Shown: positions 1-64,000 of the stretch, one piece after another
Numbering within the stretch: position 1 is the first letter of the stretch
How the letters are laid out: each line of letters begins with the position of its first letter
Virus record (IMG/VR): IMGVR_UViG_2931736537_000001
Location: 77,695-141,694 of that record
Source of the DNA: a virus
Taxonomy: Duplodnaviria > Caudoviricetes
DNA length: 64,000 nt
Direction: 5' to 3' (one strand)
Made by a program: the position numbers and the translations under genes
Notes under the pieces: generated by a model
The model's input: the letters and a program-made list of their open reading frames with translations, nothing else
Told to the model about the DNA's origin: nothing
The model's database searches: none

Positions 1-2
1 CC

Positions 3-983
3 GCGGGCGATGAGCATGGTGCCCAGCCGGGTGACGTGGGCGTTGTTGGCGCCCGGGCCGAAGACGCCGACGCCGGGGAAGGCGTCCTTGGCGGGCTTGC
101 TCGGTGCCGGCGTGCTGCCGGTGCCGCCCAGGATCTTCCGGGTGTCGACCGCACCGGGGTCGCCGTGGTCGTTGCCCGGGACGTGGGCGTGGGCGAAGTG
201 GCCGCCCTTGTTCTGCCAGGTGCTGCGCGAGCGCGCCGAGTAGCCGCCGGGGTACTTCGGCGGGGCACCGGCCGGCCACACGTCGGGGACGCCCCAGGAG
301 CGGGCGGCGGCCAGGATCTTCTGCCAGCCCGGCTTCTTCGCCGGGTCCCAGCCGGTCGTCCAGGGGTTCTTGGCGTACGCCAGGACCTCGATCTGGATGT
401 TGACGCGGCCTTCGCGGTTCGTCCGGCGGCTGCCGTCGTTGCGCAGGGCGCGGGCGCTCTGGTTGAGCGGTCCGAACTGGCCGACGCGGTCGGTGACCGG
501 GCAGTAGATCAGGTGCGGTTCGGAGGCGACTCGGATCAGGTACGAGCCGATCGACTCCAGGTACTTGCCGCCGGCCGGGGACTCGGTGCTGTGGTGGGTG
601 ACCCGCGGCGGGTTGCCGGGGGTGTCCATCGCCCCGCCGATAACGCCGTCGCCGAGCCGGATGGCGCCGGAGATCCACGCGGTGCCGGTGGCGCCGCGCG
701 GCAATTCACCGGCCGGCGGGAGGTCGTCGGCGACGGCCCGCGGCTCGGGGTCGGGCATGTAGGCGGGCGCGGGGGCGGCGTCGACCGGCTCGTACCAGTC
801 CAGGTCGCCGTCCTCGCGGAGCACGAACAGCGCGCCGGGGCGGCTGGGGTGCTCGACGGTGAACCGGGGGCTGGTGTCGGCGGCCGCGATGGCGCGGACC
901 TGGTCGAGGTGGTCCTGGGTGACCTCGCCGCAGTAGGTGACGGACTGGTCGGGGTGGACGATGGCAGCGTGGAAGGCGGACAT
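3..983 (-). CDS. Endolysin (amidase-type, with start of a peptidoglycan-binding domain); runs off the window edge
   Basis: Manual translation from ATG 983: MSAFHAAIV...RVTHHSTES...PHLIYCP...IQIEVLA...GHFAHAHVPGNDHGDPG...FGPGANNAHVTRLGTML. Zn-amidase His motifs; no stop before position 1, so absent from the ORF track. Confidence 0.85.
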   Translation of the reverse strand, partial: MSAFHAAIVHPDQSVTYCGEVTQDHLDQVRAIAAADTSPRFTVEHPSRPGALFVLREDGDLDWYEPVDAAPAPAYMPDPEPRAVADDLPPAGELPRGATGTAWISGAIRLGDGVIGGAMDTPGNPPRVTHHSTESPAGGKYLESIGSYLIRVASEPHLIYCPVTDRVGQFGPLNQSARALRNDGSRRTNREGRVNIQIEVLAYAKNPWTTGWDPAKKPGWQKILAAARSWGVPDVWPAGAPPKYPGGYSARSRSTWQNKGGHFAHAHVPGNDHGDPGAVDTRKILGGTGSTPAPSKPAKDAFPGVGVFGPGANNAHVTRLGTMLIAR

Positions 984-998
984 GCGTGACGCTCCTCG

Positions 999-1814
999 TC
1001 AGGCGTGGAGTTGGATCGCGTCGACCTGCTCGCGCAGCGCGACGTAGGTGGACAGGCGCAGGAAGAAGTCGCCGCCTTGGCCCCAGGCCGGGCCCCAGGA
1101 GTTGCGCAGCCGCAGCACGGTCCGCTCCGGGACGACGCGGCCGTCGCTGTACTGGGCGACCTCCTCGAGGCCGATGGCACACACCTCGTGGCCGCCGGCG
1201 AGGCCGGAGGTCCGCCAGTACGGGACGGTGTCGACGAAGCCGTCCGCTGCGGGCGTGAACCAGGCGTTGAACCAGGGCAGACCGAGCAGGACCGGCCCCT
1301 TCTGCAGGGCGGCGGCCAGCGCCGCGGCGTCCAGGGCGTGGGTGTAGGAGCCGATCAGGCCGCGGCTCTTCAGGACGCGGGCGACGCCGAGGCCGGAACT
1401 GCCGCTGTCGGCCGGCGGCCACTGGTAGGGCACGAACTCGTCGACGGCGGTGGCCTCGGAGTACAGCTGCAGCGCCCACTGCTCTGCGGCGACCGCGTCG
1501 TCGGTGGGCAGTCCCGCCCGCTCGAGGGCGGGTGCGTCGAGCAGGACGGACAGGGCCGCCGCCGCGGCGTTCGCCGTGCAGGAGCCGACGGCGTCGACGT
1601 CCCGGGTGCCGGTGATGGTGGAGGTGTGGATGCCCTGGGCGAGCAGGTCCTGCTGGTTCAGGACGGGGATGGCGGGCTGCCAGCGCACCGGCTGCAGCGC
1701 TTCACCACCGTGGGTCTCGCGGTGGGCCAGTGAGCGGGCGTCGAGGACCTGGTGGCGGCCGAGCGCCGGATGGACGTCGTAGTGGCGTACGAGGACGCCG
1801 TGCGTGGTGGGCAC
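999..1814 (-). CDS. Papain-like (C1) cysteine peptidase
   Basis: GSCTANA, GGHEV and RNSWG..WG motifs give the Cys-His-Asn triad. Confidence 0.8.
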   Translation of the reverse strand: MPTTHGVLVRHYDVHPALGRHQVLDARSLAHRETHGGEALQPVRWQPAIPVLNQQDLLAQGIHTSTITGTRDVDAVGSCTANAAAAALSVLLDAPALERAGLPTDDAVAAEQWALQLYSEATAVDEFVPYQWPPADSGSSGLGVARVLKSRGLIGSYTHALDAAALAAALQKGPVLLGLPWFNAWFTPAADGFVDTVPYWRTSGLAGGHEVCAIGLEEVAQYSDGRVVPERTVLRLRNSWGPAWGQGGDFFLRLSTYVALREQVDAIQLHA

Positions 1815-1946
1815 CGTCTGGTCCGCTTCTCCCCCGCGCCCCGATGGCTGTGTCCTCCGGTCCGCGCAGTGGCGGAACGGCCGGAATCCCTCGGGGGGTG
1901 GTGCGGACCGCGAAGCGGTGGCGTTGGGACGGAGGGTCGTCCGCAG

Positions 1947-1964
1947 GTGCCGTGATCAATGATA
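1947..1964 (-). promoter_or_regulatory. Putative late promoter motif (lysis cassette)
   Basis: Minus strand TATCAT-TGATC-ACGGCAC; same layout upstream of portal, scaffold and ParB-MTase. Confidence 0.5.
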
Positions 1965-2015
1965 GGTGCGGCCCGATGGGCGCCAGGCCCGCGTGCCCGG
2001 GCCCGCCGGTGCGGC

Positions 2016-3350
2016 TCAGGTGCCGTCGATGAGGCGTTCGGCGAGGAACGGGCTAAACGTGCCGGCGGGGGTGTCGGCGGGGGCGATGCCGCACTGCCCG
2101 TCGCTGTCCCCCGGGTACTTGATCCAGAGCAGGTACTCGGCGCCACCGACGCCGATGGAGCTGGGGACGCCGAGGCGCCGCCCGGCGGGGTTGCAGTAGT
2201 CGACGTGCTGGCCGCGGTCGTCCATCGCTCCGTTGCCGTTGCGGGCGGTGTCGATGACGAAGGTGACACCGGGGACTCCGGCGGCTGCGAGGGCGGCGAC
2301 GACCTGCTGGCCGTACTGACAGGAGATGTCGGTGGAGTCGAAGTTGCTGACGCCGATGGCGATGCGCCTGGTCGCGGCGACGCCGCCCCGGATGAGCTGG
2401 GCGGCCATTTGGACGGGGCGGAGCCAGGTGGCGTTGCCGGCGTCGAGGTACGCCTGGACGCGGGGTCTCGCGGCGAGGGCCTGTGCGATGTACGTGCACA
2501 GCTCGTACCGGGTTGCCCGGGCCTCCGGGGTGGGCAGTTGCTCGGCCTGGGCCAGGGAGTCCGGCTCGACGATGACGATCGCCGGCCGGTCCCCGAGCCC
2601 GGCGACGAAGGCGTCGACCCACGCCTTGTACGCCTCGGGGGTCGCCGCGCCGCCGCTGCTTTCGCCTCCGTTGTCCCGCCAGTACATGGCGTACGCGGCC
2701 AGGATGGGGACCTGCCCGGCCGCGGCGGCCGCGGCGACGTACGCGTCGACGTCCGTCTGGATGGTGGTGTTCCAGTCGCCGAACCAGCGGGCGCCCGGAC
2801 GCCGCGCTATCGATTGGCGGATCTTCGCGGCGCGGCCGTCGGTGGGGTTGGCCGCCAGCCACTTCGCGGCGTTGCTGTCGGGGTCGACGTAGAAGCCTTC
2901 TCGGATGGTCGACGTGGTGAGCCGGACCTGGGCGAAGGTGATGGTGACGGGGCTGGCCTGCCCCATCTGGAAACTGACCTGCCCGGCCGCGGTGTCCAGG
3001 TCGGACACGAAGGTGTACACGAAGCTCGTGTCGCTCATCCCGAGGGTGATGGTCTTGTCCAGGGCCGGGGTCCACGGGTCGACGCCGAGCCCGACCTGCA
3101 CCCGGAGCTGGGCGCCAGCCTGCGAGGCCCTCGCCGTGAAGCTCAGGGTGTACCGGGCGCCCTTGCGCAGCACGATGTTGTCCTGCCCGAAGGGCGCGTC
3201 CCAGAGGTTCAGGGCATCGGTGGTGGCCACGGCGTCCATGCCGCCGGGGCCGGGCGCGATGGTCACCATGGCGGGGTCGCCGGCCCACCAGGAGGCGGTG
3301 CCGTCGGTGAAGTCGGGGTTGTCGATCAGGTCGCCGTACATGCCGGCCAT
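2016..3350 (-). CDS. CBM4/9-like domain + glycoside hydrolase family 6 (cellulase), no signal peptide
   Basis: FYVDPDS, ARWFGDW, Y..RD..G.S.GG, IVEPDSL, YLDAGN..W, VSNF, IDTARNGNG, CNP.GR.LG, LWIK.PG.SDG; N-terminal LIDNPDF...YTLSFTARAS jelly-roll; RBS AGAGGAG. Confidence 0.9.
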   Translation of the reverse strand: MAGMYGDLIDNPDFTDGTASWWAGDPAMVTIAPGPGGMDAVATTDALNLWDAPFGQDNIVLRKGARYTLSFTARASQAGAQLRVQVGLGVDPWTPALDKTITLGMSDTSFVYTFVSDLDTAAGQVSFQMGQASPVTITFAQVRLTTSTIREGFYVDPDSNAAKWLAANPTDGRAAKIRQSIARRPGARWFGDWNTTIQTDVDAYVAAAAAAGQVPILAAYAMYWRDNGGESSGGAATPEAYKAWVDAFVAGLGDRPAIVIVEPDSLAQAEQLPTPEARATRYELCTYIAQALAARPRVQAYLDAGNATWLRPVQMAAQLIRGGVAATRRIAIGVSNFDSTDISCQYGQQVVAALAAAGVPGVTFVIDTARNGNGAMDDRGQHVDYCNPAGRRLGVPSSIGVGGAEYLLWIKYPGDSDGQCGIAPADTPAGTFSPFLAERLIDGT

Positions 3351-3364
3351 GAACGCGGTCTCCT

Positions 3365-5647
3365 CTACTTGGTGTAGGTCACCCGCAGCTTGGGCGGATA
3401 GGTCTGGCCGGCCCCCCTGAAGGCGCCGTAGTAGGTCCTGTTCGTGGAGTTCGGATCGAGCGCGACCCCCCTCCATCGCGTGCTGTCGAAAACCGACGTG
3501 ATGTCGACCCACTTGCCTTCGTTGCGGCGCCACGAGACGGTCTTTGCTTCGGAGTCGCTGGAGAACTTGGCGGGTCGGCTGGTGTGGGAGTGGGCCTTGA
3601 TGACCGCGCTGCCGCCGGACGCGTAGTACCAGTGCTCCGCGTACAGGTAAATTTCCGCTCTCTGGATGGTGGCGCCGGCCAGGTCTGTGCCCAGGGCGGC
3701 GGGGAATCCGATCAGGGACGCCTGGACTCCGTTGTTGGAGCTGTAGTAGCCCTGCATGCACTTGGCGCCGTAGTAGGAGTTGTAGCCGGAGCGGTTGGCG
3801 TAGGAGCCCGACCAGCTCGCCGTGTAGGTCTTGGTGTACTGACGCACCGGGTCCGGTTCGCTGCCACCGCCGGTGTTGTAGCCGCCGGTCTCCGGTACGT
3901 GCGGTCCGATGTCCTCGACGTACAGAACGCCCAGGGCGGTCGAGGAGCCGTAGAGGTCGACGGTCTGGCCGGACGGTCCGCCCGCGCACCTGAAGGTGAT
4001 GAGCAGCCGGTGGAGCCCGGCGCCGAATCCGCCGCCGTTCCGGACGGCTTCCAGCCGTACTCTCTGGCTCGTGGCCAACGGCATGGGGTACGTGGCCAGC
4101 TGCAGCTGTGGGGAGCTGACGGTGGGCTTCCCGGTCTTGCCGTCGCGCAGGCGGATCTGGATCTCGCCGCCGGCCGCGGACGGATCCGCAATGGCGTCGA
4201 AGACGACCCGGTACATGCGGTCGGTCTCGGCCTCGAAGGCGAGTTCAACGAACCCGATCTCGCTGGTGCCGCCGGTGACGCTGGCGGCCTGGTAGTCGAT
4301 GGCGAGCAGCCCCCGGGGGCGGTCGCCGAGGAACGCGGAGATCGGCTGGCCGCCGACCGTGAGGCCGCCAGCCACGCTCACGTCGGCGAAGGCGGCGTTG
4401 CCCTGGTCGTCGATGGTGGCGACGGCGGTGCCGCCATTGCGCAGGGTGAGGTACTGGGGCTCGCCGGTGACCAAGGAGACCGCTTCCTCGCCGGTCTCGT
4501 CGTACAGCCGGACCCCTTGCGGCCCGACTTCGGCGCGGGCGCCGCCGGTGACCCGGCCGAAGATGGCGGTCGCCTCCGCGTTGTCGAACACCACCCAGCC
4601 GCGGGTGGCCTCGGACGCTTCCAAGCACACGACGGCCTGGGTGGCGCCCTGCGGCGCGGCGACCTGCCCGGAGATGCGCTGCCAGCGTCCGGGCTCCGGC
4701 GCGACGGCCTCCACGACTCCGTATCCGAGGACGGTGCCGGCGGCGCTCTCGTAGCGGGCCAGGATCTTCACTGCCTGCGCGGCGAGGTCCTCGGAGATCA
4801 GGAGGTCAATGCCGAGGGCGAACTGCTGACCTGGCAGGACGGGGACCGTGGCCAGGGGGAGGGTGAAGTAGGTGGCGGTGTCGGCGGTGCAGTCGCACAG
4901 GACACCGACGCCGGTCCGGTTGCCTGGTGCCAGGGCCCAGGGGGCGCCCGCGGCGGCGATGGTGCTGGCGGTGGCTGCGCTCTCGAAGCCCGGGTCGGGG
5001 ATGAGGTTGGTTCCCTGGCCGACGGCTATCTGGTCGGGGGTGACCGCGCCGACGGCCAGGTGCGGCGTGACGATCGCGCCGACGGCGATGTGGCCCTCCT
5101 GGATGGCGCCGTTGCCGACGTCGCCGGCCGCTGCCCGGCGGGCGGCCGTACGGGTCGCGGCCGAGGCGACGCTCGGGGTACCGGAGGTGTTGACCGCGAC
5201 GAGCCGTACCCAGATGTCGTCGTAGTAGTTGGTGGCGATGGTGACCGAGGCCCCGGAGGCGGCTTCGATCGTCGCGGCCGGCCACATCACGTCCGGCTCG
5301 GTGTCCTCGCCGGTCACCAGGTGCACCTGGACGCGGGACAGGTCCAGCGGTGCGACGGTGTCGGCGTCGGCGAAGGCGCCGTCCCAGGTGATGCGCAGGC
5401 CGCCGAGGATGGGCTCGGCCTGCGGGGCCGACGGTGTGGGCGGGCGGGGCCCGTTGACCGCGACGACGCCGCTGGTGCCGTCCGGCTGCTGCCCGATGAC
5501 GGCGCGCAGCGAGCCGTCCACGTCGTACACCTCGACGGCGCCGTCCTCGATGGAGGAGTAGGCGAGCTGGGACGTGCGGCTCTGCTGGCTGATGAGCCGC
5601 TCGAGGTTGGCGATGCGCCCGGCCAGTCTCGCCAAGTCGTTGGCCAT
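3365..5647 (-). CDS. Minor tail / receptor-binding protein with internal CBM-like domain
   Basis: Start MANDLARLAGRIANLER; FN3-like segment, NLIPDPGFES domain, C-terminal PKLRVTYTK; position after baseplate genes. Confidence 0.75.
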   Translation of the reverse strand: MANDLARLAGRIANLERLISQQSRTSQLAYSSIEDGAVEVYDVDGSLRAVIGQQPDGTSGVVAVNGPRPPTPSAPQAEPILGGLRITWDGAFADADTVAPLDLSRVQVHLVTGEDTEPDVMWPAATIEAASGASVTIATNYYDDIWVRLVAVNTSGTPSVASAATRTAARRAAAGDVGNGAIQEGHIAVGAIVTPHLAVGAVTPDQIAVGQGTNLIPDPGFESAATASTIAAAGAPWALAPGNRTGVGVLCDCTADTATYFTLPLATVPVLPGQQFALGIDLLISEDLAAQAVKILARYESAAGTVLGYGVVEAVAPEPGRWQRISGQVAAPQGATQAVVCLEASEATRGWVVFDNAEATAIFGRVTGGARAEVGPQGVRLYDETGEEAVSLVTGEPQYLTLRNGGTAVATIDDQGNAAFADVSVAGGLTVGGQPISAFLGDRPRGLLAIDYQAASVTGGTSEIGFVELAFEAETDRMYRVVFDAIADPSAAGGEIQIRLRDGKTGKPTVSSPQLQLATYPMPLATSQRVRLEAVRNGGGFGAGLHRLLITFRCAGGPSGQTVDLYGSSTALGVLYVEDIGPHVPETGGYNTGGGSEPDPVRQYTKTYTASWSGSYANRSGYNSYYGAKCMQGYYSSNNGVQASLIGFPAALGTDLAGATIQRAEIYLYAEHWYYASGGSAVIKAHSHTSRPAKFSSDSEAKTVSWRRNEGKWVDITSVFDSTRWRGVALDPNSTNRTYYGAFRGAGQTYPPKLRVTYTK

Positions 5648-5652
5648 GGGGG

Positions 5653-6741
5653 TCAGCTCCCGTAGGTGAAGCGGTCGGCGCGGGCGAGTTGGAGGGTGAT
5701 GCGCTCGGGGGCCTTGCCCTGGGGTGGGCGCAACGTCCAGCTGGTGATGCGGCACCAGCCGTCGAAGTCGGACCACTGGTCGTGGAGGGACACCCGTACG
5801 TCGTCGCCGACCTGCCAGGACCCGATGCGGGCGGCGGGGTGGTCGATGACCTCGATCTCGGTGACTTCGCCCATGACCTGGCGGGAGGTGCGTTCGGTGC
5901 GGGCCCGGGCGGCGAGCCGGTCGTTGCCCTTTTCCGCCGGGACCTCGAGGACGTGTTCCAGGCGCAGTCGGCCGTTGCGGATCGCGTCGATCGCGCGGCG
6001 GCGTCCGCGGCCCTCGCCGGCGCCGAGCGCGATGACGACCTGGGCGTAGTCGTCGGCGTCGTAGCTGACGGGCACGGTGGTGGCGACGTTGACGCCGGAG
6101 GTGAAGGAGATGTCCGTGCGCCTGGTGCCCAGCCTGGGCCAGCCGAGTCGGATCCGACCGGCCGGTCGGCCGCTGGACCAGTCCGTGGTCTCCGTCCACT
6201 CCGGGCCGCCCTCGGTCTCCGTCATGTCGTCGACGACCTCGCCGAGCACTGGGGACTCCCACCAGGCGGTGCTGTAGGGCTCGGCGGTGGTGCCGACCTT
6301 TGCCTTGCTGGTGGTGGCGTCGACGCTGACCCGGAGGTTGCCGTCCGGCTGGGCCTGCGCGTAGGCCCAGGCGTCGCGGATGACCTTGCAGGGGTCGGCG
6401 TTGGTGTACGGGCCTCGGCCGTCGAGGTTGCCGTGGGTGTCGTGCCGGCGGTGGAGGTAGCTGCCCCAGCCGGAAGCCTCGACCGGGTAGCTGGCTCCTT
6501 CCGGCTCGGCCCGCCACAGCACACCGCCCCACAGCAGCGTGCGGTCGCGTTCGGCGGTCAGCACGGTGTTGCCCGGGTCGAGCTGGGAGCCCAGCAGGTG
6601 CGCGAAGCGCGGCTCGAGGCGGCCGGAGAACTCCCCGGCCGCGTTGCGGGCGGTGCCGAATTCGACCTGCGACAGCGGCAGGTCCGCGGCGAGCAGCTCG
6701 CCCGTGAGGGCATGCCAGCTGCGGAACCGGTACGTCTGCAC
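5653..6741 (-). CDS. Minor tail (baseplate hub/Tal-like) protein
   Basis: TAERDRTLLWGG.LW and WQVGDDVRV motifs; synteny. Confidence 0.7.
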   Translation of the reverse strand: MQTYRFRSWHALTGELLAADLPLSQVEFGTARNAAGEFSGRLEPRFAHLLGSQLDPGNTVLTAERDRTLLWGGVLWRAEPEGASYPVEASGWGSYLHRRHDTHGNLDGRGPYTNADPCKVIRDAWAYAQAQPDGNLRVSVDATTSKAKVGTTAEPYSTAWWESPVLGEVVDDMTETEGGPEWTETTDWSSGRPAGRIRLGWPRLGTRRTDISFTSGVNVATTVPVSYDADDYAQVVIALGAGEGRGRRRAIDAIRNGRLRLEHVLEVPAEKGNDRLAARARTERTSRQVMGEVTEIEVIDHPAARIGSWQVGDDVRVSLHDQWSDFDGWCRITSWTLRPPQGKAPERITLQLARADRFTYGS

Positions 6742-6744
6742 GGC

Positions 6745-7674
6745 TTACCTCACGCCCTCGTTGAACTCGATGTCCGCGATCAGGGAGGTGGAGCCGTCGA
6801 CGCTGAGGTCACCGGTCTCGATCTTCGACATGTACGTCTGCACGTACAGGGTCTGGGTGGTGCCGCGTATGGCTGCGGGGATGGACAGGCTGTCGGCGAG
6901 GACGATCGTGTTGCGACGGGTGGAGGTTCCCTGGTCGTCGTCGATGGCGGTGTTCTGTCCCTGCACCGTCCCGAAGACGTTCTGCATGTTGGCGTATACG
7001 TTGCTCTTGGTCAGCCGCAGGCCCGCGAAGGTGGTTACGAGCTTGGCGCTGGTCGCCCATGACGGCACGGCAATGCTCCAGCGCGCGGAGGACGGCCAGT
7101 TGTGCCACTTGTTGTCCTGGTACGTCAGCGTGCTGAGCGAGCCGGGGAAGGACGTGTACAGCCGACGCTCGCGGCGCGGGTTGGCGACCGCCCGCACGTC
7201 CTTGATCATCGAGTCGGTGATGACCGCCGTGTTGGCGGGTATGTCGATGCGGGCTAGCGGGACGGCCGTCATGCCGGCGGGCACCGTCGTGGTGGTGGCC
7301 GGCACGTTGCTGACGACGTGGAAATATCCGATCTCGTCCTTCTCCGGATCGCGGGTGCCTTCGTACTCGGGGTCCTCCACGCGCAGGCACACCAGGTCGG
7401 AGCGGGCGGTCGCGCCCGTGGGGGCGACGGGCACGATGGCGTCGCCGACGTTGTACTGGGTGTACGAGCCCTGCCCCCAGGTGGCTCCGCGGATGACCGC
7501 CGAGCCGTCGCGGACGCGTACGCCGGCCCCGGGGGTGGCCAGCTGGTAGACCTTGAGGTCGTCGCCTTCGGTGACGCCTTGGGAGCCGCGCGCCAGGTCG
7601 CGCACCATCATGCGGAAGGCGCGGGCGGCGTGGGTGCCGCCGTGGGTCATCAGCGGCGGGTTGATCAGCGTCAC
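6745..7674 (-). CDS. Minor tail protein
   Basis: RSDLVCLRVEDPEY and PLARIDIPA...ITDSMIKDVR motifs typical of actinophage tail proteins. Confidence 0.7.
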   Translation of the reverse strand: MTLINPPLMTHGGTHAARAFRMMVRDLARGSQGVTEGDDLKVYQLATPGAGVRVRDGSAVIRGATWGQGSYTQYNVGDAIVPVAPTGATARSDLVCLRVEDPEYEGTRDPEKDEIGYFHVVSNVPATTTTVPAGMTAVPLARIDIPANTAVITDSMIKDVRAVANPRRERRLYTSFPGSLSTLTYQDNKWHNWPSSARWSIAVPSWATSAKLVTTFAGLRLTKSNVYANMQNVFGTVQGQNTAIDDDQGTSTRRNTIVLADSLSIPAAIRGTTQTLYVQTYMSKIETGDLSVDGSTSLIADIEFNEGVR

Positions 7675-7693
7675 GGGTCGTGCTCCTTCGGGG

Positions 7694-8590
7694 TCACAGG
7701 GCGGCGTGGGCCGCACGCCAGGTGATGGCCAGCCGGGTGCTGTTGGAGTAGTTGCGGGCGGTCCACCAGAGCTCGGTGGTGCCGGGCGGGACGGTGAAGT
7801 CCTCGAGTCGGCTGGCGGCCGACAAAGCGGTGGCGAGGTTCCCGGAGCCGTTCTTGAGGACCCATCGGGTGCCGGGGCGGGTCTCGATCTCGATGCGCTC
7901 GCCGGTGGCCAGCGACGTGCCCAGCTCGATGACGCGGCCGGACTCGACGTGCCGGATGCGGGGGTTGGTGCACGGGCCGGTGATGACCAGCGACGGCCAG
8001 GCCGGCCGGTCCCCGTCGTTGGTCATCCAGCCGCGCCGCTCGTCGGGGATGGCCACGCCGGTGGTGAGCGGTGCCACGAGCGGGGCGCGGAAGCCTCCGA
8101 GGCCGTCCGTGGACAGCGGCAGGGTCAGCGAGTAGGCGTCGTCGGAGTGGTACAGCGGGTCGACGGCGACGAACTCCAGGTCGAGGGGGATCCAGCCGTT
8201 GACGGTGTTGGCGGTGCTGGTGGCCTCGACTCGGCGCAGCCGCCCGTACAGGCGGCGGGCGGGCCGGCCGGGCCAGCTCATCCGCAGGACGCTCATCGCG
8301 CCGGGCGTGAGGCGGACGTCCGGGTTGTCGGCGGCGCGCTGCAGCTGGGCGAGGAGGTCCAGGCCGCGGCCGGGGTCGCCTGGCGTACGGATGCCGGCCT
8401 CCATGCGGATGGTGCGCGCGCCGTACAGGTCGACGCCGGGGAAGACGCCGTCGCCGGCCGGGTTCTCCGTGTCCTGCGAGCGCTGCTCGGGCCCGCCGAT
8501 GCCCTCGACCTCTCCGACGGGGATGTCGGTGCCGGCGCCCATGAGGACGCCGTCGACGTCGAACTGCCACTCCTTCAGGTCGGCCATCAC
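7694..8590 (-). CDS. Distal tail protein (Dit-like)
   Basis: Directly after tape measure; FVAVDPLY, NDGDRPAWP...ITGP..NPRI. Confidence 0.8.
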   Translation of the reverse strand: MMADLKEWQFDVDGVLMGAGTDIPVGEVEGIGGPEQRSQDTENPAGDGVFPGVDLYGARTIRMEAGIRTPGDPGRGLDLLAQLQRAADNPDVRLTPGAMSVLRMSWPGRPARRLYGRLRRVEATSTANTVNGWIPLDLEFVAVDPLYHSDDAYSLTLPLSTDGLGGFRAPLVAPLTTGVAIPDERRGWMTNDGDRPAWPSLVITGPCTNPRIRHVESGRVIELGTSLATGERIEIETRPGTRWVLKNGSGNLATALSAASRLEDFTVPPGTTELWWTARNYSNSTRLAITWRAAHAAL

Positions 8591-11500
8591 GCCCGCCCTC
8601 CTCGCTGGGCGTTGCGCAGCCGCCGCATGACCTCGGCGCCGAACTGCTCGGGTGTCGCGCCGGGAGCGGCGGCCATGGTGACGGGCATGCTGCCGATCAG
8701 CGCGGCAGGCTGGCGGATGACGATGACGCGGACCCGGCTGGACTGGGCGTCCTGGGCACCGGTAAGGGTGTAGCCGAACCGGCCGGCGACGTCGTCGAGC
8801 ACGGCGGTGGCGCGGTCGCGCCTGCCGAGGCCGAGGGGGATGTACGCCTCTCCCCCGGTGCTCGGCTCCGCGAAGCGGACCAGGCCGGCGCTGGTGGAGT
8901 AGATGCCCTCACGGATGCCGCCGTCCGCGAAGGCCAGGCCCTTGTTCGCCGCGCCGAGGTCAGCGAGAAATTTCGTCGCCCGGGAGCCGAGGGCGCTCTG
9001 GATCTGCGACTTCGCCAGGTTGGCGATGTCGATGATGTCCTCTTCGCTCAGCCCGGTCTTCTCGGCGACGTCGTGAATGCCCACCTTGCTGCTGGTGACG
9101 GCGGAGATGATCTGGACGAGGTCCTCGACCTGGTCGGAGCTGAGCGTGGTGTTGGCCTTCTTCGCCGCGCTGTTGGCCGCCGCAGCCTTCTTGTTGTCCT
9201 TGACCGCGGCCGCGGCCAGGTCGGCAGCGTCCTGGTCGTTCTGCTCGGCCAGGCGGGCTGCGAGGTCGCCGTAGCCGCGGGCGGCCAGGGTCGCCAGGTT
9301 CTTCTGGAACGCGGTCTGGTCCTTGACGGCGTCCGTGAGCTGCGAGGTGTATTCCGGCAGCGACGCCTTGGCCGCGTTGGCCAAGTTCTGCAGCTCCTTG
9401 GACATCTGCTTGAGGTACTTGGAGCTGCCGGTGGCCATCTGCCGGGTCAACTCGATGCCCTCGTCGCCCATCTCGGCGAGCGCGTCGGCGACGTCCTGGC
9501 CGGCCCGCCGGGCGACGGTGTCCAGATTCTTCCGCCACGCGGCAAGCGCGTTGTTCGACTGCGCGAGCTTCTTCGTGAAGATCGAGAGGCTGAAGTTGCC
9601 CTTCTTGTCGTTGGAGGCGTTGATCAGGCCGGACAGCGTGTACTTGTTCGCGGCCGTCCCGGACGACGAGTAGGAGAAGCTCATGCCGCCGTCGGCGTAG
9701 CGGGTGATGCCCCCGTCGGCGTTCCACGCGATTCCACTGGGGTCACCACCGAGGCGGCGTACAACTTCCTCGGTGATCCGACGCGACCGCGGGCGCTTTG
9801 ACCTGGCGAAAGGCACGTACGCCTCGCCGTGAGTCTCGTCCTCCGCCCATATGCGCCAGTCGCCGCCGCGGGCGATCTGCGCGATGTGGTTCTCGCGGCG
9901 CAGGCCGCCGTCGGCGTAGAAGTCGACGATGCCGCCGTCCGCCTGCGCACCGAAGTTCCTCGCCTGCTGTTCGATGAGGTCGGCGGTGGTCTGCGTCTGA
10001 GTGTGGACCGTCTCGTAGATGCTGACGTGCCGGGTGGTGATGGTGATGGATTTGTCGCTGAGGGCGTCCCGGGCGCCCTGCACGGCGCCGATGTTGGAAA
10101 GCGCCGTACCTGTCGCCGCGGTCACCACGACGCGGCCGTCGGGGAGGGTGCGGGTGGTGAAGCCCACCGCGTTCAGCGCCTGGATGGCCGTCTGCGACAG
10201 GGTCTTGACGGTGACGCTCTTTGCTCCGGGCGTGGCCCTGATCTTGGCGATCACCGCGTCGAGGTCCTGCACCGCGTTGGCGCTGTTCGCGTCAATGGTG
10301 ATCGTCTTGTTCTGCAGACCGTCGCGCGTCGCCTTGAGGCCCTCGAGGCGGTCCTTGGCCGTGCCGGTCTCCGCGGTCACCTCGAACTGGCCGTCGGGCA
10401 GCCGGGTGACCTCGAACCCGAGGGACTCCAGCACGGTGACGGCGTCCTTGGTGAGGGCGTCGACCTTCACGCTCTTGGCGTCCGGGGTCGCCTCGATCTG
10501 CTCGATGACCGCGTTCAGGCCGGCGAGCGCGTCTTCGTTTCGCATCTCCAGACGGGTCGTCTTCTCGTCCGGGATCTGCAGGTAGCTGTCGGCCAGCGCC
10601 TCGGCCTGTTCACGGGTCAGGCCCATGGTGTCGGCGGCGTCGATGAAGGTCTTGCGGCCCTTCTCGTAGATGCCGGTGACGTCTTCCCAGGAGCGGCCCT
10701 GCTCACGGGCGGCGGTGGTCGCCGCATCCGTGTTCGCCGCCAGTTCGCTGAGCGTCTTCTCGGCCTCGCGCGCCTTGTCGTTGCCCAGGTCGAGCTGCCC
10801 GTCCCGCATCTTGAGGACGTTGTGGTGTTCCTTCGCGGCCTTGGCGACGTCGTCGATCGAGGCTTCGAACGCGCTCATGGCGCTGCCGGCCTTACGGTTC
10901 ACGTCGTTGAGGGCGACGATGCTTTGCCGCAGACCGTCCGCGCTGGCCTTCTGGGCGTCCAGGCGGGCCTGGGTGTCCTGAGCGGCCTTGCCGAAGATCC
11001 CCATGCTGGCCGCTGCGAGCGACTGTTCGAACTCCAGGTCTTCGACTGCGGACTTGTACTGGTCCATCTGCCCGGTGAACTCACCGACGTCGTGGCCGCC
11101 CTTGGCGTACGCCTCCTTCAGCCGCTCGTACGCCGCGGCGGCCTGGTCGGCCTTGCCACCCTTCACCAGGTTGGCCAGGCCCTCGTCGATGGCGTCGAGG
11201 TTCTCCCGGGCCTCCTGCCACGGCGTGGAGTCCATCAGGGTGAGGCTGAAGATCTTGACCAGCGCGTTCTGGACGTTGTCGGCCGTGCTGGGGTCGGTGA
11301 TGTTGCGGATCTTGTCGTAGAGGTCGTCCAGGTCCTGACCGAAGTTCTTCGACAGCTCGCCGGTGACCTTCCCGGACTGGCCCAGCTTCCCCAGGGAGGT
11401 GGTGAGCCTGTCGATGTCCGGCGGAGCCTCCTTGCCCATCTCCATCAGCTCGTGGATCGCGGCGGCGGCCAGACCGATACCGGCGACGATGACGGAGGCC

Positions 11501-13221
11501 CGGGCGGCGGTGCCCAGGCTCAGGAAGGCCGCGCGCAGGCCGGCCAGGCCGCCGCCAGCGGCGACCGACGTGGCGTGCAGCGCGGCAATACGGGCCTGCA
11601 CGGTGGCCAGGCCGCCGGCTACCGCCGCGATACCGGCGCCGGCGAGCTGCACGAGCTTCAGCGCGGCGGCGACCTGGATGATCGTGCCGACCAGTTCCGG
11701 GGGCAGGGCCGCGACCAGCTTGGCGGCGGCGTTGACCAGGGTCAGCATCGTGGGTCCGGCCTCTGCGGCGCCCTCGAACAGGTTGCCCACGGCGTCGCCG
11801 AGGTTGGACAGCGTCTCGCGGGCCTCGTCGCCGTTGGCCCGGATGTAGTCCATGACCTGGGCCAGGGGGCCGCCGACCTCGCCTTCGGACATCAGCCGCA
11901 GGACGTGCACGAGCCGGTCGCCCATCCGGTCCAGGGTCTGGTCCGTGAAGTCGGCGAACCGGTCGCTGGCTGCGTCGAAGCCGGGCGTATTCACTGCTCC
12001 GCCCGCGAGGGTGACGAGCCGGTCCAGCTCCCGGGACGCCGACTTCACCTCAGGCGTGAGGTGCGGCAGCAGCGCGTCCATGAGCGCCAGTGAGTGGATG
12101 ACCGGCTGCATGGTGGAACCGCTGAGACTGTCCGACCACTGCTGGTAGTTGTCCTTCAGCTCGGCCAGGGCCATCGCGGCGCGCTGTGCCTCGGGCGGGA
12201 GCTGGGCGAGCTGGGACTGGTACTCCGCCTGCGCTTCGGCGGCCTTCTGCGAGGTCGCGCCGTGCTGGCGCACCGCGTCCTGGTACTTCGTCGCGGCGTC
12301 CGACACCTCGGAGATGGCGGTGAGCTGCCCGGCGACGGCCAACCCGAAGGCGGTGGCCGCGGCGCCGGACGCGGCGAAGATGCCGGGCAGCGGGGCGAGG
12401 GCGGTCGCCAGCGGGATGACTGCCGGCGCGAGCAGCATGAGGCCCTGGAGGCCGCCGCCCGCGTCGCCGCCACCACCGCCGCCGCCGAGCGTGCGGGGTA
12501 GGTCTCCCAGGCCGCTGGTATCGGCGCGGACCCGGACGGTGATGGTCTGGTCCGTCTGCGCCCAGCGCACGGCGGCGCTGACGTCCCGGCGCAGTTGCAT
12601 CGGGTCCGCGAGCCCGATCGGGATGTCGATGCGGTGGCCCCACGAGGCCCAGCGCACGGCGTTCTGTACGTCCCGGCGCAGTTGCTGAGCGTCGACGAGC
12701 CGTAGACCGACGGCCAGGCCACGGTCGGGGTCGGCGCCGCCCACTGCGGCCTGTACCTCGGCGCGCAGGCTGCTTCCGTTGCCCCGCAGTCCGATCGGCA
12801 CTTCGATGCGGTGGCCCCACGAGGCCCAGCGCACGGCGTTCTGCACGTCCCGGCGCAGTTGCTGAGCGTCGGCGAGCCGCAGACCGACGGCCAGGCCCTG
12901 GCCGGTGCCGGCGGCACCGACCGCGGCCTGTACGTCGCTGCGCAGGGTCGCCGCGTCGACGCGGAGCCCGACGTGGATGTCCGAGGTTGCCTCGCGACGC
13001 AGCTCGGCCAGTTCCCGGCGAAGGTCACTGACGTCGCCGCGGGCGTCGCGGACCTCCCGGGCCAGCGTCGTCAGGCTGCCGCTGCCCAGGGCGTCCAGGT
13101 TCCGGCGGGCGTCGGCCAGTTCGCGGGAGAGGTCGCGGGCCTGGTTGGTGGAGCGGCGCAGGGTGCGCACGAGGTTGTCGCTGTTGCCGGTCAGGGAGAC
13201 CGACAGGTTCCAGGCGACCAC
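8587..13221 (-). CDS. Tape measure protein
   Basis: ~1544 aa, Ala/Leu-rich helical, ADGG..GEAY.P motifs; GTG start after RBS AGGAGG; follows the tail chaperones. Confidence 0.9.
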   Translation of the reverse strand: MVAWNLSVSLTGNSDNLVRTLRRSTNQARDLSRELADARRNLDALGSGSLTTLAREVRDARGDVSDLRRELAELRREATSDIHVGLRVDAATLRSDVQAAVGAAGTGQGLAVGLRLADAQQLRRDVQNAVRWASWGHRIEVPIGLRGNGSSLRAEVQAAVGGADPDRGLAVGLRLVDAQQLRRDVQNAVRWASWGHRIDIPIGLADPMQLRRDVSAAVRWAQTDQTITVRVRADTSGLGDLPRTLGGGGGGGDAGGGLQGLMLLAPAVIPLATALAPLPGIFAASGAAATAFGLAVAGQLTAISEVSDAATKYQDAVRQHGATSQKAAEAQAEYQSQLAQLPPEAQRAAMALAELKDNYQQWSDSLSGSTMQPVIHSLALMDALLPHLTPEVKSASRELDRLVTLAGGAVNTPGFDAASDRFADFTDQTLDRMGDRLVHVLRLMSEGEVGGPLAQVMDYIRANGDEARETLSNLGDAVGNLFEGAAEAGPTMLTLVNAAAKLVAALPPELVGTIIQVAAALKLVQLAGAGIAAVAGGLATVQARIAALHATSVAAGGGLAGLRAAFLSLGTAARASVIVAGIGLAAAAIHELMEMGKEAPPDIDRLTTSLGKLGQSGKVTGELSKNFGQDLDDLYDKIRNITDPSTADNVQNALVKIFSLTLMDSTPWQEARENLDAIDEGLANLVKGGKADQAAAAYERLKEAYAKGGHDVGEFTGQMDQYKSAVEDLEFEQSLAAASMGIFGKAAQDTQARLDAQKASADGLRQSIVALNDVNRKAGSAMSAFEASIDDVAKAAKEHHNVLKMRDGQLDLGNDKAREAEKTLSELAANTDAATTAAREQGRSWEDVTGIYEKGRKTFIDAADTMGLTREQAEALADSYLQIPDEKTTRLEMRNEDALAGLNAVIEQIEATPDAKSVKVDALTKDAVTVLESLGFEVTRLPDGQFEVTAETGTAKDRLEGLKATRDGLQNKTITIDANSANAVQDLDAVIAKIRATPGAKSVTVKTLSQTAIQALNAVGFTTRTLPDGRVVVTAATGTALSNIGAVQGARDALSDKSITITTRHVSIYETVHTQTQTTADLIEQQARNFGAQADGGIVDFYADGGLRRENHIAQIARGGDWRIWAEDETHGEAYVPFARSKRPRSRRITEEVVRRLGGDPSGIAWNADGGITRYADGGMSFSYSSSGTAANKYTLSGLINASNDKKGNFSLSIFTKKLAQSNNALAAWRKNLDTVARRAGQDVADALAEMGDEGIELTRQMATGSSKYLKQMSKELQNLANAAKASLPEYTSQLTDAVKDQTAFQKNLATLAARGYGDLAARLAEQNDQDAADLAAAAVKDNKKAAAANSAAKKANTTLSSDQVEDLVQIISAVTSSKVGIHDVAEKTGLSEEDIIDIANLAKSQIQSALGSRATKFLADLGAANKGLAFADGGIREGIYSTSAGLVRFAEPSTGGEAYIPLGLGRRDRATAVLDDVAGRFGYTLTGAQDAQSSRVRVIVIRQPAALIGSMPVTMAAAPGATPEQFGAEVMRRLRNAQRGGRA
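12575..12905 (-). repeat. Internal repeats in the tape measure N-terminus
   Basis: GLAVGLRL.DAQQLRRDVQNAVRWASWGHRI..PIGL twice (180-bp period) plus a partial third copy. Confidence 0.8.
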
Positions 13222-13244
13222 CGCCGCTTCCTCCTTCCTGGCTG

Positions 13245-13628
13245 CTACCTGCGGTGGTCCCGGAGTGCACGCGCCCGGGTGCGCATTTCGTACACGGCCC
13301 TGGGGAGCAGGCCGACCTTGACGCCGAAGCCGTGCGGTCCGTCCGGAACGTTTTCGCGTTCGTGGGCGATCAGTTCGCAGCCGGGGCAGCGGCTGGTGGA
13401 GCTGACGTAGGCGAACCGGTCGCCGCCGGCGTCTTCGTCCCACTCGTCGCTGCGGGTTCCGCACGACGCGCAGGTCGCCCGCATCAGGTCCTGGTAGGCG
13501 AGGGCCTTGGCGCGGTCGGCGGGGCTCCAGGTGCCGTCACCGCCGTGGAACTGGCTGTGCGGGATGCCCCACCGGTCACAGAGTTCGAGTTCGGCTCTCA
13601 GCCGCGGGTCGGCCCGGAGCCTTTTCCC
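13245..13628 (-). CDS. Tail assembly chaperone, -1 frameshift extension (gpT-like)
   Basis: No convincing own start; entered via G GGA AAA at 13628-13622; carries two CxxC pairs. Confidence 0.75.
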   Translation of the reverse strand, partial: GKRLRADPRLRAELELCDRWGIPHSQFHGGDGTWSPADRAKALAYQDLMRATCASCGTRSDEWDEDAGGDRFAYVSSTSRCPGCELIAHERENVPDGPHGFGVKVGLLPRAVYEMRTRARALRDHRR

Positions 13629-14167
13629 CAGTCGCTCCGCCGTGTGTTCTGCGCCGAGAGGGCGGCCTGGAACAGGCCGGCACGGTCGGCCACGCCCCAG
13701 GTGGCGAGCAGCTCTGCTGCGTCGTCCTCGGTCATGGGGTCGACGCTGGCGGCGGCGACCAGCGCGGCGGGGAAGGTGTCCTCGTTCCAGTCGCTGCCGT
13801 TCTCGGCCTGCTCTTCGGTCGGGGGGTGTGCCTTGACGAGCTTGGTGAAGGTGTCGCCGGGCAGGGACCGGAAGACGAGGACCTCGCAGTCCGCCTCGTG
13901 GGCCGTCCGGGCCTCTTCCAGGGCCTTCTCCGCGGCGTCGGCGGCCACGGCCAGTTCGGCGTCCTCCGGGGCGGCCTCGGCGTGCTTGCGGGCGCGCTGG
14001 GCGAAGCGGCGGGCTTCCTCGAACTTCTCCCGCAGCGCCTGGTCCTGCCACAGGTACAGGGGGACTTCGGCGGCGGCCCGGGCCTTGAGGCGGGCCATCT
14101 TCTGCGCCCAGTGGGCGTCGGCAGCCACGGCCTTGGCGGGCGGTTCGTTGTGGATGGCGGCGCTCAC
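13598..14167 (-). CDS. Tail assembly chaperone (gpG-like)
   Basis: Between major tail and tape measure genes; AHPPTEEQ, WNEDTFPAALVAA; ends after the slippery site. Confidence 0.85.
   Translation of the reverse strand: MSAAIHNEPPAKAVAADAHWAQKMARLKARAAAEVPLYLWQDQALREKFEEARRFAQRARKHAEAAPEDAELAVAADAAEKALEEARTAHEADCEVLVFRSLPGDTFTKLVKAHPPTEEQAENGSDWNEDTFPAALVAAASVDPMTEDDAAELLATWGVADRAGLFQAALSAQNTRRSDWGKGSGPTRG
13622..13628 (-). other. Programmed -1 ribosomal frameshift site GGGAAAA
   Basis: TGG GGA AAA GGC (W G K G) in frame 0; the -1 frame continues G K R L R A D P to the stop at 13245. Confidence 0.85.
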
Positions 14168-14709
14168 TGGGCCAGCTCCTTCTTCGCGCGGTTCGTGACG
14201 GTCTGGGCGCCGGCGGCGGCGGGCACGGCGAGGCCCTGCTTCGGGCGGCGGGTGATGGTGAATTTGGTCTCGAACTTCGCGGCTTCGTTGTCGGTGCTGT
14301 ACGCGGGCGACTGGGAGCCGACGCGGATCGGGAAGACGTCCATGGACTTGCTGGCGGGGACGTCGCCCTTGCGCAGGATGACGATGTTGCCGACGGTGCC
14401 CTTCTTCAGGAGCTCCTCGATGACGGCCGTCACCTTGTCCTCGTAGAAGGTGAAGGACGAGTCCTCGGCCTTGTCGGAGCCGGGGATGGAGCTGTCGAAG
14501 TCGTCGCTCATGTCCGGCGTCTCGATGCTCTGGTTCTCGAGCGTGAAACCGGAGATGCCGGCGATCGCCGCGGACAGGTTGGTGCCCGCGTCGAGTTCGG
14601 CACGGGTGGGGGTGAGGTCCGTCGTATCGGCGATCTCGGGGACGAACAGGAAGATGGAGACGCCGCGCCGGGAGAACTTCTCGACCGGCGTGGCTGCGGG
14701 CAGTGCCAT
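14164..14709 (-). CDS. Major tail (tube) protein
   Basis: PTRAELDAG.NLS..IAGISGF...TPDM...F.SSIPG.D...DSSFTFYED. Confidence 0.85.
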   Translation of the reverse strand: MALPAATPVEKFSRRGVSIFLFVPEIADTTDLTPTRAELDAGTNLSAAIAGISGFTLENQSIETPDMSDDFDSSIPGSDKAEDSSFTFYEDKVTAVIEELLKKGTVGNIVILRKGDVPASKSMDVFPIRVGSQSPAYSTDNEAAKFETKFTITRRPKQGLAVPAAAGAQTVTNRAKKELAQ

Positions 14710-14810
14710 GAGGAAGCCCCTCGGGTCTGAGCGTGTCAGAACTGGTTGGCCACCTGGTACTGGTGGCTCGTCCGCGTGAGGGGCCGCCGCGGTGCGGAGT
14801 GGCCGGACGG

Positions 14811-15245
14811 TCAGCCGGCCGATCGGGTCCAGCGGAGCCGGAACCTGATCACATAGAAAACGATAGCCGCGGCTGCGTCCTCCTCCGGTCCAGCGTCGAG
14901 GTCCAGGTCGCGGGCGTAGCAGGACCATCCCGGCACGGCGAGGGCGTGCAGCCACCCCCCTCGGTCGTCGCGGCCGAGGACGCCGGTGCGGGCCCGGTCG
15001 CCGAGCCACTCGGCCTGGGCGTGATTGCGGGCCACGCAGTCGACCTGGTACACGGTGTCGGCGTCCTCGTGCCGGTCGGTGAACGGGGCGCCGGCCAGGG
15101 TGAGGGGCAGGGAACGGAGCACGCTGTACGGCGGCTCGGCCGGCTTTCCGCCGACCTGGGGCAGTGCACCCGTGCCGCACGGTTTCCCGGTCGCCGCGGC
15201 GAGCAGCCCCTGCAGCGCGGTCGTCACGAGGCGGCGTTCGATCAC
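14811..15245 (-). CDS. Tail terminator-like protein
   Basis: PPYSVL, YQVDCVA..H.QAEWL.DR; precedes the major tail gene. Confidence 0.65.
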   Translation of the reverse strand: MIERRLVTTALQGLLAAATGKPCGTGALPQVGGKPAEPPYSVLRSLPLTLAGAPFTDRHEDADTVYQVDCVARNHAQAEWLGDRARTGVLGRDDRGGWLHALAVPGWSCYARDLDLDAGPEEDAAAAIVFYVIRFRLRWTRSAG

Positions 15246-15649
15246 GCGAGTGCCTCCATCGCGGCGGTGCCGATCCGCTCGGCGAAGCGTGGCCGGACCA
15301 CGGCGAGGGCTGGCGCGACGTGCGGGAAGGGCGGTTGGGCGTAGACGCGTCCCAGGGAGTCGGCGCCGTAGAAGCCGAGTTCGAGCCGGCGGCCCTGCGG
15401 TGCAAAGGTCCCCACGATGGCGGTCGCCCCGTTCCCGTGGGGGAACACCTGTGTCTGCCAACTGGCGCGGTAGCGGCCGGTGATGACGTTCGGCCCGGGC
15501 CGGCCGCTCGCGGCGGCCTGGATGAGGTGCTGCAGCAGGAGCGCCTCGTGCCGGACCGCCTGTTCGGTCGCCAGCCCCACCCGAGCGGCGGCCTGGGCCA
15601 TAGCGGCGGCGAGTTGGTCGGGGTCGGTGAAGTACCGGGTGGTGGTCAC
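15242..15649 (-). CDS. HK97 gp10-like neck protein
   Basis: ASGRPGPNVITGRYRASW, RRLELGF, PPFPH..PAL. Confidence 0.8.
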   Translation of the reverse strand: MTTTRYFTDPDQLAAAMAQAAARVGLATEQAVRHEALLLQHLIQAAASGRPGPNVITGRYRASWQTQVFPHGNGATAIVGTFAPQGRRLELGFYGADSLGRVYAQPPFPHVAPALAVVRPRFAERIGTAAMEALA

Positions 15650-16071
15650 GGGCTGCCTCCTCTCGGGTTGCTCTCGTCGACCCAGGTCACGCGGACTGCG
15701 ATGACCGTGGCGGCCTGGCCCGGCTGGGTACAGCGCCAGGAGCGGCCGAGCAGGGCCGGGTCCTGCGCGGCCTGCAGGACCTGCACGGTGTCGTCCCGTT
15801 CGGCGACCGGCGCGTCCGCCGGGGTGATGAGCCGGTAGGCGGTCCGGGGATCGTCCGGGTACGGCTGGGTGGCGACGGGTGCGGTGATGCCGGGTGCCGC
15901 ACTGGCGTCGAAGAGGGCGCCCGGGCCCTCGTAGACGACGGCCGGTGGCGGGTCCTCCAACTCGCCGGTGGCCGGGTTGAGGACCGGCGGGCCGGCGGGC
16001 CGGCTGATCCGCACGGTGTCGCCCATCACCAGGTCCTGGACGAGCGCCCCGAGGAAGCTCAGGTCCAGCAT
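15646..16071 (-). CDS. Head-tail stopper (DUF6093-like)
   Basis: MGDTVRISRP...NPATGE....VVYEGPG; synteny. Confidence 0.7.
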   Translation of the reverse strand: MLDLSFLGALVQDLVMGDTVRISRPAGPPVLNPATGELEDPPPAVVYEGPGALFDASAAPGITAPVATQPYPDDPRTAYRLITPADAPVAERDDTVQVLQAAQDPALLGRSWRCTQPGQAATVIAVRVTWVDESNPRGGSP

Positions 16072-16073
16072 GC

Positions 16074-16451
16074 TCAGCCGTCACCCCCTGCCCAGGCGGC
16101 GAGCTGGCGGAGTAGGGCGCTGGTCAGCTCGGTGGGGCTCCCGTCGAGGTCGTCACGGTCCAGGACGGCCCGCTGCAGGCGGGCGGGGTCGACGCTGGCC
16201 AGGAATGCCGCGATGGCCTCGGCCGGTGGTGTCTCGCTGGCCACGGCAATCTGTGCGTGGCCGTCGAAGACGGCGCCGGCGTTCGGCCGGGCGTAGAGCA
16301 CGAGCAGCGGGGGCTGGTTGGCCCGGTGCTCGAGGGTGTAGCCGGACAGTGCGCCGGTCACGTCGGTCCCGTCGAGGGTGACGGCGGCGCGCACCCCTTC
16401 GGTGGTGATGCGTACGGCGTGCAGGTCGTCGGCCAGGCTGGCGTTGTTCAT
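16074..16451 (-). CDS. Hypothetical protein
   Basis: 125-aa ORF packed in the morphogenesis operon. Confidence 0.6.
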   Translation of the reverse strand: MNNASLADDLHAVRITTEGVRAAVTLDGTDVTGALSGYTLEHRANQPPLLVLYARPNAGAVFDGHAQIAVASETPPAEAIAAFLASVDPARLQRAVLDRDDLDGSPTELTSALLRQLAAWAGGDG

Positions 16452-16486
16452 ACGGTGGGCATCCTGATCAGTCGGTTGGCCGGTGG

Positions 16487-16684
16487 TTACTCGTCGTCGG
16501 GGGCGCGCTCGGTGTCAGTACTGACGGAGAACCCGAACGGGGTCTCGGCCTGCTCCTCCTGGTCGCCGGGCATGGCGGCCAGCAGACGGAGTGCGACTCC
16601 TTCGGCAGCCTTCAGCGCGGCCTGGGTGTTCTGGCCCAGCTCGATGTCGATCTCACGGCCGGGTGCGCGGACGGTCAGGCGCAT
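16487..16684 (-). CDS. Hypothetical protein
   Basis: 65 aa, RBS AAGGG, overlaps the upstream gene. Confidence 0.55.
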   Translation of the reverse strand: MRLTVRAPGREIDIELGQNTQAALKAAEGVALRLLAAMPGDQEEQAETPFGFSVSTDTERAPDDE

Positions 16685-16929
16685 CGGGTGTCGCCCTTCT
16701 GCTGGTTGGGCCAGTGCCAGGTGCCGCCGGTCAGCGGGACGGGCTCGGCGTGCGGCAGCGGGCCGCTGCAGAAGAAGCCCTCGGGGCTGAAGACGGTGAG
16801 GGTGGGCTGGTCGACGTCGTCGACGGCGGTGACGATCGCCGCCCGGCAGGTGCTGGGGTACTGGCCGTCGGCGCTGCCGCGGGCGACGTAGTGGACGATG
16901 CGGCCGATGACCAAGGGCTGGCTGCTCAT
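16675..16929 (-). CDS. Hypothetical phage protein
   Basis: MSSQPLVIGRIVHYV...CRAAIVT...GGTWHWP; RBS GAGGAGG; ATGA overlap. Confidence 0.7.
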   Translation of the reverse strand: MSSQPLVIGRIVHYVARGSADGQYPSTCRAAIVTAVDDVDQPTLTVFSPEGFFCSGPLPHAEPVPLTGGTWHWPNQQKGDTRCA

Positions 16930-17777
16930 GAGTGCTGTCCCTCCTCGATGGCGGGGTCTTCGTTGAGGTCCGGGCGGGGGATGAAGCGGCGGAGGCAGCC
17001 GGGGTGCGCGATCGGGTGGGCGGCGGCCTCCTCGGCGGAGCGGAAGGTGTTGTGGGCCAGGTCGGGGTCGGTGTGGACGGTCCATCCGCACTCCGGGCCG
17101 TCGGTGACGTGCACCCAGTGCGCTGCCAGGTCCGCCGTGGTCGCGGTCAGCGCCCCGGTGTTGGCGACGGTGACGGCCTGGGCGGTCAGGGCAGTGCGGG
17201 CCCAGGAGAAGGCCGGGTGCCGGGCGCCGTGCTCGTAGGTGACGGTGTCCAGCGGGTGGGCAGCGGCCAGGTCCTCGGTATCCGGTGAGGTAGTCGAACG
17301 GGCGGCGGAGGTGACGGCCCGGGCGAAGGCTTGGGCGCGGCGGACGGTGTCCGTGACCCGGCGCATGAGCGCGGAGTAGCAGGCGTCGGTCAGTACGCTC
17401 AGCACGTCCTGGTGGGTCGACGTCCAGTCAAAGGACGGCCGCCGGCGGCCGGGGGCGAGAACGGCGGTGCGCAGGGCGTCCTCGGCTCCCAGCCGGTAGG
17501 CCCAGGGCAGGTCGACGGCGGTCCACCGTTCGAAGAGGGCACCGATGTCGGTGCTGAAGCGGCGGGTCGCCGTGGTGAAGACTTTCAGGGCGTCGCGTAC
17601 GGCCAGGGGCACGGAGCCGGGCCGGAGGCCTCGGCGGCGGGCGCCGGCCAGCGCGCGGAGTACCGTCTGCTGGGCTGTGGTCAGCCGGGTCCAGCCGCGC
17701 TCGAGCTGCTCCAGTGCCGCGCGGATCAGTTGCCGCAGCGCCTCGTTGCGGGTGGGCTCGCCCGGTGGGGTGGTCAT
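16926..17777 (-). CDS. Minor capsid / MuF-like head morphogenesis protein
   Basis: VTDGPECGW..H.DPD.A and HPIAHPGCLRRF C-terminus. Confidence 0.65.
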   Translation of the reverse strand: MTTPPGEPTRNEALRQLIRAALEQLERGWTRLTTAQQTVLRALAGARRRGLRPGSVPLAVRDALKVFTTATRRFSTDIGALFERWTAVDLPWAYRLGAEDALRTAVLAPGRRRPSFDWTSTHQDVLSVLTDACYSALMRRVTDTVRRAQAFARAVTSAARSTTSPDTEDLAAAHPLDTVTYEHGARHPAFSWARTALTAQAVTVANTGALTATTADLAAHWVHVTDGPECGWTVHTDPDLAHNTFRSAEEAAAHPIAHPGCLRRFIPRPDLNEDPAIEEGQHS

Positions 17778-18106
17778 CGGCGGGGCCGCTCGCGCAGGCG
17801 CAGGATGCCGCTGCTCTGTTCGGTGCCCTCGCCCGGTGTCTCCTCGCCGGGCACGGGCGTGGTCGGGTCCTCGAGTTCGGCGATGAGCCGGTCCAGGACG
17901 GCGACGTTGCCACTGGTGTCGACGGACACCACGCCGCTGAGGGTGACCTTCAGCGGCTGCGCGATGAGCGACGCGCGGCGTTCGCGCAGCACCTCGAGCG
18001 CCACGGCCCGCAGCGAGTGCAGTCGGGTGTAGCGCGTCTCGAGGTCGGTGGTGTCGGTGGCCGGGCCGAGGGTGGCCAGCAGCCATCGGCGGGATGCTTC
18101 ATCCAC
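17774..18106 (-). CDS. Head-tail adaptor-like protein
   Basis: DLETRYTRL.S.RAVALEVLRERRA; position after the capsid gene. Confidence 0.55.
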   Translation of the reverse strand: MDEASRRWLLATLGPATDTTDLETRYTRLHSLRAVALEVLRERRASLIAQPLKVTLSGVVSVDTSGNVAVLDRLIAELEDPTTPVPGEETPGEGTEQSSGILRLRERPRR

Positions 18107-18192
18107 GGGACAGCCCCAGCTGGTGGGAAGGGGTGTCCGGTGCAGGGCGGGCGAGGACGGGTCCCGCCCTGCACCGGACGTGAGGGGCCGAC

Positions 18193-18459
18193 TTACTCGT
18201 CGGTCTTGGAGGCCGGGCGGCGGGCGCGCGGCTTCTTCTCCAGCTCCTGGTCGGCCGGCTTCTGCGCGCCCGGGTCGGCGCCCGGGACGGCGTCCTTCTC
18301 GGCGCTGTCGCCCAGGTCGGGGAGCTTGCCGTCCTCCCACGCGGACGCCGTGGTGATGAGGGCGGCCAGCCGCGCCTCGGGCTCGGTGCCGGCGTCGCAG
18401 GTGACCCACTGATGGGTCTCGGGGTCCTTGACGTAGACGGTGGCGATGAGTCGGGCCAT
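18193..18459 (-). CDS. Small capsid-adjacent hypothetical protein
   Basis: MARLIATVYVKDP..., 2 nt after the capsid stop. Confidence 0.65.
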   Translation of the reverse strand: MARLIATVYVKDPETHQWVTCDAGTEPEARLAALITTASAWEDGKLPDLGDSAEKDAVPGADPGAQKPADQELEKKPRARRPASKTDE

Positions 18460-18461
18460 GG

Positions 18462-19532
18462 TCACCACACCCGCGCGGCGATGTGGATGTCCGGCACGTA
18501 CATCACCGGCATGGCCGCGGCGGCGACCTTGGTCCACACGGTGACGGGGTCGTCCGTGTAGCCGTGGGTCACGACGATGCCGGGGGCGTCCTCCCGCAGG
18601 ATCGCGGGGTTGGTGCCGCGGGACAGCTTCAGCGACTCGGCGGTGATGCCGTACTGCGTCTCGCCCCACTGCCGCACGTTGGGCGGCACCATCAGCCACA
18701 GGTTCTCCGGCAGCGCCCGGGGGTTGCTGCCGTCGTCCAGCGGGATCTGCACGTCGTACTCGACGATCTCGGGCAGGCCGTAGCGCGCCCGCACGGAGTC
18801 GACCTCGTTGGGGGCGAGGACGGCGGTGGGGATCTGCGAGCCCAGGAGCGCCCCGTAGAAGGCTGCGCGGTAGGACTGGTTCCCGGCGAGCAGGGCCTTG
18901 GCCTTGGACGACGTGAAGATGCGCTTGGGGATCGGCGCCCGGGCGTCGCGCAGGACCTGGATCCAGCGCATCTCGTCGCCGAGGGCGTCTGCGGTCGGGT
19001 CGGTCCACGGCACCGGTGCGACGGGCATGTGGGCGGCCGGCACCTGGGCGTCGTACTCGATGAACAGGTTGTTCTCACCGGCCAGCGTGAACTTGCCGTC
19101 GGACAGGAGGTCGCCGGCGGCCAGCTCCATCCGGGAGCGGATGGACAGCACGTGCGCGGCGACGTCGTCGTAGACGGACTGGACCAGGTCGTCGGTGTTC
19201 GCGCCGCGGTCGGCGTCGAGGAGCAGCTGCTCCATTTCGCCCACCAGGTACTTCTGTCCGAGGGGCGGCAGCTTTCCCTCGGTCTCCACCATCGTGATCT
19301 CGCGGGTCGCGACGGGCGTGGTCGCGTCCCAGGCGCGGAACTTGGCCGCCGGCACCCGGCGGTTCGTCTTCTTCACTCGCCACTTGACGGTGTTGAGCCG
19401 GGCCTCGGGCAGGACGCTGCGGGTCAGCTCGTAGTCGTCCGGGCTGGGGACGGCCCGCGCGAAGGCGTTGATGTCGGTCGGCGTCAGGTCGCGGAGCAGG
19501 AGCTCCAGCATGTCGTTCGTGTCGTTCGGCAT
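18462..19532 (-). CDS. Major capsid protein (gpE-like)
   Basis: 356 aa; AAKFRAWDA.TP, LPPLGQK..VGE.E, RMELAAGDLL.DGKF; follows the decoration protein. Confidence 0.9.
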   Translation of the reverse strand: MPNDTNDMLELLLRDLTPTDINAFARAVPSPDDYELTRSVLPEARLNTVKWRVKKTNRRVPAAKFRAWDATTPVATREITMVETEGKLPPLGQKYLVGEMEQLLLDADRGANTDDLVQSVYDDVAAHVLSIRSRMELAAGDLLSDGKFTLAGENNLFIEYDAQVPAAHMPVAPVPWTDPTADALGDEMRWIQVLRDARAPIPKRIFTSSKAKALLAGNQSYRAAFYGALLGSQIPTAVLAPNEVDSVRARYGLPEIVEYDVQIPLDDGSNPRALPENLWLMVPPNVRQWGETQYGITAESLKLSRGTNPAILREDAPGIVVTHGYTDDPVTVWTKVAAAAMPVMYVPDIHIAARVW

Positions 19533-19546
19533 GACGAAGCTCCCTC

Positions 19547-19960
19547 TTAGGCGCGGGCGAAGGTGAGGCTGGCGGTGGACTTGGCCACGGTGGCCGGGTC
19601 GAAGGCCACCGGCAGCTTGGCCGGGGCGATGAGGCCGTGGACGCGCAGCGCACCGCCGACGCGGGTGGAGCCGACGCCGAACTGGGTCTCCGTGTCGAGC
19701 AGGCCGGCGAAGATCTCGTGTCCGTCGGTGGCCGCGGGGTCGTACGGCTCGTACAGCCCGCTGGTGGTGTTGAGGGCGAGCGGCAGGCCGGACTTGAAGT
19801 GCGCCTCGACCGTTTTGATGCCGCGCTCCCAGTGGGTGTTCTCCGTGAACTTGGCGACGTCGAGGGTGATGGTCTGGTTGGTCTCGGTGCCGTGGCCGGA
19901 CAGCAGCCAGGGACGGCCAACCCTGAGCTGCTGGGTCGTGGTGATCGGCTGGATATCCAT
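19547..19960 (-). CDS. Head decoration protein
   Basis: SG.PLA..T.SGLY.PYD....DG.E..AGLL, VHG.I...KLP. Confidence 0.85.
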   Translation of the reverse strand: MDIQPITTTQQLRVGRPWLLSGHGTETNQTITLDVAKFTENTHWERGIKTVEAHFKSGLPLALNTTSGLYEPYDPAATDGHEIFAGLLDTETQFGVGSTRVGGALRVHGLIAPAKLPVAFDPATVAKSTASLTFARA

Positions 19961-20084
19961 GCCGGGGCTTCCTCCCGTTTCACGGGCGCTGCGGAAAGGC
20001 GGGGCACCGGGCGGTGCCGTCCACGGGGAGGAAGGGGGTGGGCGTGGTCCCAGGGGTGGAGCAGGTGGTGCGCGCGGCGGCCGG

Positions 20085-20915
20085 TCAGGCCGCCTTGTTG
20101 TCCGGGGTGCCGAACATGCGGGCCGCCATGGCGCGGCCGGCGTCGCCGGGCTTTCCGACGGGGGTCTGGCGCTGCGGCGGGCCGCCGGCCGGGGAGCCGC
20201 CCGGTGCGGGCGGGGGCGTCAGCTTCGGACCGCCCTCGTCGACGCCGAACAGGCCCGGGCGCCGCTTCTTGAGGTCCTTGGCCGCCTTCTTGATCGTGGC
20301 CTCGTCCGCGTCGGGGGTGTCCCGGAGTTCCTTGTCCAGCAGGACGAGGGCGTCCTCGAGGTCGGCGTCGCTGGCGCCGAGACCCATGAGGGTGGCCGTG
20401 CGCTGTGCTTCCTGCAGCTTGGCTTCGGCAGCGGCCAGCTTCTGGTCGGCGGCCGTCTCCTTCGCCGTGACGGCCTGCTCGCGCTTGGCGAACTCCGCCT
20501 GACGCTTCTGTTCGTCGGACAGCTGGGCTTCCTTGGCCTTCTTGGCGTCGGCGAGGATCTGCTTGATCTGCTCGGCGTCGACGGCCTCCGGGTCGAGTCC
20601 GGCCTCGGCGGCGAGGTCACGCAGGGCGGACTGCCGGCCCTGGTCCTTCTCCCGGGTCATCATCAGGTTCAGGCGCTTCTGGGTGAAGGAGACGGTCTCC
20701 TCTTCGCTTCCCCCCGGGTTGCCGCCGGGCTGCCGGTCGATGACGTCCTTCGGCGTGGGGGCCGGCGGCGCCGCGGGCGGAGCGGCGGGCGGGGTCGGCG
20801 GGTTGGGCGGGTCGTCCTCGCCGGAGCCGCCTGCGATGACGCGGACCGGGCGGCCGTTGACGTAGCCGACGATCGCGCCGGGTACGGGACGCGGTCGGGG
20901 GGTGCTGCGGTGCAT
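20085..20915 (-). CDS. Capsid scaffolding protein
   Basis: Pro-rich linker, FTQKRLN.MM.REK.QG, coiled coil; between portal and capsid; RBS GGAGG. Confidence 0.8.
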   Translation of the reverse strand: MHRSTPRPRPVPGAIVGYVNGRPVRVIAGGSGEDDPPNPPTPPAAPPAAPPAPTPKDVIDRQPGGNPGGSEEETVSFTQKRLNLMMTREKDQGRQSALRDLAAEAGLDPEAVDAEQIKQILADAKKAKEAQLSDEQKRQAEFAKREQAVTAKETAADQKLAAAEAKLQEAQRTATLMGLGASDADLEDALVLLDKELRDTPDADEATIKKAAKDLKKRRPGLFGVDEGGPKLTPPPAPGGSPAGGPPQRQTPVGKPGDAGRAMAARMFGTPDNKAA

Positions 20916-20943
20916 GCTGGAAGTCCTCCACCGGTGCGCCCCC

Positions 20944-20961
20944 GCGCCGTTTACGAGTGTA
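20944..20961 (-). promoter_or_regulatory. Putative late promoter motif (scaffold/capsid)
   Basis: Minus strand TACACT-CGTAA-ACGGCGC-GGGG. Confidence 0.45.
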
Positions 20962-20971
20962 GGGGTGATCT

Positions 20972-22819
20972 TCACTGCTGCTGTCCTGCGTCGTTGGCGC
21001 CGGTCTCAGCGGCTGCTGGGGCGGGCGGTTCGGAACGTTGGGCGCTCGGTCCGGTCAGTACGGGCACGGGCGGGTCGTCGGGGTCGGCGGGCTCCAGCCC
21101 CAGGTACTCCCGGACGGCGTCGGCGTCGCCGGTGGCGTCCGCGAGGGCGGCGGCCTGGTCGAAGGCGCGGGCCTGGATGCGTTCGATCTCGGCGGGGATG
21201 TCCTCGATCGGCCAGCCGCCCTCGGCGAGCATGCGCAGCGCGGTCTCCAGGCTGATGAGCCGGGCGGCGAACGCGGTGGCGACCTCCTCGAGGACGCCCA
21301 TGCGGTCGGTGGGCGTGTACGCGCCGAAGACGAGGGAGGCCGGGTGCACGGCGCGGCCGACCCAGTCGGGGTGCTGCCCGGCGATGAACAGCCGCTGCAC
21401 GAACCGCAGGAGGAGCTGGTACTTGTGCCGGCGGGCCAGGCGCATGGCGGCGACGAGCTTGTCGAGCGGGCCGAGGCTGATCTTCAGGGCGTACCCCGAG
21501 GGCATCTGCGCTGGGTCGTGGGTGCCCAGGGCGACCGCCGGGAGGCGGAGGTTGACCGCAGCGCGGTCGCGCAGGGTGTCCACGGTGGCCAGGAGCTGGG
21601 CGAGTTGGGGTGCGGTGTTCACGACGTCCATGCGCCCGCCGTCAGCCAGCTTGAAGACGGTGCCCGGCTCGACCTGGAGGCTGGCGCGGCCGTCCTGCAG
21701 CCCGGATACGGACAGGATCGGGATGCCGGTGGTCGCCGAGGCGCGGGCCGCGTCGGTGTCGGAGGCCGCCAGCTCGTCCAGGATCTGCAGGACCTTGGCG
21801 AGGGACGCCGTGCCCCAGTGCTCCCCGGCCGCGGGCACCGTGTTCGGGAGGTGGATCACCGGCACGAAGTCGATCACGAGGTCGAGCCCGTTGAGGACCT
21901 CGCCGTCGCTGCGCTGGGCGTAGGTGGCCTTGTCCATCGGCAGGTTGTCGACGTCGCTGGTGCGCTCGAGGTCCTCCAGCAGCCAGGTGGCGTCGGTCAG
22001 GTAGCAGGTGACGCTGGACGGCTCGTCGTTCCAGGCGTACTGCCGCCAGATCGTCCCGGCCTCGTCGGCGGCGTCCCCCTGGACGAGCTGCGGTTCGTCC
22101 TCACTTCCGGCCCAGGTGCGCTGGGGCCGGCCGTACCGGTCGGCGCTCGAGGTGGTGGCCGGCCGAATCGGACCGAGCTCGTAGGTGATGCGGCGCAGCC
22201 GGTCCTTCAGCCCGCGCCGGGGGTCGGCCGGCAGTTCCCACGCGAAGTGCACGCGCACCGGAAACTCTCCGTCGTCGTCGCCCAGCACTGGGAAGTAGAA
22301 GCCGGGATCCATCACACGGACGACCGGGCGCCGTTTGTCCGGCTCCCACGACAGCCGGTAGACGGCGTCGCCGAGGCCGACGGCCTTGCGCTCGGCCTGC
22401 AGCAGGCGCATGGGCAGTTGCTCGTCCTCTGCCCAGGTGAGGAGGTCGTCCTGGACGGCGCGGGCCTCTTCGGCGTCCGGGCTGTCGTCCTCGTCCTCGA
22501 CGCCGGCGACGACGATGCGCTGCTCGTCACCGAGGACGTCGGAGGTGATCGCCTCAATGAAGCTGGCCGGGTCTCCGTATTCACGCCGTTCACGGGCCTC
22601 GGGTCCGTCGCGCACCTCGGCGAGTTCGCCGGCCTGGTTGCCGTCGTAGGCGGCGAGGGTGGTGTACGCGGCCAGGCGCCGGACGTCGTCGTCGGGGACC
22701 CAGGTGGCGTAGGCGGACGGGAAGGCCCGGCGGTTGGGGTTGTTCGTGCTCGGGTCGGCGAACACCGGCTTGAAGTTCAGCCAGCCCCAGGTGTCGATCA
22801 GGAATTGCCGCAGGCCCAC
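20972..22819 (-). CDS. Portal protein
   Basis: 615 aa; GDAVYRLSW, DPGFYFP, DFVPVIHLPN, SGYALKIS.GPL, LISLETA; RBS GGAGG. Confidence 0.85.
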   Translation of the reverse strand: MGLRQFLIDTWGWLNFKPVFADPSTNNPNRRAFPSAYATWVPDDDVRRLAAYTTLAAYDGNQAGELAEVRDGPEARERREYGDPASFIEAITSDVLGDEQRIVVAGVEDEDDSPDAEEARAVQDDLLTWAEDEQLPMRLLQAERKAVGLGDAVYRLSWEPDKRRPVVRVMDPGFYFPVLGDDDGEFPVRVHFAWELPADPRRGLKDRLRRITYELGPIRPATTSSADRYGRPQRTWAGSEDEPQLVQGDAADEAGTIWRQYAWNDEPSSVTCYLTDATWLLEDLERTSDVDNLPMDKATYAQRSDGEVLNGLDLVIDFVPVIHLPNTVPAAGEHWGTASLAKVLQILDELAASDTDAARASATTGIPILSVSGLQDGRASLQVEPGTVFKLADGGRMDVVNTAPQLAQLLATVDTLRDRAAVNLRLPAVALGTHDPAQMPSGYALKISLGPLDKLVAAMRLARRHKYQLLLRFVQRLFIAGQHPDWVGRAVHPASLVFGAYTPTDRMGVLEEVATAFAARLISLETALRMLAEGGWPIEDIPAEIERIQARAFDQAAALADATGDADAVREYLGLEPADPDDPPVPVLTGPSAQRSEPPAPAAAETGANDAGQQQ

Positions 22820-22845
22820 GTCGTCCCTCCGGACAAGTCGGCCCC

Positions 22846-22863
22846 GCGCCGTGATCAAGGATA
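22846..22863 (-). promoter_or_regulatory. Putative late promoter motif (portal)
   Basis: Minus strand TATCCT-TGATC-ACGGCGC-GGGG. Confidence 0.5.
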
Positions 22864-22933
22864 TCGGCGCGGGCTGGCCGGTCCTGCGGGCGTGGCCCGG
22901 CCTGATCTTTCTCGGGCAACCTCCTTCCATCCT

Positions 22934-22950
22934 TACAACGTACCGTTGTA
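22934..22950 (+). promoter_or_regulatory. 17-bp palindromic operator, copy 1
   Basis: TACAACG-tac-CGTTGTA between TTCCAT and TATGGT. Confidence 0.85.
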
Positions 22951-22969
22951 TGGTCGAACCCGAGCCAAA

Positions 22970-22986
22970 GGCAACGGAACGTTGTA
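22970..22986 (+). promoter_or_regulatory. 17-bp operator, copy 2 (imperfect)
   Basis: GGCAACG-gaa-CGTTGTA-TAGT. Confidence 0.75.
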
Positions 22987-23030
22987 TAGTCAGCGCCGGG
23001 AAAGGCTCGCCCGGCGCGGGAGGAGAAACC

Positions 23031-23252
23031 GTGGAAGGCGCAACGCGGCCGCAGGGCCCCGCACACCCCGACGTGACGGTCCAGCTGTCCGGAGAAGACA
23101 GCAACGCGTACAACATCGTCGGACAGGTCTGCAGGGCGCTGCGACGGGCCGGACACCCCGAGGCGGCCTCGGAGTTCGCGGCGACGGCATTCCGGTCGAC
23201 GTCGCACGACGAGCTGCTGCAACTGGCCATGTGCACGGTCGACGTGCACTGA
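23031..23252 (+). CDS. Small hypothetical phage protein
   Basis: VQLSGEDSNAYNIVG.V.RALRRAG; RBS GGAGGAG. Confidence 0.75.
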   Translation: MEGATRPQGPAHPDVTVQLSGEDSNAYNIVGQVCRALRRAGHPEAASEFAATAFRSTSHDELLQLAMCTVDVH

Positions 23253-23263
23253 CACCCGGATCA

Positions 23264-23300
23264 GCGCGGTCCGCCCCGAGGCAAGCGGGGCGGACCGCGC
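23264..23300 (+). terminator. Hairpin with AGGCAAG loop, copy 1
   Basis: 15-bp perfect stem GCGCGGTCCGCCCCG/CGGGGCGGACCGCGC. Confidence 0.7.
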
Positions 23301-23330
23301 GTCCATCGTCGCAGATCGGAGACAGAGGAC

Positions 23331-23567
23331 ATGAGCGGCAAGCAGGAACAGCAGAAGGCGCCGGAAGTCTGGGGCTACGCGAAGGTCGCCGAGGTGTCCG
23401 GCGTGAAGGTGCCCACCCTGCGCCGGTACAAGAAGGAGGGCCACATGCCTGCCCCGGACATCGCCGTGGGGAACTCGCCCGGCTGGTTCCCGGCGACCAT
23501 CGAGAAGTGGCTCAAGGACCGCCCCGGCAGGGGCTTCCGGTCGGACCTGAAGGACCAGGACTCCTGA
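23331..23567 (+). CDS. AlpA/MerR-like HTH DNA-binding protein (candidate regulon repressor)
   Basis: YAKVAEVSGVKVPTLRRY...PAPD..VGNSPGW...TIEKW..DRPGRG. Confidence 0.8.
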   Translation: MSGKQEQQKAPEVWGYAKVAEVSGVKVPTLRRYKKEGHMPAPDIAVGNSPGWFPATIEKWLKDRPGRGFRSDLKDQDS

Positions 23568-23678
23568 CGCCGCCCAGCCCGCCGGCGCCGCCTCGACGCG
23601 CCCCCGCTCCCCCGCCGGAGCCGGGGCGCGCGGCGTTTCCGGAGGGGTTGAGGAAGATCAGAAAAGCCCTTCTCACCT

Positions 23679-23695
23679 TACAACGCAACGTTGTA
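23679..23695 (+). promoter_or_regulatory. 17-bp operator, copy 3
   Basis: ACCTTACAACG-caa-CGTTGTAAGGT, an extended palindrome. Confidence 0.85.
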
Positions 23696-23739
23696 AGGTT
23701 ATGGGAGAGGCCGGGCCCGCCGGCCAGGAGAGGAGTCCG

Positions 23740-24234
23740 ATGTTCACCGTCAGCCTGGACCTCAACGACCACGGCCTGCCCAAGAGCGACCCGCTGAAGG
23801 TCCACGCCGTCGGCGACTGGGTGCACGGCACGACCAGCATCCGGTACGCCTTCCACGACCCGGCGATCCACTTCCCCGACTCGGACTGCCCGATCACCGG
23901 CGTCCTGCTGATCGACAAGTACATCGACCCGGTCTACCGGGACGACCCGGCCGGGTACGACTTCGACGACGAGCCGGCCGTGTCGGTCAGCCTCGGCGAC
24001 CCCCGGGCCGCCGACGTGCACGACCAGATGCTGGAGGTCGGGGACTGGGGCCTCACCGGCCATGTGGTCTGCAGCGACCTGTACATGAACCCGGGACCGC
24101 ACCCGGACCACGCCGACCGGCACCCCTTCGACTTCCGCGTCGGCCTGGACGCCCCCACCCACCACCTGGCTGCGAGCCTCCTGCGGGCCGCCGCCTCCGA
24201 CTACGTGCAGCGCTGGAAGGCGGTAAGCATCTGA
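23740..24234 (+). CDS. Hypothetical protein (cassette gene)
   Basis: RBS GAGGAG; acidic, 164 aa; followed by hairpin GCGCCCCGG/CCGGGGCGC. Confidence 0.75.
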   Translation: MFTVSLDLNDHGLPKSDPLKVHAVGDWVHGTTSIRYAFHDPAIHFPDSDCPITGVLLIDKYIDPVYRDDPAGYDFDDEPAVSVSLGDPRAADVHDQMLEVGDWGLTGHVVCSDLYMNPGPHPDHADRHPFDFRVGLDAPTHHLAASLLRAAASDYVQRWKAVSI

Positions 24235-24300
24235 CCTGCGCCCCGGCAGCCCTCCGGGGCGCAGCCGCGTGAAGAAGATCGGCGTCACGACTTCCAACCT

Positions 24301-24317
24301 TACAACGCTTCGTTGTA
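24301..24317 (+). promoter_or_regulatory. 17-bp operator, copy 4
   Basis: TACAACG-ctt-CGTTGTA. Confidence 0.85.
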
Positions 24318-24361
24318 TTGTCGGGGTGCAAGGAACGGCCCGGCACCACGAAGGAGACGAG

Positions 24362-24616
24362 ATGGACCTCGACAACACCACCGCCGACCAGGTCTTCCAG
24401 GCGGCCAGTACGGCCACCTTCCGCAGGACCAACCTCGGGATGACTGCCGACGTACCGGTCGACGGCTACCGCTACCGGGTCATCGTCGAGGACCGCTACC
24501 TGGCCCACACCGACTGCCGGGAGGGCTACGGCGGCACCGAGTGGACCTACGCCAACGCCACCCAGGAGCAGGACCGGGCGCTGCGCGCGGCGATCGCCGC
24601 CCAGACCGCCAAGTAG
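24362..24616 (+). CDS. Hypothetical protein, paralog of 25516-25767
   Basis: MDLDNTTADQVFQAA...LGMTA...AT.EQDRALR.AIA; RBS AAGGAG. Confidence 0.8.
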   Translation: MDLDNTTADQVFQAASTATFRRTNLGMTADVPVDGYRYRVIVEDRYLAHTDCREGYGGTEWTYANATQEQDRALRAAIAAQTAK

Positions 24617-24622
24617 CCGGCC

Positions 24623-24667
24623 GCGGCGGGGGCTTGCCGCGAGGCAAGCGCGGCAAGCCCCCGCCGC
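24623..24667 (+). terminator. Hairpin with AGGCAAG loop, copy 2
   Basis: 19-bp perfect stem. Confidence 0.7.
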
Positions 24668-24697
24668 CCGGCCCGACCGTCCAGCGAGGAGGACACC

Positions 24698-25321
24698 GTG
24701 ACCGTCACCTTCACCGCCGCGCACCGCCCGCCCGTCGGCTACGCGGTCAGCTGCGGCTGCGACGAGGCCACCGCGCGCGCTCCGCGCTACGGCGCCTGGC
24801 GCGATGCACAGGACGCCGCCGACCGGGCCAACGCCGCGGCGGACGCCCGACGCCCCCTGCCCGGCTGCGCCATGCCCGAGACCTGCCCCGAGTACCCGCT
24901 GTACGCCGAGGAGGTCGACCCCGACGGGCGGGTGCCGGACGTGACGGTCTCGAGTATCAACGCCGTCGGCGTGCTGGAGGCCCTGGGGGTCGCGCTCGCC
25001 GCCGAGCCGGACGCCGCCGAGCCGGACGCCGTCGAGAGCGAGGCGCTCGAGGGCGGCATGCCCCTGGAGGCGCCGGAGGACGGCGTGGTCGTGCCGATCG
25101 CGGTGGTCGACGCCTGCGGCGAGCTGCCCGTGGAGGACTTCCGCGCGCGGGTGCTCACGGCCCTGGGCCTGGCGCCCGAGGACCCGGGGGTCCCGGGCAT
25201 CCAGCTCGGACGCACGTACGTGGGCGGGCGCCCGGCCGGGTACCTGCAGCGCCGCCTGCAGGACCTGTACGCGCTGGCGGACTGGTGCGCCGCACACGGC
25301 CGCGACGTGGCCTGGTACTGA
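24698..25321 (+). CDS. Hypothetical protein
   Basis: RBS GAGGAGG, GTG start; Cys-rich N-terminus; GYLQRRL..L..LA; followed by a GC hairpin. Confidence 0.75.
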   Translation: MTVTFTAAHRPPVGYAVSCGCDEATARAPRYGAWRDAQDAADRANAAADARRPLPGCAMPETCPEYPLYAEEVDPDGRVPDVTVSSINAVGVLEALGVALAAEPDAAEPDAVESEALEGGMPLEAPEDGVVVPIAVVDACGELPVEDFRARVLTALGLAPEDPGVPGIQLGRTYVGGRPAGYLQRRLQDLYALADWCAAHGRDVAWY

Positions 25322-25453
25322 CGGCCCGCCCCGTTCAGCCAGGGGCGGGCCGACCGGCCCGCACAGGCCCACGTCGGCAGGGGGCCGGCACTCCCGCAAC
25401 ATCTCTGACCTGCGGTTTTCTTCTGTAAATCCAGGCGACACGGGTTCCAACTT

Positions 25454-25470
25454 TACAACGCAGCGTTGTA
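25454..25470 (+). promoter_or_regulatory. 17-bp operator, copy 5
   Basis: TACAACG-cag-CGTTGTA. Confidence 0.85.
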
Positions 25471-25515
25471 ACGTCGTGATCGCCAGGAACGCACCGCCGC
25501 ACGAAGGGATACGAG

Positions 25516-25767
25516 ATGCACCTCGACCGCGTCACCGCCGACAAGGTCTTCGAGGCCGCCTGCCAGGCCCGGTTCCACCCCACCGGCCACCTCGGGATGA
25601 CCGCCCAGGTGTTCATCGACGAGTACACCTACCGGATCTGCATCACCGACGAGCGCCCCGCCCGCACCGACCTTCGGGCGGGCTGGGGCGACGCCGAGGA
25701 GGCCCTCGCCGAGGCCACCCCCGAGCAGGACCGGGCGCTGCGCGAGGCGATCGCCAGCCCTGCGTAG
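25516..25767 (+). CDS. Hypothetical protein, paralog of 24362-24616
   Basis: MHLDRVTADKVFEAA...LGMTA...ATPEQDRALREAIA. Confidence 0.8.
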   Translation: MHLDRVTADKVFEAACQARFHPTGHLGMTAQVFIDEYTYRICITDERPARTDLRAGWGDAEEALAEATPEQDRALREAIASPA

Positions 25768-25778
25768 CCACACCCCCA

Positions 25779-25811
25779 GGGGCCCGCCTCGAGGCAAGCG
25801 AGGCGGGCCCC
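25779..25811 (+). terminator. Hairpin with AGGCAAG loop, copy 3
   Basis: 13-bp stem GGGGCCCGCCTCG/CGAGGCGGGCCCC. Confidence 0.7.
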
Positions 25812-25879
25812 GCCGCCTGTGACGCAGGGCTCCGATCAGCGGGCTTCTTCAAGAGATCGGCCGACCCGACTTCCCACCT

Positions 25880-25896
25880 TACAACGCTCCGTTGTA
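25880..25896 (+). promoter_or_regulatory. 17-bp operator, copy 6
   Basis: TACAACG-ctc-CGTTGTA-TAGT. Confidence 0.85.
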
Positions 25897-25950
25897 TAGT
25901 TGTGGTGTTGGCAGGGCGGGGAACCGCCCACGGACGAACGAGGAGCGACC

Positions 25951-26289
25951 ATGGACAACACCAGGCGCCACGCCCGGATCTGCATCCACCTCGCACAGCG
26001 GGAGGTCACCGAGGCCCACGGTCCGGTGACCGACCTGGATGCCACCGAGCGCCGCTGGCGGCGCGAGGACCTGGCCTCCGCCTTCCGCGACTACCGCGAG
26101 ATCCGCGTACAGGGAGTCGGGGCGACCTGGCGCGAGGCCCTGCAGGACGCAGCCTCCCGAGGCCGCTTCAACCTCACCCCCTACGACGGCAACCTGGACG
26201 ACGCGCGCGACGCCCTGGCGCGCGGCGCCATATGGGACTTCACCGCCACCCCGAACGGGACGGCGCTCGTAGGCCCCCTGGCCTTCTAG
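25951..26289 (+). CDS. Hypothetical protein (cassette gene)
   Basis: RBS GAGGAG; 112 aa. Confidence 0.75.
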   Translation: MDNTRRHARICIHLAQREVTEAHGPVTDLDATERRWRREDLASAFRDYREIRVQGVGATWREALQDAASRGRFNLTPYDGNLDDARDALARGAIWDFTATPNGTALVGPLAF

Positions 26290-26461
26290 CCCGCCCCCCT
26301 GGCCGCCCGGCCCCCACCGGGCGGCCTTCCCCGTTGCGGCCAGCAAGCGGGGCGCCCGGCGCCTTCACGGGCGCACGTGACCCCGACCGGCCTCGATCCC
26401 GAGGTCGACGCTACGGGGCCGGCATGTCGGCCCAGGAAGATCGCGCACGCGCTTCCATCGT

Positions 26462-26478
26462 TACAACGCTCCGTTGTA
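26462..26478 (+). promoter_or_regulatory. 17-bp operator, copy 7
   Basis: TACAACG-ctc-CGTTGTA-TAGT. Confidence 0.85.
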
Positions 26479-26541
26479 TAGTTGATCTCGAAGGGGACGG
26501 GGAAGGCCCCCGGACCTTGATGCACACAGAGGGAGCGCAGC

Positions 26542-26754
26542 ATGCACGAGATGACGGTCGCCGAACTGATCGAGCAGCTCGAGGAGATGGACCCGGAGGC
26601 GACGGTGCGCCTGGCCATTCAGCCGACCTACCCCTTCGAGCACAGCCTCGCCAAGGCGGTCCAGGCCGAGGACGGCACCTGCTACCTCGCCGAGGGCGAG
26701 CAGCTGGGCTACCTCAGCGACCGGGCCAGCGAGGACATCGGCTGGGGCCGCTAG
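26542..26754 (+). CDS. Small acidic phage protein
   Basis: MTVAELIEQLEEMDPEATVRLA.QP.YPF; RBS GAGGGAG. Confidence 0.8.
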   Translation: MHEMTVAELIEQLEEMDPEATVRLAIQPTYPFEHSLAKAVQAEDGTCYLAEGEQLGYLSDRASEDIGWGR

Positions 26755-26765
26755 CTCGGACACGC

Positions 26766-26798
26766 AGGGCCCGCCCCGAGGCAAGCGGGGCGGGCCCT
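26766..26798 (+). terminator. Hairpin with AGGCAAG loop, copy 4
   Basis: 13-bp stem AGGGCCCGCCCCG/CGGGGCGGGCCCT. Confidence 0.7.
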
Positions 26799-26864
26799 CG
26801 CTTTCGTTGCCCCGCGGGCCCCCTTCGGGCCGGCCCGGAAAGATCCCGAACCGACTTCCATCGT

Positions 26865-26881
26865 TACAACGCTACGTTGTA
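26865..26881 (+). promoter_or_regulatory. 17-bp operator, copy 8
   Basis: TACAACG-cta-CGTTGTA-TAGT. Confidence 0.85.
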
Positions 26882-26931
26882 TAGTTGGGGTGCGAGCGGG
26901 GGACGGCCCCGGAAGACGGAAGGGAAGCGCG

Positions 26932-27156
26932 ATGCTGTACATGCTCAAGGAACTCGACTCCAAGGGCCGCATCTTCCAGGACGACGACACGACCGAGTAC
27001 TTCAGCGCGGCCGACTACGGCAGCGACGACGCTGCGAAGGCAGCCGCGATGGACGCGTACAACTGGCGGGTCCGCCAGACCGACGAGGCTTGGGGTGACG
27101 GGGTCGGCAAGACCCGGTGGACCCTCCTGGAGTGGGGGCCCGGGCCCAAGCCCTAG
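26932..27156 (+). CDS. Small hypothetical protein (cassette gene)
   Basis: RBS AAGGGA; 74 aa; followed by a hairpin shared with the convergent terL. Confidence 0.7.
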   Translation: MLYMLKELDSKGRIFQDDDTTEYFSAADYGSDDAAKAAAMDAYNWRVRQTDEAWGDGVGKTRWTLLEWGPGPKP

Positions 27157-27201
27157 CACTCACGCTCGCAGCCCCGGCCCGCCTGGCCGGGGCTGCGCCG
27201 C

Positions 27202-28761
27202 TCACCGGCGCCCGTTGAGGCGTCCGTCGCGGTAGCTGCCCGTCCCGCTGTCCACGGCCGCCGGGTTGGCCAGCTCGGTCAACGCGTGCACGCAGGCGTC
27301 CATCCGGTCCGGCGAGTCGAGACCCGGCATCCAGGTGACCATCTGTACCTCGAGCCCCGGCCACTCCCCCACGTGCCTGACCCGACCCTGCTCGTACAGC
27401 TGGGCGATCGGCTCGGCCCTCAACCTTTTGCCCTGCTTGGCGGTCACGGGCACGATCCGCGGGCGCAGCACGCCAGCGACCTCGGGACCCGCAGCGCGGA
27501 CCATCTCCTCCCAGCCCTGGACGAGCACCTGCCTCGTCATGTCGCCGCCGAAGTTGGACTCGACGACCATGGCGTCGGCCTGGACCTCGAGGGCGAGTTC
27601 GCACGCCGCTCGTCCCCAGTCGGCGGCGCCCATCTTCCCTGAGCGGTCGGCCAGGACGTACAGGTTCCCGGCCGCGTCGCGTCCGGCGGCCACGATGCCG
27701 ACCTCGTCGCTGTCCTCGCCGCCACCGGCCGGGTCCACGGCGACCACGACCCGGGTGAGCTGGACGCCGCGCAGCTGCTCGGCGCTGACGCGGTGCCGGC
27801 GGATCCACTCCCACTTCCAGATGCCACCCTCGAGCGGCCTGGGCTGCTGCTGGTACAGCGCCCACCAGCCACGCTCCCCGACCTCGTCGCGGAAGTCCTG
27901 CAGGTGCTCGAGGCCGAACCGCTCGGGCCACAGCGGCTCGCCGAGGGCGCGGCCGAGGGCGTCGTCGGCGCTGTCGGCGATCGCCGGCAGGTTGATGACG
28001 GTCCAGCGGGCGCTGTCCCGGGCGGCGTCCTGCGTCAGGATGCGGCCAGCCAGGTCGTTCTCACTCCAGCGGGTCTGGATGACGACGATGGACCCGTTCG
28101 GCTCCATACGCGTGTTGAGGACCTGCTGCCACCAGTCCCACAAGTCGCCCAGCACGGTCGGGGAGGCCGCGGCCTTCGCGTCCTTCAGCGGGTCGTCGAC
28201 GATGGCCAGGTGCGCGCCCATACCGGTCAGCGAGCCGCCGACGCCGGCGGTGACGAGGCCACCGGGCCCGCCGGTCAGGTCGAAGCGCCCGGCCGCCTTG
28301 GAGCCGTAGCGCAGGGATATGCCGAGCTGGTCCTCGTACTCGTTGATGGAGTCGCGCAGCCAGCGGCCGTGTCCCTCGGCGAGGACCGCGCTGTAGGAGG
28401 CGATCATCAGCCGGTGGGTAGGGTTGCGCCGCAGGTACCACAGGGGCGCCCAGCGCGCCGCGCGCTGCGACTTGCCGTGCCGGGGCGGCATGTTCAGCAG
28501 CAGCCGGACTCGTTCACCGCGGGCGATGCGGATGAACGCCTGGTCGATGAGGTTGAGGTGCCGGGCCTGCAGCTCCCGGCCGTTGGTCAGCAGCGCGGCC
28601 AGGGACCCCGGGGAGCGGTCCATGGCCATCTCACGCTCGACCTGGGCCAGGCGCATGCGCATGTCGGGTGAGGCGCTGCGGGCGATGGCCAGGCGTTGCT
28701 GGCGGGGCAGCGTGCGGTAGCGCTTGAGGAGACGTTCCTCCTGGTCCGGCGCCTGCATCAT
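27202..28761 (-). CDS. terL: Terminase large subunit
   Basis: Walker A MPPRHGKS, Walker B AIVDDP, IQTRW..DL.G, ALYQQQP, VAVDPA, SPDRMDA. Confidence 0.95.
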   Translation of the reverse strand: MMQAPDQEERLLKRYRTLPRQQRLAIARSASPDMRMRLAQVEREMAMDRSPGSLAALLTNGRELQARHLNLIDQAFIRIARGERVRLLLNMPPRHGKSQRAARWAPLWYLRRNPTHRLMIASYSAVLAEGHGRWLRDSINEYEDQLGISLRYGSKAAGRFDLTGGPGGLVTAGVGGSLTGMGAHLAIVDDPLKDAKAAASPTVLGDLWDWWQQVLNTRMEPNGSIVVIQTRWSENDLAGRILTQDAARDSARWTVINLPAIADSADDALGRALGEPLWPERFGLEHLQDFRDEVGERGWWALYQQQPRPLEGGIWKWEWIRRHRVSAEQLRGVQLTRVVVAVDPAGGGEDSDEVGIVAAGRDAAGNLYVLADRSGKMGAADWGRAACELALEVQADAMVVESNFGGDMTRQVLVQGWEEMVRAAGPEVAGVLRPRIVPVTAKQGKRLRAEPIAQLYEQGRVRHVGEWPGLEVQMVTWMPGLDSPDRMDACVHALTELANPAAVDSGTGSYRDGRLNGRR

Positions 28762-28801
28762 CAGGGGCTCCGTGCACCCCCGCGCACCCTTACATGATCT
28801 C

Positions 28802-29203
28802 TCAGATCGGCGGGTCTTCGATCAGCGCGAGCAGTTCCTCCAGCTCGTCGTCGGTGACGGCCGCGGGGTCGGAGAGCGTGCCGGTGCTGTCCATTCGGGC
28901 CGGGACGCCGAGACCGAGGCGGCGTTCCCGGCTGTCGAGGATCGCCAGGGTCGCGGCGATGGCGTCGAGGTTGCCGGCGGCGGCGCGGTGCCAGATGGCG
29001 TGCTGGAGTTCGTCCAGCGAGTGCTGGTCGGCCTGGTGACGGGCGGCGGGCTCGAGCGGGTCGGCGTCGTCGAGGGCCGCGGCGAACGCCGCGGCGGCGC
29101 TGGCCGTGTCCGGGTAGTCCAGCTCCTGGGCGAGCGACTCGAAGTCGTCGCCGGCCAGGCGGCGGCGGATGAGTTCCGCCTGCCGCTGGTCGAGGTGCCG
29201 CAT
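28802..29203 (-). CDS. Terminase small subunit-like HTH protein (copy 2)
   Basis: RRLAG.DF..LA..LDY, LDELQ.AIW.RA..GNL.AI...L.I.D.R.R.LGL; similar to 31005-31472. Confidence 0.6.
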   Translation of the reverse strand: MRHLDQRQAELIRRRLAGDDFESLAQELDYPDTASAAAAFAAALDDADPLEPAARHQADQHSLDELQHAIWHRAAAGNLDAIAATLAILDSRERRLGLGVPARMDSTGTLSDPAAVTDDELEELLALIEDPPI

Positions 29204-29216
29204 GCTGCCCTCCCGG

Positions 29217-30266
29217 TCAGAGGACCTTCTCCCGCAGGGTCTGGGCGATGGCTCGCATCAGGAGCGGCGGCACGGAGTTGCCGATGCGCGCCCACACCTT
29301 GTCCACTGGGCTGTCTCCCCAGTCGTAGGCGTCGGGGAAGGACTGCAGGCGGGCGAGTTCCCGCACGCCCAGCAGGCGGTCCTCCTCGGGATGGAGCAGG
29401 CCGTTGCGGGAGGCGGAGACCTCCTTGATGAGGGTGTAGGACGGCTTGTCCCAGGCGAGGCGCTCGAGGGAGAAGAACGCCTTCTTCCCGCCGAGGTCCA
29501 GCAGCGTGTCGCCGCCGTTGCGGCCGGGCGGGATGAGGGGCGCGACGCGGGCGGCCTTGCCGGAGGGCCGCTGGAACGGGCCGGGGTCGTCCAGGCCGGC
29601 CAGGGCCTCCCGGACGGTCAGCGGCCGGTCGATGGGTGCCGGGTGGACGGGGTCCAGACCGAGGTCGCGGCGCACGCCGATGAAGATCATGCGCATGCGC
29701 TTCTGGGGGACGTGGAAGTACGAGGCGTCGACCAGGCGGGCGACGACCCGGTACCCGGGCCCGGCGGCCTTGAGCGCGCCGAGGATCTCCGCGAACAGGG
29801 AGCGCATCTGGCCGCGGACCATGCCGGCCACGTTCTCCATGACGAAGCACTTCGGCTGCCAGTGCTCGATGCACCGGATGTACTGCCGGAAGAGCTGGTT
29901 GCGCGGGTCGTCGATCTGCCGGCGCCCGACGGTGCTGAACCCTTGGCAGGGTGGGCTGCCGTCGAACACGTCCAGCTCGCCGGGCGCCAGGCCGAGGCCG
30001 ACCGGGTCCAGGGCGGCGATGTCGCCGTGGTGGAGCGGGACGTGGGGGAAGTTGCGTCGGAAGCACGCGGCGGCGTGGTCGTCCCATTCCACGGCGAGCA
30101 GTTCTCGGTATCCGGCCATGGAGTAGCCCAGGGAGCTGCCGCCCGCGCCGGCGAAGGTGGAGACCACGGTCGGTGCGTCGTCGGCGCGCGGCGCGAGGTG
30201 CGCCTTCCAGGCGTCGGCGAGGATCCGGCTGTAGTCGAGCCGGGTACGGACGACGCGCGGGCTCAC
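29217..30266 (-). CDS. DNA (cytosine-5) methyltransferase
   Basis: FAGAGG, GSPPCQGFS, MENV, PQ.R.R, RE.ARLQSFP, IGNSVPP. Confidence 0.95.
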   Translation of the reverse strand: MSPRVVRTRLDYSRILADAWKAHLAPRADDAPTVVSTFAGAGGSSLGYSMAGYRELLAVEWDDHAAACFRRNFPHVPLHHGDIAALDPVGLGLAPGELDVFDGSPPCQGFSTVGRRQIDDPRNQLFRQYIRCIEHWQPKCFVMENVAGMVRGQMRSLFAEILGALKAAGPGYRVVARLVDASYFHVPQKRMRMIFIGVRRDLGLDPVHPAPIDRPLTVREALAGLDDPGPFQRPSGKAARVAPLIPPGRNGGDTLLDLGGKKAFFSLERLAWDKPSYTLIKEVSASRNGLLHPEEDRLLGVRELARLQSFPDAYDWGDSPVDKVWARIGNSVPPLLMRAIAQTLREKVL

Positions 30267-30802
30267 TTCGCGGCCTCGGCGCCGGTGAAGGAGTGCCCGC
30301 AGTTCGGGCAGGTGTGGGTGGTGGGGTTGAGGGCCTCGGCGATCGACTCGTCGAAGGCGGCAAATCCGTCGGGCAGTTCGGCGGTGAGCAGGCGCGTGAC
30401 CTCCTGCTGGTTCCAGCCGGTTCCCTCGAGGTCGCCGTCGAGAGCGGCGAGCATCGTCGCGAGGTCCTCCTCGTCGTAGTAGCCCAGCTCGGCCAGCTTG
30501 TTGTCGGCCAGGTTGATGCGCCGGGCGGTGTCGTCGTCGCAGGTGATGACCTCGCACCGGCCGGTGGCGTGGCCCTCGGCCTTCAGTGCGTCGCGGGTGT
30601 GGTTGCCGGCCAGCACCACGAGGGCGTCGCCGGTGTCGCGGACGACCAAGGAGCGGTACTGCCCGTGGCGGCGGAGGGAGGCCCGGATCGCCTCGACGTC
30701 GCCGCGCCGGGGGTTGCCGGGGTAGCGGCTCAGCTCGTCGAGGGGTATCTCGCGGGTGCCGGTGTAGGTGGCGCCGGGCAGGCCGGCGCTCGTCTCGCTC
30801 AT
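30263..30802 (-). CDS. ParB/Srx N-terminal domain protein with C-terminal CxxC
   Basis: NPRRGDV.AI..SL..HGQ, LAGNHT..A, LADNK; CPNCGH.F. Confidence 0.85.
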   Translation of the reverse strand: MSETSAGLPGATYTGTREIPLDELSRYPGNPRRGDVEAIRASLRRHGQYRSLVVRDTGDALVVLAGNHTRDALKAEGHATGRCEVITCDDDTARRINLADNKLAELGYYDEEDLATMLAALDGDLEGTGWNQQEVTRLLTAELPDGFAAFDESIAEALNPTTHTCPNCGHSFTGAEAAK

Positions 30803-31005
30803 GCGGGGCGTCCTTCGTTGTGGTCCGCGATGATGCGCCGGGCCCAGGTGTCCGGGTTCTCGAAGCCCCACCGTCGGGCGTCCCATTCGGTGGCTCGGTC
30901 GCGGATGTCGATCCAGATGTCCAGGAGGTGGTCGCGCATGGCCGGGTCCCGGGTGCGTCGCAGCCGGGCGGCCAGGTGCGCGAAGGCGGCCGGGTGAGCG
31001 GGCAT
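30799..31005 (-). CDS. Small hypothetical protein
   Basis: 68 aa MPAHPAAF...; stop/start overlaps with both neighbours. Confidence 0.55.
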   Translation of the reverse strand: MPAHPAAFAHLAARLRRTRDPAMRDHLLDIWIDIRDRATEWDARRWGFENPDTWARRIIADHNEGRPA

Positions 31006-31472
31006 TAGGAGGCGTCCTCCGCGTTCTCGTCGTCGGCTGCCGTGCCCGCGGTCAGGGTGATGAGGCGCTCCAGTTCCGCCAGGTCGACGGCCTCGACCTG
31101 CAGGGGCCCGCCGTCGGCGCCGGTGATCTCCGTGCGTGCGGGCCGGTCGAGCCCGAGGAGACGGGCTCGGCGGTCGATGACCTTCAGGACGGTCTCGATT
31201 GCTTTCAGGTCGCCCTTGGCGGCCTTGGCCCATGCGGCGGCCTGCATCCGGTCCAGGCGCTGCACTTCGAGTTCGCGCAGGGTCGCCGCGGCGACGGACT
31301 CGGCTTCGAGGTTGGCCTCGAGCGCCCGGTGGACGTCCTTGGACGCCGCGCCGCGGTCTGCGTAGTCGAGCCGCTCGGCGATCGTCTGGTAGTCCATGCC
31401 GGCCAGCCGCAGCGCGATGGCCTGCGAGCGGCGTTTGGCGGTGGCGGCGCGTTGCGCCTTGGACGCGGGCAC
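31005..31472 (-). CDS. Terminase small subunit-like HTH protein (copy 1)
   Basis: AIALRLAG.DY..IAE.L.Y, RELE..RLD, RRARLLGLD.P.RTEITGADGGP. Confidence 0.7.
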   Translation of the reverse strand: MPASKAQRAATAKRRSQAIALRLAGMDYQTIAERLDYADRGAASKDVHRALEANLEAESVAAATLRELEVQRLDRMQAAAWAKAAKGDLKAIETVLKVIDRRARLLGLDRPARTEITGADGGPLQVEAVDLAELERLITLTAGTAADDENAEDAS

Positions 31473-31486
31473 GGGTCAGCCCCCTG

Positions 31487-32761
31487 TCAGTCGTCCGCGG
31501 GCAGGGTGAAGTCGTGGGCCTCGCCGGTGTCCTTGAGGACGGGCAGCTCGCCGGTGTGCTCCTGGTAGCGGCGGCAGATGACATCGGCGTACCGGGGGTC
31601 CAGCTCGACGACGCGGGCGGAGCGGCCGGTGACGTGCGCGGCCATGAGCGTGGAGCCCGACCCGCCGAACGGCTCGTAGACGGTGCCGTCGGGCGGGCAG
31701 GAGTTGCGCAGGCCGGCGGTGATGAGGTCGACCGGCTTGGACGTCGGGTGCTCCGCGTTGCGCGCGGGCTTGGGAACCTCGAAGACCGTGGTCGCCGTGT
31801 TGTCGCCATACCAGCGGTCACCGCCCCGGCCCAGGCGCCCCGACCCGGCCGGGGCGTCGGTGAAGCCGTACAGGATCGGCTCGTGCCGGTAGTGGTAGTC
31901 GCTGCGGCCGAGGACCATGGTGTCCTTCGCCCAGATGAGGTTCTGCCGGACCAGCCAGCCGGCGTCCGTCATCGCGGTCTCGAACACGATGCGGGCGGTG
32001 TCGGCGTGCGCGACGTACACCGGGGCGCCCGGCTTGAGGGCGACAGTGGCCACGGCGAACGCGCCGGCGAGGAGTTCGGGCAGGTCGGTGGCGCCGTCGT
32101 TCTGGATGGTGAGGGCGTCCTTGGTCTTGCCGACGTAGTCGACGCCGTAGGGCGGGTCGGTCCACATGGCGTCGCAGCGGTCCCCGTCGAGCATCTCCTC
32201 GACGGCCGCGACGTCGGTGGAGTCGCCGACCAGGAGGCGGTGGCGGCCGAGGATCCACACGTCGCCGACGCGGCAGTGCGGGTCGGCCGGCGCGTCGGGG
32301 ATCTCGTCGGGGTCGGTGAGGGCGGCCGGCTCCTCGTCGGTGCCGAGCAGCGCGGAGACGTCCTCGGCCGAGTAGCCGGTGCCGTCGAGGTCGCCGTCGA
32401 GGAACGTCAGCAGCTCGGCCAGGGCTTCCTGGTCGTAGGTACCGAGTTCGGCGAGGCGGTTGTCGGCGAGGTTGATGCGGCGGGCCTGGTCGTCGTCGCA
32501 TTCGATGACCTCGCACCGGGCGGCGGTGTACCCCTCGGCCTTCAGGGCGTCGTGGGTGTGGTTGCCGGCGAGGATGACGAATCGGTCGTCGCCGACGGCG
32601 CGAACGACCAGGGAGCGGTACTGGCCGTGGCGGCGCAGTGAGCCACGGATGGCGTCGACGTCACCGCGCCGGGCGTTGCCCTCGAAGCGCTCGAGCTGGT
32701 CGAAGGGGATCTCGCGAGTGCCGAGGTAGGTCACCGCGGCGGTGGGCGTGGGGGTGCCCAT
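31487..32761 (-). CDS. ParB-domain + N6/N4 DNA methyltransferase fusion
   Basis: ParB motifs, then GDVW.LG.HRL..GDS, TDPPY, HPTSKP, EPFGGSGST. Confidence 0.92.
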   Translation of the reverse strand: MGTPTPTAAVTYLGTREIPFDQLERFEGNARRGDVDAIRGSLRRHGQYRSLVVRAVGDDRFVILAGNHTHDALKAEGYTAARCEVIECDDDQARRINLADNRLAELGTYDQEALAELLTFLDGDLDGTGYSAEDVSALLGTDEEPAALTDPDEIPDAPADPHCRVGDVWILGRHRLLVGDSTDVAAVEEMLDGDRCDAMWTDPPYGVDYVGKTKDALTIQNDGATDLPELLAGAFAVATVALKPGAPVYVAHADTARIVFETAMTDAGWLVRQNLIWAKDTMVLGRSDYHYRHEPILYGFTDAPAGSGRLGRGGDRWYGDNTATTVFEVPKPARNAEHPTSKPVDLITAGLRNSCPPDGTVYEPFGGSGSTLMAAHVTGRSARVVELDPRYADVICRRYQEHTGELPVLKDTGEAHDFTLPADD

Positions 32762-32783
32762 GGCAACTCCGTCCACCCCCACA

Positions 32784-32801
32784 GTGCCGTGATCCATTTT
32801 C
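32784..32801 (-). promoter_or_regulatory. Putative late promoter motif (MTase/terminase operon)
   Basis: Minus strand GAAAAT-GGATC-ACGGCAC. Confidence 0.45.
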
Positions 32802-32880
32802 CCCGAGCGCGGCGGTTGTCGAGGCGGGCGTCGCGTGGCGGTGGTTCGGCGAAGGATCTCGGCTCCACCCCTTCCAACCT

Positions 32881-32897
32881 TACAACGCTCCGTTGTA
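32881..32897 (+). promoter_or_regulatory. 17-bp operator, copy 9
   Basis: CTTCCAACCT-TACAACG-ctc-CGTTGTA-TAGTTGGGG. Confidence 0.85.
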
Positions 32898-32937
32898 TAG
32901 TTGGGGTGTGAGGACGACCCGCCCCAAGGAGGCCCCG

Positions 32938-33288
32938 ATGCAGCGCACCGCCACCGCCCCCACCTGCCGCCGCTGCTGGCGCCCCCTCAGCTCCGCCCGC
33001 TCCATCGCCACCGGCTACGGCCCCACCTGCCTGCGAAAGGTCAAGGCCGCCGCCGAGACCCACGCGCAGACCAGCGGCCACAAGCCCGCCCAGGTCGCCA
33101 AGGCCACCGAGCTGATCGAGCAGGGCGCGGTGATCCCCCTGCGGGCCCGCCGAGTCTTCCAGGTGGTCGCCTCCGACGGCCTCACCACCTACAAGACGGC
33201 CGCGCAGGCGTGCACCTGCCCGGCCGGGCGCCGCGGCGAGCACCTCTGCTACCACCGCATCGCCGCCCAGATCCTCATCGCCGCATGA
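32938..33288 (+). CDS. DUF6011-like + SWIM-like zinc-finger protein
   Basis: C..C.RPL....S...GYGPTC and CTCPAG.....CYH; RBS AAGGAGG. Confidence 0.75.
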   Translation: MQRTATAPTCRRCWRPLSSARSIATGYGPTCLRKVKAAAETHAQTSGHKPAQVAKATELIEQGAVIPLRARRVFQVVASDGLTTYKTAAQACTCPAGRRGEHLCYHRIAAQILIAA

Positions 33289-33347
33289 CCGCCCTGCGGG
33301 CCCGCCGCACGGGCGGGCCCGCACCGACCCTCACGGAGGACAACCCG

Positions 33348-33842
33348 ATGACCGAGCCCGAGAAGACGTACGAGATCAGCTGGGAAGACGGCAATCAGGA
33401 CATCGCGGAGTCGGTGATGTGGGCAGCCGAGGCCGGCGCCCACCTCGTCGTCACCGTTGCCGACGGCCGCACCGTCCGACTGGTGCCCGACCCGGGACCG
33501 CAGGAGCCGCCCTCGCCGCTTGACGGCATCACCGTTCAGGAGGTGTCACGCTCCACCCGGCCGTTGCGGACCATGACCGAGCAGACCCAGGTGCTGTACA
33601 TCGACGGCGCCCCGAAGCTGCCCGCCGGAGACGGACACCCGGCGCTCTCCCCAGGCATCGTCTGGATCGAGTACGTCCAGGAGCCGGGGCAGCCGGTTCG
33701 GTTCAGGGCCGCGCACGTCAGCGGGTACCGCGTAGAGCACACGGGCAGCCCGGCCGACCGCGTCGTGAGCGCCAGCTTCTTCCGTACCACGCCCACGCCG
33801 TCCTGGTTGGCCGAACTGATCACCAGGTACCAGTGGGCCTGA
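33348..33842 (+). CDS. Hypothetical protein
   Basis: RBS GGAGGA; 164 aa. Confidence 0.65.
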   Translation: MTEPEKTYEISWEDGNQDIAESVMWAAEAGAHLVVTVADGRTVRLVPDPGPQEPPSPLDGITVQEVSRSTRPLRTMTEQTQVLYIDGAPKLPAGDGHPALSPGIVWIEYVQEPGQPVRFRAAHVSGYRVEHTGSPADRVVSASFFRTTPTPSWLAELITRYQWA

Positions 33843-34053
33843 CCACTCCCGGCCGTCCGGGCGGTCCCTTGCGGGCCGGTCGGACGGCCGGCGTCGCTCT
33901 CTCCTGGTGCCGGCCGCTGCCACTGTGCGCGTGCCGGCATCACCCCAGCACAGAGCGGGTTTTGGCGCTTGCAAGTGTCCGCCGAGCGGAGTGATGAATG
34001 GGGCCGTCGCCCGGGCCGGGCGGCCCCCGACACCCTGCACGAAGGAGAGCGCC

Positions 34054-34602
34054 ATGCCTGACGTCACGAACGACACCCGGGCCGACTACGGGTGGACTGC
34101 CCTTGAGTTCTACTCGGAGGCCCGGACTGCTCTCGGGCACGAGCCCGACCCCGCCGAGGACGTGGAAATGGCCCTCGCGGCCTGCGCGCACGGCGGCAGT
34201 CTCGACCGCTTGGAGCCGGTGCTGGTCGAGGACCTGCGGAAGGAGGACGACTGGGCGACGGAGGTCTGCAGCGACCTGGTCTCCCACCTCTTCCACGCGG
34301 CCGACGGCGCGGTGGTGCCCCAGCTGCTGCTGGACGCGGTCACCGACCCGGAGACCCGCTCGGAGGCTGCCATAGCCGAAGCCTGGCGCGTCCTGGGCGA
34401 GCGTGGCGCGGAGTTCGCCCGCTTCCTCGCGGCGGTGCGCCGCTTTCTGGTCACGGTGCACGACATCGACGCCGACGACCTGTTCGAGGATGCCCGGCGA
34501 GTCTTCGAGGACGAGGTCGAGGAGGAGCGGTACGCCGCGGCGGCCGAACGCCGGGCCCTGAACGGCCCTCGGGCCGGGACCGTCAGCGACGCATCTGCCT
34601 GA
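34054..34602 (+). CDS. Hypothetical acidic protein
   Basis: RBS AAGGAG; SDLVSHLFHAAD; followed by a long hairpin at ~34615-34652. Confidence 0.7.
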   Translation: MPDVTNDTRADYGWTALEFYSEARTALGHEPDPAEDVEMALAACAHGGSLDRLEPVLVEDLRKEDDWATEVCSDLVSHLFHAADGAVVPQLLLDAVTDPETRSEAAIAEAWRVLGERGAEFARFLAAVRRFLVTVHDIDADDLFEDARRVFEDEVEEERYAAAAERRALNGPRAGTVSDASA

Positions 34603-35253
34603 TCACGGCGGCGATGTCCGGTGGCTGCCTGTCCAGGCCAGCCACCCGGACACAGGCCAGCGTCGGGGACCCCGCGGGGGCCTGCGTCTCCACGTGCCGC
34701 CGGAGCGGTACGACGGTCGTTGCCGAAGACGAGTGGGATACGGCGCCCCCTCTCGGGGCCCGTCTGGTCAGACCCGCGTAGGGCGCGCTGGGATTCGGCA
34801 GTTCCTTGGCGCCTGCGGCGGCTTCGAGGTCGTTCATGTCCTGCCCCCCTGTTGGGCGTGCGGCAGCCTCGCCTGCGCAGTGGCGCGGCAGCGCGTGTGC
34901 GCGCTGCGTAAGTCGGCGCGCGGCCGCCCACTGGTCGACGCGGCGTGGTGCTCGTACCGAGGTACGTGCGCGGTCACCTGGCTGACGTCTCCTCAGCCGG
35001 TACAGCCCCCCTGGATCCAGCTGACGTGTCGGGTGGCTGTCGGTCAGGGGGGTGCTCGATGGCGGCTACCAGCATGGGCGGGCTCTCGTGTGAGGGGTTG
35101 GTGAAGTTGCGCAGAGGGACTTGCACTTGACGACTTCGTGTGTGGAGTCCCTCCCTCCGGGCTCGGATCTTGCTATGCCCACTGACCCTCTGTCAACGAT
35201 GCTTTAATGCTCACCACCGATCGTTATTGACCTGCCCAACCACAGGAGCCCAG

Positions 35254-35847
35254 GTGAACGAGCCCGACATCGCACTTCCAGAGACACTCGAGCGCCTTGA
35301 GCAGTTGCTCTCCGAAAAGCAGCTCGACCGAGCGTCCCTCCTCGACGTGACCAAGCTCGCTCGCCAGGCAGTACTCCGCGAGGCCGAAGTCCAGGCGCTG
35401 CTGGCCGGCCTGAGTCTCGCCGACGACGGCAGCCCGGACGAGGTCGTCAAACGACGCGTGCGTGAGCGGCTCCCCCGCGTGTACCAGACGTACCTCGACA
35501 CGGAGCGGGTCAGCTTCGCCGACGGCATCAGAACGATCGCTGCGCAGTTGGAAATCTCCGAGATGTGGGCGCGGCAGCTGGTCAAGGGCGCCAAGGTTCC
35601 CTCCGTCGGGCACCTCTCCGCGCTCGCCAAGTTCTTCAAGATCGATGTGCGCTACTTCACCGGGACGCCGGCGGACAACCTCAGCCGGGCGCTGCAGCCG
35701 TTGCTGAACAGCCTGGAGTCCGGGGACCCGGTGGCGGAGCTGATGACCGAGTACGGCCTGGCCGGAATCAGCTTCCGGGGCCTCGCACCGGAACGTCGGG
35801 CCATGGTCGCCGGGATGATCAAGGCAGTGATGGAGCAGGAGAAGTGA
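35254..35847 (+). CDS. XRE-family HTH regulator
   Basis: IA..LEISE.W..QL..G.K.PS..HL..LA.FF.I...YF. Confidence 0.8.
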   Translation: MNEPDIALPETLERLEQLLSEKQLDRASLLDVTKLARQAVLREAEVQALLAGLSLADDGSPDEVVKRRVRERLPRVYQTYLDTERVSFADGIRTIAAQLEISEMWARQLVKGAKVPSVGHLSALAKFFKIDVRYFTGTPADNLSRALQPLLNSLESGDPVAELMTEYGLAGISFRGLAPERRAMVAGMIKAVMEQEK

Positions 35848-36506
35848 GCGACACGGCGAGGCCACACACCGCAGGCCGGGCTGGCGTTCGCAGCGTCGAC
35901 GACGCCGGTGCGCGCACGATGCGGCGCCTGGTCAACCGCGTCGTCAACAGGCTCGAACCTCCCACCCACGACGATGAACTTCTGCCTGCTCTCGGTCAGG
36001 CTCTCAGCGAGGTGCGCGGCCGACCGGTCCGGCTCCGCAAGGAGGTCTTCCCGCCCGAGACCGCCAGTGGGCTGTGGATCGACGCGGACGACTTCGACCT
36101 CATCGTCATCGAGAAGAACACCGACCCCGACCATCAACTCGTGATCTGCGGTCACGAGAGCTGGCACATGTTCGCCGGCCACTGCGGTGCGGCAACCGCG
36201 CACGGACCGGCCGCCGCCCGCTCTCTCGAAGCGGGCACCGCTGCCGCGCTTCAAGACCTTGTCAGCCGGGCCGTTCAGGGTGCAACCGCCGACCTCCCGC
36301 CGACGGACCGCATGGACGCCGGCCTTCACATCGCCGCACTGCGAGCCGACAGCGTCGTCCACGAGGAGACGGAAGCCGAGATGTTCGGCGTGAAGTTCGC
36401 GACCGTCCTGCAGGCCGCCCTCGAGGAAGCCCGTACTGCCGCAGACCTGGGGGGCATCGCGGGACGCATTCAGGTCTCCATGGCCCACCGGTGGCATCGC
36501 TCCTGA
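35844..36506 (+). CDS. ImmA/IrrE-like metallopeptidase-fold regulator
   Basis: RGRPV.L, SGLW, HQL.I..HESWH (HExxH), E.EAE.F; GTGA overlap with the XRE gene. Confidence 0.75.
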   Translation: MSDTARPHTAGRAGVRSVDDAGARTMRRLVNRVVNRLEPPTHDDELLPALGQALSEVRGRPVRLRKEVFPPETASGLWIDADDFDLIVIEKNTDPDHQLVICGHESWHMFAGHCGAATAHGPAAARSLEAGTAAALQDLVSRAVQGATADLPPTDRMDAGLHIAALRADSVVHEETEAEMFGVKFATVLQAALEEARTAADLGGIAGRIQVSMAHRWHRS

Positions 36507-36550
36507 GTGGACCGCCCTGCCCCTGCCCCGCCTCTGGAGAGTCACGTCTC

Positions 36551-37732
36551 GTGGACCACGGACCCAACAACCTTGCCTTCTACATCTGCGGCTGCCTGCT
36601 TCTTCTGATCGGCCTGGTGAAGCTTCCTGCGGCCATCAGCCGGCGAAACGACTTACTGCTGCGGGCCGCCGTGCTGCTGCTCGTCGTCGGGTCGACGGTC
36701 TTCTTCTTCGCCGCGCCGGATTCGATCGCCTTGATCAACGACCTGACGGGGATACCCAACCTGGCGGCGCCTCTGGCGTACACGTCGCTCACGGCCTTCT
36801 CAGGTGCCAGTCTCCTGCTCATCATCAACTGGCGGCCGGCGCCGCCAGAGCAGACGCACCGCGCTTCGCTGATCTGCATCGCGGGGTTCACCCTGGTGAT
36901 CCTCGCCATCCACGTCCTGTTCTGGGTGGGTGACGCACCGGTCGAGCAGCTCACGCTGTTCGACGGCTACTACGCGAGCACGCCGTACATCCGGGAGATG
37001 ATCCTGCTTTACCTGGTGGCCCAGGGCACGGCCACCTTGACGACCAGCATCCTGTGCTGGCGCTGGTCCCGCGAGGTCGACGGGTCCCTGCGTGCCGGTC
37101 TGCTGATTCTGGTGCCCGCCTACCTGCTGCACGTCGTGTACGACAGCGTGAAGCTCGTGGCGATCGTGGCTTCGTGGACGGGCCGCCGGTGGGACTTCCT
37201 CATCGACCAGGTCGCTCCTCTCGCCGCGGCGCCGTCGGCGCTGCTCGTGGTGTGCGGCTTCGCGCTGCCTCTGGCCGGTCCCCGCATGACCCAGAACGCG
37301 CAGGCGCTGCGCCAGTTGAAGGACCTCGAGCCGCTGTGGCAGGAGGTGCAGCGGGTCCCGACGCCCGGCGCGGTGCGCACGTCTCTGCCCTGGTGGTCGA
37401 CGCCGGCCGTCCGGCTGACCGCCCGCAAGACCCGCATCTTCGACGCTCTCCTGTCCGTCGCCCCGTACTGCGACCCGGGCCTGCGCGAGCGGAGCTACCG
37501 GGCCGCGGAGCAGGCCGGCCTGGAGGAACCCGCGGCTTCGGTCGCGGCGGAAGCCGCCATGCTCGTCGCCGCCGTGGAGCAGCGGCAGAAGGCCACGAGT
37601 CCCGACGACGCGCCGGACGTGCCCCTGTGGCGGCCCCGCGACCTCGTCCCGCTGTCGAAAGCCCTCACCGGGCCTCTCGTCCAAGAAGTCCGCCGCAACC
37701 ACGGCGTCACCGCAGAAAGCAGTCCGTCATGA
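36551..37732 (+). CDS. MAB_1171c-like membrane protein (putative transporter/sensor)
   Basis: About seven hydrophobic helices, TG.PNLAAP..Y, FD.YYA..PY..EM, L.PLW; in-frame TTA codon at 36653. Confidence 0.75.
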   Translation: MDHGPNNLAFYICGCLLLLIGLVKLPAAISRRNDLLLRAAVLLLVVGSTVFFFAAPDSIALINDLTGIPNLAAPLAYTSLTAFSGASLLLIINWRPAPPEQTHRASLICIAGFTLVILAIHVLFWVGDAPVEQLTLFDGYYASTPYIREMILLYLVAQGTATLTTSILCWRWSREVDGSLRAGLLILVPAYLLHVVYDSVKLVAIVASWTGRRWDFLIDQVAPLAAAPSALLVVCGFALPLAGPRMTQNAQALRQLKDLEPLWQEVQRVPTPGAVRTSLPWWSTPAVRLTARKTRIFDALLSVAPYCDPGLRERSYRAAEQAGLEEPAASVAAEAAMLVAAVEQRQKATSPDDAPDVPLWRPRDLVPLSKALTGPLVQEVRRNHGVTAESSPS

Positions 37733-39144
37733 GCGAGCCATCGCCTCTCATACCTCGTCGCGCCGTCGTGATCGGCGGAAGCATCGCCGGCATGCTCGCT
37801 GCAGCAGCCGTCAAGGACCACTTCGACACCGTCGAGATCGTGGAAGCCCACGCGCTCCCCGTCGGCCCGGAGTCACGCGCCGGGGTGCCCCAGGCCGCAC
37901 ACTTCCACACCCTGCTGTCCGGCGGGGCCGAGGCGATCGACGAGTTGCTTCCCGGCACGGTCGACCAGCTGCTGGCCGCCGGCGCGAACCGGGTGCCCGT
38001 GACCACCGGCATGGTCATGTACTCCCCCGAAGGCTGGTACCGGCGGTGGCAGAACGCCACCCACTACCTGATCACCGCCTCCCGCGACCTGACCGACTCC
38101 GTCATCCGCCAGCAGGTGCTGAAGCACCAGCAGGTGTCCGTGCGCGAGCACACCCGGGTCGTCTCGCTCCTCGGCGACCGGCAGCGCATCACCGGTGTCC
38201 GTCTTCGCTCCGCCGACGGCGCGGAGACGGAGCTGCCCGCCGAGCTGGTCGTCGACGCGTCGGGGCGGGGCACCCGGACGCCCCGGTGGCTTGCCGAGCT
38301 GGGCATCACCGGTCTGGTCGACGAGCGCATCGACTCGGGACTCACGTACGCCAGCCGTATCTACCAGGCACCAGTGCCCACCAAGGACTGGCCGGTCATA
38401 AACCTGCAGGCCAACGCGCGCGCCGGGCTGCTGAAGGCCGGCGGGATCATCCCGATCGAGAACGACCGGTGGCATGTGAGCCTCATCGGGCCGCCCGGGG
38501 CGGAGCCCACTCGCAACACCGACGACTTCCTCCCCTACGCACGCAGCCTGCGGCATCCCGTCGTGGCAGACCTCCTCGAGCACGCCGAGCCGCTCACCGA
38601 GGTCACCGTCACGCACACCACCGCGAACGTCCGCTACCGATACGAGCTGCTCAAGAGCTGGCCCGAGGGCCTGGTAGCGGTGGGAGACTCCGTCGCCGCG
38701 TTCAACCCCGTGTACGGACAGGGGATGGGGGTTGCCGCCCGCGGCGCCCGGGCGCTGCACAAGGCCGTGTCCGTCGGCCTCACGGACGGCCTGGCCCGCC
38801 GGGCGCAATGCGAGGTCGCGGCCGCCGTCGACGCGGCGTGGAGCCTGTCGGTGGGCAGCGACATCCACTTCCCGTCGACCAAGGGCAAGGACCCCACCGC
38901 CGGCGACCGGCTGCTGCAGCGGTACGTCAGCCGGCTCTCGCGGACGGCCACCGGCTCGCACCGGGTGGCCACCGCCCTCACGGACGTGCTCATGCTCCAG
39001 GCGTCCCCGGCGTCCTTGCTGTCGCCCAGCCTCCTGCTGGCGGCTGCTCTCGGCCCGCGGAGGCCGCAGTTGGCTGGCCCGCCGCTCTCCCCCGTGGAAC
39101 GCCTCGTGCTGGACAGGGGTGCGGCGTCGGCCGTGGCCGAGTAG
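37729..39144 (+). CDS. FAD-dependent oxidoreductase/monooxygenase
   Basis: GGSIAG, R.GVPQ..H.H, VVDASGRG, GDS...FNPVYGQGM. Confidence 0.9.
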   Translation: MSEPSPLIPRRAVVIGGSIAGMLAAAAVKDHFDTVEIVEAHALPVGPESRAGVPQAAHFHTLLSGGAEAIDELLPGTVDQLLAAGANRVPVTTGMVMYSPEGWYRRWQNATHYLITASRDLTDSVIRQQVLKHQQVSVREHTRVVSLLGDRQRITGVRLRSADGAETELPAELVVDASGRGTRTPRWLAELGITGLVDERIDSGLTYASRIYQAPVPTKDWPVINLQANARAGLLKAGGIIPIENDRWHVSLIGPPGAEPTRNTDDFLPYARSLRHPVVADLLEHAEPLTEVTVTHTTANVRYRYELLKSWPEGLVAVGDSVAAFNPVYGQGMGVAARGARALHKAVSVGLTDGLARRAQCEVAAAVDAAWSLSVGSDIHFPSTKGKDPTAGDRLLQRYVSRLSRTATGSHRVATALTDVLMLQASPASLLSPSLLLAAALGPRRPQLAGPPLSPVERLVLDRGAASAVAE

Positions 39145-39763
39145 GCGCTGCGGCCGATCATGCTCTGTTCCTGCGGGTAACTCACTGGTTACGCTCGGCG
39201 GACTGCAGCAGCAAATCGGAGGGGGAGGACATGGCCGACGCGAGTGAATCGGGCGAGCAGGCCCGTTCCCCTGCTGGCTCCCGGCGCTCGGCTCCTCGCC
39301 GTGACCGTCTTCAGTGCGCCAGGGGCCCCAAGCTGACGTCGGAGGAACGAAGTGTCCTCGAGCGGTGGCTGGCGGAGATTCTGTGGGGCAGCCGCAGCGC
39401 GTAGCGCAGCCGTCCTGGGGGGTGGGCGTTCGGGCCTGACGGTCTTCTCGGCACGGGGGGTTTAGAGAAGGGATTGGGGTTTCCCCGTCAGGCCCGAACA
39501 GGTCAGATGATCGGTTCGCCGGGTGGCGGCTGCAAAGCTGCCGGGCGGCGTATTGCGCACACACGACAGCGGCCCCGGTCTCAGTCCCGTGAGGGACTTC
39601 CGACCGGGGCCGATGCGCTCCCAATCTCCCGATGCCCGACAAACTCAGCTGCTCCACGGCTGCGTTCGTCGACCGGTTCCGCCGATGCCCGCGGCTTTCC
39701 CGGTGTCACCACCGTACACGAAACCCACTACGTAAGGAAGCGTTCCGATGGTGGCCGGCAGTG

Positions 39764-40474
39764 TTACTCCCAGGGCGCCGGGCCCTGCTGCTGCGCCCAG
39801 GCCAGCAACTGGCGCGAGCCGAACAGCCGCAGCGGCTGGTCGAGGTCGCTGTTCCAGTCCACGGCGCTGCTGGTGAAGCTGCTCGTGGTGACCACGGCGG
39901 CCAGGTCGCAGCGGTGGCTCTCCCGGTAGGTTCCGTTCACCTGGTAGAGGACCTCTGCGGGGACTCGCTTGGTCTCGCCGTACCGCTTGCACTGCACCAG
40001 CAGCCACCGCCCGTCCGGGGTGCGGGCGCGTACGTCGCCGGCCCGATCGTTCGCACCACCGAGGACCTCGACGCGGGTACAGCCGTCCCGCCGGCACAGC
40101 CGGGCGACGGCGTGCTCGAACCCGTCCGGCGACAGCTCCCTCCACTGCTCGATGCCGCCGGGCAGTTGGCCGTGCCCGTCCTGGCGCCAGCGCCGGTACT
40201 GGCCCCGGCCCCAGAGCGCCGCGACGACGACGCCGCCCAGCCCCAGCAAGGCCAGCAGCGCGGCCAGGACGCCCGGGTGCCGGCCGAGGAAGTCCCCGAC
40301 GAACAGGAGCACGACGGCCACGATGCCGAGGGTGAGGGACCGGTTCCCCCGGGATAAGGCCCGGCGCCAGCCGCGGCGGGCGGGCGGCCGTCGCCGGGCG
40401 GCGGGACGGCGCCGGATGGTGCGGCGGCGGGGCTGGCGCCGCTCCGGGCGCGGGCGGCGGGTGGTGCTGGCCAT
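39764..40474 (-). CDS. Membrane-anchored Mrr-like restriction endonuclease
   Basis: Two TM helices, then FE..VA.L...G, GG.ND...DV, VQCKRY, VTTS.FT. Confidence 0.85.
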   Translation of the reverse strand: MASTTRRPRPERRQPRRRTIRRRPAARRRPPARRGWRRALSRGNRSLTLGIVAVVLLFVGDFLGRHPGVLAALLALLGLGGVVVAALWGRGQYRRWRQDGHGQLPGGIEQWRELSPDGFEHAVARLCRRDGCTRVEVLGGANDRAGDVRARTPDGRWLLVQCKRYGETKRVPAEVLYQVNGTYRESHRCDLAAVVTTSSFTSSAVDWNSDLDQPLRLFGSRQLLAWAQQQGPAPWE

Positions 40475-40532
40475 GGGAGTTCTCCTTGCGGGTGAGGGTG
40501 TCTCTGGGGCGAGGGGTCACTCAGGCGACGCA

Positions 40533-40862
40533 TCAGGTGGCCGGCGGTCCTGAAGTGCAGGCGTTGGCGATCACAGGCCCTCGCGGGGTCGCCCGGGACC
40601 AGCGGGTGTAGTCGATCGCGCTGGACACGTAACTCGTGTTCATCATGCTTCCGGCGTCGTCGATGCGGTCTCGCAGCTCTTCCAGGTGCCAGTCCGCCCA
40701 CGCGAGCCGGTCGAGAAGCCATCGCGCGTCGTCGGGCGTGAGCCGATCCGGGTGGGCTTGAAGCTCGGCAAGCCGGGCTCGCTGCTCGGAGACGTAGCCA
40801 TCTGGCGTCACCGCGGCTGCGCCGGCGGTGTGGCGGGTGCTTTCGGGCTCGGGTTCAGTCAT
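40533..40862 (-). CDS. Hypothetical protein
   Basis: RBS GGAGA before MTEPEPE. Confidence 0.5.
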   Translation of the reverse strand: MTEPEPESTRHTAGAAAVTPDGYVSEQRARLAELQAHPDRLTPDDARWLLDRLAWADWHLEELRDRIDDAGSMMNTSYVSSAIDYTRWSRATPRGPVIANACTSGPPAT

Positions 40863-40908
40863 GCGGATTCTCTCCATGCTCGGTGGACGGGGTGTCCGGG
40901 AGGTGGGC

Positions 40909-41502
40909 TCAGTCCTGGCGCCAGGTGCCCTTGATGGAACCTTCGAAGGTGCCGGTGCGCGGGCGGCGGTTGCGGCCGCCGCCGAAGGCGATCCGCGCGA
41001 ACACGCCGACCAGGACGACCACGCCGACGATCTTCAGCACGGTGACGGTGGCGCTCCACACCGCGGCCGCGCCGGCGCTGACGGCGGTGGTGATGTCGTG
41101 TCCGTAGACGGCGCCTACGGTGGTGACGGCGGCGGCACCCGCCACGTACGTGCCGGCCTTCAGGCGACGCCGGTTGTCCGTGAGCCACTGGGGCAGGGTG
41201 CGCCGCTCGGTGGAGACCGCAGACGCCGGGGCGGGCGCGGCCGGCGCGGCCGGGCGGGGCGGGGTCGTGTCCGCGGCCGGGGCGAGCGGGACGACCTCGC
41301 GGATCACCTCCTTGGAACCGTCGGGGGTCGTCCGCTCGGTCTCGCGGATGGTGTAGCCGTCCGGCACGACGAGGGGGGCGATGCCCCGGGCGGCCGCGCC
41401 GGGCGCGGCGAACTGCTCCTGGGCCGTGCTGTCGCCTTCGAGGACGGACAGGAGGGCGCGGGCGGTCTCGCGCTCGGCGTCGGGGAGGCTGAACTGGTCC
41501 AT
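40909..41502 (-). CDS. Membrane protein of the transfer/spread operon
   Basis: MDQFSLPD...; C-terminal hydrophobic helices. Confidence 0.6.
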   Translation of the reverse strand: MDQFSLPDAERETARALLSVLEGDSTAQEQFAAPGAAARGIAPLVVPDGYTIRETERTTPDGSKEVIREVVPLAPAADTTPPRPAAPAAPAPASAVSTERRTLPQWLTDNRRRLKAGTYVAGAAAVTTVGAVYGHDITTAVSAGAAAVWSATVTVLKIVGVVVLVGVFARIAFGGGRNRRPRTGTFEGSIKGTWRQD

Positions 41503-41504
41503 GG

Positions 41505-41678
41505 TCAGGCTTCCTTCTCTGCAGTCGTTATGGGGGTGTCGGTGGTGCGGGGGTGGGCCAGTGCCCGCCGCAGGGGGCTGGTGGCCGGTGTGCTGCCCGG
41601 GTCCAGGACGGCGATCAAGAGGCGTCCGTCCTGGACGACGACGGCGATGTCGTGGGCAGCCGCGGGTGGTTGGGGCAT
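41505..41678 (-). CDS. Small hypothetical protein (57 aa)
   Basis: MPQPPAAAHDIAVVVQDGRLLIAVLD; RBS AGGA; fills the gap; below the ORF-track cut-off. Confidence 0.4.
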   Translation of the reverse strand: MPQPPAAAHDIAVVVQDGRLLIAVLDPGSTPATSPLRRALAHPRTTDTPITTAEKEA

Positions 41679-41714
41679 CGGTTCCTGCTTCGGCGGGGAA
41701 AGAGGGTGGCCGGC

Positions 41715-42026
41715 CTACTGGGGGTTGCTGGAGGGGTCGCCGGGGCGGATGGAGTACGGCTGCGGGGCGGCTCGGTCCGCGTCGGCCTCGAAGGCGTGGT
41801 CGCCGGGGTCGCGCCAGGCGTTGCCGCCGAAGTCGGGGTAGCGCTCGCGCATCTGCCGGTAGTAGGCGCGGCAGTCGAGGGTCCGGTGCCCGGGCACGTG
41901 CCACCCGGAGGCCTCGGCGCACCAGTCGCAGGACGGGCCGGGCCGGAGGCGGAACCAGAGGGCTTCGCCGAGTCCGGCCAGTACGGCGCCGACTGCGACG
42001 CCGGCGATGACGAGGAGGACATCCAT
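41715..42026 (-). CDS. Small membrane-anchored hypothetical protein
   Basis: N-terminal TM, CxxC...H..C. Confidence 0.55.
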   Translation of the reverse strand: MDVLLVIAGVAVGAVLAGLGEALWFRLRPGPSCDWCAEASGWHVPGHRTLDCRAYYRQMRERYPDFGGNAWRDPGDHAFEADADRAAPQPYSIRPGDPSSNPQ

Positions 42027-42038
42027 GGTCGGGGCCTT

Positions 42039-42233
42039 TCAGAAGTTGACGGCCTGCACGGCGTCGGCGACGGCCGTGAGGGCGTTGGTGATGGACGGGG
42101 CGATGCCGGTGGAGGCGAGGAAGAAGCCGAACAGCGTGGCCATGACGGCCGGGAAGGGCTTCAGTGAGCCGCTGCGCACCATGACGATCACGACGATGAG
42201 CAGCAGCAGGGCGGCGGAGACGGAGACAGCCAT
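42039..42233 (-). CDS. Small two-TM mobile-element protein
   Basis: S.S..LLL..V, LFGFFLAST.IAP.I pattern seen in Streptomyces plasmid/AICE transfer regions. Confidence 0.7.
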   Translation of the reverse strand: MAVSVSAALLLLIVVIVMVRSGSLKPFPAVMATLFGFFLASTGIAPSITNALTAVADAVQAVNF

Positions 42234-42237
42234 CGGG

Positions 42238-44778
42238 TCAGTTCTCTTCCTTGATCTGGGCGAGCAGGGCTTCCAGGGCGTCGGGCTTGTACAGCACGTC
42301 CCGGCCCTTGCTGCCGTCGCGCAAGCCGGTGATCTTCCGGGCGGTCATCTGGTCCATGAGCCAGACGGCCTTGGCGAAGCCGACGCGGAGCTTGCGCTGC
42401 AGCATCGATGTGGAGCCGAACTGGGTGGACACGACCAGTTCGACGGCGTGGCAGAACAGCTCGAGGTCGTCGCCGGTGAGCGGCTCGGCGTCGTCGGTGG
42501 CGTCGTCCTGGGTGTCAGGCGGGGCCGGGTGGTCGGGGTCCGCCCAGACGTACGGCGTCTTGGGGCCGCCGGGCTGGACGATGTCCCCCTCGTCTGTGAA
42601 CCACTTGTAGATGGCCTGCCGGCTGGGTGCCTTCTCCTTCGGGTACAGGTCCTCGAGCCGCTCGATGCAGGCGCCGATGGTGATGCCGTCCGGTCCGGCG
42701 TCGCGGACCATCTGCAGCACCTCGTCCTTGCGCGGGTGCTCGCGGTTCTTCTTCTTGTCTTCCTGCTGCGCCTGGTCGGCCACGTGCTGCCGGGCCGCCT
42801 CCTGGGTGATCTGCTCGACGCCTGCCCAGACCTTGTCGAAGGCCGCGCGGACGGTGGCCTCGTCCGGGCCGGGAACGGCCGGGCCGGGGTTGGGCTGGCC
42901 ACCGGCGGGCGGCTGCTGTCCTCCGGCCTGGGGCTGCTGAGGGACGTTGTACTTCTTCAGGTAGTCCTCGGCGGACGGGAGGTCGCCGAGCTGTCCGGGC
43001 AGCGGTGCTCCCGGCTGGCCGGGGCGGCTTCCGCCGGTGCCCGACGTCGGCCGCATGGGCGGGGCCGGCGGGGCGGCCTGCATGGTGCCGGTTCCGCCGC
43101 CGTTCATGCTGGTGGTGGTGTTGCGGCCGACGGAGGCCGGCACGTCGATGCCGTACGCCTCCAGCAGCCAGCCGATGCGCTCGGTGTCGGACCAGCGGTC
43201 CGCGTAGCCCCACTTGGTGGCGATGGCGATCGCCTCGTCGTCCAGGTCGGGGCGGATGTGTGCGCGGCGGACGGCCATCTGCTCGATGGCGTCGCTGTCT
43301 TCGTCGTCGTTGACGTAGGCGAAGCGGCCCTTCTCGGGCGGCTCGGCCTGGTCCATGGCCGGGGTCTTGATGTAGCAGGCGCCGTTGCCGGGCAGGGCCG
43401 CCAGGTTGACCTGGTGGTAGAAGTCCGGGAAGACGTACTGGCCCTCCCCCTTCTTCCTGAACCGGAGGCCGATCGTGGTGTCGTACTGGCTGTCGATCTC
43501 GCCGCCGCCGGTGTTGGGGCCGGTGCCGCGCTGCACGACGTCGACGTAGTCGATGGCCGCCTTACGGCCCTTCTTGATGCCGCGGGTCTTGGGCTTGACG
43601 GCCGACGTCGACCAGGCCATCAGGTCCGAGCCTTCCTCGGTGATGACGATGATCGCGGGCCGCTCGGCCTTGGGGACCAGCTTTCCGCCGCGGGCGGTCT
43701 TCGCGCGCTGGTCCGCGACGTCGTGTGCCGCGTTGTACATGCGCACGGCCTCGTCCTCGGTGGTGGCGATCCAGTCGATGAGCGGTCGCGGGCACAGCAC
43801 GTTGCCCTCGTCGTCCTTCCAGCCCTCCACCCACGGGCGCACCCACCGCTTTGCGGTGTGGCCGCTGGCCATGTCGACCATCCAGATCACCGCGTCGACG
43901 CAGCGGGTGATCAGGGAGATGAGGACGTGCAGGGTGACGGACTTGCCGGAGCCCTTCTGCCCGGCGATGAGCACGGAGTTCTGCCGCATCAGCAGCTCGA
44001 TGGGCAGGCCCGACTCGAGCATGCCGAGCGTCAGCGGCTCGTTGATGGTGATGGGGTGGTCGCTCTCGTCGAGCTCGACCAGCTCGGCGAGGACGTTGCG
44101 GGTGGACACCGACAGGTAGGCGACGTCCGCGGTCTCGCCCGGGCGCAGGGTGAGGGCCCCGGCGCGGACGCCGGCCTTCATCTCCAGGCGCTTCAACAGG
44201 GGCAGCAGGCCGTCGTAGTCGGTCTCGGTGAGCCGCAGCGTGAGCTTGTACCCGTTGTGGGCCTTGTCCTTCTTCTCGACGAAGACGCCGCGGGCGCCGA
44301 CCGAGGCGAACAGGTCCTGCCAGTCGGTGAGCGGCTTGTGGAGCGTCGCCTCCTCCTTCGCCCACTGCTCGGCGATCTCCTCGCTGCGCAGGTACCGGTC
44401 GACGCCGTACATCGGGGCGAGGACGGCCGTGGCCGCGGCGACGGCAGCGGCGGAGACGAGCGTCCAGGGGGTGCCGTGCGCGGTCCAGTTCAGCCAGGCC
44501 GCGGCGGCGCCGGTCCAGATGCTGGTGAAGGCGGTGTGGTACCAGCGGGCCCGCTGGCTGCGGTTCTCGCCGCCGGTGCGGATGTAGCGGGCGGTGGCGG
44601 CGGCGACGACGCCGCCGACGGAGCCGATGCCGAGCATGTCCAGCGGGACGGTGTGGCCCAGGTCCTCGATGGTGCCCAGGCCGAGGCCGGCGGAGTAGAT
44701 GACCGCGGAGGTGTACAGCGGGGTGGCGAACACCCCGTGCACCCAAGGGGTGACCTCGTGGTCCTTCGAGCGGGCCAT
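42238..44778 (-). CDS. traB: TraB-type FtsK/SpoIIIE conjugal DNA translocase
   Basis: N-terminal TMs, Walker A GQKGSGKS, Walker B IIVITEE, wHTH, and a C-terminal FtsK-gamma-like [16 protein letters not shown]. Confidence 0.88.
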
Positions 44779-44852
44779 GGTGTGGGACTCCTTACGTCGT
44801 CTGGTGGGTGGTCACGGGTGGGGCGCCGGGAGCGGGAGCGTTCCGGCGGAGG

Positions 44853-47249
44853 TCAGGCGTTGCGGGACTGGTCCCACTTGGCGGCCTGGGGGCTGGGGTT
44901 CTCGAGGTTGTGGATCTGGTCGGCGTGCAGGACGCGGTACATCAGGTGCACGCCCTGGATGGCGCCGCCCAGGTCCCGGAAGCGCTGGCCGGCGTCGCGG
45001 TGCATCTCCGTGATCGCTGGGTGCACGCGGAACTCGACCTCGGTGACGTTGGCGACCGTGACCATCAGGTCGTGGAGCGCCTCGGCGAGCGGGGCCAGGT
45101 GCTCGATGGTCATCTCGTAGCCGAACATCGTGCCGCTGGGGTGCAGCCGGATGTGGATCCCGGCGTCGCGGATGGCGCCGGAGGCCAGCAGCAGCGGCAT
45201 CGCGTGGACCGTCGGGTCCGTCCAGGCGAACTGGGGCATGACGTGCGCCCAGTTCTCGGAGACGTCCCACTTCCGTCCCTGCCAGGTGGGGTTCTCGATG
45301 TTCTCCAGCTGCTCGGCGTGGATCTCGCGGTACACCTTGTGCGCCTGGTCGACGAACGCACCGAGCATCAGGAAGTGGACGGCCAGCGTGCGGTACTGGT
45401 CGGGGATGTGCGCGTTGACCTTGAAGTCGTTCTCGGTGACCTCGGCGATGTTGTGCAGCAGGTGGCACATGGCGAACTCGAGGTGGCCCAGGTTCTCGAT
45501 GACGGCCTCGTAGCCCTTCATGCTGTCGGCCGGTGCCGCGGCGAACGCCACGGCGGCCATGCGGATGGCGTCCGCTGCGTAGATCAGCGGGTAGGCGTGG
45601 TGGACGGGGCTGGTGTCCATGGGGGGTACTCCTCCGGGGGGTGCTGATGCCGGCGACGGCACGGGGGCGTAGGCGCCGGGGGTCGGTGCGGGGGCGGCAG
45701 TGCCGGTGCCTGCGGTCGGGGCGGTCGGCGGTACCGGCGAGGTGCCGCTGGCGGCGGGCAGCGGGCGGGCCGTCGCGGTCCGGTAGACCCAGGCGTTGAG
45801 CCATGTCCAGGTGCGCGTGCGGTTCACGACGGCCGCCAGCGGGCTGGTGGCGAAGTGCAGGACGCGGGACAGCGGCCGGAGCCAGTTCGGCCCCATGGTC
45901 GAGTAGCGGACCGTGCCGAGGGCCGTGTTGGCGGAGAGGATGATGCTCCCGCCCCACCGCATCACGTTGGCCATGAACTTGCCGCCGTGCTTGCGAGTGC
46001 CGCGGAAGACGGCCCGGAAGGGCGTGGCGACCTTGTGCAGGCCGCGACGGAACTTCGGGCTGGTGACCTTCGTGTAGCCCTTCCTGACGGCGCCGGTGGT
46101 CTTGAGCGTCCCGGTCTTGATGGCGCCGGCCGTCTTCCGGACCGCGTGGGTCGTCTTGCGGACGGGGTTCTTCTTCCAGGTGTAGCCAGCGTGCCGAGGC
46201 GCCTTCGTCTTGCCGACCTTCGTCTTCTTAGGGGTCTTGCCCTTGCCGCCCGAACCGCCCTTGCCCTTGCCGGGCGTGGGCGTCTTGCTGCCCTTCGGGC
46301 CACTCGGAGCGGTGGTGCCACCGGGCGTCTTCTTCGGGGTTTTGGCTCCGCCCGAGGACGCTGCGCCGGCGCCGCCGCTGCCGGTTCCGCTCGGCTTCCG
46401 CTTCTTCGGGGTGGACGCGGGGCCCTTCGTCCCGGCGCCGGTTCCGCTTCCGGTGCCCTTGCGGTTGAGGATGCTGCCGAGGCCGGTGCCCGTACCGGGC
46501 TGCTTCGGAGCCTTGCCGTTGCCGCCACCGAACGCGCCGAATCCGCTGCCGTTGGACCGCTTGCCGCCGCTGAACAGGCTGCCGCTGCCCTTGAAGGGCT
46601 TCGGCCCGGCTGCCGACTTCGCGCCGCCCAGGCCGCCCTTGTTCAGCGAGCGAGGAGCCGTGCCGGTTCCGCCGCGCCCCGACGGGGACTTGAGCGAGCC
46701 CATCCCGCCCGGCTTCCGCGACAGGGGGCCGGGAGTGTTGGACCCCTTGCTTCCTCCGCCGGAACGGCGCGAGAGCCCGGTGCCGCCAGAGCGGTTGCCC
46801 GCGCTCGAGCGGCCTCCGCCGGAGCCCAGACCGGGCGCGCGTCCGCCGCCGGACCGGCCGCCCCCGGAGCGACCGGCCCCTGGGCCTGCGCGTCCTGCGC
46901 CGCGGCCGCCGCGGTTGCGGCTGGCGGCCTTGGCGGCGCGGCGCCCCACCTTGATGGCCACGGCGGCGGTCGCGGTCGCCGCGGCGGCGAGCAGCGCGAA
47001 GATCACGACCGGCAGGCCGAACTGGTGGACCATCCAGCACAGCGAGATCAGACCGGTGATCACTCCACCCGGGATGAGGGCGCCGGCGAGGCGATCGTCC
47101 TTCTGTGACGTTGAGCGACGACGCTGCGGGCGCTGGGCGTTCGGGTCCGTGGTCGTGGCCGCGCCCGACACCGAGGGCTGTACGGCGGTCGGCGGCGGCG
47201 CGGTGACCGTGGCGGCCGGCGGCGCCATGTCGTAGTCGGGGGTGCTCAC
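44853..47249 (-). CDS. TraA-like transfer protein (TM + Gly/Lys-rich region + tandem C-terminal domains)
   Basis: Immediately upstream of traB; two repeats ending H..Q...ENP.....KWD.S.N. Confidence 0.65.
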   Translation of the reverse strand: MSTPDYDMAPPAATVTAPPPTAVQPSVSGAATTTDPNAQRPQRRRSTSQKDDRLAGALIPGGVITGLISLCWMVHQFGLPVVIFALLAAAATATAAVAIKVGRRAAKAASRNRGGRGAGRAGPGAGRSGGGRSGGGRAPGLGSGGGRSSAGNRSGGTGLSRRSGGGSKGSNTPGPLSRKPGGMGSLKSPSGRGGTGTAPRSLNKGGLGGAKSAAGPKPFKGSGSLFSGGKRSNGSGFGAFGGGNGKAPKQPGTGTGLGSILNRKGTGSGTGAGTKGPASTPKKRKPSGTGSGGAGAASSGGAKTPKKTPGGTTAPSGPKGSKTPTPGKGKGGSGGKGKTPKKTKVGKTKAPRHAGYTWKKNPVRKTTHAVRKTAGAIKTGTLKTTGAVRKGYTKVTSPKFRRGLHKVATPFRAVFRGTRKHGGKFMANVMRWGGSIILSANTALGTVRYSTMGPNWLRPLSRVLHFATSPLAAVVNRTRTWTWLNAWVYRTATARPLPAASGTSPVPPTAPTAGTGTAAPAPTPGAYAPVPSPASAPPGGVPPMDTSPVHHAYPLIYAADAIRMAAVAFAAAPADSMKGYEAVIENLGHLEFAMCHLLHNIAEVTENDFKVNAHIPDQYRTLAVHFLMLGAFVDQAHKVYREIHAEQLENIENPTWQGRKWDVSENWAHVMPQFAWTDPTVHAMPLLLASGAIRDAGIHIRLHPSGTMFGYEMTIEHLAPLAEALHDLMVTVANVTEVEFRVHPAITEMHRDAGQRFRDLGGAIQGVHLMYRVLHADQIHNLENPSPQAAKWDQSRNA

Positions 47250-47309
47250 GGGGGTTCTCCTCCACTTCGGGGGCGGTGGGTCAGTGGTGACGGTGTGTGT
47301 CGGGCATGG

Positions 47310-47449
47310 CGTCAAGTCGGAGCGTCAACGTCAACGTCAAGGGCTCTCGTCAACGTCAATTTGGCTGTTCAGACGGTGTTTCTCGGAGGTCTGGGCCGGG
47401 ATCTGGGTCTGTCTCGTCAGGTTCACGTGAGTGACGTTGACGTTGACGC
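47310..47449. repeat. CGTCAA hexamer array with an 18-bp inverted repeat (candidate clt or operator)
   Basis: Six CGTCAA at 47310-47359; GCGTCAACGTCAACGTCA (47322-47339) is inverted at 47432-47449. Confidence 0.7.
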
Positions 47450-47468
47450 GCCCAGCTTCACGTCACGC

Positions 47469-47930
47469 TCAGTTAGTGGCTTCGAGCAGGAGCACGGCGA
47501 GGATGATGACCAGGATCAGGTGCGTGGAGAACCTCGCCGAGCCGCGCCGGCGGGCCACCGGGCGGTACGCGCGGGAGAAGTCCCTCTCGCCTCGGGAAGC
47601 GTCGAGGGGCTGGCGGAGGCCCGCCTCGATGCCCTCGAAGGCAGTCCGGAAGTAGGTCGGACTGTGACGTTCCGTGAGGTCGAGTGGCAGGCGGTCCTGC
47701 TTCACGGCCGCCTCCAGGAGGTCCAGTTCCTGGCGGACGCGGTCGATGTTGCGCACCATCCAGTCCTTGCGGTCGTTGACCGCGACCGTTTCCAGGACCT
47801 GCTCCATGTGGTGGTGGACGGCTGCGAAGTGCGCGGTGGCCGGGGTCTCGTTCAGGGCGAAGTGGGCGTCGACGCAGGCCATCTGTCGGCCGTTCAGCTG
47901 GGGCCGCGGCACGATCTCGTAGCCGTCCAT
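47469..47930 (-). CDS. Hypothetical protein with C-terminal TM
   Basis: RBS AGAGGA; 153 aa. Confidence 0.6.
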   Translation of the reverse strand: MDGYEIVPRPQLNGRQMACVDAHFALNETPATAHFAAVHHHMEQVLETVAVNDRKDWMVRNIDRVRQELDLLEAAVKQDRLPLDLTERHSPTYFRTAFEGIEAGLRQPLDASRGERDFSRAYRPVARRRGSARFSTHLILVIILAVLLLEATN

Positions 47931-47975
47931 GGCTTCCTCTCTTCTCGCGTTGGTGCAGGTCAGGGTGTTTTTGGG

Positions 47976-48197
47976 TCAGAGGGAGGTGTCGTTGTAGGCG
48001 TCGAGGGCCTCGAGCTGGGACCAGTCGACGCGGATCTCCAGCTCGAGCGTCTGGTCCCGGGCCCACGCCTGGCCGTCGCGGTCGCCGGGAAGGCGGCCGG
48101 TGACCTCGGCCTCCAGGCGCTTGGTCGCGGCGGAGAGGATGTCGCGGGCCTCGCCCACGGTCGTGGCCTTCAGGACGGTGCTCTGGCTGCTGCTCAT
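47976..48197 (-). CDS. Hypothetical protein
   Basis: 73 aa, RBS AAAGG. Confidence 0.55.
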   Translation of the reverse strand: MSSSQSTVLKATTVGEARDILSAATKRLEAEVTGRLPGDRDGQAWARDQTLELEIRVDWSQLEALDAYNDTSL

Positions 48198-48219
48198 CAG
48201 GTGCGTGCCTTTCAGGGGG

Positions 48220-48489
48220 TCAGGCGGACTCGGAGGGGTGGTCGGTGTCGTCGCCGGAGGTCTCGTCGGGGACGGCGCCGGCGTTGATGGTCTGGATGAG
48301 GTCGCGGAGGTCGAGGCGGATCGTTGCCTGGACCTGGTGGCGGCGCCCGATCGACGGCATCACCCAGTTCTCGGGGTTCGCGGTCTGCCGGTGAGACCGC
48401 AGGAGCTGGGCGGCTGCTTCCAGCGCCGTGGCGGTCTCGGCGGCCGTGCTCGGCGTCCACTCGTAGACGCCGTTGTCGATCGAGGTCAT
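48220..48489 (-). CDS. Hypothetical protein
   Basis: 89 aa, RBS AAGGA. Confidence 0.55.
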   Translation of the reverse strand: MTSIDNGVYEWTPSTAAETATALEAAAQLLRSHRQTANPENWVMPSIGRRHQVQATIRLDLRDLIQTINAGAVPDETSGDDTDHPSESA

Positions 48490-48504
48490 GGGGTCCGTCC
48501 TTCG

Positions 48505-49185
48505 GGTCTCGGTCTCGCGGTTCGTGGTCTCGGTCCCGGCCGGGGCTGGTCTCGTGTCAGCCCCGGCGGGTCTCAGGTCTCGGTCTCGGTGGTCTCAGCC
48601 GTCGGTCCCGGTCCCATCGGTCTCGGTCTCGCTGGTCCCGGTCTCGTCGGTCTCGCTGTAGGTGCGGTGGCCCTGCTCGTAGTAGGACCGGGCGTCGGCC
48701 AGCCGCCTGGCCGCAGTGGACCGGGGGCGGCCGATGAGTCGCTCGGCCTCGCCCGGCGTGGTCTTGGTACCGATCTGCACGGTGTTCGCGCCGCCTCGTT
48801 CCCACATCAGGTCCAGGAGGGCCTGGATCTCTGCGGCCTTGTCCGGCAGTGGTGAGACCTTGGCCGTGGGACCGGTCGTGCGGGCGCGAGACCGGGGGGC
48901 CGTGGTCTCACGGGACCGGCGGGACTGGTCTCGGCTGGACTTCTGAGACCGGGTCTCACTGGTCTCGGCGGTCTCGGTCTCGCCCCTGGTGCTGGTCTGA
49001 GACCCGGTCTCGGCGGTCTCGTGGGACCGGGTCTCACCGGTCTCGTGAGACCCGTGGCGGGTGGTCTCAGTGGTCGGGTGGGACTCCGAGACCGTGGTCT
49101 CGGCGGGCGGCAGCGCGGGGCGGGTCTCGGTCTCAATCGCCTCGGTGGCGGCGTCCGAGACCTGGGGGTCGCCCCACTCGAGACC
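48505..49185. repeat. Dense GGTCTC/GAGACC hexamer array
   Basis: Hand count ~26 GGTCTC and ~8 GAGACC in ~680 bp, inside and downstream of the SpdB2-like gene. Confidence 0.85.
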
Positions 49186-51162
49186 GATCACGGGGATGGC
49201 GGTGGGACCGCTGTCGGGTCCGTGTCGGCGGACGGTGACGACGTACCGGTCGGCGTAGGCGATCCCGGACTTGCGGGCCTTGCGGTCGTTCAGGATGCGG
49301 CCGGCGGTCTTCCAGGCCGTGGTCGCGTTGCCCCAGCGGTCCGGGTCGTCGATCATCAGGGACCGGGCGGTCCAGGACCGGATGGGGTAGCGCACCCAGC
49401 GGTTGATGCCGAGGCTCGGCAGCGCGGGCGGAAGGTTGCGGGCCTTCCGCAGCTTCCGGCGGTGCCGGAGGCTGGCGAGCATCTCCCAGAGGATGACGCC
49501 GACCATCGACATGGCAGCGAAGGTCACCGACCGCGGGGTGGCCGACCAGTCGTTGGAGTAGTGCCACCACTGCTGGATCGCGGCGCCGGCGCCGAAGAGC
49601 CAGGTGGCGATCCGGTAGCCCCAGCCCTTGTCGCCGTCCTGACGGGCCTGGTCGTACAGCCACGCGCAGAACGCGGTGGTCATCTCGTAGGCGGCGGCGT
49701 AGACCAGGGAGGCGGCGAAGCCCCAGCCGAGGACCTTGATGGCGAAGCCGGACTGGCCGCTCCAGGCGACGACCATCGGGGCGAGGATCGGGCCGACGAC
49801 CAGGCTGCGGACGGCGGCGGCGATGAGGACCTGACGGACCTTGTCCAGGAAGGTCGGCTGGCCGGCGCGACGCTGCCGCCGCTCTTCCGCGAGACGCTCC
49901 TTCTCATTCCGCTTCGCCGTCTTGCGGCGGTCGTCGGCCTCTTCCTTGAGCCTCCGCTTCTCCAGCTTCTGGATGGTCGGGTTCAGCGCCTTCTCCAGGG
50001 CGGCGGCGGCCTGCTCGCGGTCGGCTTCGGCCTCCTGGCGCAGCTGGTCGGCGGCGCTGGACGCCTCGGTGCGGGCGGCCTTGGCCTCGGTCACGGTCTC
50101 TGCCGCGCGTGCGGTCAGCGTCTGGGCCTGGTTCTCGGCACGGGCGACGATGCCGGCGGCCTCCTCCTGGGCCTGGTCGATGACCTGCGCGGAGAGCTGC
50201 TCCGCTTCGGTCACCGTGGTACGGGCCCCCGCGCGCAGTCGCTCGGCCTCGTCGTGGGCCGCCCGCCGGGTACGGTCGGCGTCCTCGGCAGCGTCGGTGC
50301 GCATCTGCGTCGCGGAGCCCTCGGCGGCGTCGCGGACACGCTGGGCGGTCCGCTCGGCCTGCTCGCGCAGGGCGTCGGCCGTCTCCTGGGCGTGCTGCTG
50401 GAGCCGCTCGGCCTCCTCGCGGATCGACGCGGCCTCGCTGCGGGCACGGTCGCGGTCGGCTGCGCCGGCCTCGCGGAGCCGGGCGGCCTCCGCCGCGGCG
50501 TCGCTACGCAGACGCTCGGCTTCGTCCCGGCTGCGGGCCAGCGCCTGCTCCGCGTCGGCACGAAGTCGCTCGGCCTCGGTGCGGGCCTTGCCCAGCAGGG
50601 TGGCGGCGTCGGCCTTGGCGTTCTCCAGCAGCTCCTGGGCCGCTGTGGTCGCTTCGGCCCGAATCCGGTCGGCGTCCTGGGAGGCGTCGGTCCGCAGCCG
50701 GTCGGCGTCCTTGGTGGCCCGGGCCAGTCGGTCGGCTGCCTCGGCCTCAGCCTGTGCCTGGGTCTCGGCGGCGGTGCCGGCGGCGTCGGTGCGCAGGGTT
50801 TCGGCCTCGGCGCGGGCGTCGTCGAGCAGCTTGTCGGCGGTCCGGGCCGCGGTGGTCCGCAGGCGCTCGGCGGCCTCCTCGGCCTCCGCGCGCAGCGTCT
50901 GCGCGGCCGCCTCCGCGTCCGTGCGGAGGGAGTCCGCCGTCTGCTGGGCCTCCTCGAGGAGGGACTGGACGGTCTGCTCCGCATCCTCGGTGGCCTGGGC
51001 GACCCTGGCGGCGGCCAGCTGCTCGGCTTCGGCGACGATGCCGTCGGCCTTGGTGCGGGCCTCGTCCAGCACCGTTGTCTCCGGCGGAGACGCGGGGGCA
51101 GCCGCCTTCTTCGCGGCAGACCTCTTGCCGCGCGTCGGGGTCCGGCTGGAGCGATTGGCCAT
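48595..51162 (-). CDS. SpdB2/DUF2637-like spread protein: long coiled coil + 4 TM + repeat linker + C-terminal HTH
   Basis: ~400-aa A/E/R coiled coil, four hydrophobic helices, RW.RYP.R.W, ET-rich linker, GEAERLIGRPRSTAARRL. Confidence 0.7.
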   Translation of the reverse strand: MANRSSRTPTRGKRSAAKKAAAPASPPETTVLDEARTKADGIVAEAEQLAAARVAQATEDAEQTVQSLLEEAQQTADSLRTDAEAAAQTLRAEAEEAAERLRTTAARTADKLLDDARAEAETLRTDAAGTAAETQAQAEAEAADRLARATKDADRLRTDASQDADRIRAEATTAAQELLENAKADAATLLGKARTEAERLRADAEQALARSRDEAERLRSDAAAEAARLREAGAADRDRARSEAASIREEAERLQQHAQETADALREQAERTAQRVRDAAEGSATQMRTDAAEDADRTRRAAHDEAERLRAGARTTVTEAEQLSAQVIDQAQEEAAGIVARAENQAQTLTARAAETVTEAKAARTEASSAADQLRQEAEADREQAAAALEKALNPTIQKLEKRRLKEEADDRRKTAKRNEKERLAEERRQRRAGQPTFLDKVRQVLIAAAVRSLVVGPILAPMVVAWSGQSGFAIKVLGWGFAASLVYAAAYEMTTAFCAWLYDQARQDGDKGWGYRIATWLFGAGAAIQQWWHYSNDWSATPRSVTFAAMSMVGVILWEMLASLRHRRKLRKARNLPPALPSLGINRWVRYPIRSWTARSLMIDDPDRWGNATTAWKTAGRILNDRKARKSGIAYADRYVVTVRRHGPDSGPTAIPVIGLEWGDPQVSDAATEAIETETRPALPPAETTVSESHPTTETTRHGSHETGETRSHETAETGSQTSTRGETETAETSETRSQKSSRDQSRRSRETTAPRSRARTTGPTAKVSPLPDKAAEIQALLDLMWERGGANTVQIGTKTTPGEAERLIGRPRSTAARRLADARSYYEQGHRTYSETDETGTSETETDGTGTDG

Positions 51163-51198
51163 GACTGGCGGTGTCCTCTCGGATCGGGGGGTGGCTGG

Positions 51199-51885
51199 TC
51201 AGAAGGTGACGGCGAGGCCGGTGGTGGCGGCGAAGGCCAAGCCGGAGAGCTTGAGCAGGAGGCCGGCCCGGGCGAGACGCCGGAACTTGGCGTGTGCGAT
51301 CCCGGACAGGGCGACGAGTTCGCCTCGCCGGTCCGCGCCGTGGCCGAGGGCGTCGTCGAGGTCCTGCGGCCGGCAGCGGGCGTAGTGGATGAAGTTCGCG
51401 TTGCTGATGCCGACCAGGCGGGGCAGGACCACGTCGAGCAGGAGCCAAGTCGACAGGCCGGCGAGCACCGCGGCGACCAGGCCGAGCGCGCCGATCAGCC
51501 AGGGCTGGCGAAGCAGCGTGTCCGCCCGCTCCGCGAGCGGGCCCGCGACGATCGCCACGCTGGCCAGCAGGATCGACGCCTTCGTGTCCGTGCGGCTGAT
51601 CTCGCCGCGGATCACCTGCAGTTCGGTCTCGGTGTAGTCCGGGTCGGGCTGCTCGGCCTGCGCCTCGAGGGCGTCCGCGATCCGCTCGGTCTCGTGCGCG
51701 AGACGCGCCGCTGCCTCGGTGGTGCCGGCCAGTTCGGCCGAGACGGCCAGCACCGCCTGGGGCGTGGCCAGGGGGAACTCGTGGTCGTACGGGTTGTACC
51801 GGTCGATGGCCGCCTGTGCGCGGTCGCGGTAGCGGTCGGCCAGGTCACCCGGGGACACGGTGGGCGGTTCCTGTGTCGAGGTCAT
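51199..51885 (-). CDS. Pycsar-effector-like (PycTM/DUF5706) membrane protein
   Basis: EISRTDTKASILL, LL.VV.PRL, LS.IA..KFRRL. Confidence 0.8.
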   Translation of the reverse strand: MTSTQEPPTVSPGDLADRYRDRAQAAIDRYNPYDHEFPLATPQAVLAVSAELAGTTEAAARLAHETERIADALEAQAEQPDPDYTETELQVIRGEISRTDTKASILLASVAIVAGPLAERADTLLRQPWLIGALGLVAAVLAGLSTWLLLDVVLPRLVGISNANFIHYARCRPQDLDDALGHGADRRGELVALSGIAHAKFRRLARAGLLLKLSGLAFAATTGLAVTF

Positions 51886-51925
51886 CGTGCGGGCCTCTCT
51901 CGGAAGTGGGGGCGGGGGACTGACG

Positions 51926-52315
51926 TCAGGCGGGGAGGGCGTGGGTGTGCTCGGCGTAGACGCGCACGTCGTTGCCGAGCGAGCGCAGCGCCCGGCTCCG
52001 GCCGAGGCCCATGTGCAGGGAGCGGAGCAGCAGGCGCCCCTCCTCGGCCTTGCGTTTGGCGTCGAACAGGTGCCGGCCGGTGGTGCGCAGGACGTCCACG
52101 ACGGCCTGCAGCCGCGTGAGGTCCTCCTCGACGAGCGGGACCGGCGCGTCCGTGCGGCCGGCGATCGCCTGGGCAGCGCCCATGCGCTGGTAGAGCCGGG
52201 CCAGGTACTGCTGGCTGTCCGCAAAGTGCGCCTCGGTGGCCAGGGTCAGCCGCTCCAGGCAGTAGACGTTCTCCGGAGTGGCCGGGGCACTCAGAGGCGT
52301 TTCGGTGGTCTGCAC
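51926..52315 (-). CDS. Hypothetical protein
   Basis: RBS AGAGGA, GTG start. Confidence 0.55.
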   Translation of the reverse strand: MQTTETPLSAPATPENVYCLERLTLATEAHFADSQQYLARLYQRMGAAQAIAGRTDAPVPLVEEDLTRLQAVVDVLRTTGRHLFDAKRKAEEGRLLLRSLHMGLGRSRALRSLGNDVRVYAEHTHALPA

Positions 52316-52462
52316 GACCGCGTTCCTCTCTCGTTCGGTGAGCCGGTGGTGACTGCGGGTGTTGACTTCCGGGCGTACGGGGCCCAGGGGGTGGCGCTGT
52401 GCGCTGGAGGGAGCGGGGCCCGGCCGTTGTCGGCTCCAGCCGGGCCCCGCCGGAGGGGTGGG

Positions 52463-52762
52463 CTACGGACTAGGGACCGCTGGGGTTTCGCCCCGGTCGG
52501 CCTGCCGGGTGCCGAGGACGAGTCCGAGGACGGTGCCCAGGACCAGGCTGATGAGGAGGAAAACGCCGAACACCCAGGCGAGGTGGGCCACGGCGGGCCA
52601 CCAGCCGTTGACCAGGACGTCGATCGTGGACAAGACCGTGCCGAGGAGGGCAACGACGATCACGAAGATCGCGGCGCCCCGGCTCAGCGGGGCCTCGCCC
52701 AGCTCGTCGTCGTGCTTGGTGGACGGGGCGGCCGGGACCGGCGTCGGGATGGTGGTCGACAT
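52463..52762 (-). CDS. Small two-TM protein
   Basis: Two hydrophobic helices; coupled to the upstream gene. Confidence 0.6.
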   Translation of the reverse strand: MSTTIPTPVPAAPSTKHDDELGEAPLSRGAAIFVIVVALLGTVLSTIDVLVNGWWPAVAHLAWVFGVFLLISLVLGTVLGLVLGTRQADRGETPAVPSP

Positions 52763-53187
52763 CAGCGGCCACCTCCCAGCGCGCGAGCCGCGCGGGCCAG
52801 GACGCTGGGCGTCGTGTGGCCCTCCAGGACGTGCAGCACCTGGTTCATGGTGTCCTCGGCCTCGCCCTGCAGCACGACCTCGCCGTACTCGGTGGCCTGC
52901 TCGATCGCGGCGTCCCGCTCCTGCCTGGGCAGGTTCTCGGTGACCGGGCCGCGGACGAGGTCCTTGGCGAGGTCGCCGATCTCGGCGACGGCGTTCGGGC
53001 TGCCGGTGGCGTCGCCGCCCAGGGACTTCAGGACCTGGGCGAGGTCGAGGAGGTCCCGGGGCTGGTAGGCGTGGAGCTGCGCGATCGCGTCGAGCAGCGG
53101 CCGGACCGCGGGGTGCACGTCCGGCCGGTAGGCCAGCGCGGCGCGCTCGGCGGCGGTGTTGCGGGAGTTCAGGGAGGGAGAGTTCAT
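52762..53187 (-). CDS. Hypothetical protein
   Basis: 141 aa; ATGA coupling. Confidence 0.65.
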   Translation of the reverse strand: MNSPSLNSRNTAAERAALAYRPDVHPAVRPLLDAIAQLHAYQPRDLLDLAQVLKSLGGDATGSPNAVAEIGDLAKDLVRGPVTENLPRQERDAAIEQATEYGEVVLQGEAEDTMNQVLHVLEGHTTPSVLARAARALGGGR

Positions 53188-53591
53188 CGCGTGGTCACCG
53201 CCTCGGTGCTCTGGTGGGCGGCGACCTCGGCGAGGTTGGTCAGCACGTCGCAGTCGACGTCGGTCAGCTCGCTCGGCGCCGCCTTGAGGGTGGTGCGGAT
53301 CTCGTCGGCGGTGCGGACCTTCGTGGCCGGGCCGGACTCCACCAGAACGTGGTCGGAATTCGTCCAGACCAGGCAGTGCACGGTGACCTCGCCGGTGTGC
53401 CGGCGGCGGACCCGCACGGCCCAGTCGGCGCCGCGGCGGCCGAGAGCCTCGCGGGCTTCCCCGCCCTGCAGGACCTCCAGCACCTCGAAGGTGCCGGTGG
53501 GGTTGTAGTAGGTGACGCCCTCGGCCCGCGGGCCGAGCTCGGCCTGCACCCGCTCGGTGGCGGTGGGCTGCTCCACGGTGGCGATCATCAT
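53184..53591 (-). CDS. Hypothetical protein
   Basis: MMIATVEQ...; ATGA overlaps on both sides. Confidence 0.6.
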   Translation of the reverse strand: MMIATVEQPTATERVQAELGPRAEGVTYYNPTGTFEVLEVLQGGEAREALGRRGADWAVRVRRRHTGEVTVHCLVWTNSDHVLVESGPATKVRTADEIRTTLKAAPSELTDVDCDVLTNLAEVAAHQSTEAVTTR

Positions 53592-54040
53592 GCCGACGTC
53601 ACCCCGGCCTGCGCGCAAAGCTCGTCGGCGGAGCGGATGACCATCACGTCGATGAGGGCCGGCATGGTGCTCAGCGGACGGCGGACGGTACCGCGGAGGA
53701 CCACGAAGGTGCCCTCCACCAGGTAGTCGAACAGGTCCAGGTAGTGCTCGGTGTCGACCGTGCACTGCGCGGACTCGCCGTCGCCACCGGTCAGGCAGAC
53801 GACCGCCCGGGGGTTCATGTCGTCGCCGAGGATCCCGACCTTGGAGATCGTCCCCATCGCCGTGACCATCGTGCGGACGGGCACCATGTCCAGGTGCCGG
53901 GTCGCCGGACCGAGGTCGCCGAAGTACTCGACGATCAGCCGACCGGGCCGCTTCTCGACCGCCTTGGAGGCGGAGGGATGCGCGAGTTCGGTTCCAGGCA
54001 CCGTCTTGATGCCCTCGGTGGTGCTTGTGCGATCCTTCAT
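53588..54040 (-). CDS. Hypothetical protein, possible OB-fold
   Basis: RBS GGGAGG; beta-rich VTAMGTI...AVVCL...L.EG.FVVLRGTV. Confidence 0.55.
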   Translation of the reverse strand: MKDRTSTTEGIKTVPGTELAHPSASKAVEKRPGRLIVEYFGDLGPATRHLDMVPVRTMVTAMGTISKVGILGDDMNPRAVVCLTGGDGESAQCTVDTEHYLDLFDYLVEGTFVVLRGTVRRPLSTMPALIDVMVIRSADELCAQAGVTSA

Positions 54041-54186
54041 GGGGATCGGCCTCCCTGATAGCGCAGGTGGGCAGTTCCATCCCGGGGCGGCGGTAGGACG
54101 CCGTCCGGGTCGGGCCCCGGCCGGGCGGTAGGACGCCCAGCCGGGGTTCTCGCATGTCAGGCGGTAGGACACCTGACGCGTGACGA

Positions 54187-54219
54187 GTAAGTTTGACCCC
54201 GTCACGGGTACAAACTTAC
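54187..54219. promoter_or_regulatory. Second operator family, copy A
   Basis: GTAAGT-TTGACCCC-GTCAC-GGGTACAA-ACTTAC inverted repeat. Confidence 0.65.
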
Positions 54220-54261
54220 GCCGCGTTCGGAGCCGGGTCAATACGGTTCCGGAAGCGGGTC

Positions 54262-54513
54262 TTACGAACTGGAGGCGCGGCGGCCGCGACCGGGCCGGTT
54301 CGAGATCCAGGCGTCGATCGTCGACTGCTGCCACGCCGGCGACCGGCCGAACTGCCCGTCGGGGAGCGGCAGATCCTGCGGACGCACAGACTGACCCTCT
54401 GCGATCCGCTTGCGGGTGCGCTTGAGATACATCCGCACCGTTTCGGCCGTAACGCCGATCTTGGCAGCCACCGCTTCGGTGTCGAGGTACGGATTCCCGT
54501 CCGGCACGTCCAC
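54262..54513 (-). CDS. AlpA-like HTH regulator, paralog of 23331-23567
   Basis: AVAAKIGVTAETVRMY...PLPD.QFGRSPAW...TIDAW...RPGRG. Confidence 0.8.
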   Translation of the reverse strand: MDVPDGNPYLDTEAVAAKIGVTAETVRMYLKRTRKRIAEGQSVRPQDLPLPDGQFGRSPAWQQSTIDAWISNRPGRGRRASSS

Positions 54514-54516
54514 TCC

Positions 54517-54537
54517 TTGTCCCCTTGAAGGGGTCCA
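54517..54537. promoter_or_regulatory. Second operator family, copy B (over the HTH translation-start region)
   Basis: TTGTCCCC-TTGAA-GGGGTCCA. Confidence 0.55.
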
Positions 54538-54615
54538 AGGTATCGAACAAGTCGACTCGAGCACCGCAGCAGGCAACGCCACAACCAGCACCTCCCTTCA
54601 GGCCGACCATGGAAA

Positions 54616-54636
54616 ATGTACCCTTGACGGGGACAA
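54616..54636. promoter_or_regulatory. Second operator family, copy C
   Basis: Reverse complement TTGTCCCC-GTCAA-GGGTACAT, 18/21 identical to copy A. Confidence 0.65.
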
Positions 54637-54829
54637 TATTAGGGCGTTTCATGTGGCTGTCTAGCCCCTCCGGGGTGGTTGGTGTCTGACAAGGACTGAT
54701 CGCCTCGGCGCCGTCATCGACTGCACCGACGAAAGTGAGGAGGCCGATGCTGGCCCCCGGAACCAAGCGCCCGCCGGCGCTCGCCACGTCCACCACCGAG
54801 GTGGAACGGGCCGCACGACGGGGGTCTTC

Positions 54830-55942
54830 ATGAGCGGCGCAGCGCTGGTCTGGGTGATGCGGCACAAGCGCTGGTGCGAGTCCACTGGCGAACTCGCCGT
54901 CCTGACGGCCATCGCCGATCACATGCACAAGGGTCTGCAGTCCAGCTACGCGAGCCAGTCGACGATCGCCGAGGAGACGTTCATGTCGGCCCGGTCGGTG
55001 GGGACGCACATGCGCAATCTCGCCAAGCGCGGCGTCATCGTGCCCGGTGACCCGGAGGTGGTCAGTCACATCCGCCCGGATCGCCGTCCGCCAGTGTGGG
55101 ACTTCCCGGCTGACCTGCCCAAAGTCCCCCCGGCGACTGGCAATGACTTCCACCCGGCCGCGCGCACCGCGGCCTCCCAGTCGGGCGAGCGGGTGGCAAC
55201 TGGTGCTACCCGCAAGCGGGGCACGGGTGGAAAATCGGCGCAGCCACGGGTGGAAACTGTTGCCGACGAACCTGGAAGTACTGAACCTGGGGAAAGCGTC
55301 GGTGGTGACGGCCGTAGGCCATCCACCGGTGGTAGGAGCCGCGCCAGCGGCGGCAGAGCCGCGTCGGGCAAGAAGGCGGGTCGGAAGGTTTCGCCGGCTG
55401 ACCTGCGCCGGGTAGTCGAGGGCATCCCAGCCCCGCTGGCAGCTCGCCTGGAGCAGGACTTCCCGAACGGTCTGCCGCTCGCGGTGAACGAGGCGGTGGT
55501 CCAGGCGCTCCTCGATGAGCAGCGGACTGCTGACCAGCTCGTGGAACGGGCGGAGCGTCGCTGGCTGCACTGGTCGTACGAGGACGATGCGGTCTCGGCT
55601 ACCGGCTGCGGCCTCGACAAGCCCCTGGCCGTGCTGCTGACGCTGCTCGGCCCGTCGGCCTGCTGGGGCAACAACGCCCGGTGCGAGGACGGCATCGACA
55701 TCGACACTCGGGAGGACTGCCCACGTTGCACGGAGGCCCGCGAGGAGAAGGCCGCCGCCCGCGCCCACCAGGAGCAGCCTTCCGCGAGCGGCTACAGCGT
55801 GCCTTTCCGGGCTCCGGCGGTATACGCCTCCAGCCCATACGTGCACTGCCAGGGCGAGGGCTGCGGCGTCAAGATGCTGCCGACCGACGACGGGCTGTGC
55901 CGCGAATGCCGAGAGTTCCTGCCGACCGATACGAGCGTTTGA
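54830..55942 (+). CDS. Putative replication initiator (N-terminal wHTH, C-terminal Cys clusters)
   Basis: VL.AIADH...S.ASQ.TIA.ET.MS.RSV..H...L...G.I; C....C.DG...C..C. Confidence 0.65.
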   Translation: MSGAALVWVMRHKRWCESTGELAVLTAIADHMHKGLQSSYASQSTIAEETFMSARSVGTHMRNLAKRGVIVPGDPEVVSHIRPDRRPPVWDFPADLPKVPPATGNDFHPAARTAASQSGERVATGATRKRGTGGKSAQPRVETVADEPGSTEPGESVGGDGRRPSTGGRSRASGGRAASGKKAGRKVSPADLRRVVEGIPAPLAARLEQDFPNGLPLAVNEAVVQALLDEQRTADQLVERAERRWLHWSYEDDAVSATGCGLDKPLAVLLTLLGPSACWGNNARCEDGIDIDTREDCPRCTEAREEKAAARAHQEQPSASGYSVPFRAPAVYASSPYVHCQGEGCGVKMLPTDDGLCRECREFLPTDTSV

Positions 55943-55954
55943 GGAAGGGACGCG

Positions 55955-56710
55955 ATGGTCCAGCGTGAGGAGCGAACAGCTGTGTACCGCCTGTACGACG
56001 CCTCGGAGCGCCTGTTGTACGTCGGCATCAGCCGCGATCCGGAAGTCCGCTGGAAACAGCACGCAAGGCTGAAGTACTGGTGGCCGGCAGTCACGTCCCA
56101 GACCGTCGAGTGGTGCGAGTCTCGGCGAGAAGCGGAACGAGCCGAAGCTCAGGCCATCGCGCGGGAGCGTCCTCGGTACGACGAATCGAATCGCCAAGGC
56201 GCAGGGTGGAACACTCCGGCACCTGCCCGAGATGAGCAGTCCGCGCTGAAGGCTTGCGCCGTGGAAGCCCTCCTCTGCAGCATCCGGGATGGCACGTTCC
56301 CGGCCTGGAGCCTGCTCCCATCCCGCAAGGCGCTGGCGGAGAGGTACGGGCTTCCACAGGCTGCTGTCGACTCGGCGCTCTGGGACCTGAGGGCGAAGCC
56401 CATGAAGGCTCTTTCCATCCTGTCCAAGTACATCGTCGTGACGGGCCCCGAGGAGTTCCCGAGCGGAGTCCACCGCCGGTTCGGCGCCGTGTATGCCCTG
56501 GCGCTCCTGCACTTCGGCGACCGCCCGTTCACAGCCCAGGAGTTGGTCGACAGCACGCGGATCGGAAAGACCACAGTCGTCAGCGAGCTTCGTCGCTGGC
56601 GCGACAGCGGGCTGGCCGACGTACACGGTGAGCCGCGCCGCGGACCCGGGGCCCGCTTCACGCTGCGCGTGACGGAGGCCGCCGACGCGGGCGCGTGTGC
56701 CACGAGCTGA
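55955..56710 (+). CDS. GIY-YIG-like + GntR-type wHTH protein
   Basis: TAVYRLYD....LLYVGIS..P..RW.QH; IRDG.F....LPS...LA.RYG; a further C-terminal wHTH. Confidence 0.75.
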   Translation: MVQREERTAVYRLYDASERLLYVGISRDPEVRWKQHARLKYWWPAVTSQTVEWCESRREAERAEAQAIARERPRYDESNRQGAGWNTPAPARDEQSALKACAVEALLCSIRDGTFPAWSLLPSRKALAERYGLPQAAVDSALWDLRAKPMKALSILSKYIVVTGPEEFPSGVHRRFGAVYALALLHFGDRPFTAQELVDSTRIGKTTVVSELRRWRDSGLADVHGEPRRGPGARFTLRVTEAADAGACATS

Positions 56711-56871
56711 GTGCATGTCATTCCCCAGGGAGGCAAAGGGGCTTATGGAGTGCTTAGTTCAGCTTCTGGATCAAGGGGGTTCGGCGAGAGCCTCTGATGT
56801 GTGCGCGGTGTATGCCTCGTGTACGCCTGGCCCCGTAGGCTGCTGTCTGTGCCTGCCGAGGGGGTGATCAA

Positions 56872-58029
56872 ATGGCCGTAATTGTGAAGTGGACCGGTCG
56901 AGAGGCAGCGGCGCTGGGCGAGGCTCTGCGGATGTCGATCCGGGCCTACGCCAGCCACCTGGGTGTGAACCCTGCGACCGTGCAGAAGTGGCGCAACCGG
57001 GGGCGAGACCTCGAACTGATGCCGGAGACCGCGGAGATGCTAGACGTGGCATTGCGACAGTGCCCCGAGGACGTCGTCGCCAAGTTCCGAGTGCTGCTTG
57101 GAGGGGACGAGGAACCGTTCCGGGAGACGGAGCTGGTGCCCCTGGGGCCGGCCCGCGTGGTCAGCCACAAGTTCGTCCCCGTCTACCTGGGCGCCGCAGT
57201 CGACGGCCTGCTCCCCCAGGCAGCGCCATGTCCGCTCGGTCCGGGCGGCCTCGAGCACCGCTCTTTCCCGGCCGCCCACCCAGAGGCTTCCGAGGAGTCG
57301 CGTCTCTACCTGTACCCATGTGGCGTTGCCATCTTCCACCTGGTCCAGCCCCGGACCGTCGCGCGCCTGGGCGAGCTGGCCGCGTGGAGATACCGGTCGT
57401 ACGTCACCGACCTGGAGTGGGCGACCACAGAGCTTCAGCGACTTCTCGCGGAGGCGGGCACCCCCACTGAGACCGCGGCGACGTACGTGCTGTCGGCCTA
57501 CCTGCTCGAGGACTCCCCTTGGCACGGCTCACAGCTGGCCACCGCTCTGCAGATCCTCACGACGCCCTCGGTCGTCGTCGACCGGCAGCATTCCGACGGG
57601 CCACTGCGCCTCGGAGACTCCGTGGAACAGGAACTGTTCACGGAGGGGTACGCCCACCCAGACGTGATCGAGTTCGGCTCCCAGCCGGTCTCTATAGGAC
57701 TCGCCGGCTGGTCGGGAGTTGCCTACCACCCTCTGGCGGCCGACCGTGCGTTGCCCATGGCGGCGATCGTCGCGCTCGAGTTGGACGTCCAGACTCTATG
57801 GGCCTTGAGTACCTACGTTCTCGACGAGATCGAGGCTGGCCGAGACCCGCTCATGCCGCACGACGCATACGGGTGGCGGTGGCTCCGCGGCGCATACTCT
57901 CGGTTGACGGCGGCACGCCCCCAGGAGACTGCCCAGCACCAGCTGATGCGTGAGGCGGTCCTTGCGACGAGCCAGTTGCCGGACCGGCTGCGGGCGGCCC
58001 AGGACGCCCTGCGCGAATCGGGCATGTGA
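56872..58029 (+). CDS. XRE-HTH protein with a large C-terminal domain of unknown function
   Basis: WTGREA.AL..ALRMS.R.YA.HLGV...TV.KW. Confidence 0.75.
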   Translation: MAVIVKWTGREAAALGEALRMSIRAYASHLGVNPATVQKWRNRGRDLELMPETAEMLDVALRQCPEDVVAKFRVLLGGDEEPFRETELVPLGPARVVSHKFVPVYLGAAVDGLLPQAAPCPLGPGGLEHRSFPAAHPEASEESRLYLYPCGVAIFHLVQPRTVARLGELAAWRYRSYVTDLEWATTELQRLLAEAGTPTETAATYVLSAYLLEDSPWHGSQLATALQILTTPSVVVDRQHSDGPLRLGDSVEQELFTEGYAHPDVIEFGSQPVSIGLAGWSGVAYHPLAADRALPMAAIVALELDVQTLWALSTYVLDEIEAGRDPLMPHDAYGWRWLRGAYSRLTAARPQETAQHQLMREAVLATSQLPDRLRAAQDALRESGM

Positions 58030-58036
58030 TCAGCGG

Positions 58037-58624
58037 ATGGAGGACTTGGTGGACCCCCGTACAGCAGCGCTCGTGGTCGTCGACGTACAGCACGGCTTCG
58101 TCAACCGCCACAGTGAGCACGCTGTGCCACAGGTCGTGCGGTTGGTCGACGCCTGGACCACGGCCGGCCGGCCGGTGGTCTTCGCCCGATTCCACAACGC
58201 GCCCGGCTCGCCGTACGAGCGGATCTCCAACTGGACTCGGCTGCGTTCGGCTGACGAACAGGCGCTGGTCGCCGAGCTGGAGCCGTACCTGGACATCGCT
58301 GCCTTGGTCATCGACAAGACCGTCTCGAGCGCGCTCACCGAGGACCTGTCCCGAGTCGCCACGGAGCGGCACTGGACGGACCTCGTTCTGTGCGGCATCG
58401 ACACCGACAGCTGCGTGTACGACACCGCCGTCGCCGCGTACCACGGCGGCCTGCGGCCCTGGATTGTGACCGACGCCTGCGCCTCAACCGGTGGCGTGGA
58501 ATTGCACGAGGCGGCGCTTCTACTTGCCCGCCGCAACATCGGCGCCCAACAGCTACTTACTGTCGACGAGGTGGCAGACCGACTGGCCGGCCGCACCGTC
58601 CCTGCCAAAGGAGCCTGCGCATGA
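58037..58624 (+). CDS. Isochorismatase-family cysteine hydrolase
   Basis: ALVVVDVQ.GF, IDK..S, GIDTDSCV (Asp-Lys-Cys); alternative GTG start at 58049. Confidence 0.9.
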   Translation: MEDLVDPRTAALVVVDVQHGFVNRHSEHAVPQVVRLVDAWTTAGRPVVFARFHNAPGSPYERISNWTRLRSADEQALVAELEPYLDIAALVIDKTVSSALTEDLSRVATERHWTDLVLCGIDTDSCVYDTAVAAYHGGLRPWIVTDACASTGGVELHEAALLLARRNIGAQQLLTVDEVADRLAGRTVPAKGACA

Positions 58625-59523
58625 CCACTTGGGACGCGGATCTACTGGTCGTCGGTGCGGGCCCGGCGGGCGTCTCCGCGGCGGTGATGGCGTCGAGCCT
58701 CCGGATGCACACCGTGGTCGTCGAGGTTGAGCAGGTCGGAGCCAAGCTGCGGGCCATCGGAGCCATGGAGAACGTGCCCGGCGGCTGGACGACCGGCGGT
58801 GCGCTGGCCGAGGCACTCGCCTCCGACCTCGACCGGCACCAGGAGCTGGGGCGTGTGACCGTACTGAACGGTCGCGCCGCGCGAGTGGACGGCCACGACG
58901 ATCGTGCCGAGGTTCTGCTCGAAGACGGCCGCACCCTTACCGCGCCAACCGTCGTCGTCGCCACGGGCGTGAGCACGCTGCTGCCGGCCGATGTGCCGTG
59001 GATCGAGGCGCCAGAGGCCAGGTGGCTGCCGCCGCTGTGGCGCACGACGTCTGAGGACCTCGAAGGCCGCCGGGTGGTCGTGCTGGGAGCGGATCGGCCG
59101 CTGGGAACCTGGCTGCGGGCCCACCCGCAGGCCCGGGTGAACCTCGACGTGCTGTTCCCCGAGTCCGACCGGTACAAGACCGAGGAGGTCGCCGACGACG
59201 GGCGCCTCCGCCTCGACGTCGTCGACCGCGTCAGCGTGGCACCCGTGCCGGACGGCTTCCGTGTCACCGCCTGGCACTCTTCCGGCGGCTCTCACACGTT
59301 CGTCGTTGACGCGGTGCTGAGCAACATGGGCTCGAAGCCAGCGGCGCTCGCCGGGCTCGCAGTCGGCGCGGACGGGTACTGTCCGCCGGACAAGCAGCAC
59401 CCGCGCGTCCTGGTGGCCGGAGACCTGAAGGGCGCCCAGATGCAGCGGATCGCGGTGGCGATCGGCGACGGCTCCCGAGCCGCGCTCGCTCCCTACTACC
59501 AGGCCCAGGTCGTACGCGCCTGA
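58621..59523 (+). CDS. FAD-dependent pyridine-nucleotide disulphide oxidoreductase-like protein
   Basis: GAGPAG, VVATG, VAGD, AIGDG; no CxxC. Confidence 0.85.
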   Translation: MTTWDADLLVVGAGPAGVSAAVMASSLRMHTVVVEVEQVGAKLRAIGAMENVPGGWTTGGALAEALASDLDRHQELGRVTVLNGRAARVDGHDDRAEVLLEDGRTLTAPTVVVATGVSTLLPADVPWIEAPEARWLPPLWRTTSEDLEGRRVVVLGADRPLGTWLRAHPQARVNLDVLFPESDRYKTEEVADDGRLRLDVVDRVSVAPVPDGFRVTAWHSSGGSHTFVVDAVLSNMGSKPAALAGLAVGADGYCPPDKQHPRVLVAGDLKGAQMQRIAVAIGDGSRAALAPYYQAQVVRA

Positions 59524-59603
59524 AGCCCCGCGAGCACCCCGGCCCAGCTGTCGACAGCACGGTTCCTCTGCCGTACGCCGGGGTGGACCGCTACGGTAGG
59601 GGC

Positions 59604-59831
59604 ATGGCCCGGGAAATCCGTATCGAGATCAGTGACGAGCTGTACGAGCAGCTGCGGCAGGCAGCCGCGGAGCGGCATCTGCCACCCGAGGCGTACGCCG
59701 GCCGGGTCCTGGACGCGGACCTGACCCGGGAACGGTTCCGTGAGGGTGCCCGCAGCTTCATCGCCGAGCACGCTGAGGGCTTCGCGGAGCGCTTCGGCGG
59801 CCCCGTGGGCTCCAGCGCCGACGCGGCCTGA
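59604..59831 (+). CDS. Putative antitoxin (RHH/CopG-like)
   Basis: IRIEISDELYEQLRQAA; directly upstream of the Fic/Doc gene. Confidence 0.6.
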   Translation: MAREIRIEISDELYEQLRQAAAERHLPPEAYAGRVLDADLTRERFREGARSFIAEHAEGFAERFGGPVGSSADAA

Positions 59832-59844
59832 GCCGCGGTCGCCC

Positions 59845-60216
59845 ATGATCCTTACGATCGATCTGCCCTGGCTGCTGGAGATCGCGCAGCACGACCTCCC
59901 CGGGGATCCCGAGGTGGTCGACTGGGGTTCGCTGGAGGCCGGGCGGGCCCGTCATTGCTTCCAAGTGATGGACACCCCGGTCTACGGGCAGGCCCACCAC
60001 CGCGCTGCGGCTCTCCTGCAGCAGTTCGTTCTGGTCCCCGCGCTCGAGCACTCGAACGAGCTGTTCGCCGCGGCGGTGGCCGCCGCCTACCTCCACGCGT
60101 CCGGCCGGCCGGTGCGTGTCGCGACGAAGGAGGCCGCGGACCTCGTGCAGCAGGTCGCGGACCGGCAGCTCGACGTCCGGCAGATCGCGGCGGCGCTCAA
60201 GGAGTGGACTCGCTGA
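59845..60216 (+). CDS. Fic/Doc-family protein, degenerate motif
   Basis: V.D.G.L.A..ARH, RAAALL, PALEHSNELFA. Confidence 0.75.
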   Translation: MILTIDLPWLLEIAQHDLPGDPEVVDWGSLEAGRARHCFQVMDTPVYGQAHHRAAALLQQFVLVPALEHSNELFAAAVAAAYLHASGRPVRVATKEAADLVQQVADRQLDVRQIAAALKEWTR

Positions 60217-60522
60217 TCAGCGGGCCTGCCGCCGCTGACGATCGTGTTCGTCCAGGGCGTCCTCGCCGGTTTCGGAGACGTCCAGGCGTACCTGGGTCCA
60301 GGTGGTGAGGTCGACGTTGGGCATCGCCGGCGGTCCGGTCTCGGTCTCCGCCAGGTACAGCAGGGTTGCCTCGCGCACCGAGCGGGCTCGGAGGGTTTTG
60401 GTTGTGCGGACGACCGAGCGCGGCTCGGTGGGGTGGCGGTAGACGGTGGCGGCGGTGAACCAGCGGACGGTCGGCTCCGGCGGCTGCTCCGGTTCGTCGC
60501 GTCCGAGTATCTTGCTCAGCAT
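60217..60522 (-). CDS. Hypothetical protein
   Basis: RBS GGAG; 101 aa. Confidence 0.55.
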   Translation of the reverse strand: MLSKILGRDEPEQPPEPTVRWFTAATVYRHPTEPRSVVRTTKTLRARSVREATLLYLAETETGPPAMPNVDLTTWTQVRLDVSETGEDALDEHDRQRRQAR

Positions 60523-60549
60523 GGAGAACTCCGTGGTCAGGCGGGCCCC

Positions 60550-61353
60550 TTACCCTGACACACGGCGTGTGGGCAGCCCTTCGAAGGGGTCGAAACCGAG
60601 CAGTTCGACCTTCCGGCGGCGCGTCGACTCTCGCGTGCGCCACTCGTCGCTGAGCGGGTAGATCAGGCCCAGGCCGGCTGCGGGCGGTGCGTTCTGGTAG
60701 TCCGCTCGAGGGCAGCCGGTGACGTGGGGGCACTCCTCCAGGACTCGGTTGCACAGGCCGCAGAGCAGGCCCCTGACCTGGCCGGTTTCGTGGTCGTGGT
60801 CGACCATGGCGCCCGGGTAGAGGCCGCACAGGTGGCAGTCGGGGCCGAGCGCGGCGACGAGCGCGGCGCGCATCCGCCGTACGGAGGCCGTACGGGCCGG
60901 CGGCGGCGGCCAGCAGTGCAGCAGGCCGTAGTGGCCCGCGGTGCAGCGCTCCCGCTTGGCGAGGAGGCCGGGGTCGATGCCCGGGCCGGCCGGGCTCACG
61001 GTCCACGTCGCCATGAGTTCGACCCAGGGGGTGTCGCCGTCGTCGCGGCCGCCCATCCACTCGCGCGGTCCTTCAGGGCCTTCGTGCCAGGAGCAGTGCT
61101 GCTGGTGGGTCCAGCCGCCGGCGGTCTGGGCGTCGCCGCACAGCAGTTGGTCGGCGCGGGCGAGGTGGTGGCGGCCGTCGCTGCCGGGGACGGCGAGGGT
61201 GGGGCCGGGCGGGCCGGGCGGCGGGTGGGGCAGCCGACAGGGCTCGCCCACGGCGTCGATGACCATCTGCTCGACGTGGGGCAGGCCCTGGTGGGCCCAG
61301 CGCCACAGGAGCCGGGCGCGGCGGTACGGGGGCAGGTCGTCCAGTGTGGGCAC
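60550..61353 (-). CDS. Endonuclease VII domain protein
   Basis: C..C.....VDHDHETG.VRGLLC..CN; start uncertain. Confidence 0.8.
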   Translation of the reverse strand: MPTLDDLPPYRRARLLWRWAHQGLPHVEQMVIDAVGEPCRLPHPPPGPPGPTLAVPGSDGRHHLARADQLLCGDAQTAGGWTHQQHCSWHEGPEGPREWMGGRDDGDTPWVELMATWTVSPAGPGIDPGLLAKRERCTAGHYGLLHCWPPPPARTASVRRMRAALVAALGPDCHLCGLYPGAMVDHDHETGQVRGLLCGLCNRVLEECPHVTGCPRADYQNAPPAAGLGLIYPLSDEWRTRESTRRRKVELLGFDPFEGLPTRRVSG

Positions 61354-61436
61354 GAGGTGATGGTGGCGTACGGCACTGACAGTGCCTCCGCCGCGGGCGC
61401 CGGGCGGTGTCCGCCGCCGGGCGCCCGCGCGCGGGG

Positions 61437-61958
61437 TCAGGAGGAGGCGTGGCCGAAGAAGAGCCAGCCGGTGTGCTTCAGCGGTCCGCCCTGCAGCGGG
61501 ACCTGGAGCGTCCCGGCGTACGGGCGTCCGGTGCGGGGGTGGGTCTCGTACATGCCCTGGATGCCGTACGCGGGGCGCTCCCCGTCCTTGAGTTCGCCGC
61601 GCGCGGTGAGGACGGCGACCGCAGCCTTCTCCAGGCTCTCGAAGCCGCCCGCCGGGGCGTTGTCCATGGTGAAGGTGACCTCCACCCGGCGCCGGTCCGT
61701 CAGTACGGGTATCGCACCGGCGGGCCCCCACTTGTCGGAGATGCGGGGGTCGTCGGCGCCTATCAGTTTGGAGGCGTACGCCTCGGCTTCGTCCAGGGGC
61801 ATCGGGGTCTGGGTGATGACCGTGAACGCGTCCTTCTCGGCGATGGTGCCGGTGTAGCCGCCGTGGCCGTGCTCGTCCTGGGCGTCCTCGACGGCGGCCC
61901 AGAAGGCCTTCTCGACGCCGGTTCCGTCCTGGTAGGTGCTGAAGTCGTAGGCGCCCAT
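61437..61958 (-). CDS. Hypothetical phage protein (operator-controlled)
   Basis: GHGGYTGTIAEK, DKWGPAGAI, WLFFG.ASS; RBS GAGGAG. Confidence 0.75.
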   Translation of the reverse strand: MGAYDFSTYQDGTGVEKAFWAAVEDAQDEHGHGGYTGTIAEKDAFTVITQTPMPLDEAEAYASKLIGADDPRISDKWGPAGAIPVLTDRRRVEVTFTMDNAPAGGFESLEKAAVAVLTARGELKDGERPAYGIQGMYETHPRTGRPYAGTLQVPLQGGPLKHTGWLFFGHASS

Positions 61959-61997
61959 GTTGCTCCTCGGTTCGGTGGTCTACCGCCCTCCCAACTA

Positions 61998-62014
61998 TAC
62001 AACGCATCATTGTA
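61998..62014 (-). promoter_or_regulatory. 17-bp operator, copy 10 (one mismatch)
   Basis: Minus strand CTTCAACTT-TACAATG-atg-CGTTGTA-TAGTTGGG. Confidence 0.8.
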
Positions 62015-62146
62015 AAGTTGAAGCGCAGCAGGCTCCTGAACTGGGCTTTCGCGAAGGCGCCGGGTGAGGCACCGAAGGGCCGGCGCGCGGCGCGAACGCC
62101 GAAGCCCCGCCGCGCCGTGGCGCTGCGGGGCCCGGTCCTTCCCGAC

Positions 62147-62527
62147 TCACGCGAAGGTGGTGTGGAAGTGGGTGGCGATCTGCGAGAGGCGGCTGGCGGC
62201 GTCGGCCCGGGCGTCCGGGTCGGTGATGTCGGCCAGGGGGAACTTCCGGGGGCTGTGCGGGTGGGGGTGCGGGGTGAAGTCGGGGCCGGTGAGCATCAGC
62301 GTGCCGGTCAGGAAGTAGTCGCCGACGTGCAGGCCGGTCAGCCGGTAGCCGCTGGTGTCGCCAGGCCGGCCGAGGCTGATGGTCACCGCGTGCCGGTCGG
62401 GCTGGCCGAAGTAGGCGGGCATCACGTGGATGGTGTCGGTGTCGATGCTGTAGAGGGCGTGGCCCAGGTCCTTGAAGTAGCCGATTCGGGCGGTAGTGCC
62501 GTCGTCGAAGGTGGCGAAGGTCTGCAT
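62147..62527 (-). CDS. Hypothetical protein (operator-controlled)
   Basis: RBS AAGGAG; 126 aa. Confidence 0.7.
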   Translation of the reverse strand: MQTFATFDDGTTARIGYFKDLGHALYSIDTDTIHVMPAYFGQPDRHAVTISLGRPGDTSGYRLTGLHVGDYFLTGTLMLTGPDFTPHPHPHSPRKFPLADITDPDARADAASRLSQIATHFHTTFA

Positions 62528-62570
62528 GGCGGTTCTCCTTGCGGTTCGTTCGGTCGCTACACCCCGACCA

Positions 62571-62587
62571 TACAACGGAACGTTGTA
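62571..62587 (-). promoter_or_regulatory. 17-bp operator, copy 11
   Basis: Minus strand AAGATC..CTTCCATCTT-TACAACG-ttc-CGTTGTA-TGGT. Confidence 0.85.
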
Positions 62588-62714
62588 AAGATGGAAGCGG
62601 CTTGGGGATCTTCTTCCGGCGGCCCGGCCGGCGTACGCGGCCCGGACACGGAAGAGCCGCCGGACCGGGCGGTCTCGGCGGCTCGGGAAGGCGGGGCTGC
62701 GGCGTGTGCGCCGC

Positions 62715-63191
62715 TCAGGGGGTACTGAGCAGCTCGAGCGCCTGCTTGCCCGACAGGTGTCCGTGCCGTGCGCGTACCTCGGTCCGTACGCGGTCGGCCG
62801 CTTCGGCGTGGCCGTGCTCGGCCAGGAGGTCCGCGACGTGCCTGCCGTGCATGCCGCGCCGGGTGCGCAGGGCCTCGGTGACGAGCTGGATGGCTGGACT
62901 ACCGGCCGGAGCGGTCTCGTCCGTCTCCTGGGGGGTTCGCTGTCCGCGCTGCGGCGCCGGATCGGTCACCCTGCTCCACGCTGGACGGCAGCTCTCGATG
63001 TGCCCCTCGGCCCTGCTGCCGTCTTCCCGTTTGGCGAGGTGGCTGCGCCAGAATCCGACTCGCCCTCGAGCCGTGCCCGGCTTGCCGTACGGGCCCTCGT
63101 ACACGGTCTCCACCGTGCCGTCGCCGTAGCGCTTGGTGATGACGGCGCGGAACAGCTCGGCGCCGGGGCCTACTCCTATGTCGCGGGCCAC
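62715..63191 (-). CDS. Hypothetical protein
   Basis: FRAVI, YEGPY..PG.AR.RV.FW; RBS GAGGA. Confidence 0.6.
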   Translation of the reverse strand: MARDIGVGPGAELFRAVITKRYGDGTVETVYEGPYGKPGTARGRVGFWRSHLAKREDGSRAEGHIESCRPAWSRVTDPAPQRGQRTPQETDETAPAGSPAIQLVTEALRTRRGMHGRHVADLLAEHGHAEAADRVRTEVRARHGHLSGKQALELLSTP

Positions 63192-63192
63192 T

Positions 63193-63459
63193 TCAGTTCT
63201 TCCTCTCGATGACGGAGCGCCGCATGTCGCGGCCGGTGATGACGGAGAGCTTGTGTCGGCCGCACCCTTGGCAGTGGGTGACGCCCTCGAAGGAGTCCCA
63301 CAGCGGGTCGGCTGTGATCAGCCAGGCCGGATCGCTGGAGAAGCCGGGCCGCCAGTAGGCCCCGCAGACGCACTGACGGCGGGGCTTGGGGGGCGGGCTG
63401 GTGCGGCGGCGCCGGAACGGGATCACGTTGTCCGGGACGCTGTCGTCGGGCGAGCCCAC
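63193..63459 (-). CDS. Small Cys-rich hypothetical protein
   Basis: DNVIPFR, C.CG, C..CG; RBS AGGAG. Confidence 0.55.
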   Translation of the reverse strand: MGSPDDSVPDNVIPFRRRRTSPPPKPRRQCVCGAYWRPGFSSDPAWLITADPLWDSFEGVTHCQGCGRHKLSVITGRDMRRSVIERKN

Positions 63460-63460
63460 G

Positions 63461-63856
63461 TCAGTTCTCCTGGGCCGCGGGCAGGAGCCGGGCGTAGGCC
63501 CTGGCGGCGTCCTCGAGCTGGGAGCAGATCTCGTCGTCGTCACCGTCGAGGATGGCCCGGATGGCGTCCTGGCCGGTCTCGCAGCCGCGGTTGTACTCGG
63601 CGCTGTCGTAGTCGGGGCCCTTGTCGAGCCAGGCCCGGATCGCCGGTTCGACGGCGGCGAGGTTCTTGGCGTCGGAGCCGTCGAGCCGGTGGCCGGCCAG
63701 GATGCGGCGGACGCTCTCCATGGCCCAGGCGTAGCCCCGGTCGAAGCGGTCGCCGACGTGCTCCGGCTTGATGGCCTGGTACAGGGCGGCGAACTTCTGC
63801 TCGGCACTGAATCCGTGCGCGGCCTGGCCGTTGGTGTTGTTCTGAGGTTCGGTCAC
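63461..63856 (-). CDS. Hypothetical protein
   Basis: 131 aa; FDRGY/YNRG pseudo-repeat. Confidence 0.6.
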   Translation of the reverse strand: MTEPQNNTNGQAAHGFSAEQKFAALYQAIKPEHVGDRFDRGYAWAMESVRRILAGHRLDGSDAKNLAAVEPAIRAWLDKGPDYDSAEYNRGCETGQDAIRAILDGDDDEICSQLEDAARAYARLLPAAQEN

Positions 63857-64000
63857 TTCGGTCGCTCTCGGGTCGGGGGGGGGGGGGGGCGCCCCCCCCC
63901 CCGGGGGGGGGGGGGGGGGGGGTGGGGGGCGGGGGGGGGGGGGGGGGGCGCGGGGGCCCGCGGGGCGGCCCCCGGCGGCCTCGGCCCGCCGACCCCCCCG

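Follow-up and report, generated by a model that had tools for sequence, protein, structure and literature searches.

Why does the tail operon of a tailed virus end in a gene for a cellulose-degrading type of enzyme with no means of export, and what might that enzyme cut? The gene lies in a 64,000-nt stretch of phage DNA (the window). The original prediction was that its product is a virion-associated or lysis-released depolymerase that opens the apical glucan of a Streptomyces host. The host part of this prediction was borne out. The Streptomyces genome that bears a 93-97% identical copy of this element carries cslA-glxA-cslZ, and its CslZ orthologue (339 aa) adjoins glxA and cslA; the host lineage thus has the CslA/GlxA glucan system. 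CslA-GlxA is reported to make beta-1,4-glucan in vitro (PMC11022532), and the CslA glycan is described as a component of an outer wall layer (PMC7300013). For CslZ, a Streptomyces member of glycoside hydrolase family 6 (GH6), the reported substrates are peptidoglycan, celluloses, and alpha-chitin, and a part in opening the wall is also reported (PMC9040799; PMC11022532). Mutants of cslA, glxA, and cslZ are reported for S. lividans or S. coelicolor (PMC9040799; PMC7300013). In the open-access literature we found nothing relevant on a cellulase or GH6 enzyme of Streptomyces phages or on cslA as a phage receptor, and no virion proteomics paper for these phages. To our knowledge, few Streptomyces phage receptors have been described.

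The features of the locus, all on the minus strand, are as follows.

1..983, minus strand: endolysin, extending past the window start (genome 77214-78692); phrog_17214, E 7.6e-54; PG_binding_1
999..1814, minus strand: peptidase, first gene of the lysis cassette; phrog_16701, E 2.5e-24; Peptidase_C1 E 0.0019, below the cut-off
1815..2015, minus strand: 201-nt gap between GH6 and the lysis cassette; promoter/terminator scan empty
2016..3350, minus strand: CBM_4_9-GH6 endoglucanase gene without a leader, 444 aa (P0001), as predicted from translation, Pfam, and PDB sequence search
2082..2870, minus strand: GH6 catalytic domain, aa 161-423, with Asp226, Asp264 (EPD), Asp303, and Asp417; Pfam PF01341, E 3.5e-50
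2952..3332, minus strand: CBM_4_9 module, aa 7-133; Pfam PF02018, E 7.1e-14
3351..3364, minus strand: 14-nt spacer with Shine-Dalgarno AGGAG straight after the fibre stop codon, read from the sequence
3365..5647, minus strand: tail fibre / minor tail protein, 760 aa; phrog_38009 "tail protein", E 1.6e-25
4553..5017, minus strand: fibre domain D2, aa 211-365, CBM-like jelly roll, variant "D2-A"; profile against PDB and Atlas features
5653-6741 and 6745-7716, minus strand: minor tail proteins; phrog_1885 and phrog_25212
7694-8590, minus strand: Dit; phrog_5577/phrog_33, Pfam SPP1_Dit
8587-13464, minus strand: tape measure; phrog_10780

The frame at 2016-3350 has 444 codons and a codon-position GC of 0.66/0.54/0.95; the fibre gene, read from the ATG at 5647, has 0.66/0.54/0.93. 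Intact GH6 motifs, including the EPD motif, and an N-terminal CBM-like domain had been noted from the letters, and Pfam searches agreed on both. The Glyco_hydro_6 match (PF01341) scores 172 bits against a cut-off of 27 and covers model positions 5-300 of 305, and the CBM_4_9 match at aa 7-133 scores 52.8 bits against a cut-off of 25.9. These were the only two domains that Pfam found in the protein, with no peptidoglycan-cleaving domain. A PDB sequence search matched GH6 endoglucanases (6fao, 2.8e-59; Thermobifida fusca E2, 1tml, 3.4e-50; Mycobacterium tuberculosis Cel6, 1up0, 2.6e-49), and the CBM part matched the CBM4 of laminarinase 16A (1gui) and of CenC (1cx1). Four Asp residues, Asp226 (RD), Asp264 (EPD), Asp303 (DAG), and Asp417 (DG), line up with those of T. 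fusca E2 and 6fao, and among 49 homologues without a leader they are retained in 47, 48, 49, and 49. We take the roles of these residues, with the EPD Asp as catalytic acid, to be those given in the T. fusca Cel6A literature. In the PDB alignment the EPD motif reads VEPDSL and the usual RDC motif reads RDN, so the Cys to Asn change noted earlier stands at aa 227. The phage protein has DAGN and PGDSDG where T. fusca E2 has DAGH and PGEADG; neither variant is phage-specific, because secreted relatives have both.

The AF2 model of the protein has a pLDDT of 90.5 and a pTM of 0.80, with the CBM modelled as a beta-sandwich (all-beta strands at aa 29-146). Its best Foldseek matches were the open-cleft endoglucanases 6fao, 1up0, and 2boe, with TM scores (target) of 0.88-0.92, compared to 0.71 or less for cellobiohydrolases. 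Judged by these matches, the modelled fold is of the open-cleft (endo) type rather than the enclosed tunnel (exo) type. The phage protein is a GH6 family member with a CBM_4_9 module, and hydrolysis of beta-1,4-glucosidic bonds with inversion is its predicted activity.

Loss of the export signal distinguishes the phage enzyme from its cellular relatives. The protein begins MAGMYGDL with the CBM starting at aa 7, whereas the 13 cellular homologues listed have a hydrophobic or lipobox-like stretch of about 20-60 aa ahead of the equivalent "ELVVNGTF" (judged by eye), in agreement with the earlier claim that a secretion signal is absent. A GH6 tree had been suggested as a check, and in it the phage protein falls in a monophyletic leaderless clade of 49 members (support 100/99), whose sister is the secreted Streptomyces CBM4_9-GH6 enzymes (support 97/91). 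All 49 members have 2-4 residues ahead of "YGDL" and the CBM, and no leader. Cys227 and Cys271 are present in 0/49 of the leaderless proteins and in 21/21 of the sister-clade proteins. Within-clade conservation of the CBM is 65.4% in the leaderless clade and 55.3% in the secreted sister clade. The tree points to a single capture of the gene by a phage lineage from the secreted clade. Capture from host CslZ was considered and rejected: CslZ orthologues group in a clade of their own (100/99), and a joint clade was rejected by the AU test (p 0.0045). Nor is the phage protein itself a CslZ, as it is without a leader, has a CBM, and is located in a tail operon. A Rosetta-stone fusion was also rejected, as the 15 longer homologues comprised 13 GH9-GH6 proteins, one CBM2-type protein, and one glycosyltransferase-deacetylase-GH6 protein, with no tail domains among them.

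The GH6 gene closes the tail operon, as had been claimed, being the last gene after the fibre and ahead of the lysis genes. The fibre gene ends ...TYTK-TAG and is followed by AGGAGACCGCGTTC (14 nt) and the GH6 ATG; the predicted gap and ribosome-binding site were both found, with AGGAG abutting the stop codon. A purine-rich Shine-Dalgarno sequence and a spacer of 12-23 nt occur in 13/13 related loci listed. At nine loci the spacers between the fibre stop and GH6 were 12, 14, 14, 14, 14, 16, 19, 21, and 23 nt, and GH6 is set within the tail/host-recognition module, last after the fibre, in 9/9. These lengths give no constant frame, and fusion of fibre and GH6 by read-through or frameshifting was rejected. 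The separate promoter motif that the original prediction placed before the lysis genes was not recovered: there were no promoter-like sites in 900-6000 by a sigma-70-type scan, which covers Streptomyces-type promoters poorly. A consensus scan of the same interval found no terminator-like sites, and a stem-loop directly 3' of the GH6 stop folded no more stably than shuffled sequences (z 0.03). Beyond the window, after the endolysin, is a holin-like gene with a weak Phage_r1t_holin match (L003); an 81-aa ORF outside the window at this locus has a C-terminal stretch that is hydrophobic by eye and may encode a membrane protein.

Tail fibres were examined by domain. The whole fibre had no sequence match in Pfam or the PDB, and its AF2 model was poor (pLDDT 58.5, pTM 0.28). 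The D2 region was more informative, and its profile A4 matched the central fibre gp20 of mycobacteriophage Douge (8zdo) at aa 217-317 (E 1.1e-4) and CBM22 xylanases (E 0.006-0.012) in the PDB. Atlas features placed a CBM_4_9 cluster first (0.95), with 26/30 matches falling in that family set. D2 therefore appears CBM-like and is putatively sugar-binding. When the profiles of the GH6 protein and the fibre were compared, no homology emerged (probability 1.8%), which indicates that D2 is no duplicate of the CBM in the enzyme.

Comparison of related phages was used to follow the GH6 gene and D2 together. An IMG/VR scan seeded with the conserved C-terminal domain of the fibre gave 43 loci at 59% identity or more. 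The eight loci with GH6 all have a D2 that is 66-75% identical to that of the window, whereas D2 is 31-45% identical in all 35 loci without GH6 (34 of them assessable downstream). Among the 42 assessable phages, D2-A and GH6 are present together in 8/8, and GH6 occurs in 0/34 without D2-A. GH6 is thus an accessory gene in phages with this fibre family, carried by 8 of 42. The original prediction named sporadic occurrence among relatives as evidence against a role for the gene. Occurrence is sporadic in that carriers are few and an IS4/5-type insertion interrupts one copy, but the distribution is non-random and exactly follows D2 type. No substitute depolymerase was found in the slot of phages without GH6, which holds only small ORFs (phrog_38457, unassigned) and Amidase_2 endolysins.

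A tail-backbone tree was built from two minor tail proteins of 18 loci. GH6 presence changes five times on this tree, and the D2 type switches alongside in 5/5 independent pairs; a sign test on the five contrasts gave p 0.0625, which is the minimum attainable with five pairs. Other parts of the fibre do not follow GH6 in this way. Identity of the C-terminal domain is 48-96% within GH6-carrying loci and 50-78% between groups, and the fibre segments between D2 and GH6 do not separate carriers from non-carriers. In pairwise comparisons of 12 loci that carry GH6, identity of the catalytic domain correlates best with that of D2 (Spearman 0.84, compared to 0.24 for a backbone protein). The co-variation of GH6 with D2-A could partly be linkage, because D2 and GH6 share one 3-kb block. 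The cassette is found on at least three tail backbones, in which the minor tail protein corresponding to 5653-6741 is 28-30%, 55-58%, or 69-100% identical to that of the window, and the genes downstream of GH6 differ from locus to locus. The proposed tie between GH6 and the tail fibre is upheld by the 12-23 nt coupling in 9/9 loci and the strict co-occurrence with D2-A, and the comparative data support a link to the fibre rather than to lysis.

Our preferred explanation, which we regard as about evenly balanced between right and wrong, is that the protein is an endo-beta-1,4-glucanase belonging to an exchangeable host-recognition cassette and that it cuts the CslA/GlxA glucan of the host. A phage lineage would have taken the gene from a secreted Streptomyces enzyme, removing the export signal and one disulfide, and for this reason we propose that the protein now folds in the cytoplasm. 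GH6 would be translated late, off the same message as the tail fibre, and together with the distal sugar-binding part of the fibre (D2-A onwards) it would form the exchangeable cassette. Its extracellular target would be the cellulose-like CslA/GlxA layer over the wall at growing tips, which we take as the only known beta-1,4-glucan in the host envelope. The glucanase could be either virion-borne or set free at lysis, and cutting the glucan may let a phage with a layer-engaging fibre reach the wall or escape dead-end binding. Since the GH6 gene is intact, leaderless, and moves with one version of the fibre, it most likely aids passage through the cellulose-like coat of the host; substrate, timing, place of action, and physical attachment to the virion are what we infer. 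Several points count against this explanation. Whether the in vivo product of CslA is pure cellulose is described as open (PMC11022532). No fibre-GH6 fusion was present among the 15 longer homologues, and the phage protein has no tail-anchoring domain, with a CBM and GH6 architecture that is the same as in secreted enzymes. The post-fibre slot also holds evident cargo, namely a terpene synthase, a BNR-repeat protein, or an insertion sequence. GH6 is dispensable in this phage group, with 34/42 assessable relatives lacking it, lysis genes come after it in the window and in several relatives, and the co-variation with D2-A has five independent contrasts behind it.

More tentatively, D2-A and the leaderless CBM4-GH6 enzyme may form a two-part "bind and cut" device that is carried by the virion and directed against the CslA/GlxA cellulose of hyphal tips. 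D2-A would bind the glucan or hold the enzyme by the enzyme's CBM, and the virion-borne glucanase would bore through the glucan at the tip. In that case this whole group of large plasmid-prophage-like phages would use the apical glucan as its primary receptor. We consider this stronger version possible, and doubtful in its full form.

Nearby lysis genes raise a different explanation, in which a cytoplasmic GH6 protein would be the first enzyme of the lysis cassette, released by the holin to cut the glucan lamella outside the peptidoglycan and so let progeny out of hyphae and pellets. A parallel is LysB of mycobacteriophages, which cuts an outer layer. The GH6 protein has no leader, as is the case for endolysins, and its gene in the window is 201 nt upstream of the peptidase-endolysin-holin genes. 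An endolysin lies 1.3-1.6 kb 3' of GH6 in L006 and L007, the next gene in L004 and L009 is phrog_2658 "hol-like chemotaxis" (read as holin-like), and CslA and MatAB glycans are described as an extra wall layer, which progeny would have to cross (PMC7300013). However, GH6 is not constantly linked to holin or endolysin genes across relatives. In L042, which lacks GH6, the fibre is followed at once by the same peptidase and endolysin (82% and 85% identity). GH6 is also found in phages with quite different endolysins, and in L005 and L010 the stretch from GH6 to the lysis genes holds unrelated genes, of which one lies on the opposite strand. A role in lysis also does not predict that GH6 presence matches the fibre D2 type in 42/42 assessable loci, and we consider it unlikely. 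Other occupants of the slot, namely a two-domain terpene synthase (L005), a BNR/Sortilin-like protein (L010), and an insertion sequence (L033), suggest that a host cellulase could have landed once in a hot spot at the tail/lysis junction and have no infection role, or provide some other service to the lysogen. A minority of relatives carry GH6, one copy is disrupted, and there is no PHROG family for phage GH6, all of which fit a passenger gene. We judge a passenger improbable, as a leaderless enzyme would be confined to the lysogen cytoplasm, which offers a cellulase nothing to cut. Loss of the leader and of one disulfide was clean, the catalytic residues were then kept in 47-49 of 49 proteins, and the CBM is better conserved than in the secreted sister (65.4% compared to 55.3%). 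Furthermore, the cassette is on at least three widely differing tail backbones, GH6 is never found apart from D2-A, and at every locus its translation is tightly coupled to that of the fibre gene.

Siphophages that infect Gram-positive hosts frequently have wall hydrolases in their tail proteins, and GH6 might resemble CslZ in attacking peptidoglycan, or some other wall polymer with beta-1,4 links, where the phage infects, as a virion-borne or released wall hydrolase and not a glucanase of the CslA product. The range of substrates reported for CslZ (peptidoglycan, celluloses, and alpha-chitin) is consistent with this (PMC9040799; PMC11022532). Among the GH6 enzymes considered, action on peptidoglycan is reported for CslZ alone, and the phage clade is separate from CslZ and joining the two was rejected (AU p 0.0045). 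The nearest relatives and the nearest solved folds are classical endoglucanases, and the retained CBM4_9 belongs to a module class that binds glucan or xylan chains, as in the matched CBM4 and CBM22 structures, which makes a wall polymer a quite improbable target. The enzyme and the CBM-like fibre domain might instead act on cellulose from plants in the soil and, for instance, release virions stuck to plant debris. Sequencing runs with small shares of the stretch are labelled as soil and rhizosphere metagenomes, which is a hint only, and no RNA run was among those listed. The gene may descend from secreted cellulases, judging from signal-bearing N-termini and database names. We found no specific support for environmental cellulose as the substrate, which would leave unexplained both the pairing of GH6 with one variant of the fibre, the organ of host recognition, and the tight coupling to the fibre gene; it appears very improbable.

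The role of the CslA/GlxA tip glucan is described as still being studied (PMC9040799; PMC11022532; PMC7300013). New in the present analysis are the leaderless GH6 clade, its origin from the secreted sister clade, and the pairing with D2-A. If this pairing is functional, it would identify the first surface-glycan target for Streptomyces phages and would show how a secreted host enzyme can become a phage tool through loss of its leader and a disulfide; the enzyme could also be a reagent to remove or probe apical glucan and to disperse fermentation pellets. If the pairing is linkage only, the locus would be a clean case of host-to-phage capture with a cargo hot spot at the tail/lysis junction. 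If the "bind and cut" device is real, it would be the first cellulose-dependent adsorption in a Gram-positive host and a depolymerase that joins the tail without a dedicated anchor domain.

Secreted CBM4_9-GH6 enzymes of Streptomyces, Kitasatospora, and Myxococcus (e.g., P0063 and P0078) have the same two domains as the phage enzyme and 45-50% full-length identity to it. Those of Streptomyces and Kitasatospora make up the sister clade (97/91), and DAGN and PGDSDG are common to both. The secreted enzymes have a leader or lipobox and both disulfide pairs, whereas the phage clade is without a leader and without Cys227 and Cys271 (49/49); their genes are presumably chromosomal and away from tail genes, whereas the phage gene is beside a tail fibre. 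Structurally characterized relatives, mgCel6A (6fao), T. fusca Cel6A/E2 (1tml, 2bod), and M. tuberculosis Cel6 (1up0), have 36-42% identity to the phage enzyme and an rmsd of 1.8-2.5 Å by Foldseek. Their catalytic Asp positions align with those of phage GH6, but unlike it they are secreted, and the phage enzyme is missing the first disulfide (RDC) found in T. fusca E2. CslZ is likewise a GH6 enzyme of the same host genus and is reported to act in or on the apical glucan and wall, but it is described as a lipoprotein with a signal sequence and no CBM (PMC9040799).

Two other phages invite comparison. Streptomyces phage Gilgamesh (MN234216), isolated on S. lividans, encodes gp72, annotated "glycoside hydrolase", which is 82% identical over its full length to the window GH6 and is a member of the leaderless clade, and gp71, annotated "hypothetical protein", which is 70% identical to the 760-aa fibre. 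Gene order is the same in both (tape measure, minor tail proteins, gp71, gp72), with a 16-nt spacer in Gilgamesh. By megablast, however, the two match only at 2022-5089 (GH6 and fibre aa ~186-760; 81.6% identity), and Gilgamesh is otherwise a different phage, with neighbouring tail proteins just 29-51% identical to those of the window. Its record gives no family, substrate, or role for gp72, and no paper on this phage was found in the open-access literature. In mycobacteriophage Douge, the CFP-NTD of gp20 (aa 165-321) contains the region matched by D2, and this domain is reported to be CBM-like and to bind host surface glycans (PMC13033339). The sequence match to D2 is weak and partial, and the published description of gp20 mentions no glucanase partner (PMC13033339).

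Erwinia amylovora phage S6 carries the glucanases gp095 (GH5) and gp094 (GH48), which are reported to act against host cellulose, its first receptor (PMC9544554). These glucanases sit in a variable host-recognition region, and infection is reported to need host cellulose synthesis (PMC9544554). S6 differs from the present phage in that its enzymes are GH5 and GH48 rather than GH6, its host is Gram-negative, it is an N4-like podophage, and gp095 is described with extra N-terminal domains. Cellulose dependence and CMC activity in S6 are reported from experiment (PMC9544554), whereas phage GH6 is known here from sequence. By analogy, phage S6 would be the closest functional model for the proposed glucanase, which travels with a tail fibre and would open the cellulose-like coat of the host.

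The window covers the final 64 kb of the 141,694-bp virus record (G+C 71.5%; completeness estimate 97%) and contains, on the minus strand, a complete late region of siphophage type.

Late-region genes in the window (coordinates, strand, product)
27202-28761 (-): large terminase
20972-23236 (-): portal
no coordinates given (-): scaffold of the siphophage late region
18462-19532 (-): major head protein
8587-13464 (-): tape measure
7694-8590 (-): Dit
6745-7716 (-): minor tail protein
5653-6741 (-): minor tail protein
3365-5647 (-): tail protein (fibre), 760 aa
2016-3350 (-): CBM_4_9-GH6 gene, directly after the fibre gene
999-1814 (-): peptidase, first gene of the lysis cassette (phrog_16701; weak Peptidase_C1, papain family, E 0.0019, below cut-off)
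extends past the window start (-): endolysin with PG_binding_1 domain

Beyond the window start lie a holin-like ORF and a second one of 81 aa, whose C-terminal part is hydrophobic as judged by eye. The peptidase also accompanies the endolysin at two other loci, L008 and L042. A promoter motif originally described ahead of the lysis genes was not reproduced by a scan with a sigma-70-type consensus, which covers Streptomyces-type promoters poorly. The phage also encodes a ParB-like/DNA methyltransferase fusion and an FtsK/SpoIIIE-like protein (31487-32797 and 42238-44778, both -), relatives occur on contigs of 125-152 kb in Streptomyces assemblies, and the record is weakly similar in nucleotide sequence to Streptomyces phage ZL12, a linear plasmid-prophage. 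Together these observations suggest a plasmid-prophage life style.

The GH6 reading frame encodes 444 residues (third-position G+C 0.95). Its start codon is set by 48 homologues with the same N-terminus and by the end of the fibre gene 14 nt upstream in another frame, the same gap as first described. CBM_4_9 (aa 7-133) and GH6 (aa 161-423) domains both score well over Pfam cut-offs, in agreement with the original prediction. A PDB sequence search aligned the protein with solved structures of GH6 endoglucanases (E 1e-50 to 1e-59), and these alignments confirmed that the EPD motif is intact and that RDC reads RDN. The reported lack of a secretion leader also held by eye: printed cellular homologues have a hydrophobic or lipobox N-terminal stretch followed by ELVVNGTF, which aligns with YGDLIDNPDF of the phage protein. 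Asp226, Asp264, Asp303, and Asp417 are conserved in 47, 48, 49, and 49 of 49 leaderless homologues (P0001-P0049, a set in which the window's protein recurs as P0002). The AF2 model has high confidence scores (pLDDT 90.5, pTM 0.80), and its top Foldseek matches are open-cleft endoglucanases (6fao, M. tuberculosis Cel6, and T. fusca Cel6A; TM (target) 0.88-0.92), while tunnel-forming cellobiohydrolases reach TM (target) <=0.71. From alignment and model, the phage enzyme looks functional and endo-acting.

A database search returned 309 proteins at E <=1e-10. Among the 120 listed, at least about 50 have 432-445 aa and 58-95% identity and were found in Streptomyces assemblies or in metagenomes, many of them on 125-152 kb contigs; the next tier among the matches listed (41-51% identity, 455-534 aa) is from Streptomyces, Kitasatospora, and myxobacteria. 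Relationships were examined with two trees: a quick one with 81 of 141 available rows (all genome-derived GH6 domains and every other database protein), and a careful one with 42 rows (LG+C20+F+G4), from which long-branch exo-type sequences and additional database rows were omitted. Leaderless proteins form a single clade in both (support 99 and 100/99), and its sister group is secreted Streptomyces/Kitasatospora CBM4_9-GH6 proteins (91 and 97/91). Because leaders are present in all outgroups examined, a single capture from a secreted enzyme with leader loss would be the simplest history. Cys227 and Cys271, the first disulfide pair, occur in 0/49 clade members, 21/21 sister proteins, and 48/49 and 43/49 other relatives, and the second pair is conserved in 49/49 and 48/49 of the leaderless clade; loss of the first pair would fit folding in a reducing cytoplasm. 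CBM identity is 65.4% within the phage clade versus 55.3% within the sister clade, and the catalytic domains have diverged to an equal extent (69.1% versus 70.6%), which is a weak hint of extra constraint on the phage CBM. CslZ, the GH6 lipoprotein of the host's own glucan system, was recognised in a carrier genome by adjoining glxA and cslA, and both trees place it elsewhere than the leaderless clade; a tree forcing the two together was rejected (delta lnL 19.8, p-AU 0.0045).

Several other GH6 proteins were encountered. The only further match among 50,697 phage records is in MT836874.1 (736-1629), a 10.5-kb unannotated contig obtained from human faecal samples and labelled "Bacteriophage sp."; its GH6 domain shares 39% identity with aa 138-443. 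The metagenomic protein P0136 (1048 aa) has glycosyltransferase-2/chitin-synthase-type domains, a polysaccharide deacetylase domain, and GH6 in one chain, which would make it a synthase-hydrolase fusion comparable with the cslA-cslZ pairing. One Streptomyces genome (G002) carries three separate leaderless copies (L028, L030, and L031; 452-480 bits to the clade profile), suggesting three related prophages or plasmid-prophages within one strain.

Wherever upstream sequence exists, the upstream neighbour of GH6 is a homologue of the 760-aa fibre (4/4 loci in each of two sets); a fifth viral locus begins inside GH6. The fibre-GH6 spacer is 12-23 nt in 9/9 loci, and a purine-rich ribosome-binding site adjoins the fibre stop in all 13 loci printed. 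Streptomyces phage Gilgamesh (MN234216) shares nucleotide similarity with the window only across 2022-5089, which covers GH6 and the fibre from residue ~186 on (81.6% identity); in the flanking tail proteins identity falls to 29-51%. Among the GH6 loci compared, the window-type peptidase and endolysin follow GH6 only in the near-identical L008. In the Gilgamesh-like L004 and L009, GH6 is followed by a small phrog_2658 gene ("hol-like chemotaxis"), which we read as holin-like; L006 and L007 have Amidase_2-type endolysins 1.3-1.6 kb from GH6, and L005 and L010 have intervening unrelated genes. Between GH6 and the lysis genes, L005 encodes a 759-aa two-domain terpene synthase (9834-12113, +; Terpene_syn_C_2, E 1.4e-110, two stretches) that presumably resembles geosmin synthase. 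About 470 nt past it lies what is left of another GH6 3' end (12585-12710; 43 aa). This remnant is 84% identical to the window's GH6 (the resident L005 GH6 is 67% identical) and has the appearance of a scar left when a cassette was replaced. In L010, on a Streptomyces alanosinicus contig, GH6 and endolysin are separated by an oppositely oriented gene for a 741-aa BNR/Sortilin-Vps10-repeat protein (11959-14184, -), which may be further glycan-active cargo in the same slot.

The GH6 gene is accessory, yet its distribution is non-random. A first IMG/VR scan with the fibre as query, using patterns derived from its CBM-like domain D2 (aa 211-365), found 13 viral loci with GH6 intact in seven, split in one, and absent in five. 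The split copy (L033:7294-7617 and 11959-12264; viral contig of 151,949 bp, also L076) is broken inside the CBM by an insertion of ~4.3 kb with an IS4/5-family DDE transposase and a DUF6192 protein; the database protein P0050 (325 aa), whose longest recorded contig is equally long, may be its truncated product. In the GH6-less L042, peptidase and endolysin of the window type (82% and 85% identity) directly follow the fibre. Domain-by-domain comparison identified D2 as the one fibre segment separating carriers from non-carriers: identity to the window is 65-93% in 12/12 loci with GH6 and 23-39% in 5/5 without. Segments between D2 and GH6 gave no such separation. Since the patterns came from D2 itself, the scan was repeated with the conserved fibre C-terminal domain, which was >=59% identical in 43 of 71 loci (12 of the 43 contigs already found by the first scan). 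All eight carriers among these have D2 at 66-75%, and all 35 loci without GH6 (34 assessable, one having no downstream sequence) have D2 at 31-45%; IMG/VR loci possibly include prophage fragments.

A backbone tree of two minor tail proteins from 18 loci has five changes in GH6 presence, all forced by supported branches, with every GH6-less phage sister to a carrier. D2 type switches with GH6 in 5/5 independent pairs, the contrasts on which the co-variation rests (sign test p 0.0625, the minimum for five pairs). In pairwise comparisons among 12 GH6-carrying loci, catalytic-domain identity correlated with D2 (Spearman 0.84), other distal fibre domains (0.63-0.66), fibre N-terminus (0.31), and backbone protein (0.24). 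Because the N-terminus tracks the backbone (0.86) and the distal part tracks GH6, the fibre is a chimera in which the first ~170-200 residues belong with the tail backbone, and the rest moves with GH6 as a putative host-recognition cassette. Within this cassette, GH6 accompanies one D2 variant, D2-A.

Profile hits for D2 are the mycobacteriophage Douge central fibre protein (8zdo, aa 217-317; E 1.1e-4) and xylanase CBM22 modules (E 0.006-0.012), and its language-model features fall among CBM_4_9 clusters (best score 0.95; 26/30 matches). The matched Douge region is inside a domain that its report calls CBM-like, with host-glycan binding shown (PMC13033339). Because of these similarities, D2 is most likely a glycan-binding module. 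D2 variants of GH6-less phages are only 18-47% identical to one another, a diversity that would be expected of a specificity domain.

To our knowledge, the product of CslA/GlxA, the Streptomyces system for a cellulose-like tip glucan, is the sole beta-1,4-glucan described in the host envelope. This product is reported to be a beta-1,4-glucan in vitro (PMC11022532), to be exposed at hyphal tips (PMC9040799), and to form an outer wall layer with PNAG (PMC7300013). Because of these properties, the favoured reading is that GH6 is the cutting partner of the D2-A fibre: the D2-A module would engage the CslA/GlxA glucan layer, and GH6 would act on that glucan.

Other roles were weighed against this cutting-partner reading. 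Action with the lysis cassette would fit the missing leader and the lysis-gene neighbourhood, but it leaves the D2 rule and L042 unexplained, and we consider it unlikely. That GH6 is a passenger at the tail/lysis junction is quite improbable; other cargo in the same slot (L005, L010, and L033) and one disrupted copy agree with it, but it accounts poorly for the clean leader removal, the conserved catalytic residues, the presence of the gene on several backbones, and its unvarying link with the fibre. A wall-directed enzyme with a peptidoglycan role borrowed from CslZ is very improbable, as the phage enzyme lies outside the CslZ clade.

The original prediction of a virion-associated or lysis-released depolymerase for host apical glucan stands in part. 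An intact leaderless enzyme tied to the fibre and host recognition by D2 co-variation favors it; the accessory nature of the gene does not. No anchor domain was found in the protein by Pfam or in the N-termini of clade members, and no fibre-GH6 fusion among 15 longer homologues, which counts against virion attachment. A sharper, partly supported reading is that GH6 belongs to the host-recognition cassette as an accessory glucanase specific to one fibre variant. Among phage enzymes, depolymerases and cellulases that attack host cellulose are already known, and the phage GH6 would be a variant of these. Erwinia phage S6 is a parallel, described as dependent on host cellulose and carrying GH5 and GH48 glucanases (PMC9544554).

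What the first reader, a model, noticed from the sequence alone, without database searches (positions are those of the whole stretch)
22900..27195. Array of self-contained promoter/operator-gene-hairpin cassettes inserted antisense between terL and portal
Seen: nine small + strand genes lie between terL and portal. Seven units each start with a ~50-bp repeat, consensus AAGATC-N~10-CTTCCAnCnT-TACAACG-N3-CGTTGTA-TAGT. The 17-bp palindrome occupies the 18-bp spacer between a TTCCA(A/T) -35-like and a TATAGT -10-like hexamer. Three more copies lie at 32881, 61998 and 62571, always ~40-100 nt before an RBS-led small gene and oriented with it (11 copies in total). Established: terL and portal are usually adjacent; operators in promoter spacers repress; phage early regions carry small host-takeover or anti-defence genes. 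Inference: a one-repressor regulon that fires on entry into a repressor-free cell, whether by infection or conjugation. The repeats could also let cassettes be gained, lost or duplicated by recombination.
Basis: partly seen in the sequence, partly recalled or inferred. Interest (0 to 1): 0.85.

Follow-up and report, generated by a model that had tools for sequence, protein, structure and literature searches.

The report
One operator controls many phage-plasmid cassettes
A large Streptomyces phage-plasmid carries about fifteen copies of one promoter with a built-in palindromic protein-binding site, seven of them heading a row of small stand-alone genes that sits backwards between the portal and terminase genes, so one DNA-binding protein probably switches this whole gene set together.

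Summary
TACAACG-N3-CGTTGTA occurs 11 times in the window, against 0 in 100 shuffles, and 15 times in the 141.7-kb record. It always lies inside a sigma-70-like promoter. Fourteen of the 15 sites precede a same-oriented small gene. Nine + strand genes, each followed by a GC hairpin, lie between portal and terL.

The array is not a recent insertion. All 7 relatives found have it, with the same operator. Its content differs by whole promoter-to-terminator units.

In 5 host genomes (about 45 Mb) all 59 sites lie on contigs of the element and none on the chromosome. The switch is therefore private to the element.

The best candidate regulator is gene B (23331-23567), a 78-aa MerR/BldC/Xis-type winged HTH. 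It sits in the first cassette, which has two operators, and occurs in 8 of 8 elements. In three other phage lineages a B homologue sits behind a promoter with a different 7-3-7 dyad in the same register.

No RNA data exist, so timing (on entry, on induction, or steady) is inferred. The cassette proteins are orphans.

Verdict: a new variant of known multi-operator phage and plasmid regulons and of moron arrays. Interest is moderate.

The parts
20972..22819 (-). portal gene (615 aa), left border of the array
Evidence: GC3 gene call. 75-96% identical in 7 relatives. Lies where portal lies in NA02950, next to the capsid genes.
22904..22956 (+). promoter/operator module P_A: GATC, TTCCAT, palindrome 22934-22950, TATGGT
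22970..22992 (+). second, tandem operator (GGCAACGGAACGTTGTA, 2 mismatches) followed by TAGT
   Evidence: A tandem pair is seen in 7 of 8 elements.
23031..23252 (+). gene A (73 aa, phrog_1933, function unknown); hairpin 23258-23304
   Evidence: Homologues in 202 phage records.
23331..23567 (+). gene B (78 aa), minimal MerR/BldC/Xis-type winged HTH and candidate operator-binding autorepressor; hairpin 23585-23636
23649..23701 (+). module P_C (palindrome 23679-23695, -10 TAAGGT)
23740..24234 (+). gene C (164 aa, orphan, 78-93% identical in 6 relatives); hairpin 24236-24264
24271..24323 (+). module P_D (palindrome 24301-24317)
24362..24616 (+). gene D (84 aa, orphan); hairpin 24619-24673 with AGGCAAG loop
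24698..25321 (+). gene E (207 aa, orphan, no promoter of its own); hairpin 25323-25351
25424..25476 (+). module P_D' (palindrome 25454-25470; no GATC; -10 TAACGT)
25516..25767 (+). gene D' (83 aa), paralogue of D (54% identical) and closer to the D allele of NA02950 (66%); hairpin 25779-25811 with AGGCAAG loop
25850..25902 (+). module P_F (palindrome 25880-25896, TATAGT)
25951..26289 (+). gene F (112 aa, orphan, present in 8 of 8 elements); hairpin 26301-26326
26432..26484 (+). module P_G (palindrome 26462-26478, TATAGT)
26542..26754 (+). gene G (70 aa, present in 8 of 8 elements, in another slot in L007 and L013); hairpin 26757-26806 with AGGCAAG loop
26835..26887 (+). module P_H (palindrome 26865-26881, TATAGT)
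26932..27156 (+). gene H (74 aa, orphan); hairpin 27168-27196
27202..28761 (-). terL (519 aa), right border, convergent with the array
   Evidence: Annotated 'terminase family protein' in NA02950.
32851..32903 (+). outlying module (palindrome 32881-32897), divergent from the methyltransferase-to-terL operon
32938..33288 (+). DUF6011/SWIM-like gene (116 aa from the ATG 40 nt after the palindrome); a regulon member in 4 of 4 complete elements
61992..62045 (-). outlying module on the - strand (palindrome 61998-62014, 1 mismatch)
61437..61958 (-). 173-aa orphan gene behind that module; a regulon member in 3 of 4 complete elements
62565..62620 (-). outlying module on the - strand (palindrome 62571-62587)
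62147..62527 (-). 126-aa orphan gene behind that module; a regulon member in 4 of 4 complete elements
54262..54513 (-). paralogue of B (83 aa, 39% identical to B, 85% identical to its NA02950 orthologue); rival candidate regulator

Best explanation
Each repeat is a housekeeping-type (HrdB/sigma-70-like) promoter. Its spacer and the first two bases of its -10 are occupied by a 17-bp 7-3-7 operator. A protein encoded by the element itself binds this operator as a head-to-head pair and blocks RNA polymerase.

About 15 promoters in this record (11-16 in each of the three other complete relatives) therefore form one regulon of small, terminator-bounded 'moron-like' genes. Seven of these promoters head the antisense array between portal and terL.

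The most likely operator-binding protein is B, a minimal MerR-type winged HTH encoded in the first cassette, which carries two operators. Because B sits inside its own regulon, all promoters should fire when naive DNA enters a cell by infection or by TraB-type conjugation. B would then shut them down, its own included, giving a self-limiting pulse followed by a low autoregulated level.

Shown: the anatomy, its conservation, its confinement to the element, and the link between B genes and such operators in other phages. Inferred: binding, repression rather than activation, timing, and what the cassette proteins do.
For: Statistics and anatomy:
- 11 sites in the window against 0 in each of 100 shuffles; 15 promoter-type sites in the record.
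- 14 of the 15 lie 40-81 nt before the start codon of a same-oriented gene.
- In 32 array modules from 6 elements the arms, the -10 (T15, A16, G19 and T20 in 32 of 32) and the -35 region are near-invariant, while the 3 central bases are free. That is the signature of a dimer-type operator.

Conservation: all 7 relatives have the array and the operator at cassette starts.

Confinement to the element: 59 of 59 sites with at most 1 mismatch in 5 genomes (7.8-9.9 Mb each) lie on 8 contigs. Those contigs either carry the terL locus or align to this record.

Evidence for B:
- It is the only DNA-binding protein found inside the regulon, occurs in 8 of 8 elements, and lies behind a tandem operator in 7 of 8.
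- The HTH matches MerR best (E 2.7e-4).
- The model (pLDDT 77) superposes on MerR-family DNA-binding domains, BldC and the RdfS excisionase at about 2-3 A over 50-60 residues, but the Foldseek E-values are weak (at least 0.013).
- Outside this lineage, a 7-3-7 dyad ending in the TA of a TAnnnT -10 occurs 3 times in 60.8 kb upstream of B homologues (L071, L097, L116). It occurs once in 797.6 kb of the rest of the same 76 loci.
- The arms differ between lineages (TGCATCG, TGTCACG), the genes in between are unrelated, and those records hold only 1-2 copies.
- Where the -35 is a good TTGACT/TTGACA, the spacer is 16 nt (G000 10415, L097, L116), so the promoter needs no MerR-style distortion.
Against: - No binding, transcription-start or expression data exist. 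No RNA run holds this DNA.
- 73 of the 76 B-family loci outside the lineage show no such dyad. So do 3 of the 4 isolated phages inspected; the fourth, DinoDaryn, has only a 4-3-4 dyad in the same register.
- L071 and L097 share one operator type, so there are only two or three independent cases.
- A promoter and its first regulator-like gene can stay linked simply by descent, as cro does with OR.
- B has no dimerisation helix. Its nearest characterised small relative, BldC, binds direct repeats head-to-tail (PMC5859096, abstract start in the listing).
- Some B homologues are annotated 'excise'.
- B's presumed recognition helix varies among the 8 elements (KVPTLRRY, AVGTVRYY, SVDTLRFY), while the operator arms do not.
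- Other conserved regulators have invariant helices across the complete elements compared: the GntR/UTRA protein (3 of 4; the G003 N-terminus was cut by my gene call) and the double-wHTH MarR-like protein (its second domain in 4 of 4).
Confidence: 0.55

Rival explanations
1. The regulon has a separate master repressor. Another element protein (the B paralogue at 54262-54513, the GntR/UTRA protein, the double-wHTH MarR-like protein, or an unrecognised small protein) holds all the operators shut in the plasmid-prophage state. B would then be a Cro-like second regulator, an excisionase, or mere cargo.
For: Conserved candidates exist whose recognition helices are invariant, matching the invariant operator arms. 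The B paralogue is 85% identical between G000 and NA02950. Multi-operator regulons run by a dedicated repressor are the rule in P1, L5 and R4 (recalled; for R4, passages of PMC10276819).
Against: None of these genes lies next to, or behind, an operator in any of the 4 complete elements. So none shows the usual autoregulatory link, whereas B does. The 412-aa XRE protein and the LexA homologue are not conserved across the elements that keep the operator.
Confidence: 0.25
2. B activates in the MerR manner. It binds the dyad in the spacer and remodels a poor promoter (-35 TTCCAA, 18-nt spacer), so the cassettes switch on only when B is made.
For: B has a MerR-type HTH. The dyad lies between -35 and -10, which is the defining position of MerR operators. 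The array promoters have a weak -35 and a long (18-nt) spacer.
Against: The spacer is 16-18 nt, not 19-20. Copies with a good TTGACT/TTGACA -35 and a 16-nt spacer carry the same dyad. The dyad is off-centre and overlaps the -10. B lacks the coiled coil and effector domain (78 aa). B's own promoter carries two dyads, which would make a runaway positive loop.
Confidence: 0.07
3. The repeat is mainly a DNA-level site for cassette movement, partition or replication (integron-like or parS-like). Its promoter-like look would be secondary.
For: Cassette content differs among relatives by whole units. The left end of the relocated G unit falls near the conserved GAAGATC.
Against: All 14 oriented copies in G000 point at a downstream gene or transcript. 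No recombinase gene lies beside the array. The G breakpoint lies upstream of the palindrome. Flanks are cassette-specific, with no homogenisation: 44% identity within an element, against 52% for orthologous modules and 42% background. A different palindrome, TGATTGC-N3-GCAATCA (11 intergenic copies at up to 1 mismatch, most of them around the partition genes), is the better parS candidate.
Confidence: 0.04
4. A host transcription factor binds the palindrome, and the element has borrowed a host regulon signal.
For: None directly. The half-site resembles AAC/GTT-type boxes of actinobacterial regulators (recalled, not tested).
Against: There are no chromosomal sites with at most 1 mismatch in 5 host genomes. 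A host regulon would be expected to have chromosomal targets.
Confidence: 0.03

Closest known systems
Phage-plasmid P1: C1 repressor with many scattered operators
   Same: A phage-plasmid in which one protein controls well over ten promoters spread over the genome. Many of these head small accessory operons.
   Different: P1 operators are asymmetric 17-mers bound by a monomer-like C1, with a dedicated immunity region. Here the site is a perfect 7-3-7 dyad, half of the sites are stacked in one array, and the candidate regulator is a 78-aa MerR-type domain inside the regulon.
Repressor-stoperator systems of mycobacteriophage L5 (cluster A) and Streptomyces phage R4 (PMC10276819, passages; PMC9283540, abstract start in the listing)
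   Same: Many copies of one short site in the intergenic regions of an actinophage, all read by one phage protein.
   Different: Stoperators are asymmetric and orientation-dependent, and they stop elongating polymerase. Here the sites are palindromic and sit inside promoters. Supplementary Table S3 of PMC10276819, which lists the sites, could not be seen.
phiC31 conserved inverted repeats (CIRs) with a family of near-identical early promoters (recalled; the papers are not in the held library)
   Same: A Streptomyces temperate phage with a 17-bp inverted repeat in many copies, bound by the repressor, next to a set of look-alike early promoters.
   Different: As recalled, the phiC31 early promoters are not sigma-70-like, the CIRs lie beside rather than inside them, and the repressor is a large multi-isoform protein.
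MerR-family regulation and the small MerR-like proteins BldC and RdfS
   Same: B has a MerR-type winged HTH by sequence and by fold. The dyad lies between -35 and -10, as for MerR operators.
   Different: There is no coiled coil or effector domain. The spacer is 16-18 nt, not 19-20. The site is an inverted repeat, whereas BldC uses direct repeats (PMC5859096, abstract start in the listing). Repression is inferred rather than activation.
Morons of lambdoid phages (recalled: Juhala, Hendrix and colleagues, 2000)
   Same: Promoter-gene-terminator units inserted between conserved late genes, varying between relatives.
   Different: Classical morons each have their own promoter and are expressed from the prophage. 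Here 7 stand in a row, on the opposite strand, all under one shared operator.
kil-kor regulon of IncP plasmid RK2, and leading-region anti-defence islands of conjugative plasmids (recalled)
   Same: Autoregulated plasmid repressors with operators in many strong promoters that head small genes of unclear function. These genes burst on entry into a new cell.
   Different: The proteins and sites are unrelated. Streptomyces conjugation moves double-stranded DNA, so no single-strand promoters are needed. No function is known for the cassettes here.

Membership tests
MerR family transcription regulators (for gene B) | N-terminal MerR-type winged helix-turn-helix | tested here: inconclusive
   Pfam MerR scores 23.6 bits, under the 28.2 cut-off. 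A profile of 7 orthologues finds MerR 5crl at E 2.7e-4. The model superposes on CadR, HiNmlR and CueR domains at about 2 A over about 50 residues, but with Foldseek E of at least 0.013.
MerR family transcription regulators (for gene B) | Long C-terminal coiled-coil dimerisation helix and effector-binding domain | tested here: not met
   B has 78 aa. The model ends with one short helix and a disordered RPGRG tail.
MerR family transcription regulators (for the promoter) | Operator dyad between -35 and -10 of a promoter with an over-long 19-20 bp spacer | tested here: not met
   The dyad does lie in the spacer, but the spacers are 18 nt (array) or 16 nt (G000 10415, L097, L116), and the dyad overlaps the -10.
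Repressor-stoperator systems (L5, R4) | Asymmetric site, one orientation relative to transcription, located within transcribed regions | tested here: not met
   The site is a perfect palindrome upstream of the predicted start, overlapping the -10.
Moron (autonomous transcription unit in a late operon) | Own promoter, own terminator, inserted between conserved structural genes, variable among relatives | tested here: met
   Promoter modules, hairpins after all 9 genes, position between portal and terL in 8 of 8 elements, content differing among relatives. Promoter and terminator activity are predicted, not measured.
Integron-like cassette array | Adjacent integrase, promoterless cassettes, attC recombination site at the cassette 3' end with crossover in a core site | tested here: not met
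   No recombinase gene lies beside the array. Each cassette has its own promoter. The G relocation breaks upstream of the promoter, not in the palindrome.
Lambda-type CI/Cro operator | 17-bp 7-3-7 dyad overlapping a promoter, bound by a dimeric HTH | tested here: inconclusive
   The geometry is met. No divergent cI-like gene lies next to any site.
Phage-plasmid | Phage structural, packaging and lysis genes together with plasmid partition and transfer genes on one extrachromosomal replicon | tested here: met
   The closest annotated relative is a 151,949-bp Streptomyces plasmid record. It carries capsid, tape measure, terminase, holin, ParB, an AAA ATPase, an FtsK-type translocase and an integrase. 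118 of the 188 genes called in G000 have a match in NA02950, and 89 have one in all three complete relatives.

The most novel reading that the evidence does not exclude
A minimal MerR-type domain protein of the BldC/Xis class (B) works as a palindrome-binding autorepressor. In other actinophages its operator guards only its own small operon. In this phage-plasmid lineage the operator has been copied onto about 15 promoters. The result is a self-limiting 'arrival pulse' regulon that serves both infection and conjugation. Its genes travel as complete units, from GAAGATC through promoter, gene and hairpin, and collect in a fixed antisense slot between terL and portal. Their convergent transcription could also delay read-through of the late operon.
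Probability: 0.3. Interest if true: 0.7.

Novelty: new variant of a known kind. Interest (0 to 1): 0.55.

Why it matters
- It gives a compact regulatory parts list for a poorly studied group of large Streptomyces phage-plasmids that can be tested directly: one 17-bp operator, one roughly 65-bp promoter module and one 78-aa candidate regulator.
- If B binds the dyad, the widespread actinophage 'HTH DNA-binding protein / excise' family would gain a defined role and a readable operator code. That family has 213 isolated phages and 162 IMG/VR stretches. The code so far reads CAA, CAT or TCA in the arm.
- The regulon marks about 20 orphan genes as a co-regulated set. That is the natural place to look for establishment, host-takeover or anti-defence functions in Streptomyces.
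- The module could also serve as a tight, portable switch for Streptomyces engineering.

Tried and rejected
Expression:
- No RNA holder is listed for the array (two searches did not complete). Start sites and timing could not be examined.

Cassette function:
- Pfam, PHROGs, NCBIfam and PADLOC gave only phrog_1933 (unknown function) for A, HTH hits for B and weak N-terminal PHROG hits for G.
- The ESM Atlas gave no usable hit for C.
- The AlphaFold model of C had pLDDT 41 and was not searched.

Tools and searches that gave nothing:
- Rfam: no family at E up to 0.1 in 22000-34000 or around G000 3421.
- The E. coli-type promoter scan finds only 1 of the 7 array promoters, because the -35 is weak.

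Candidate repressors rejected:
- The element's LexA homologue has an SOS-box-like dyad of its own upstream. It is absent from NA02950, which keeps the operators.
- The 412-aa XRE protein has no counterpart in NA02950 or G004 and only a 25%-identical match in G003.

Ideas rejected:
- Concerted evolution of the repeats.
- Co-variation of B with operator quality within the lineage. Array operators are perfect in 7 of 8 (G000), 0 of 6 (NA02950), 1 of 6 (G003) and 0 of 3 (G004), but operators elsewhere are equally good in all four (4/7, 4/10, 5/8, 4/8). This is not a change of specificity.

Spread of the motif:
- A more distant 93-kb plasmid-phage (NBC_01353) has neither the motif nor the array.
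- An IMG/VR scan for the palindrome plus TAGT finds only two relatives.

Read laying:
- The 'joints' in the laid contigs are short matches of other copies of the module, not rearrangements.

Literature:
- Nothing on this element, this motif or such an array was found. Searches used: Streptomyces / phage-plasmid / linear plasmid / prophage; pZL12 / pSAM1 / plasmid-phage; phiC31 / conserved inverted repeat; TACAACG + CGTTGTA + Streptomyces; C31 / CIR; Streptomyces phage / stoperator / operator.
- The library lacks most subscription journals, and supplements were closed.

Full report
WHAT THE WINDOW IS

The window is bases 77695-141694 of a 141,694-bp IMG/VR virus record rated 97% complete. It has about 72% G+C.

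Its closest annotated relative is a 151,949-bp plasmid of Streptomyces sp. NA02950, 85.7% identical over 75% of window 19000-31000. That plasmid's annotation holds the following:
- phage structural and lysis genes: capsid, head decoration, tape measure, terminase, holin and a LysM lysin;
- plasmid-type genes: ParB, an AAA ATPase, an FtsK-type translocase and an integrase;
- several DNA methyltransferases.

Seven other Streptomyces plasmids of about 87-93 kb share only a diverged part of it: six match the capsid gene and one the portal region.

THE OBSERVATION

TACAACG-N3-CGTTGTA with up to 2 mismatches occurs 11 times in the window. It occurs 0 times in each of 100 dinucleotide-preserving shuffles.

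With up to 3 mismatches the whole record gives 18 hits:
- 15 are of the promoter type;
- 3 have three mismatches, are GC-rich and lie inside genes (G000 17550, 24437, 101614). I count these as chance.

The 15 oriented copies align over about 65 bp:
- GATC, usually (A/G)AGATC;
- about 11 nt further, cTTCCA(a/t)C;
- 3 nt further, the palindrome;
- then (T/A)(A/G)GT, which completes a TA(t/a)(a/g)GT -10;
- often TGGGGTG after that.

The palindrome fills 15 of the 18 spacer positions, and its last TA is the start of the -10. Three copies outside the array show a different -35. G000 10415 has a good TTGACT with a 16-nt spacer. G000 66183 and 3421 have weaker hexamers.

Fourteen of the 15 copies lie 40-81 nt before the start codon of a gene in the same orientation. 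Those at 61998 and 62571 are on the - strand. The copy at G000 3421(-) is followed by no credible ORF. About 140 nt after it there is a hairpin.

A six-frame GC3 gene call gives nine + strand genes (A, B, C, D, E, D', F, G, H) between portal and terL, and none on the - strand. B and E lack a promoter of their own.

Each of the nine genes is followed within about 35 nt by a GC-rich hairpin of -28 to -54 kcal/mol without a U tract. Four of these hairpins share the 7-nt loop AGGCAAG on differing stems. Only one other such hairpin exists in the record.

RELATIVES

A search with terL found seven further elements that carry both terL and portal:
- NA02950 (L006);
- an IMG/VR contig (L007);
- contigs of five Streptomyces assemblies (L009-L013).

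An eighth hit, L008, ends inside terL and was not usable.

All eight elements, the window included, have a gap of 1.9-4.7 kb between portal and terL. In every gap there are ORFs on the strand opposite to terL and palindromes at the cassette starts. In that script I called ORFs only on that strand. The NA02950 annotation shows seven such genes plus one small gene on the other strand.

Clustering the proteins gives these orders, where '|' marks a promoter module:

| Element | Cassette order |
|---|---|
| window and L009 | A B \| C \| D E \| D' \| F \| G \| H |
| L006 and L010 | B \| C \| D E \| F \| G H |
| L011 | A B \| C \| D E \| F \| G I |
| L012 | B \| F \| G I |
| L007 | A B \| G J \| C K \| D E \| F \| H |
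| L013 | A B \| G J \| C \| D E \| F \| L H |

- B, F and G are present in 8 of 8 elements.
- The array is therefore ancestral to the lineage, not a recent insertion, and its content turns over in whole units.
- D' is closer to the NA02950 allele of D (66%) than to the window's own D (54%).

The G unit sits in a different slot in L007 and L013. It keeps its own sequence from about GAAGATC through the promoter, the 5' leader and the gene to its AGGCAAG-type hairpin. Homology with the old neighbours ends just upstream of GAAGATC.

Outside the palindrome, module flanks have these identities:
- 52% between orthologous cassettes of different elements (121 pairs);
- 44% between different cassettes of one element (105 pairs);
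- 42% as background (708 pairs).

The promoter therefore travels with its gene, and the repeats are not being homogenised.

Contigs of four other strains that hold 43-81% of the array's 31-mers cover it colinearly. They break only at repeated stretches. On short time scales the array is stable.

A PRIVATE REGULON

In the five whole assemblies that contain L009-L013 (7.8-9.9 Mb each) the pattern with up to 1 mismatch occurs 14, 13, 12, 7 and 13 times, against 0 for the reversed control. All 59 sites lie on eight contigs. Five of these contigs carry the terL locus. The other three align to this record over 36-98% of the stretches fetched. There is no chromosomal site.

In IMG/VR the palindrome plus TAGT occurs only in two relatives. 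A more distant 93-kb plasmid-phage has neither the motif nor the array.

Four complete or near-complete elements were compared: G000, NA02950, G003:C5 and G004:C8. Across them the sites precede orthologous genes:
- the array;
- a DUF6011/SWIM-like gene divergent from the methyltransferase-to-terL operon (4 of 4);
- a 126-aa gene (4 of 4);
- a 173-aa gene (3 of 4);
- several element-specific small genes.

In 32 non-redundant array modules from six elements the arms are almost invariant. T0, C2, A3, T12, T13, T15 and A16 are found in 32 of 32. The three central bases are free. G19 and T20 of the -10 are found in 32 of 32.

This is what a protein-binding dyad laid over a promoter looks like. The lack of host sites points to a regulator encoded by the element.

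WHICH PROTEIN?

Regulators shared by G000 and NA02950 are:
- a MarR-like protein with two winged-helix domains;
- two WhiB-like proteins;
- a GntR/UTRA protein;
- B;
- a B paralogue at 54262-54513(-);
- a 370-aa winged-helix protein.

G000 also has a LexA homologue (LexA_DNA_bind plus Peptidase_S24). It has an SOS-box-like dyad of its own upstream and is missing from NA02950. A 412-aa XRE protein has no clear counterpart in the other complete elements. I set both aside.

B is the only DNA-binding protein that lies inside the regulon. It occurs in 8 of 8 elements, in the first cassette. That cassette has a tandem pair of operators in 7 of 8 elements.

What B looks like:
- Its HTH matches MerR best. 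Pfam gives 23.6 bits, under the cut-off. A profile of the orthologues finds MerR 5crl at E 2.7e-4.
- A model built on 32 family members has mean pLDDT 77, and about 88-91 over residues 11-60.
- Its best PDB neighbours are MerR-family DNA-binding domains (CadR, HiNmlR, MtaN, CueR), the RdfS excisionase and BldC. Superposition is about 2-3 A over 50-60 residues, but the Foldseek E-values are weak, at least 0.013.
- It has no coiled coil and ends in a conserved RPGRGxRxDL tail.

THE LINK BETWEEN B AND SUCH OPERATORS ELSEWHERE

A scan of IMG/VR with the B alignment gave 162 relatives, of which 79 loci were kept. Three of these are from this lineage.

In the other 76 I looked for a specific pattern: a 7-3-7 dyad with up to 1 mismatch and at least 6 A/T in the arms, whose last TA starts a TAnnnT. 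The results:
- 3 in the 60.8 kb lying up to 800 nt upstream of the B homologue on its strand;
- 1 in the remaining 797.6 kb, both strands counted;
- 3 of 4 where 0.28 would be expected, a binomial p of about 0.0014 by my arithmetic.

The three hits are:
- L071: TGCATCGTTGCGATGTA-tggt;
- L097: TTGACA-a-TGCATCGGCACGATGTA-ttct, with a second, imperfect copy 57 nt upstream;
- L116: TTGACT-t-TGTCACGCGACGTGATA-aagt.

The register is the same as in this element, but the arms differ. The genes between operator and B are unrelated: 63 aa; 157 aa; 41 plus 49 aa. Those records hold only one full copy, or two in the L071 record if a 2-mismatch hit is counted.

The conserved pair is thus 'operator plus B gene'. 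This lineage appears to have multiplied the operator.

Caveats:
- L071 and L097 share an operator type, so the independent cases number two or three.
- 73 of the 76 loci show nothing of the kind.
- Of four isolated phages inspected, only DinoDaryn has something comparable: TTGACG-N17-TATAGT with a 4-3-4 dyad CCCG-TAT-CGGG in the same register. Rosebush, Sonali and P1312 do not.
- Annotators call some homologues 'excise'.
- B's presumed recognition helix varies among the eight elements while the arms do not.

HOW IT MOST LIKELY WORKS

Shown: the promoter-like modules, the dyad in them, the terminator-like hairpins, the conservation, the confinement to the element, and the B-operator association.

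Inferred:
- A pair of B molecules on the dyad occludes the -10 and spacer and represses.
- Naive DNA entering a cell has no B. All promoters fire, B accumulates and shuts them down, its own doubly operated promoter included.
- The same logic would serve infection and TraB-type transfer of double-stranded DNA.

MerR-style activation is unlikely. Spacers are 16-18 nt, copies with a near-consensus -35 carry the same dyad, and the dyad overlaps the -10.

A separate master repressor remains a serious rival, because several conserved regulators with invariant helices exist. However, none of them is linked to a site.

Timing could not be tested because no RNA run holds this DNA.

The array is convergent with terL and divergent from portal. 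Late transcription from terL towards portal would have to cross 4.4 kb of antisense cassettes and nine hairpins. Whether this acts as a timing device is speculation.

WHAT THE CASSETTE GENES ARE

All are small, and several look acidic by eye (sequences; no charge was computed).
- A belongs to phrog_1933, of unknown function. It has homologues in 202 phage records (117 Mycobacterium, 40 Listeria, 24 Arthrobacter). In the Mycobacterium phages listed these lie near the right end of the genome.
- G has relatives in three Gordonia phage records of about 135 kb (two distinct phages).
- C, D, E, F and H, and the outlying 126-aa and 173-aa genes, match nothing of known function.
- The Atlas search and the fold of C failed.

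Host-takeover or anti-defence roles are therefore plausible by analogy only.

COMPARISON WITH WHAT IS KNOWN

One-protein regulons with many operators are known from:
- P1 (C1; recalled);
- L5 and Streptomyces phage R4 (repressor-stoperator; PMC10276819 passages, PMC9283540 abstract start);
- phiC31 (CIRs and look-alike early promoters; recalled, papers not held).

Promoter-gene-terminator units between late genes are morons (recalled). Autoregulated plasmid regulons over small kil-type genes are known from RK2 (recalled).

What differs here:
- the perfect 7-3-7 dyad built into a sigma-70-like promoter;
- the stacking of seven such units in a conserved antisense slot between terL and portal;
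- a candidate regulator of the minimal MerR/BldC/Xis class. Its characterised member BldC binds direct repeats (PMC5859096, abstract start).

I found no description of this element, motif or array in the held library. That library lacks most subscription journals, and supplements were closed.

VERDICT

The feature is real and the observation accurate. I rate it a new variant of a known kind, with interest 0.55.

Noticed in passing
G000 60553-61215 (+), outside the window (L017:553-1215): The element encodes its own LexA homologue (LexA_DNA_bind plus Peptidase_S24, 220 aa) with an SOS-box-like dyad (TCGAAATCTTGTTCC) upstream. It is present in G003 (76%) and G004 (69%) but absent from NA02950.
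   Followed up: partly
G000 2229, 30570, 30618, 31530, 31678, 33217, 33381, 34267, 34324, 36217, 41847 (outside the window): A second 7-3-7 palindrome family, TGATTGC-N3-GCAATCA, has 11 intergenic copies at up to 1 mismatch. Most cluster around the ParA/ParB-like genes. They are probably the centromere (parS) sites of the plasmid.
   Followed up: no
G000 3421-3437 (-) and about 150 nt downstream (L002): A full promoter/operator module is followed by no credible ORF. There is a hairpin (GGCCCACC...GGTGGGCC) about 140 nt downstream. This could be a small RNA under the same operator. It has no Rfam match.
   Followed up: partly
23-35 nt upstream of the palindrome start at 10 of the 14 sites examined, e.g. 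window 23656, 24277, 25855, 26439, 26842, 32855: GATC, usually within (A/G)AGATC, is a conserved part of the module and lies near the left end of the mobile G unit. The element encodes several DNA methyltransferases. Whether GATC is an UP-like element, a second protein site, a methylation switch or a junction is unexplained.
   Followed up: partly
window 23279, 24642, 25792, 26779 (loops): Four terminator-like hairpins in the array share the loop AGGCAAG while their stems differ by compensating changes. The same loop follows the G cassette in L013. L009 has it at three places, including after its G cassette. L007 and L006 have variants of it.
   Followed up: partly
window about 24997 (gene E): All four other strains laid on the array lack 15 nt here. 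The window has an extra copy of a 15-nt repeat (five codons) in E.
   Followed up: no
array operators in NA02950, G003:C5 and G004:C8: Perfect palindromes make up 7 of 8 array sites in G000 but 0 of 6, 1 of 6 and 0 of 3 in the three other complete elements. Sites outside the array are equally good in all four (4/7, 4/10, 5/8, 4/8). In those relatives the array may be under looser control.
   Followed up: partly
G000 1-5317 against NA02950 148.5-151.9 kb and 0.3-1.3 kb: The two records are circular permutations of each other. Genes at the two ends of the 'linear' NA02950 record are adjacent in G000. The true ends or topology of these elements are therefore not settled by the records.
   Followed up: no
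window 54040-55942: My gene caller left a 1.4-kb gap here. By homology to NA02950 it holds the B paralogue (54262-54513, -) and the start of a 370-aa winged-helix (HTH_36) protein (54830-55942, +), divergently arranged. This is a likely replication or control region.
   Followed up: partly
G000 61809-62408 (+), outside the window: A 199-aa protein with no family match is the seventh most conserved core protein (80-88% identical across 4 elements). It is more conserved than its neighbours. In G004 it lies in an operon behind a palindrome-bearing promoter.
   Followed up: partly
window 58046-59523: Cargo genes with lower GC3 (an isochorismatase-family protein and an FAD-dependent oxidoreductase) have no counterpart in the three other complete elements.
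   Followed up: no
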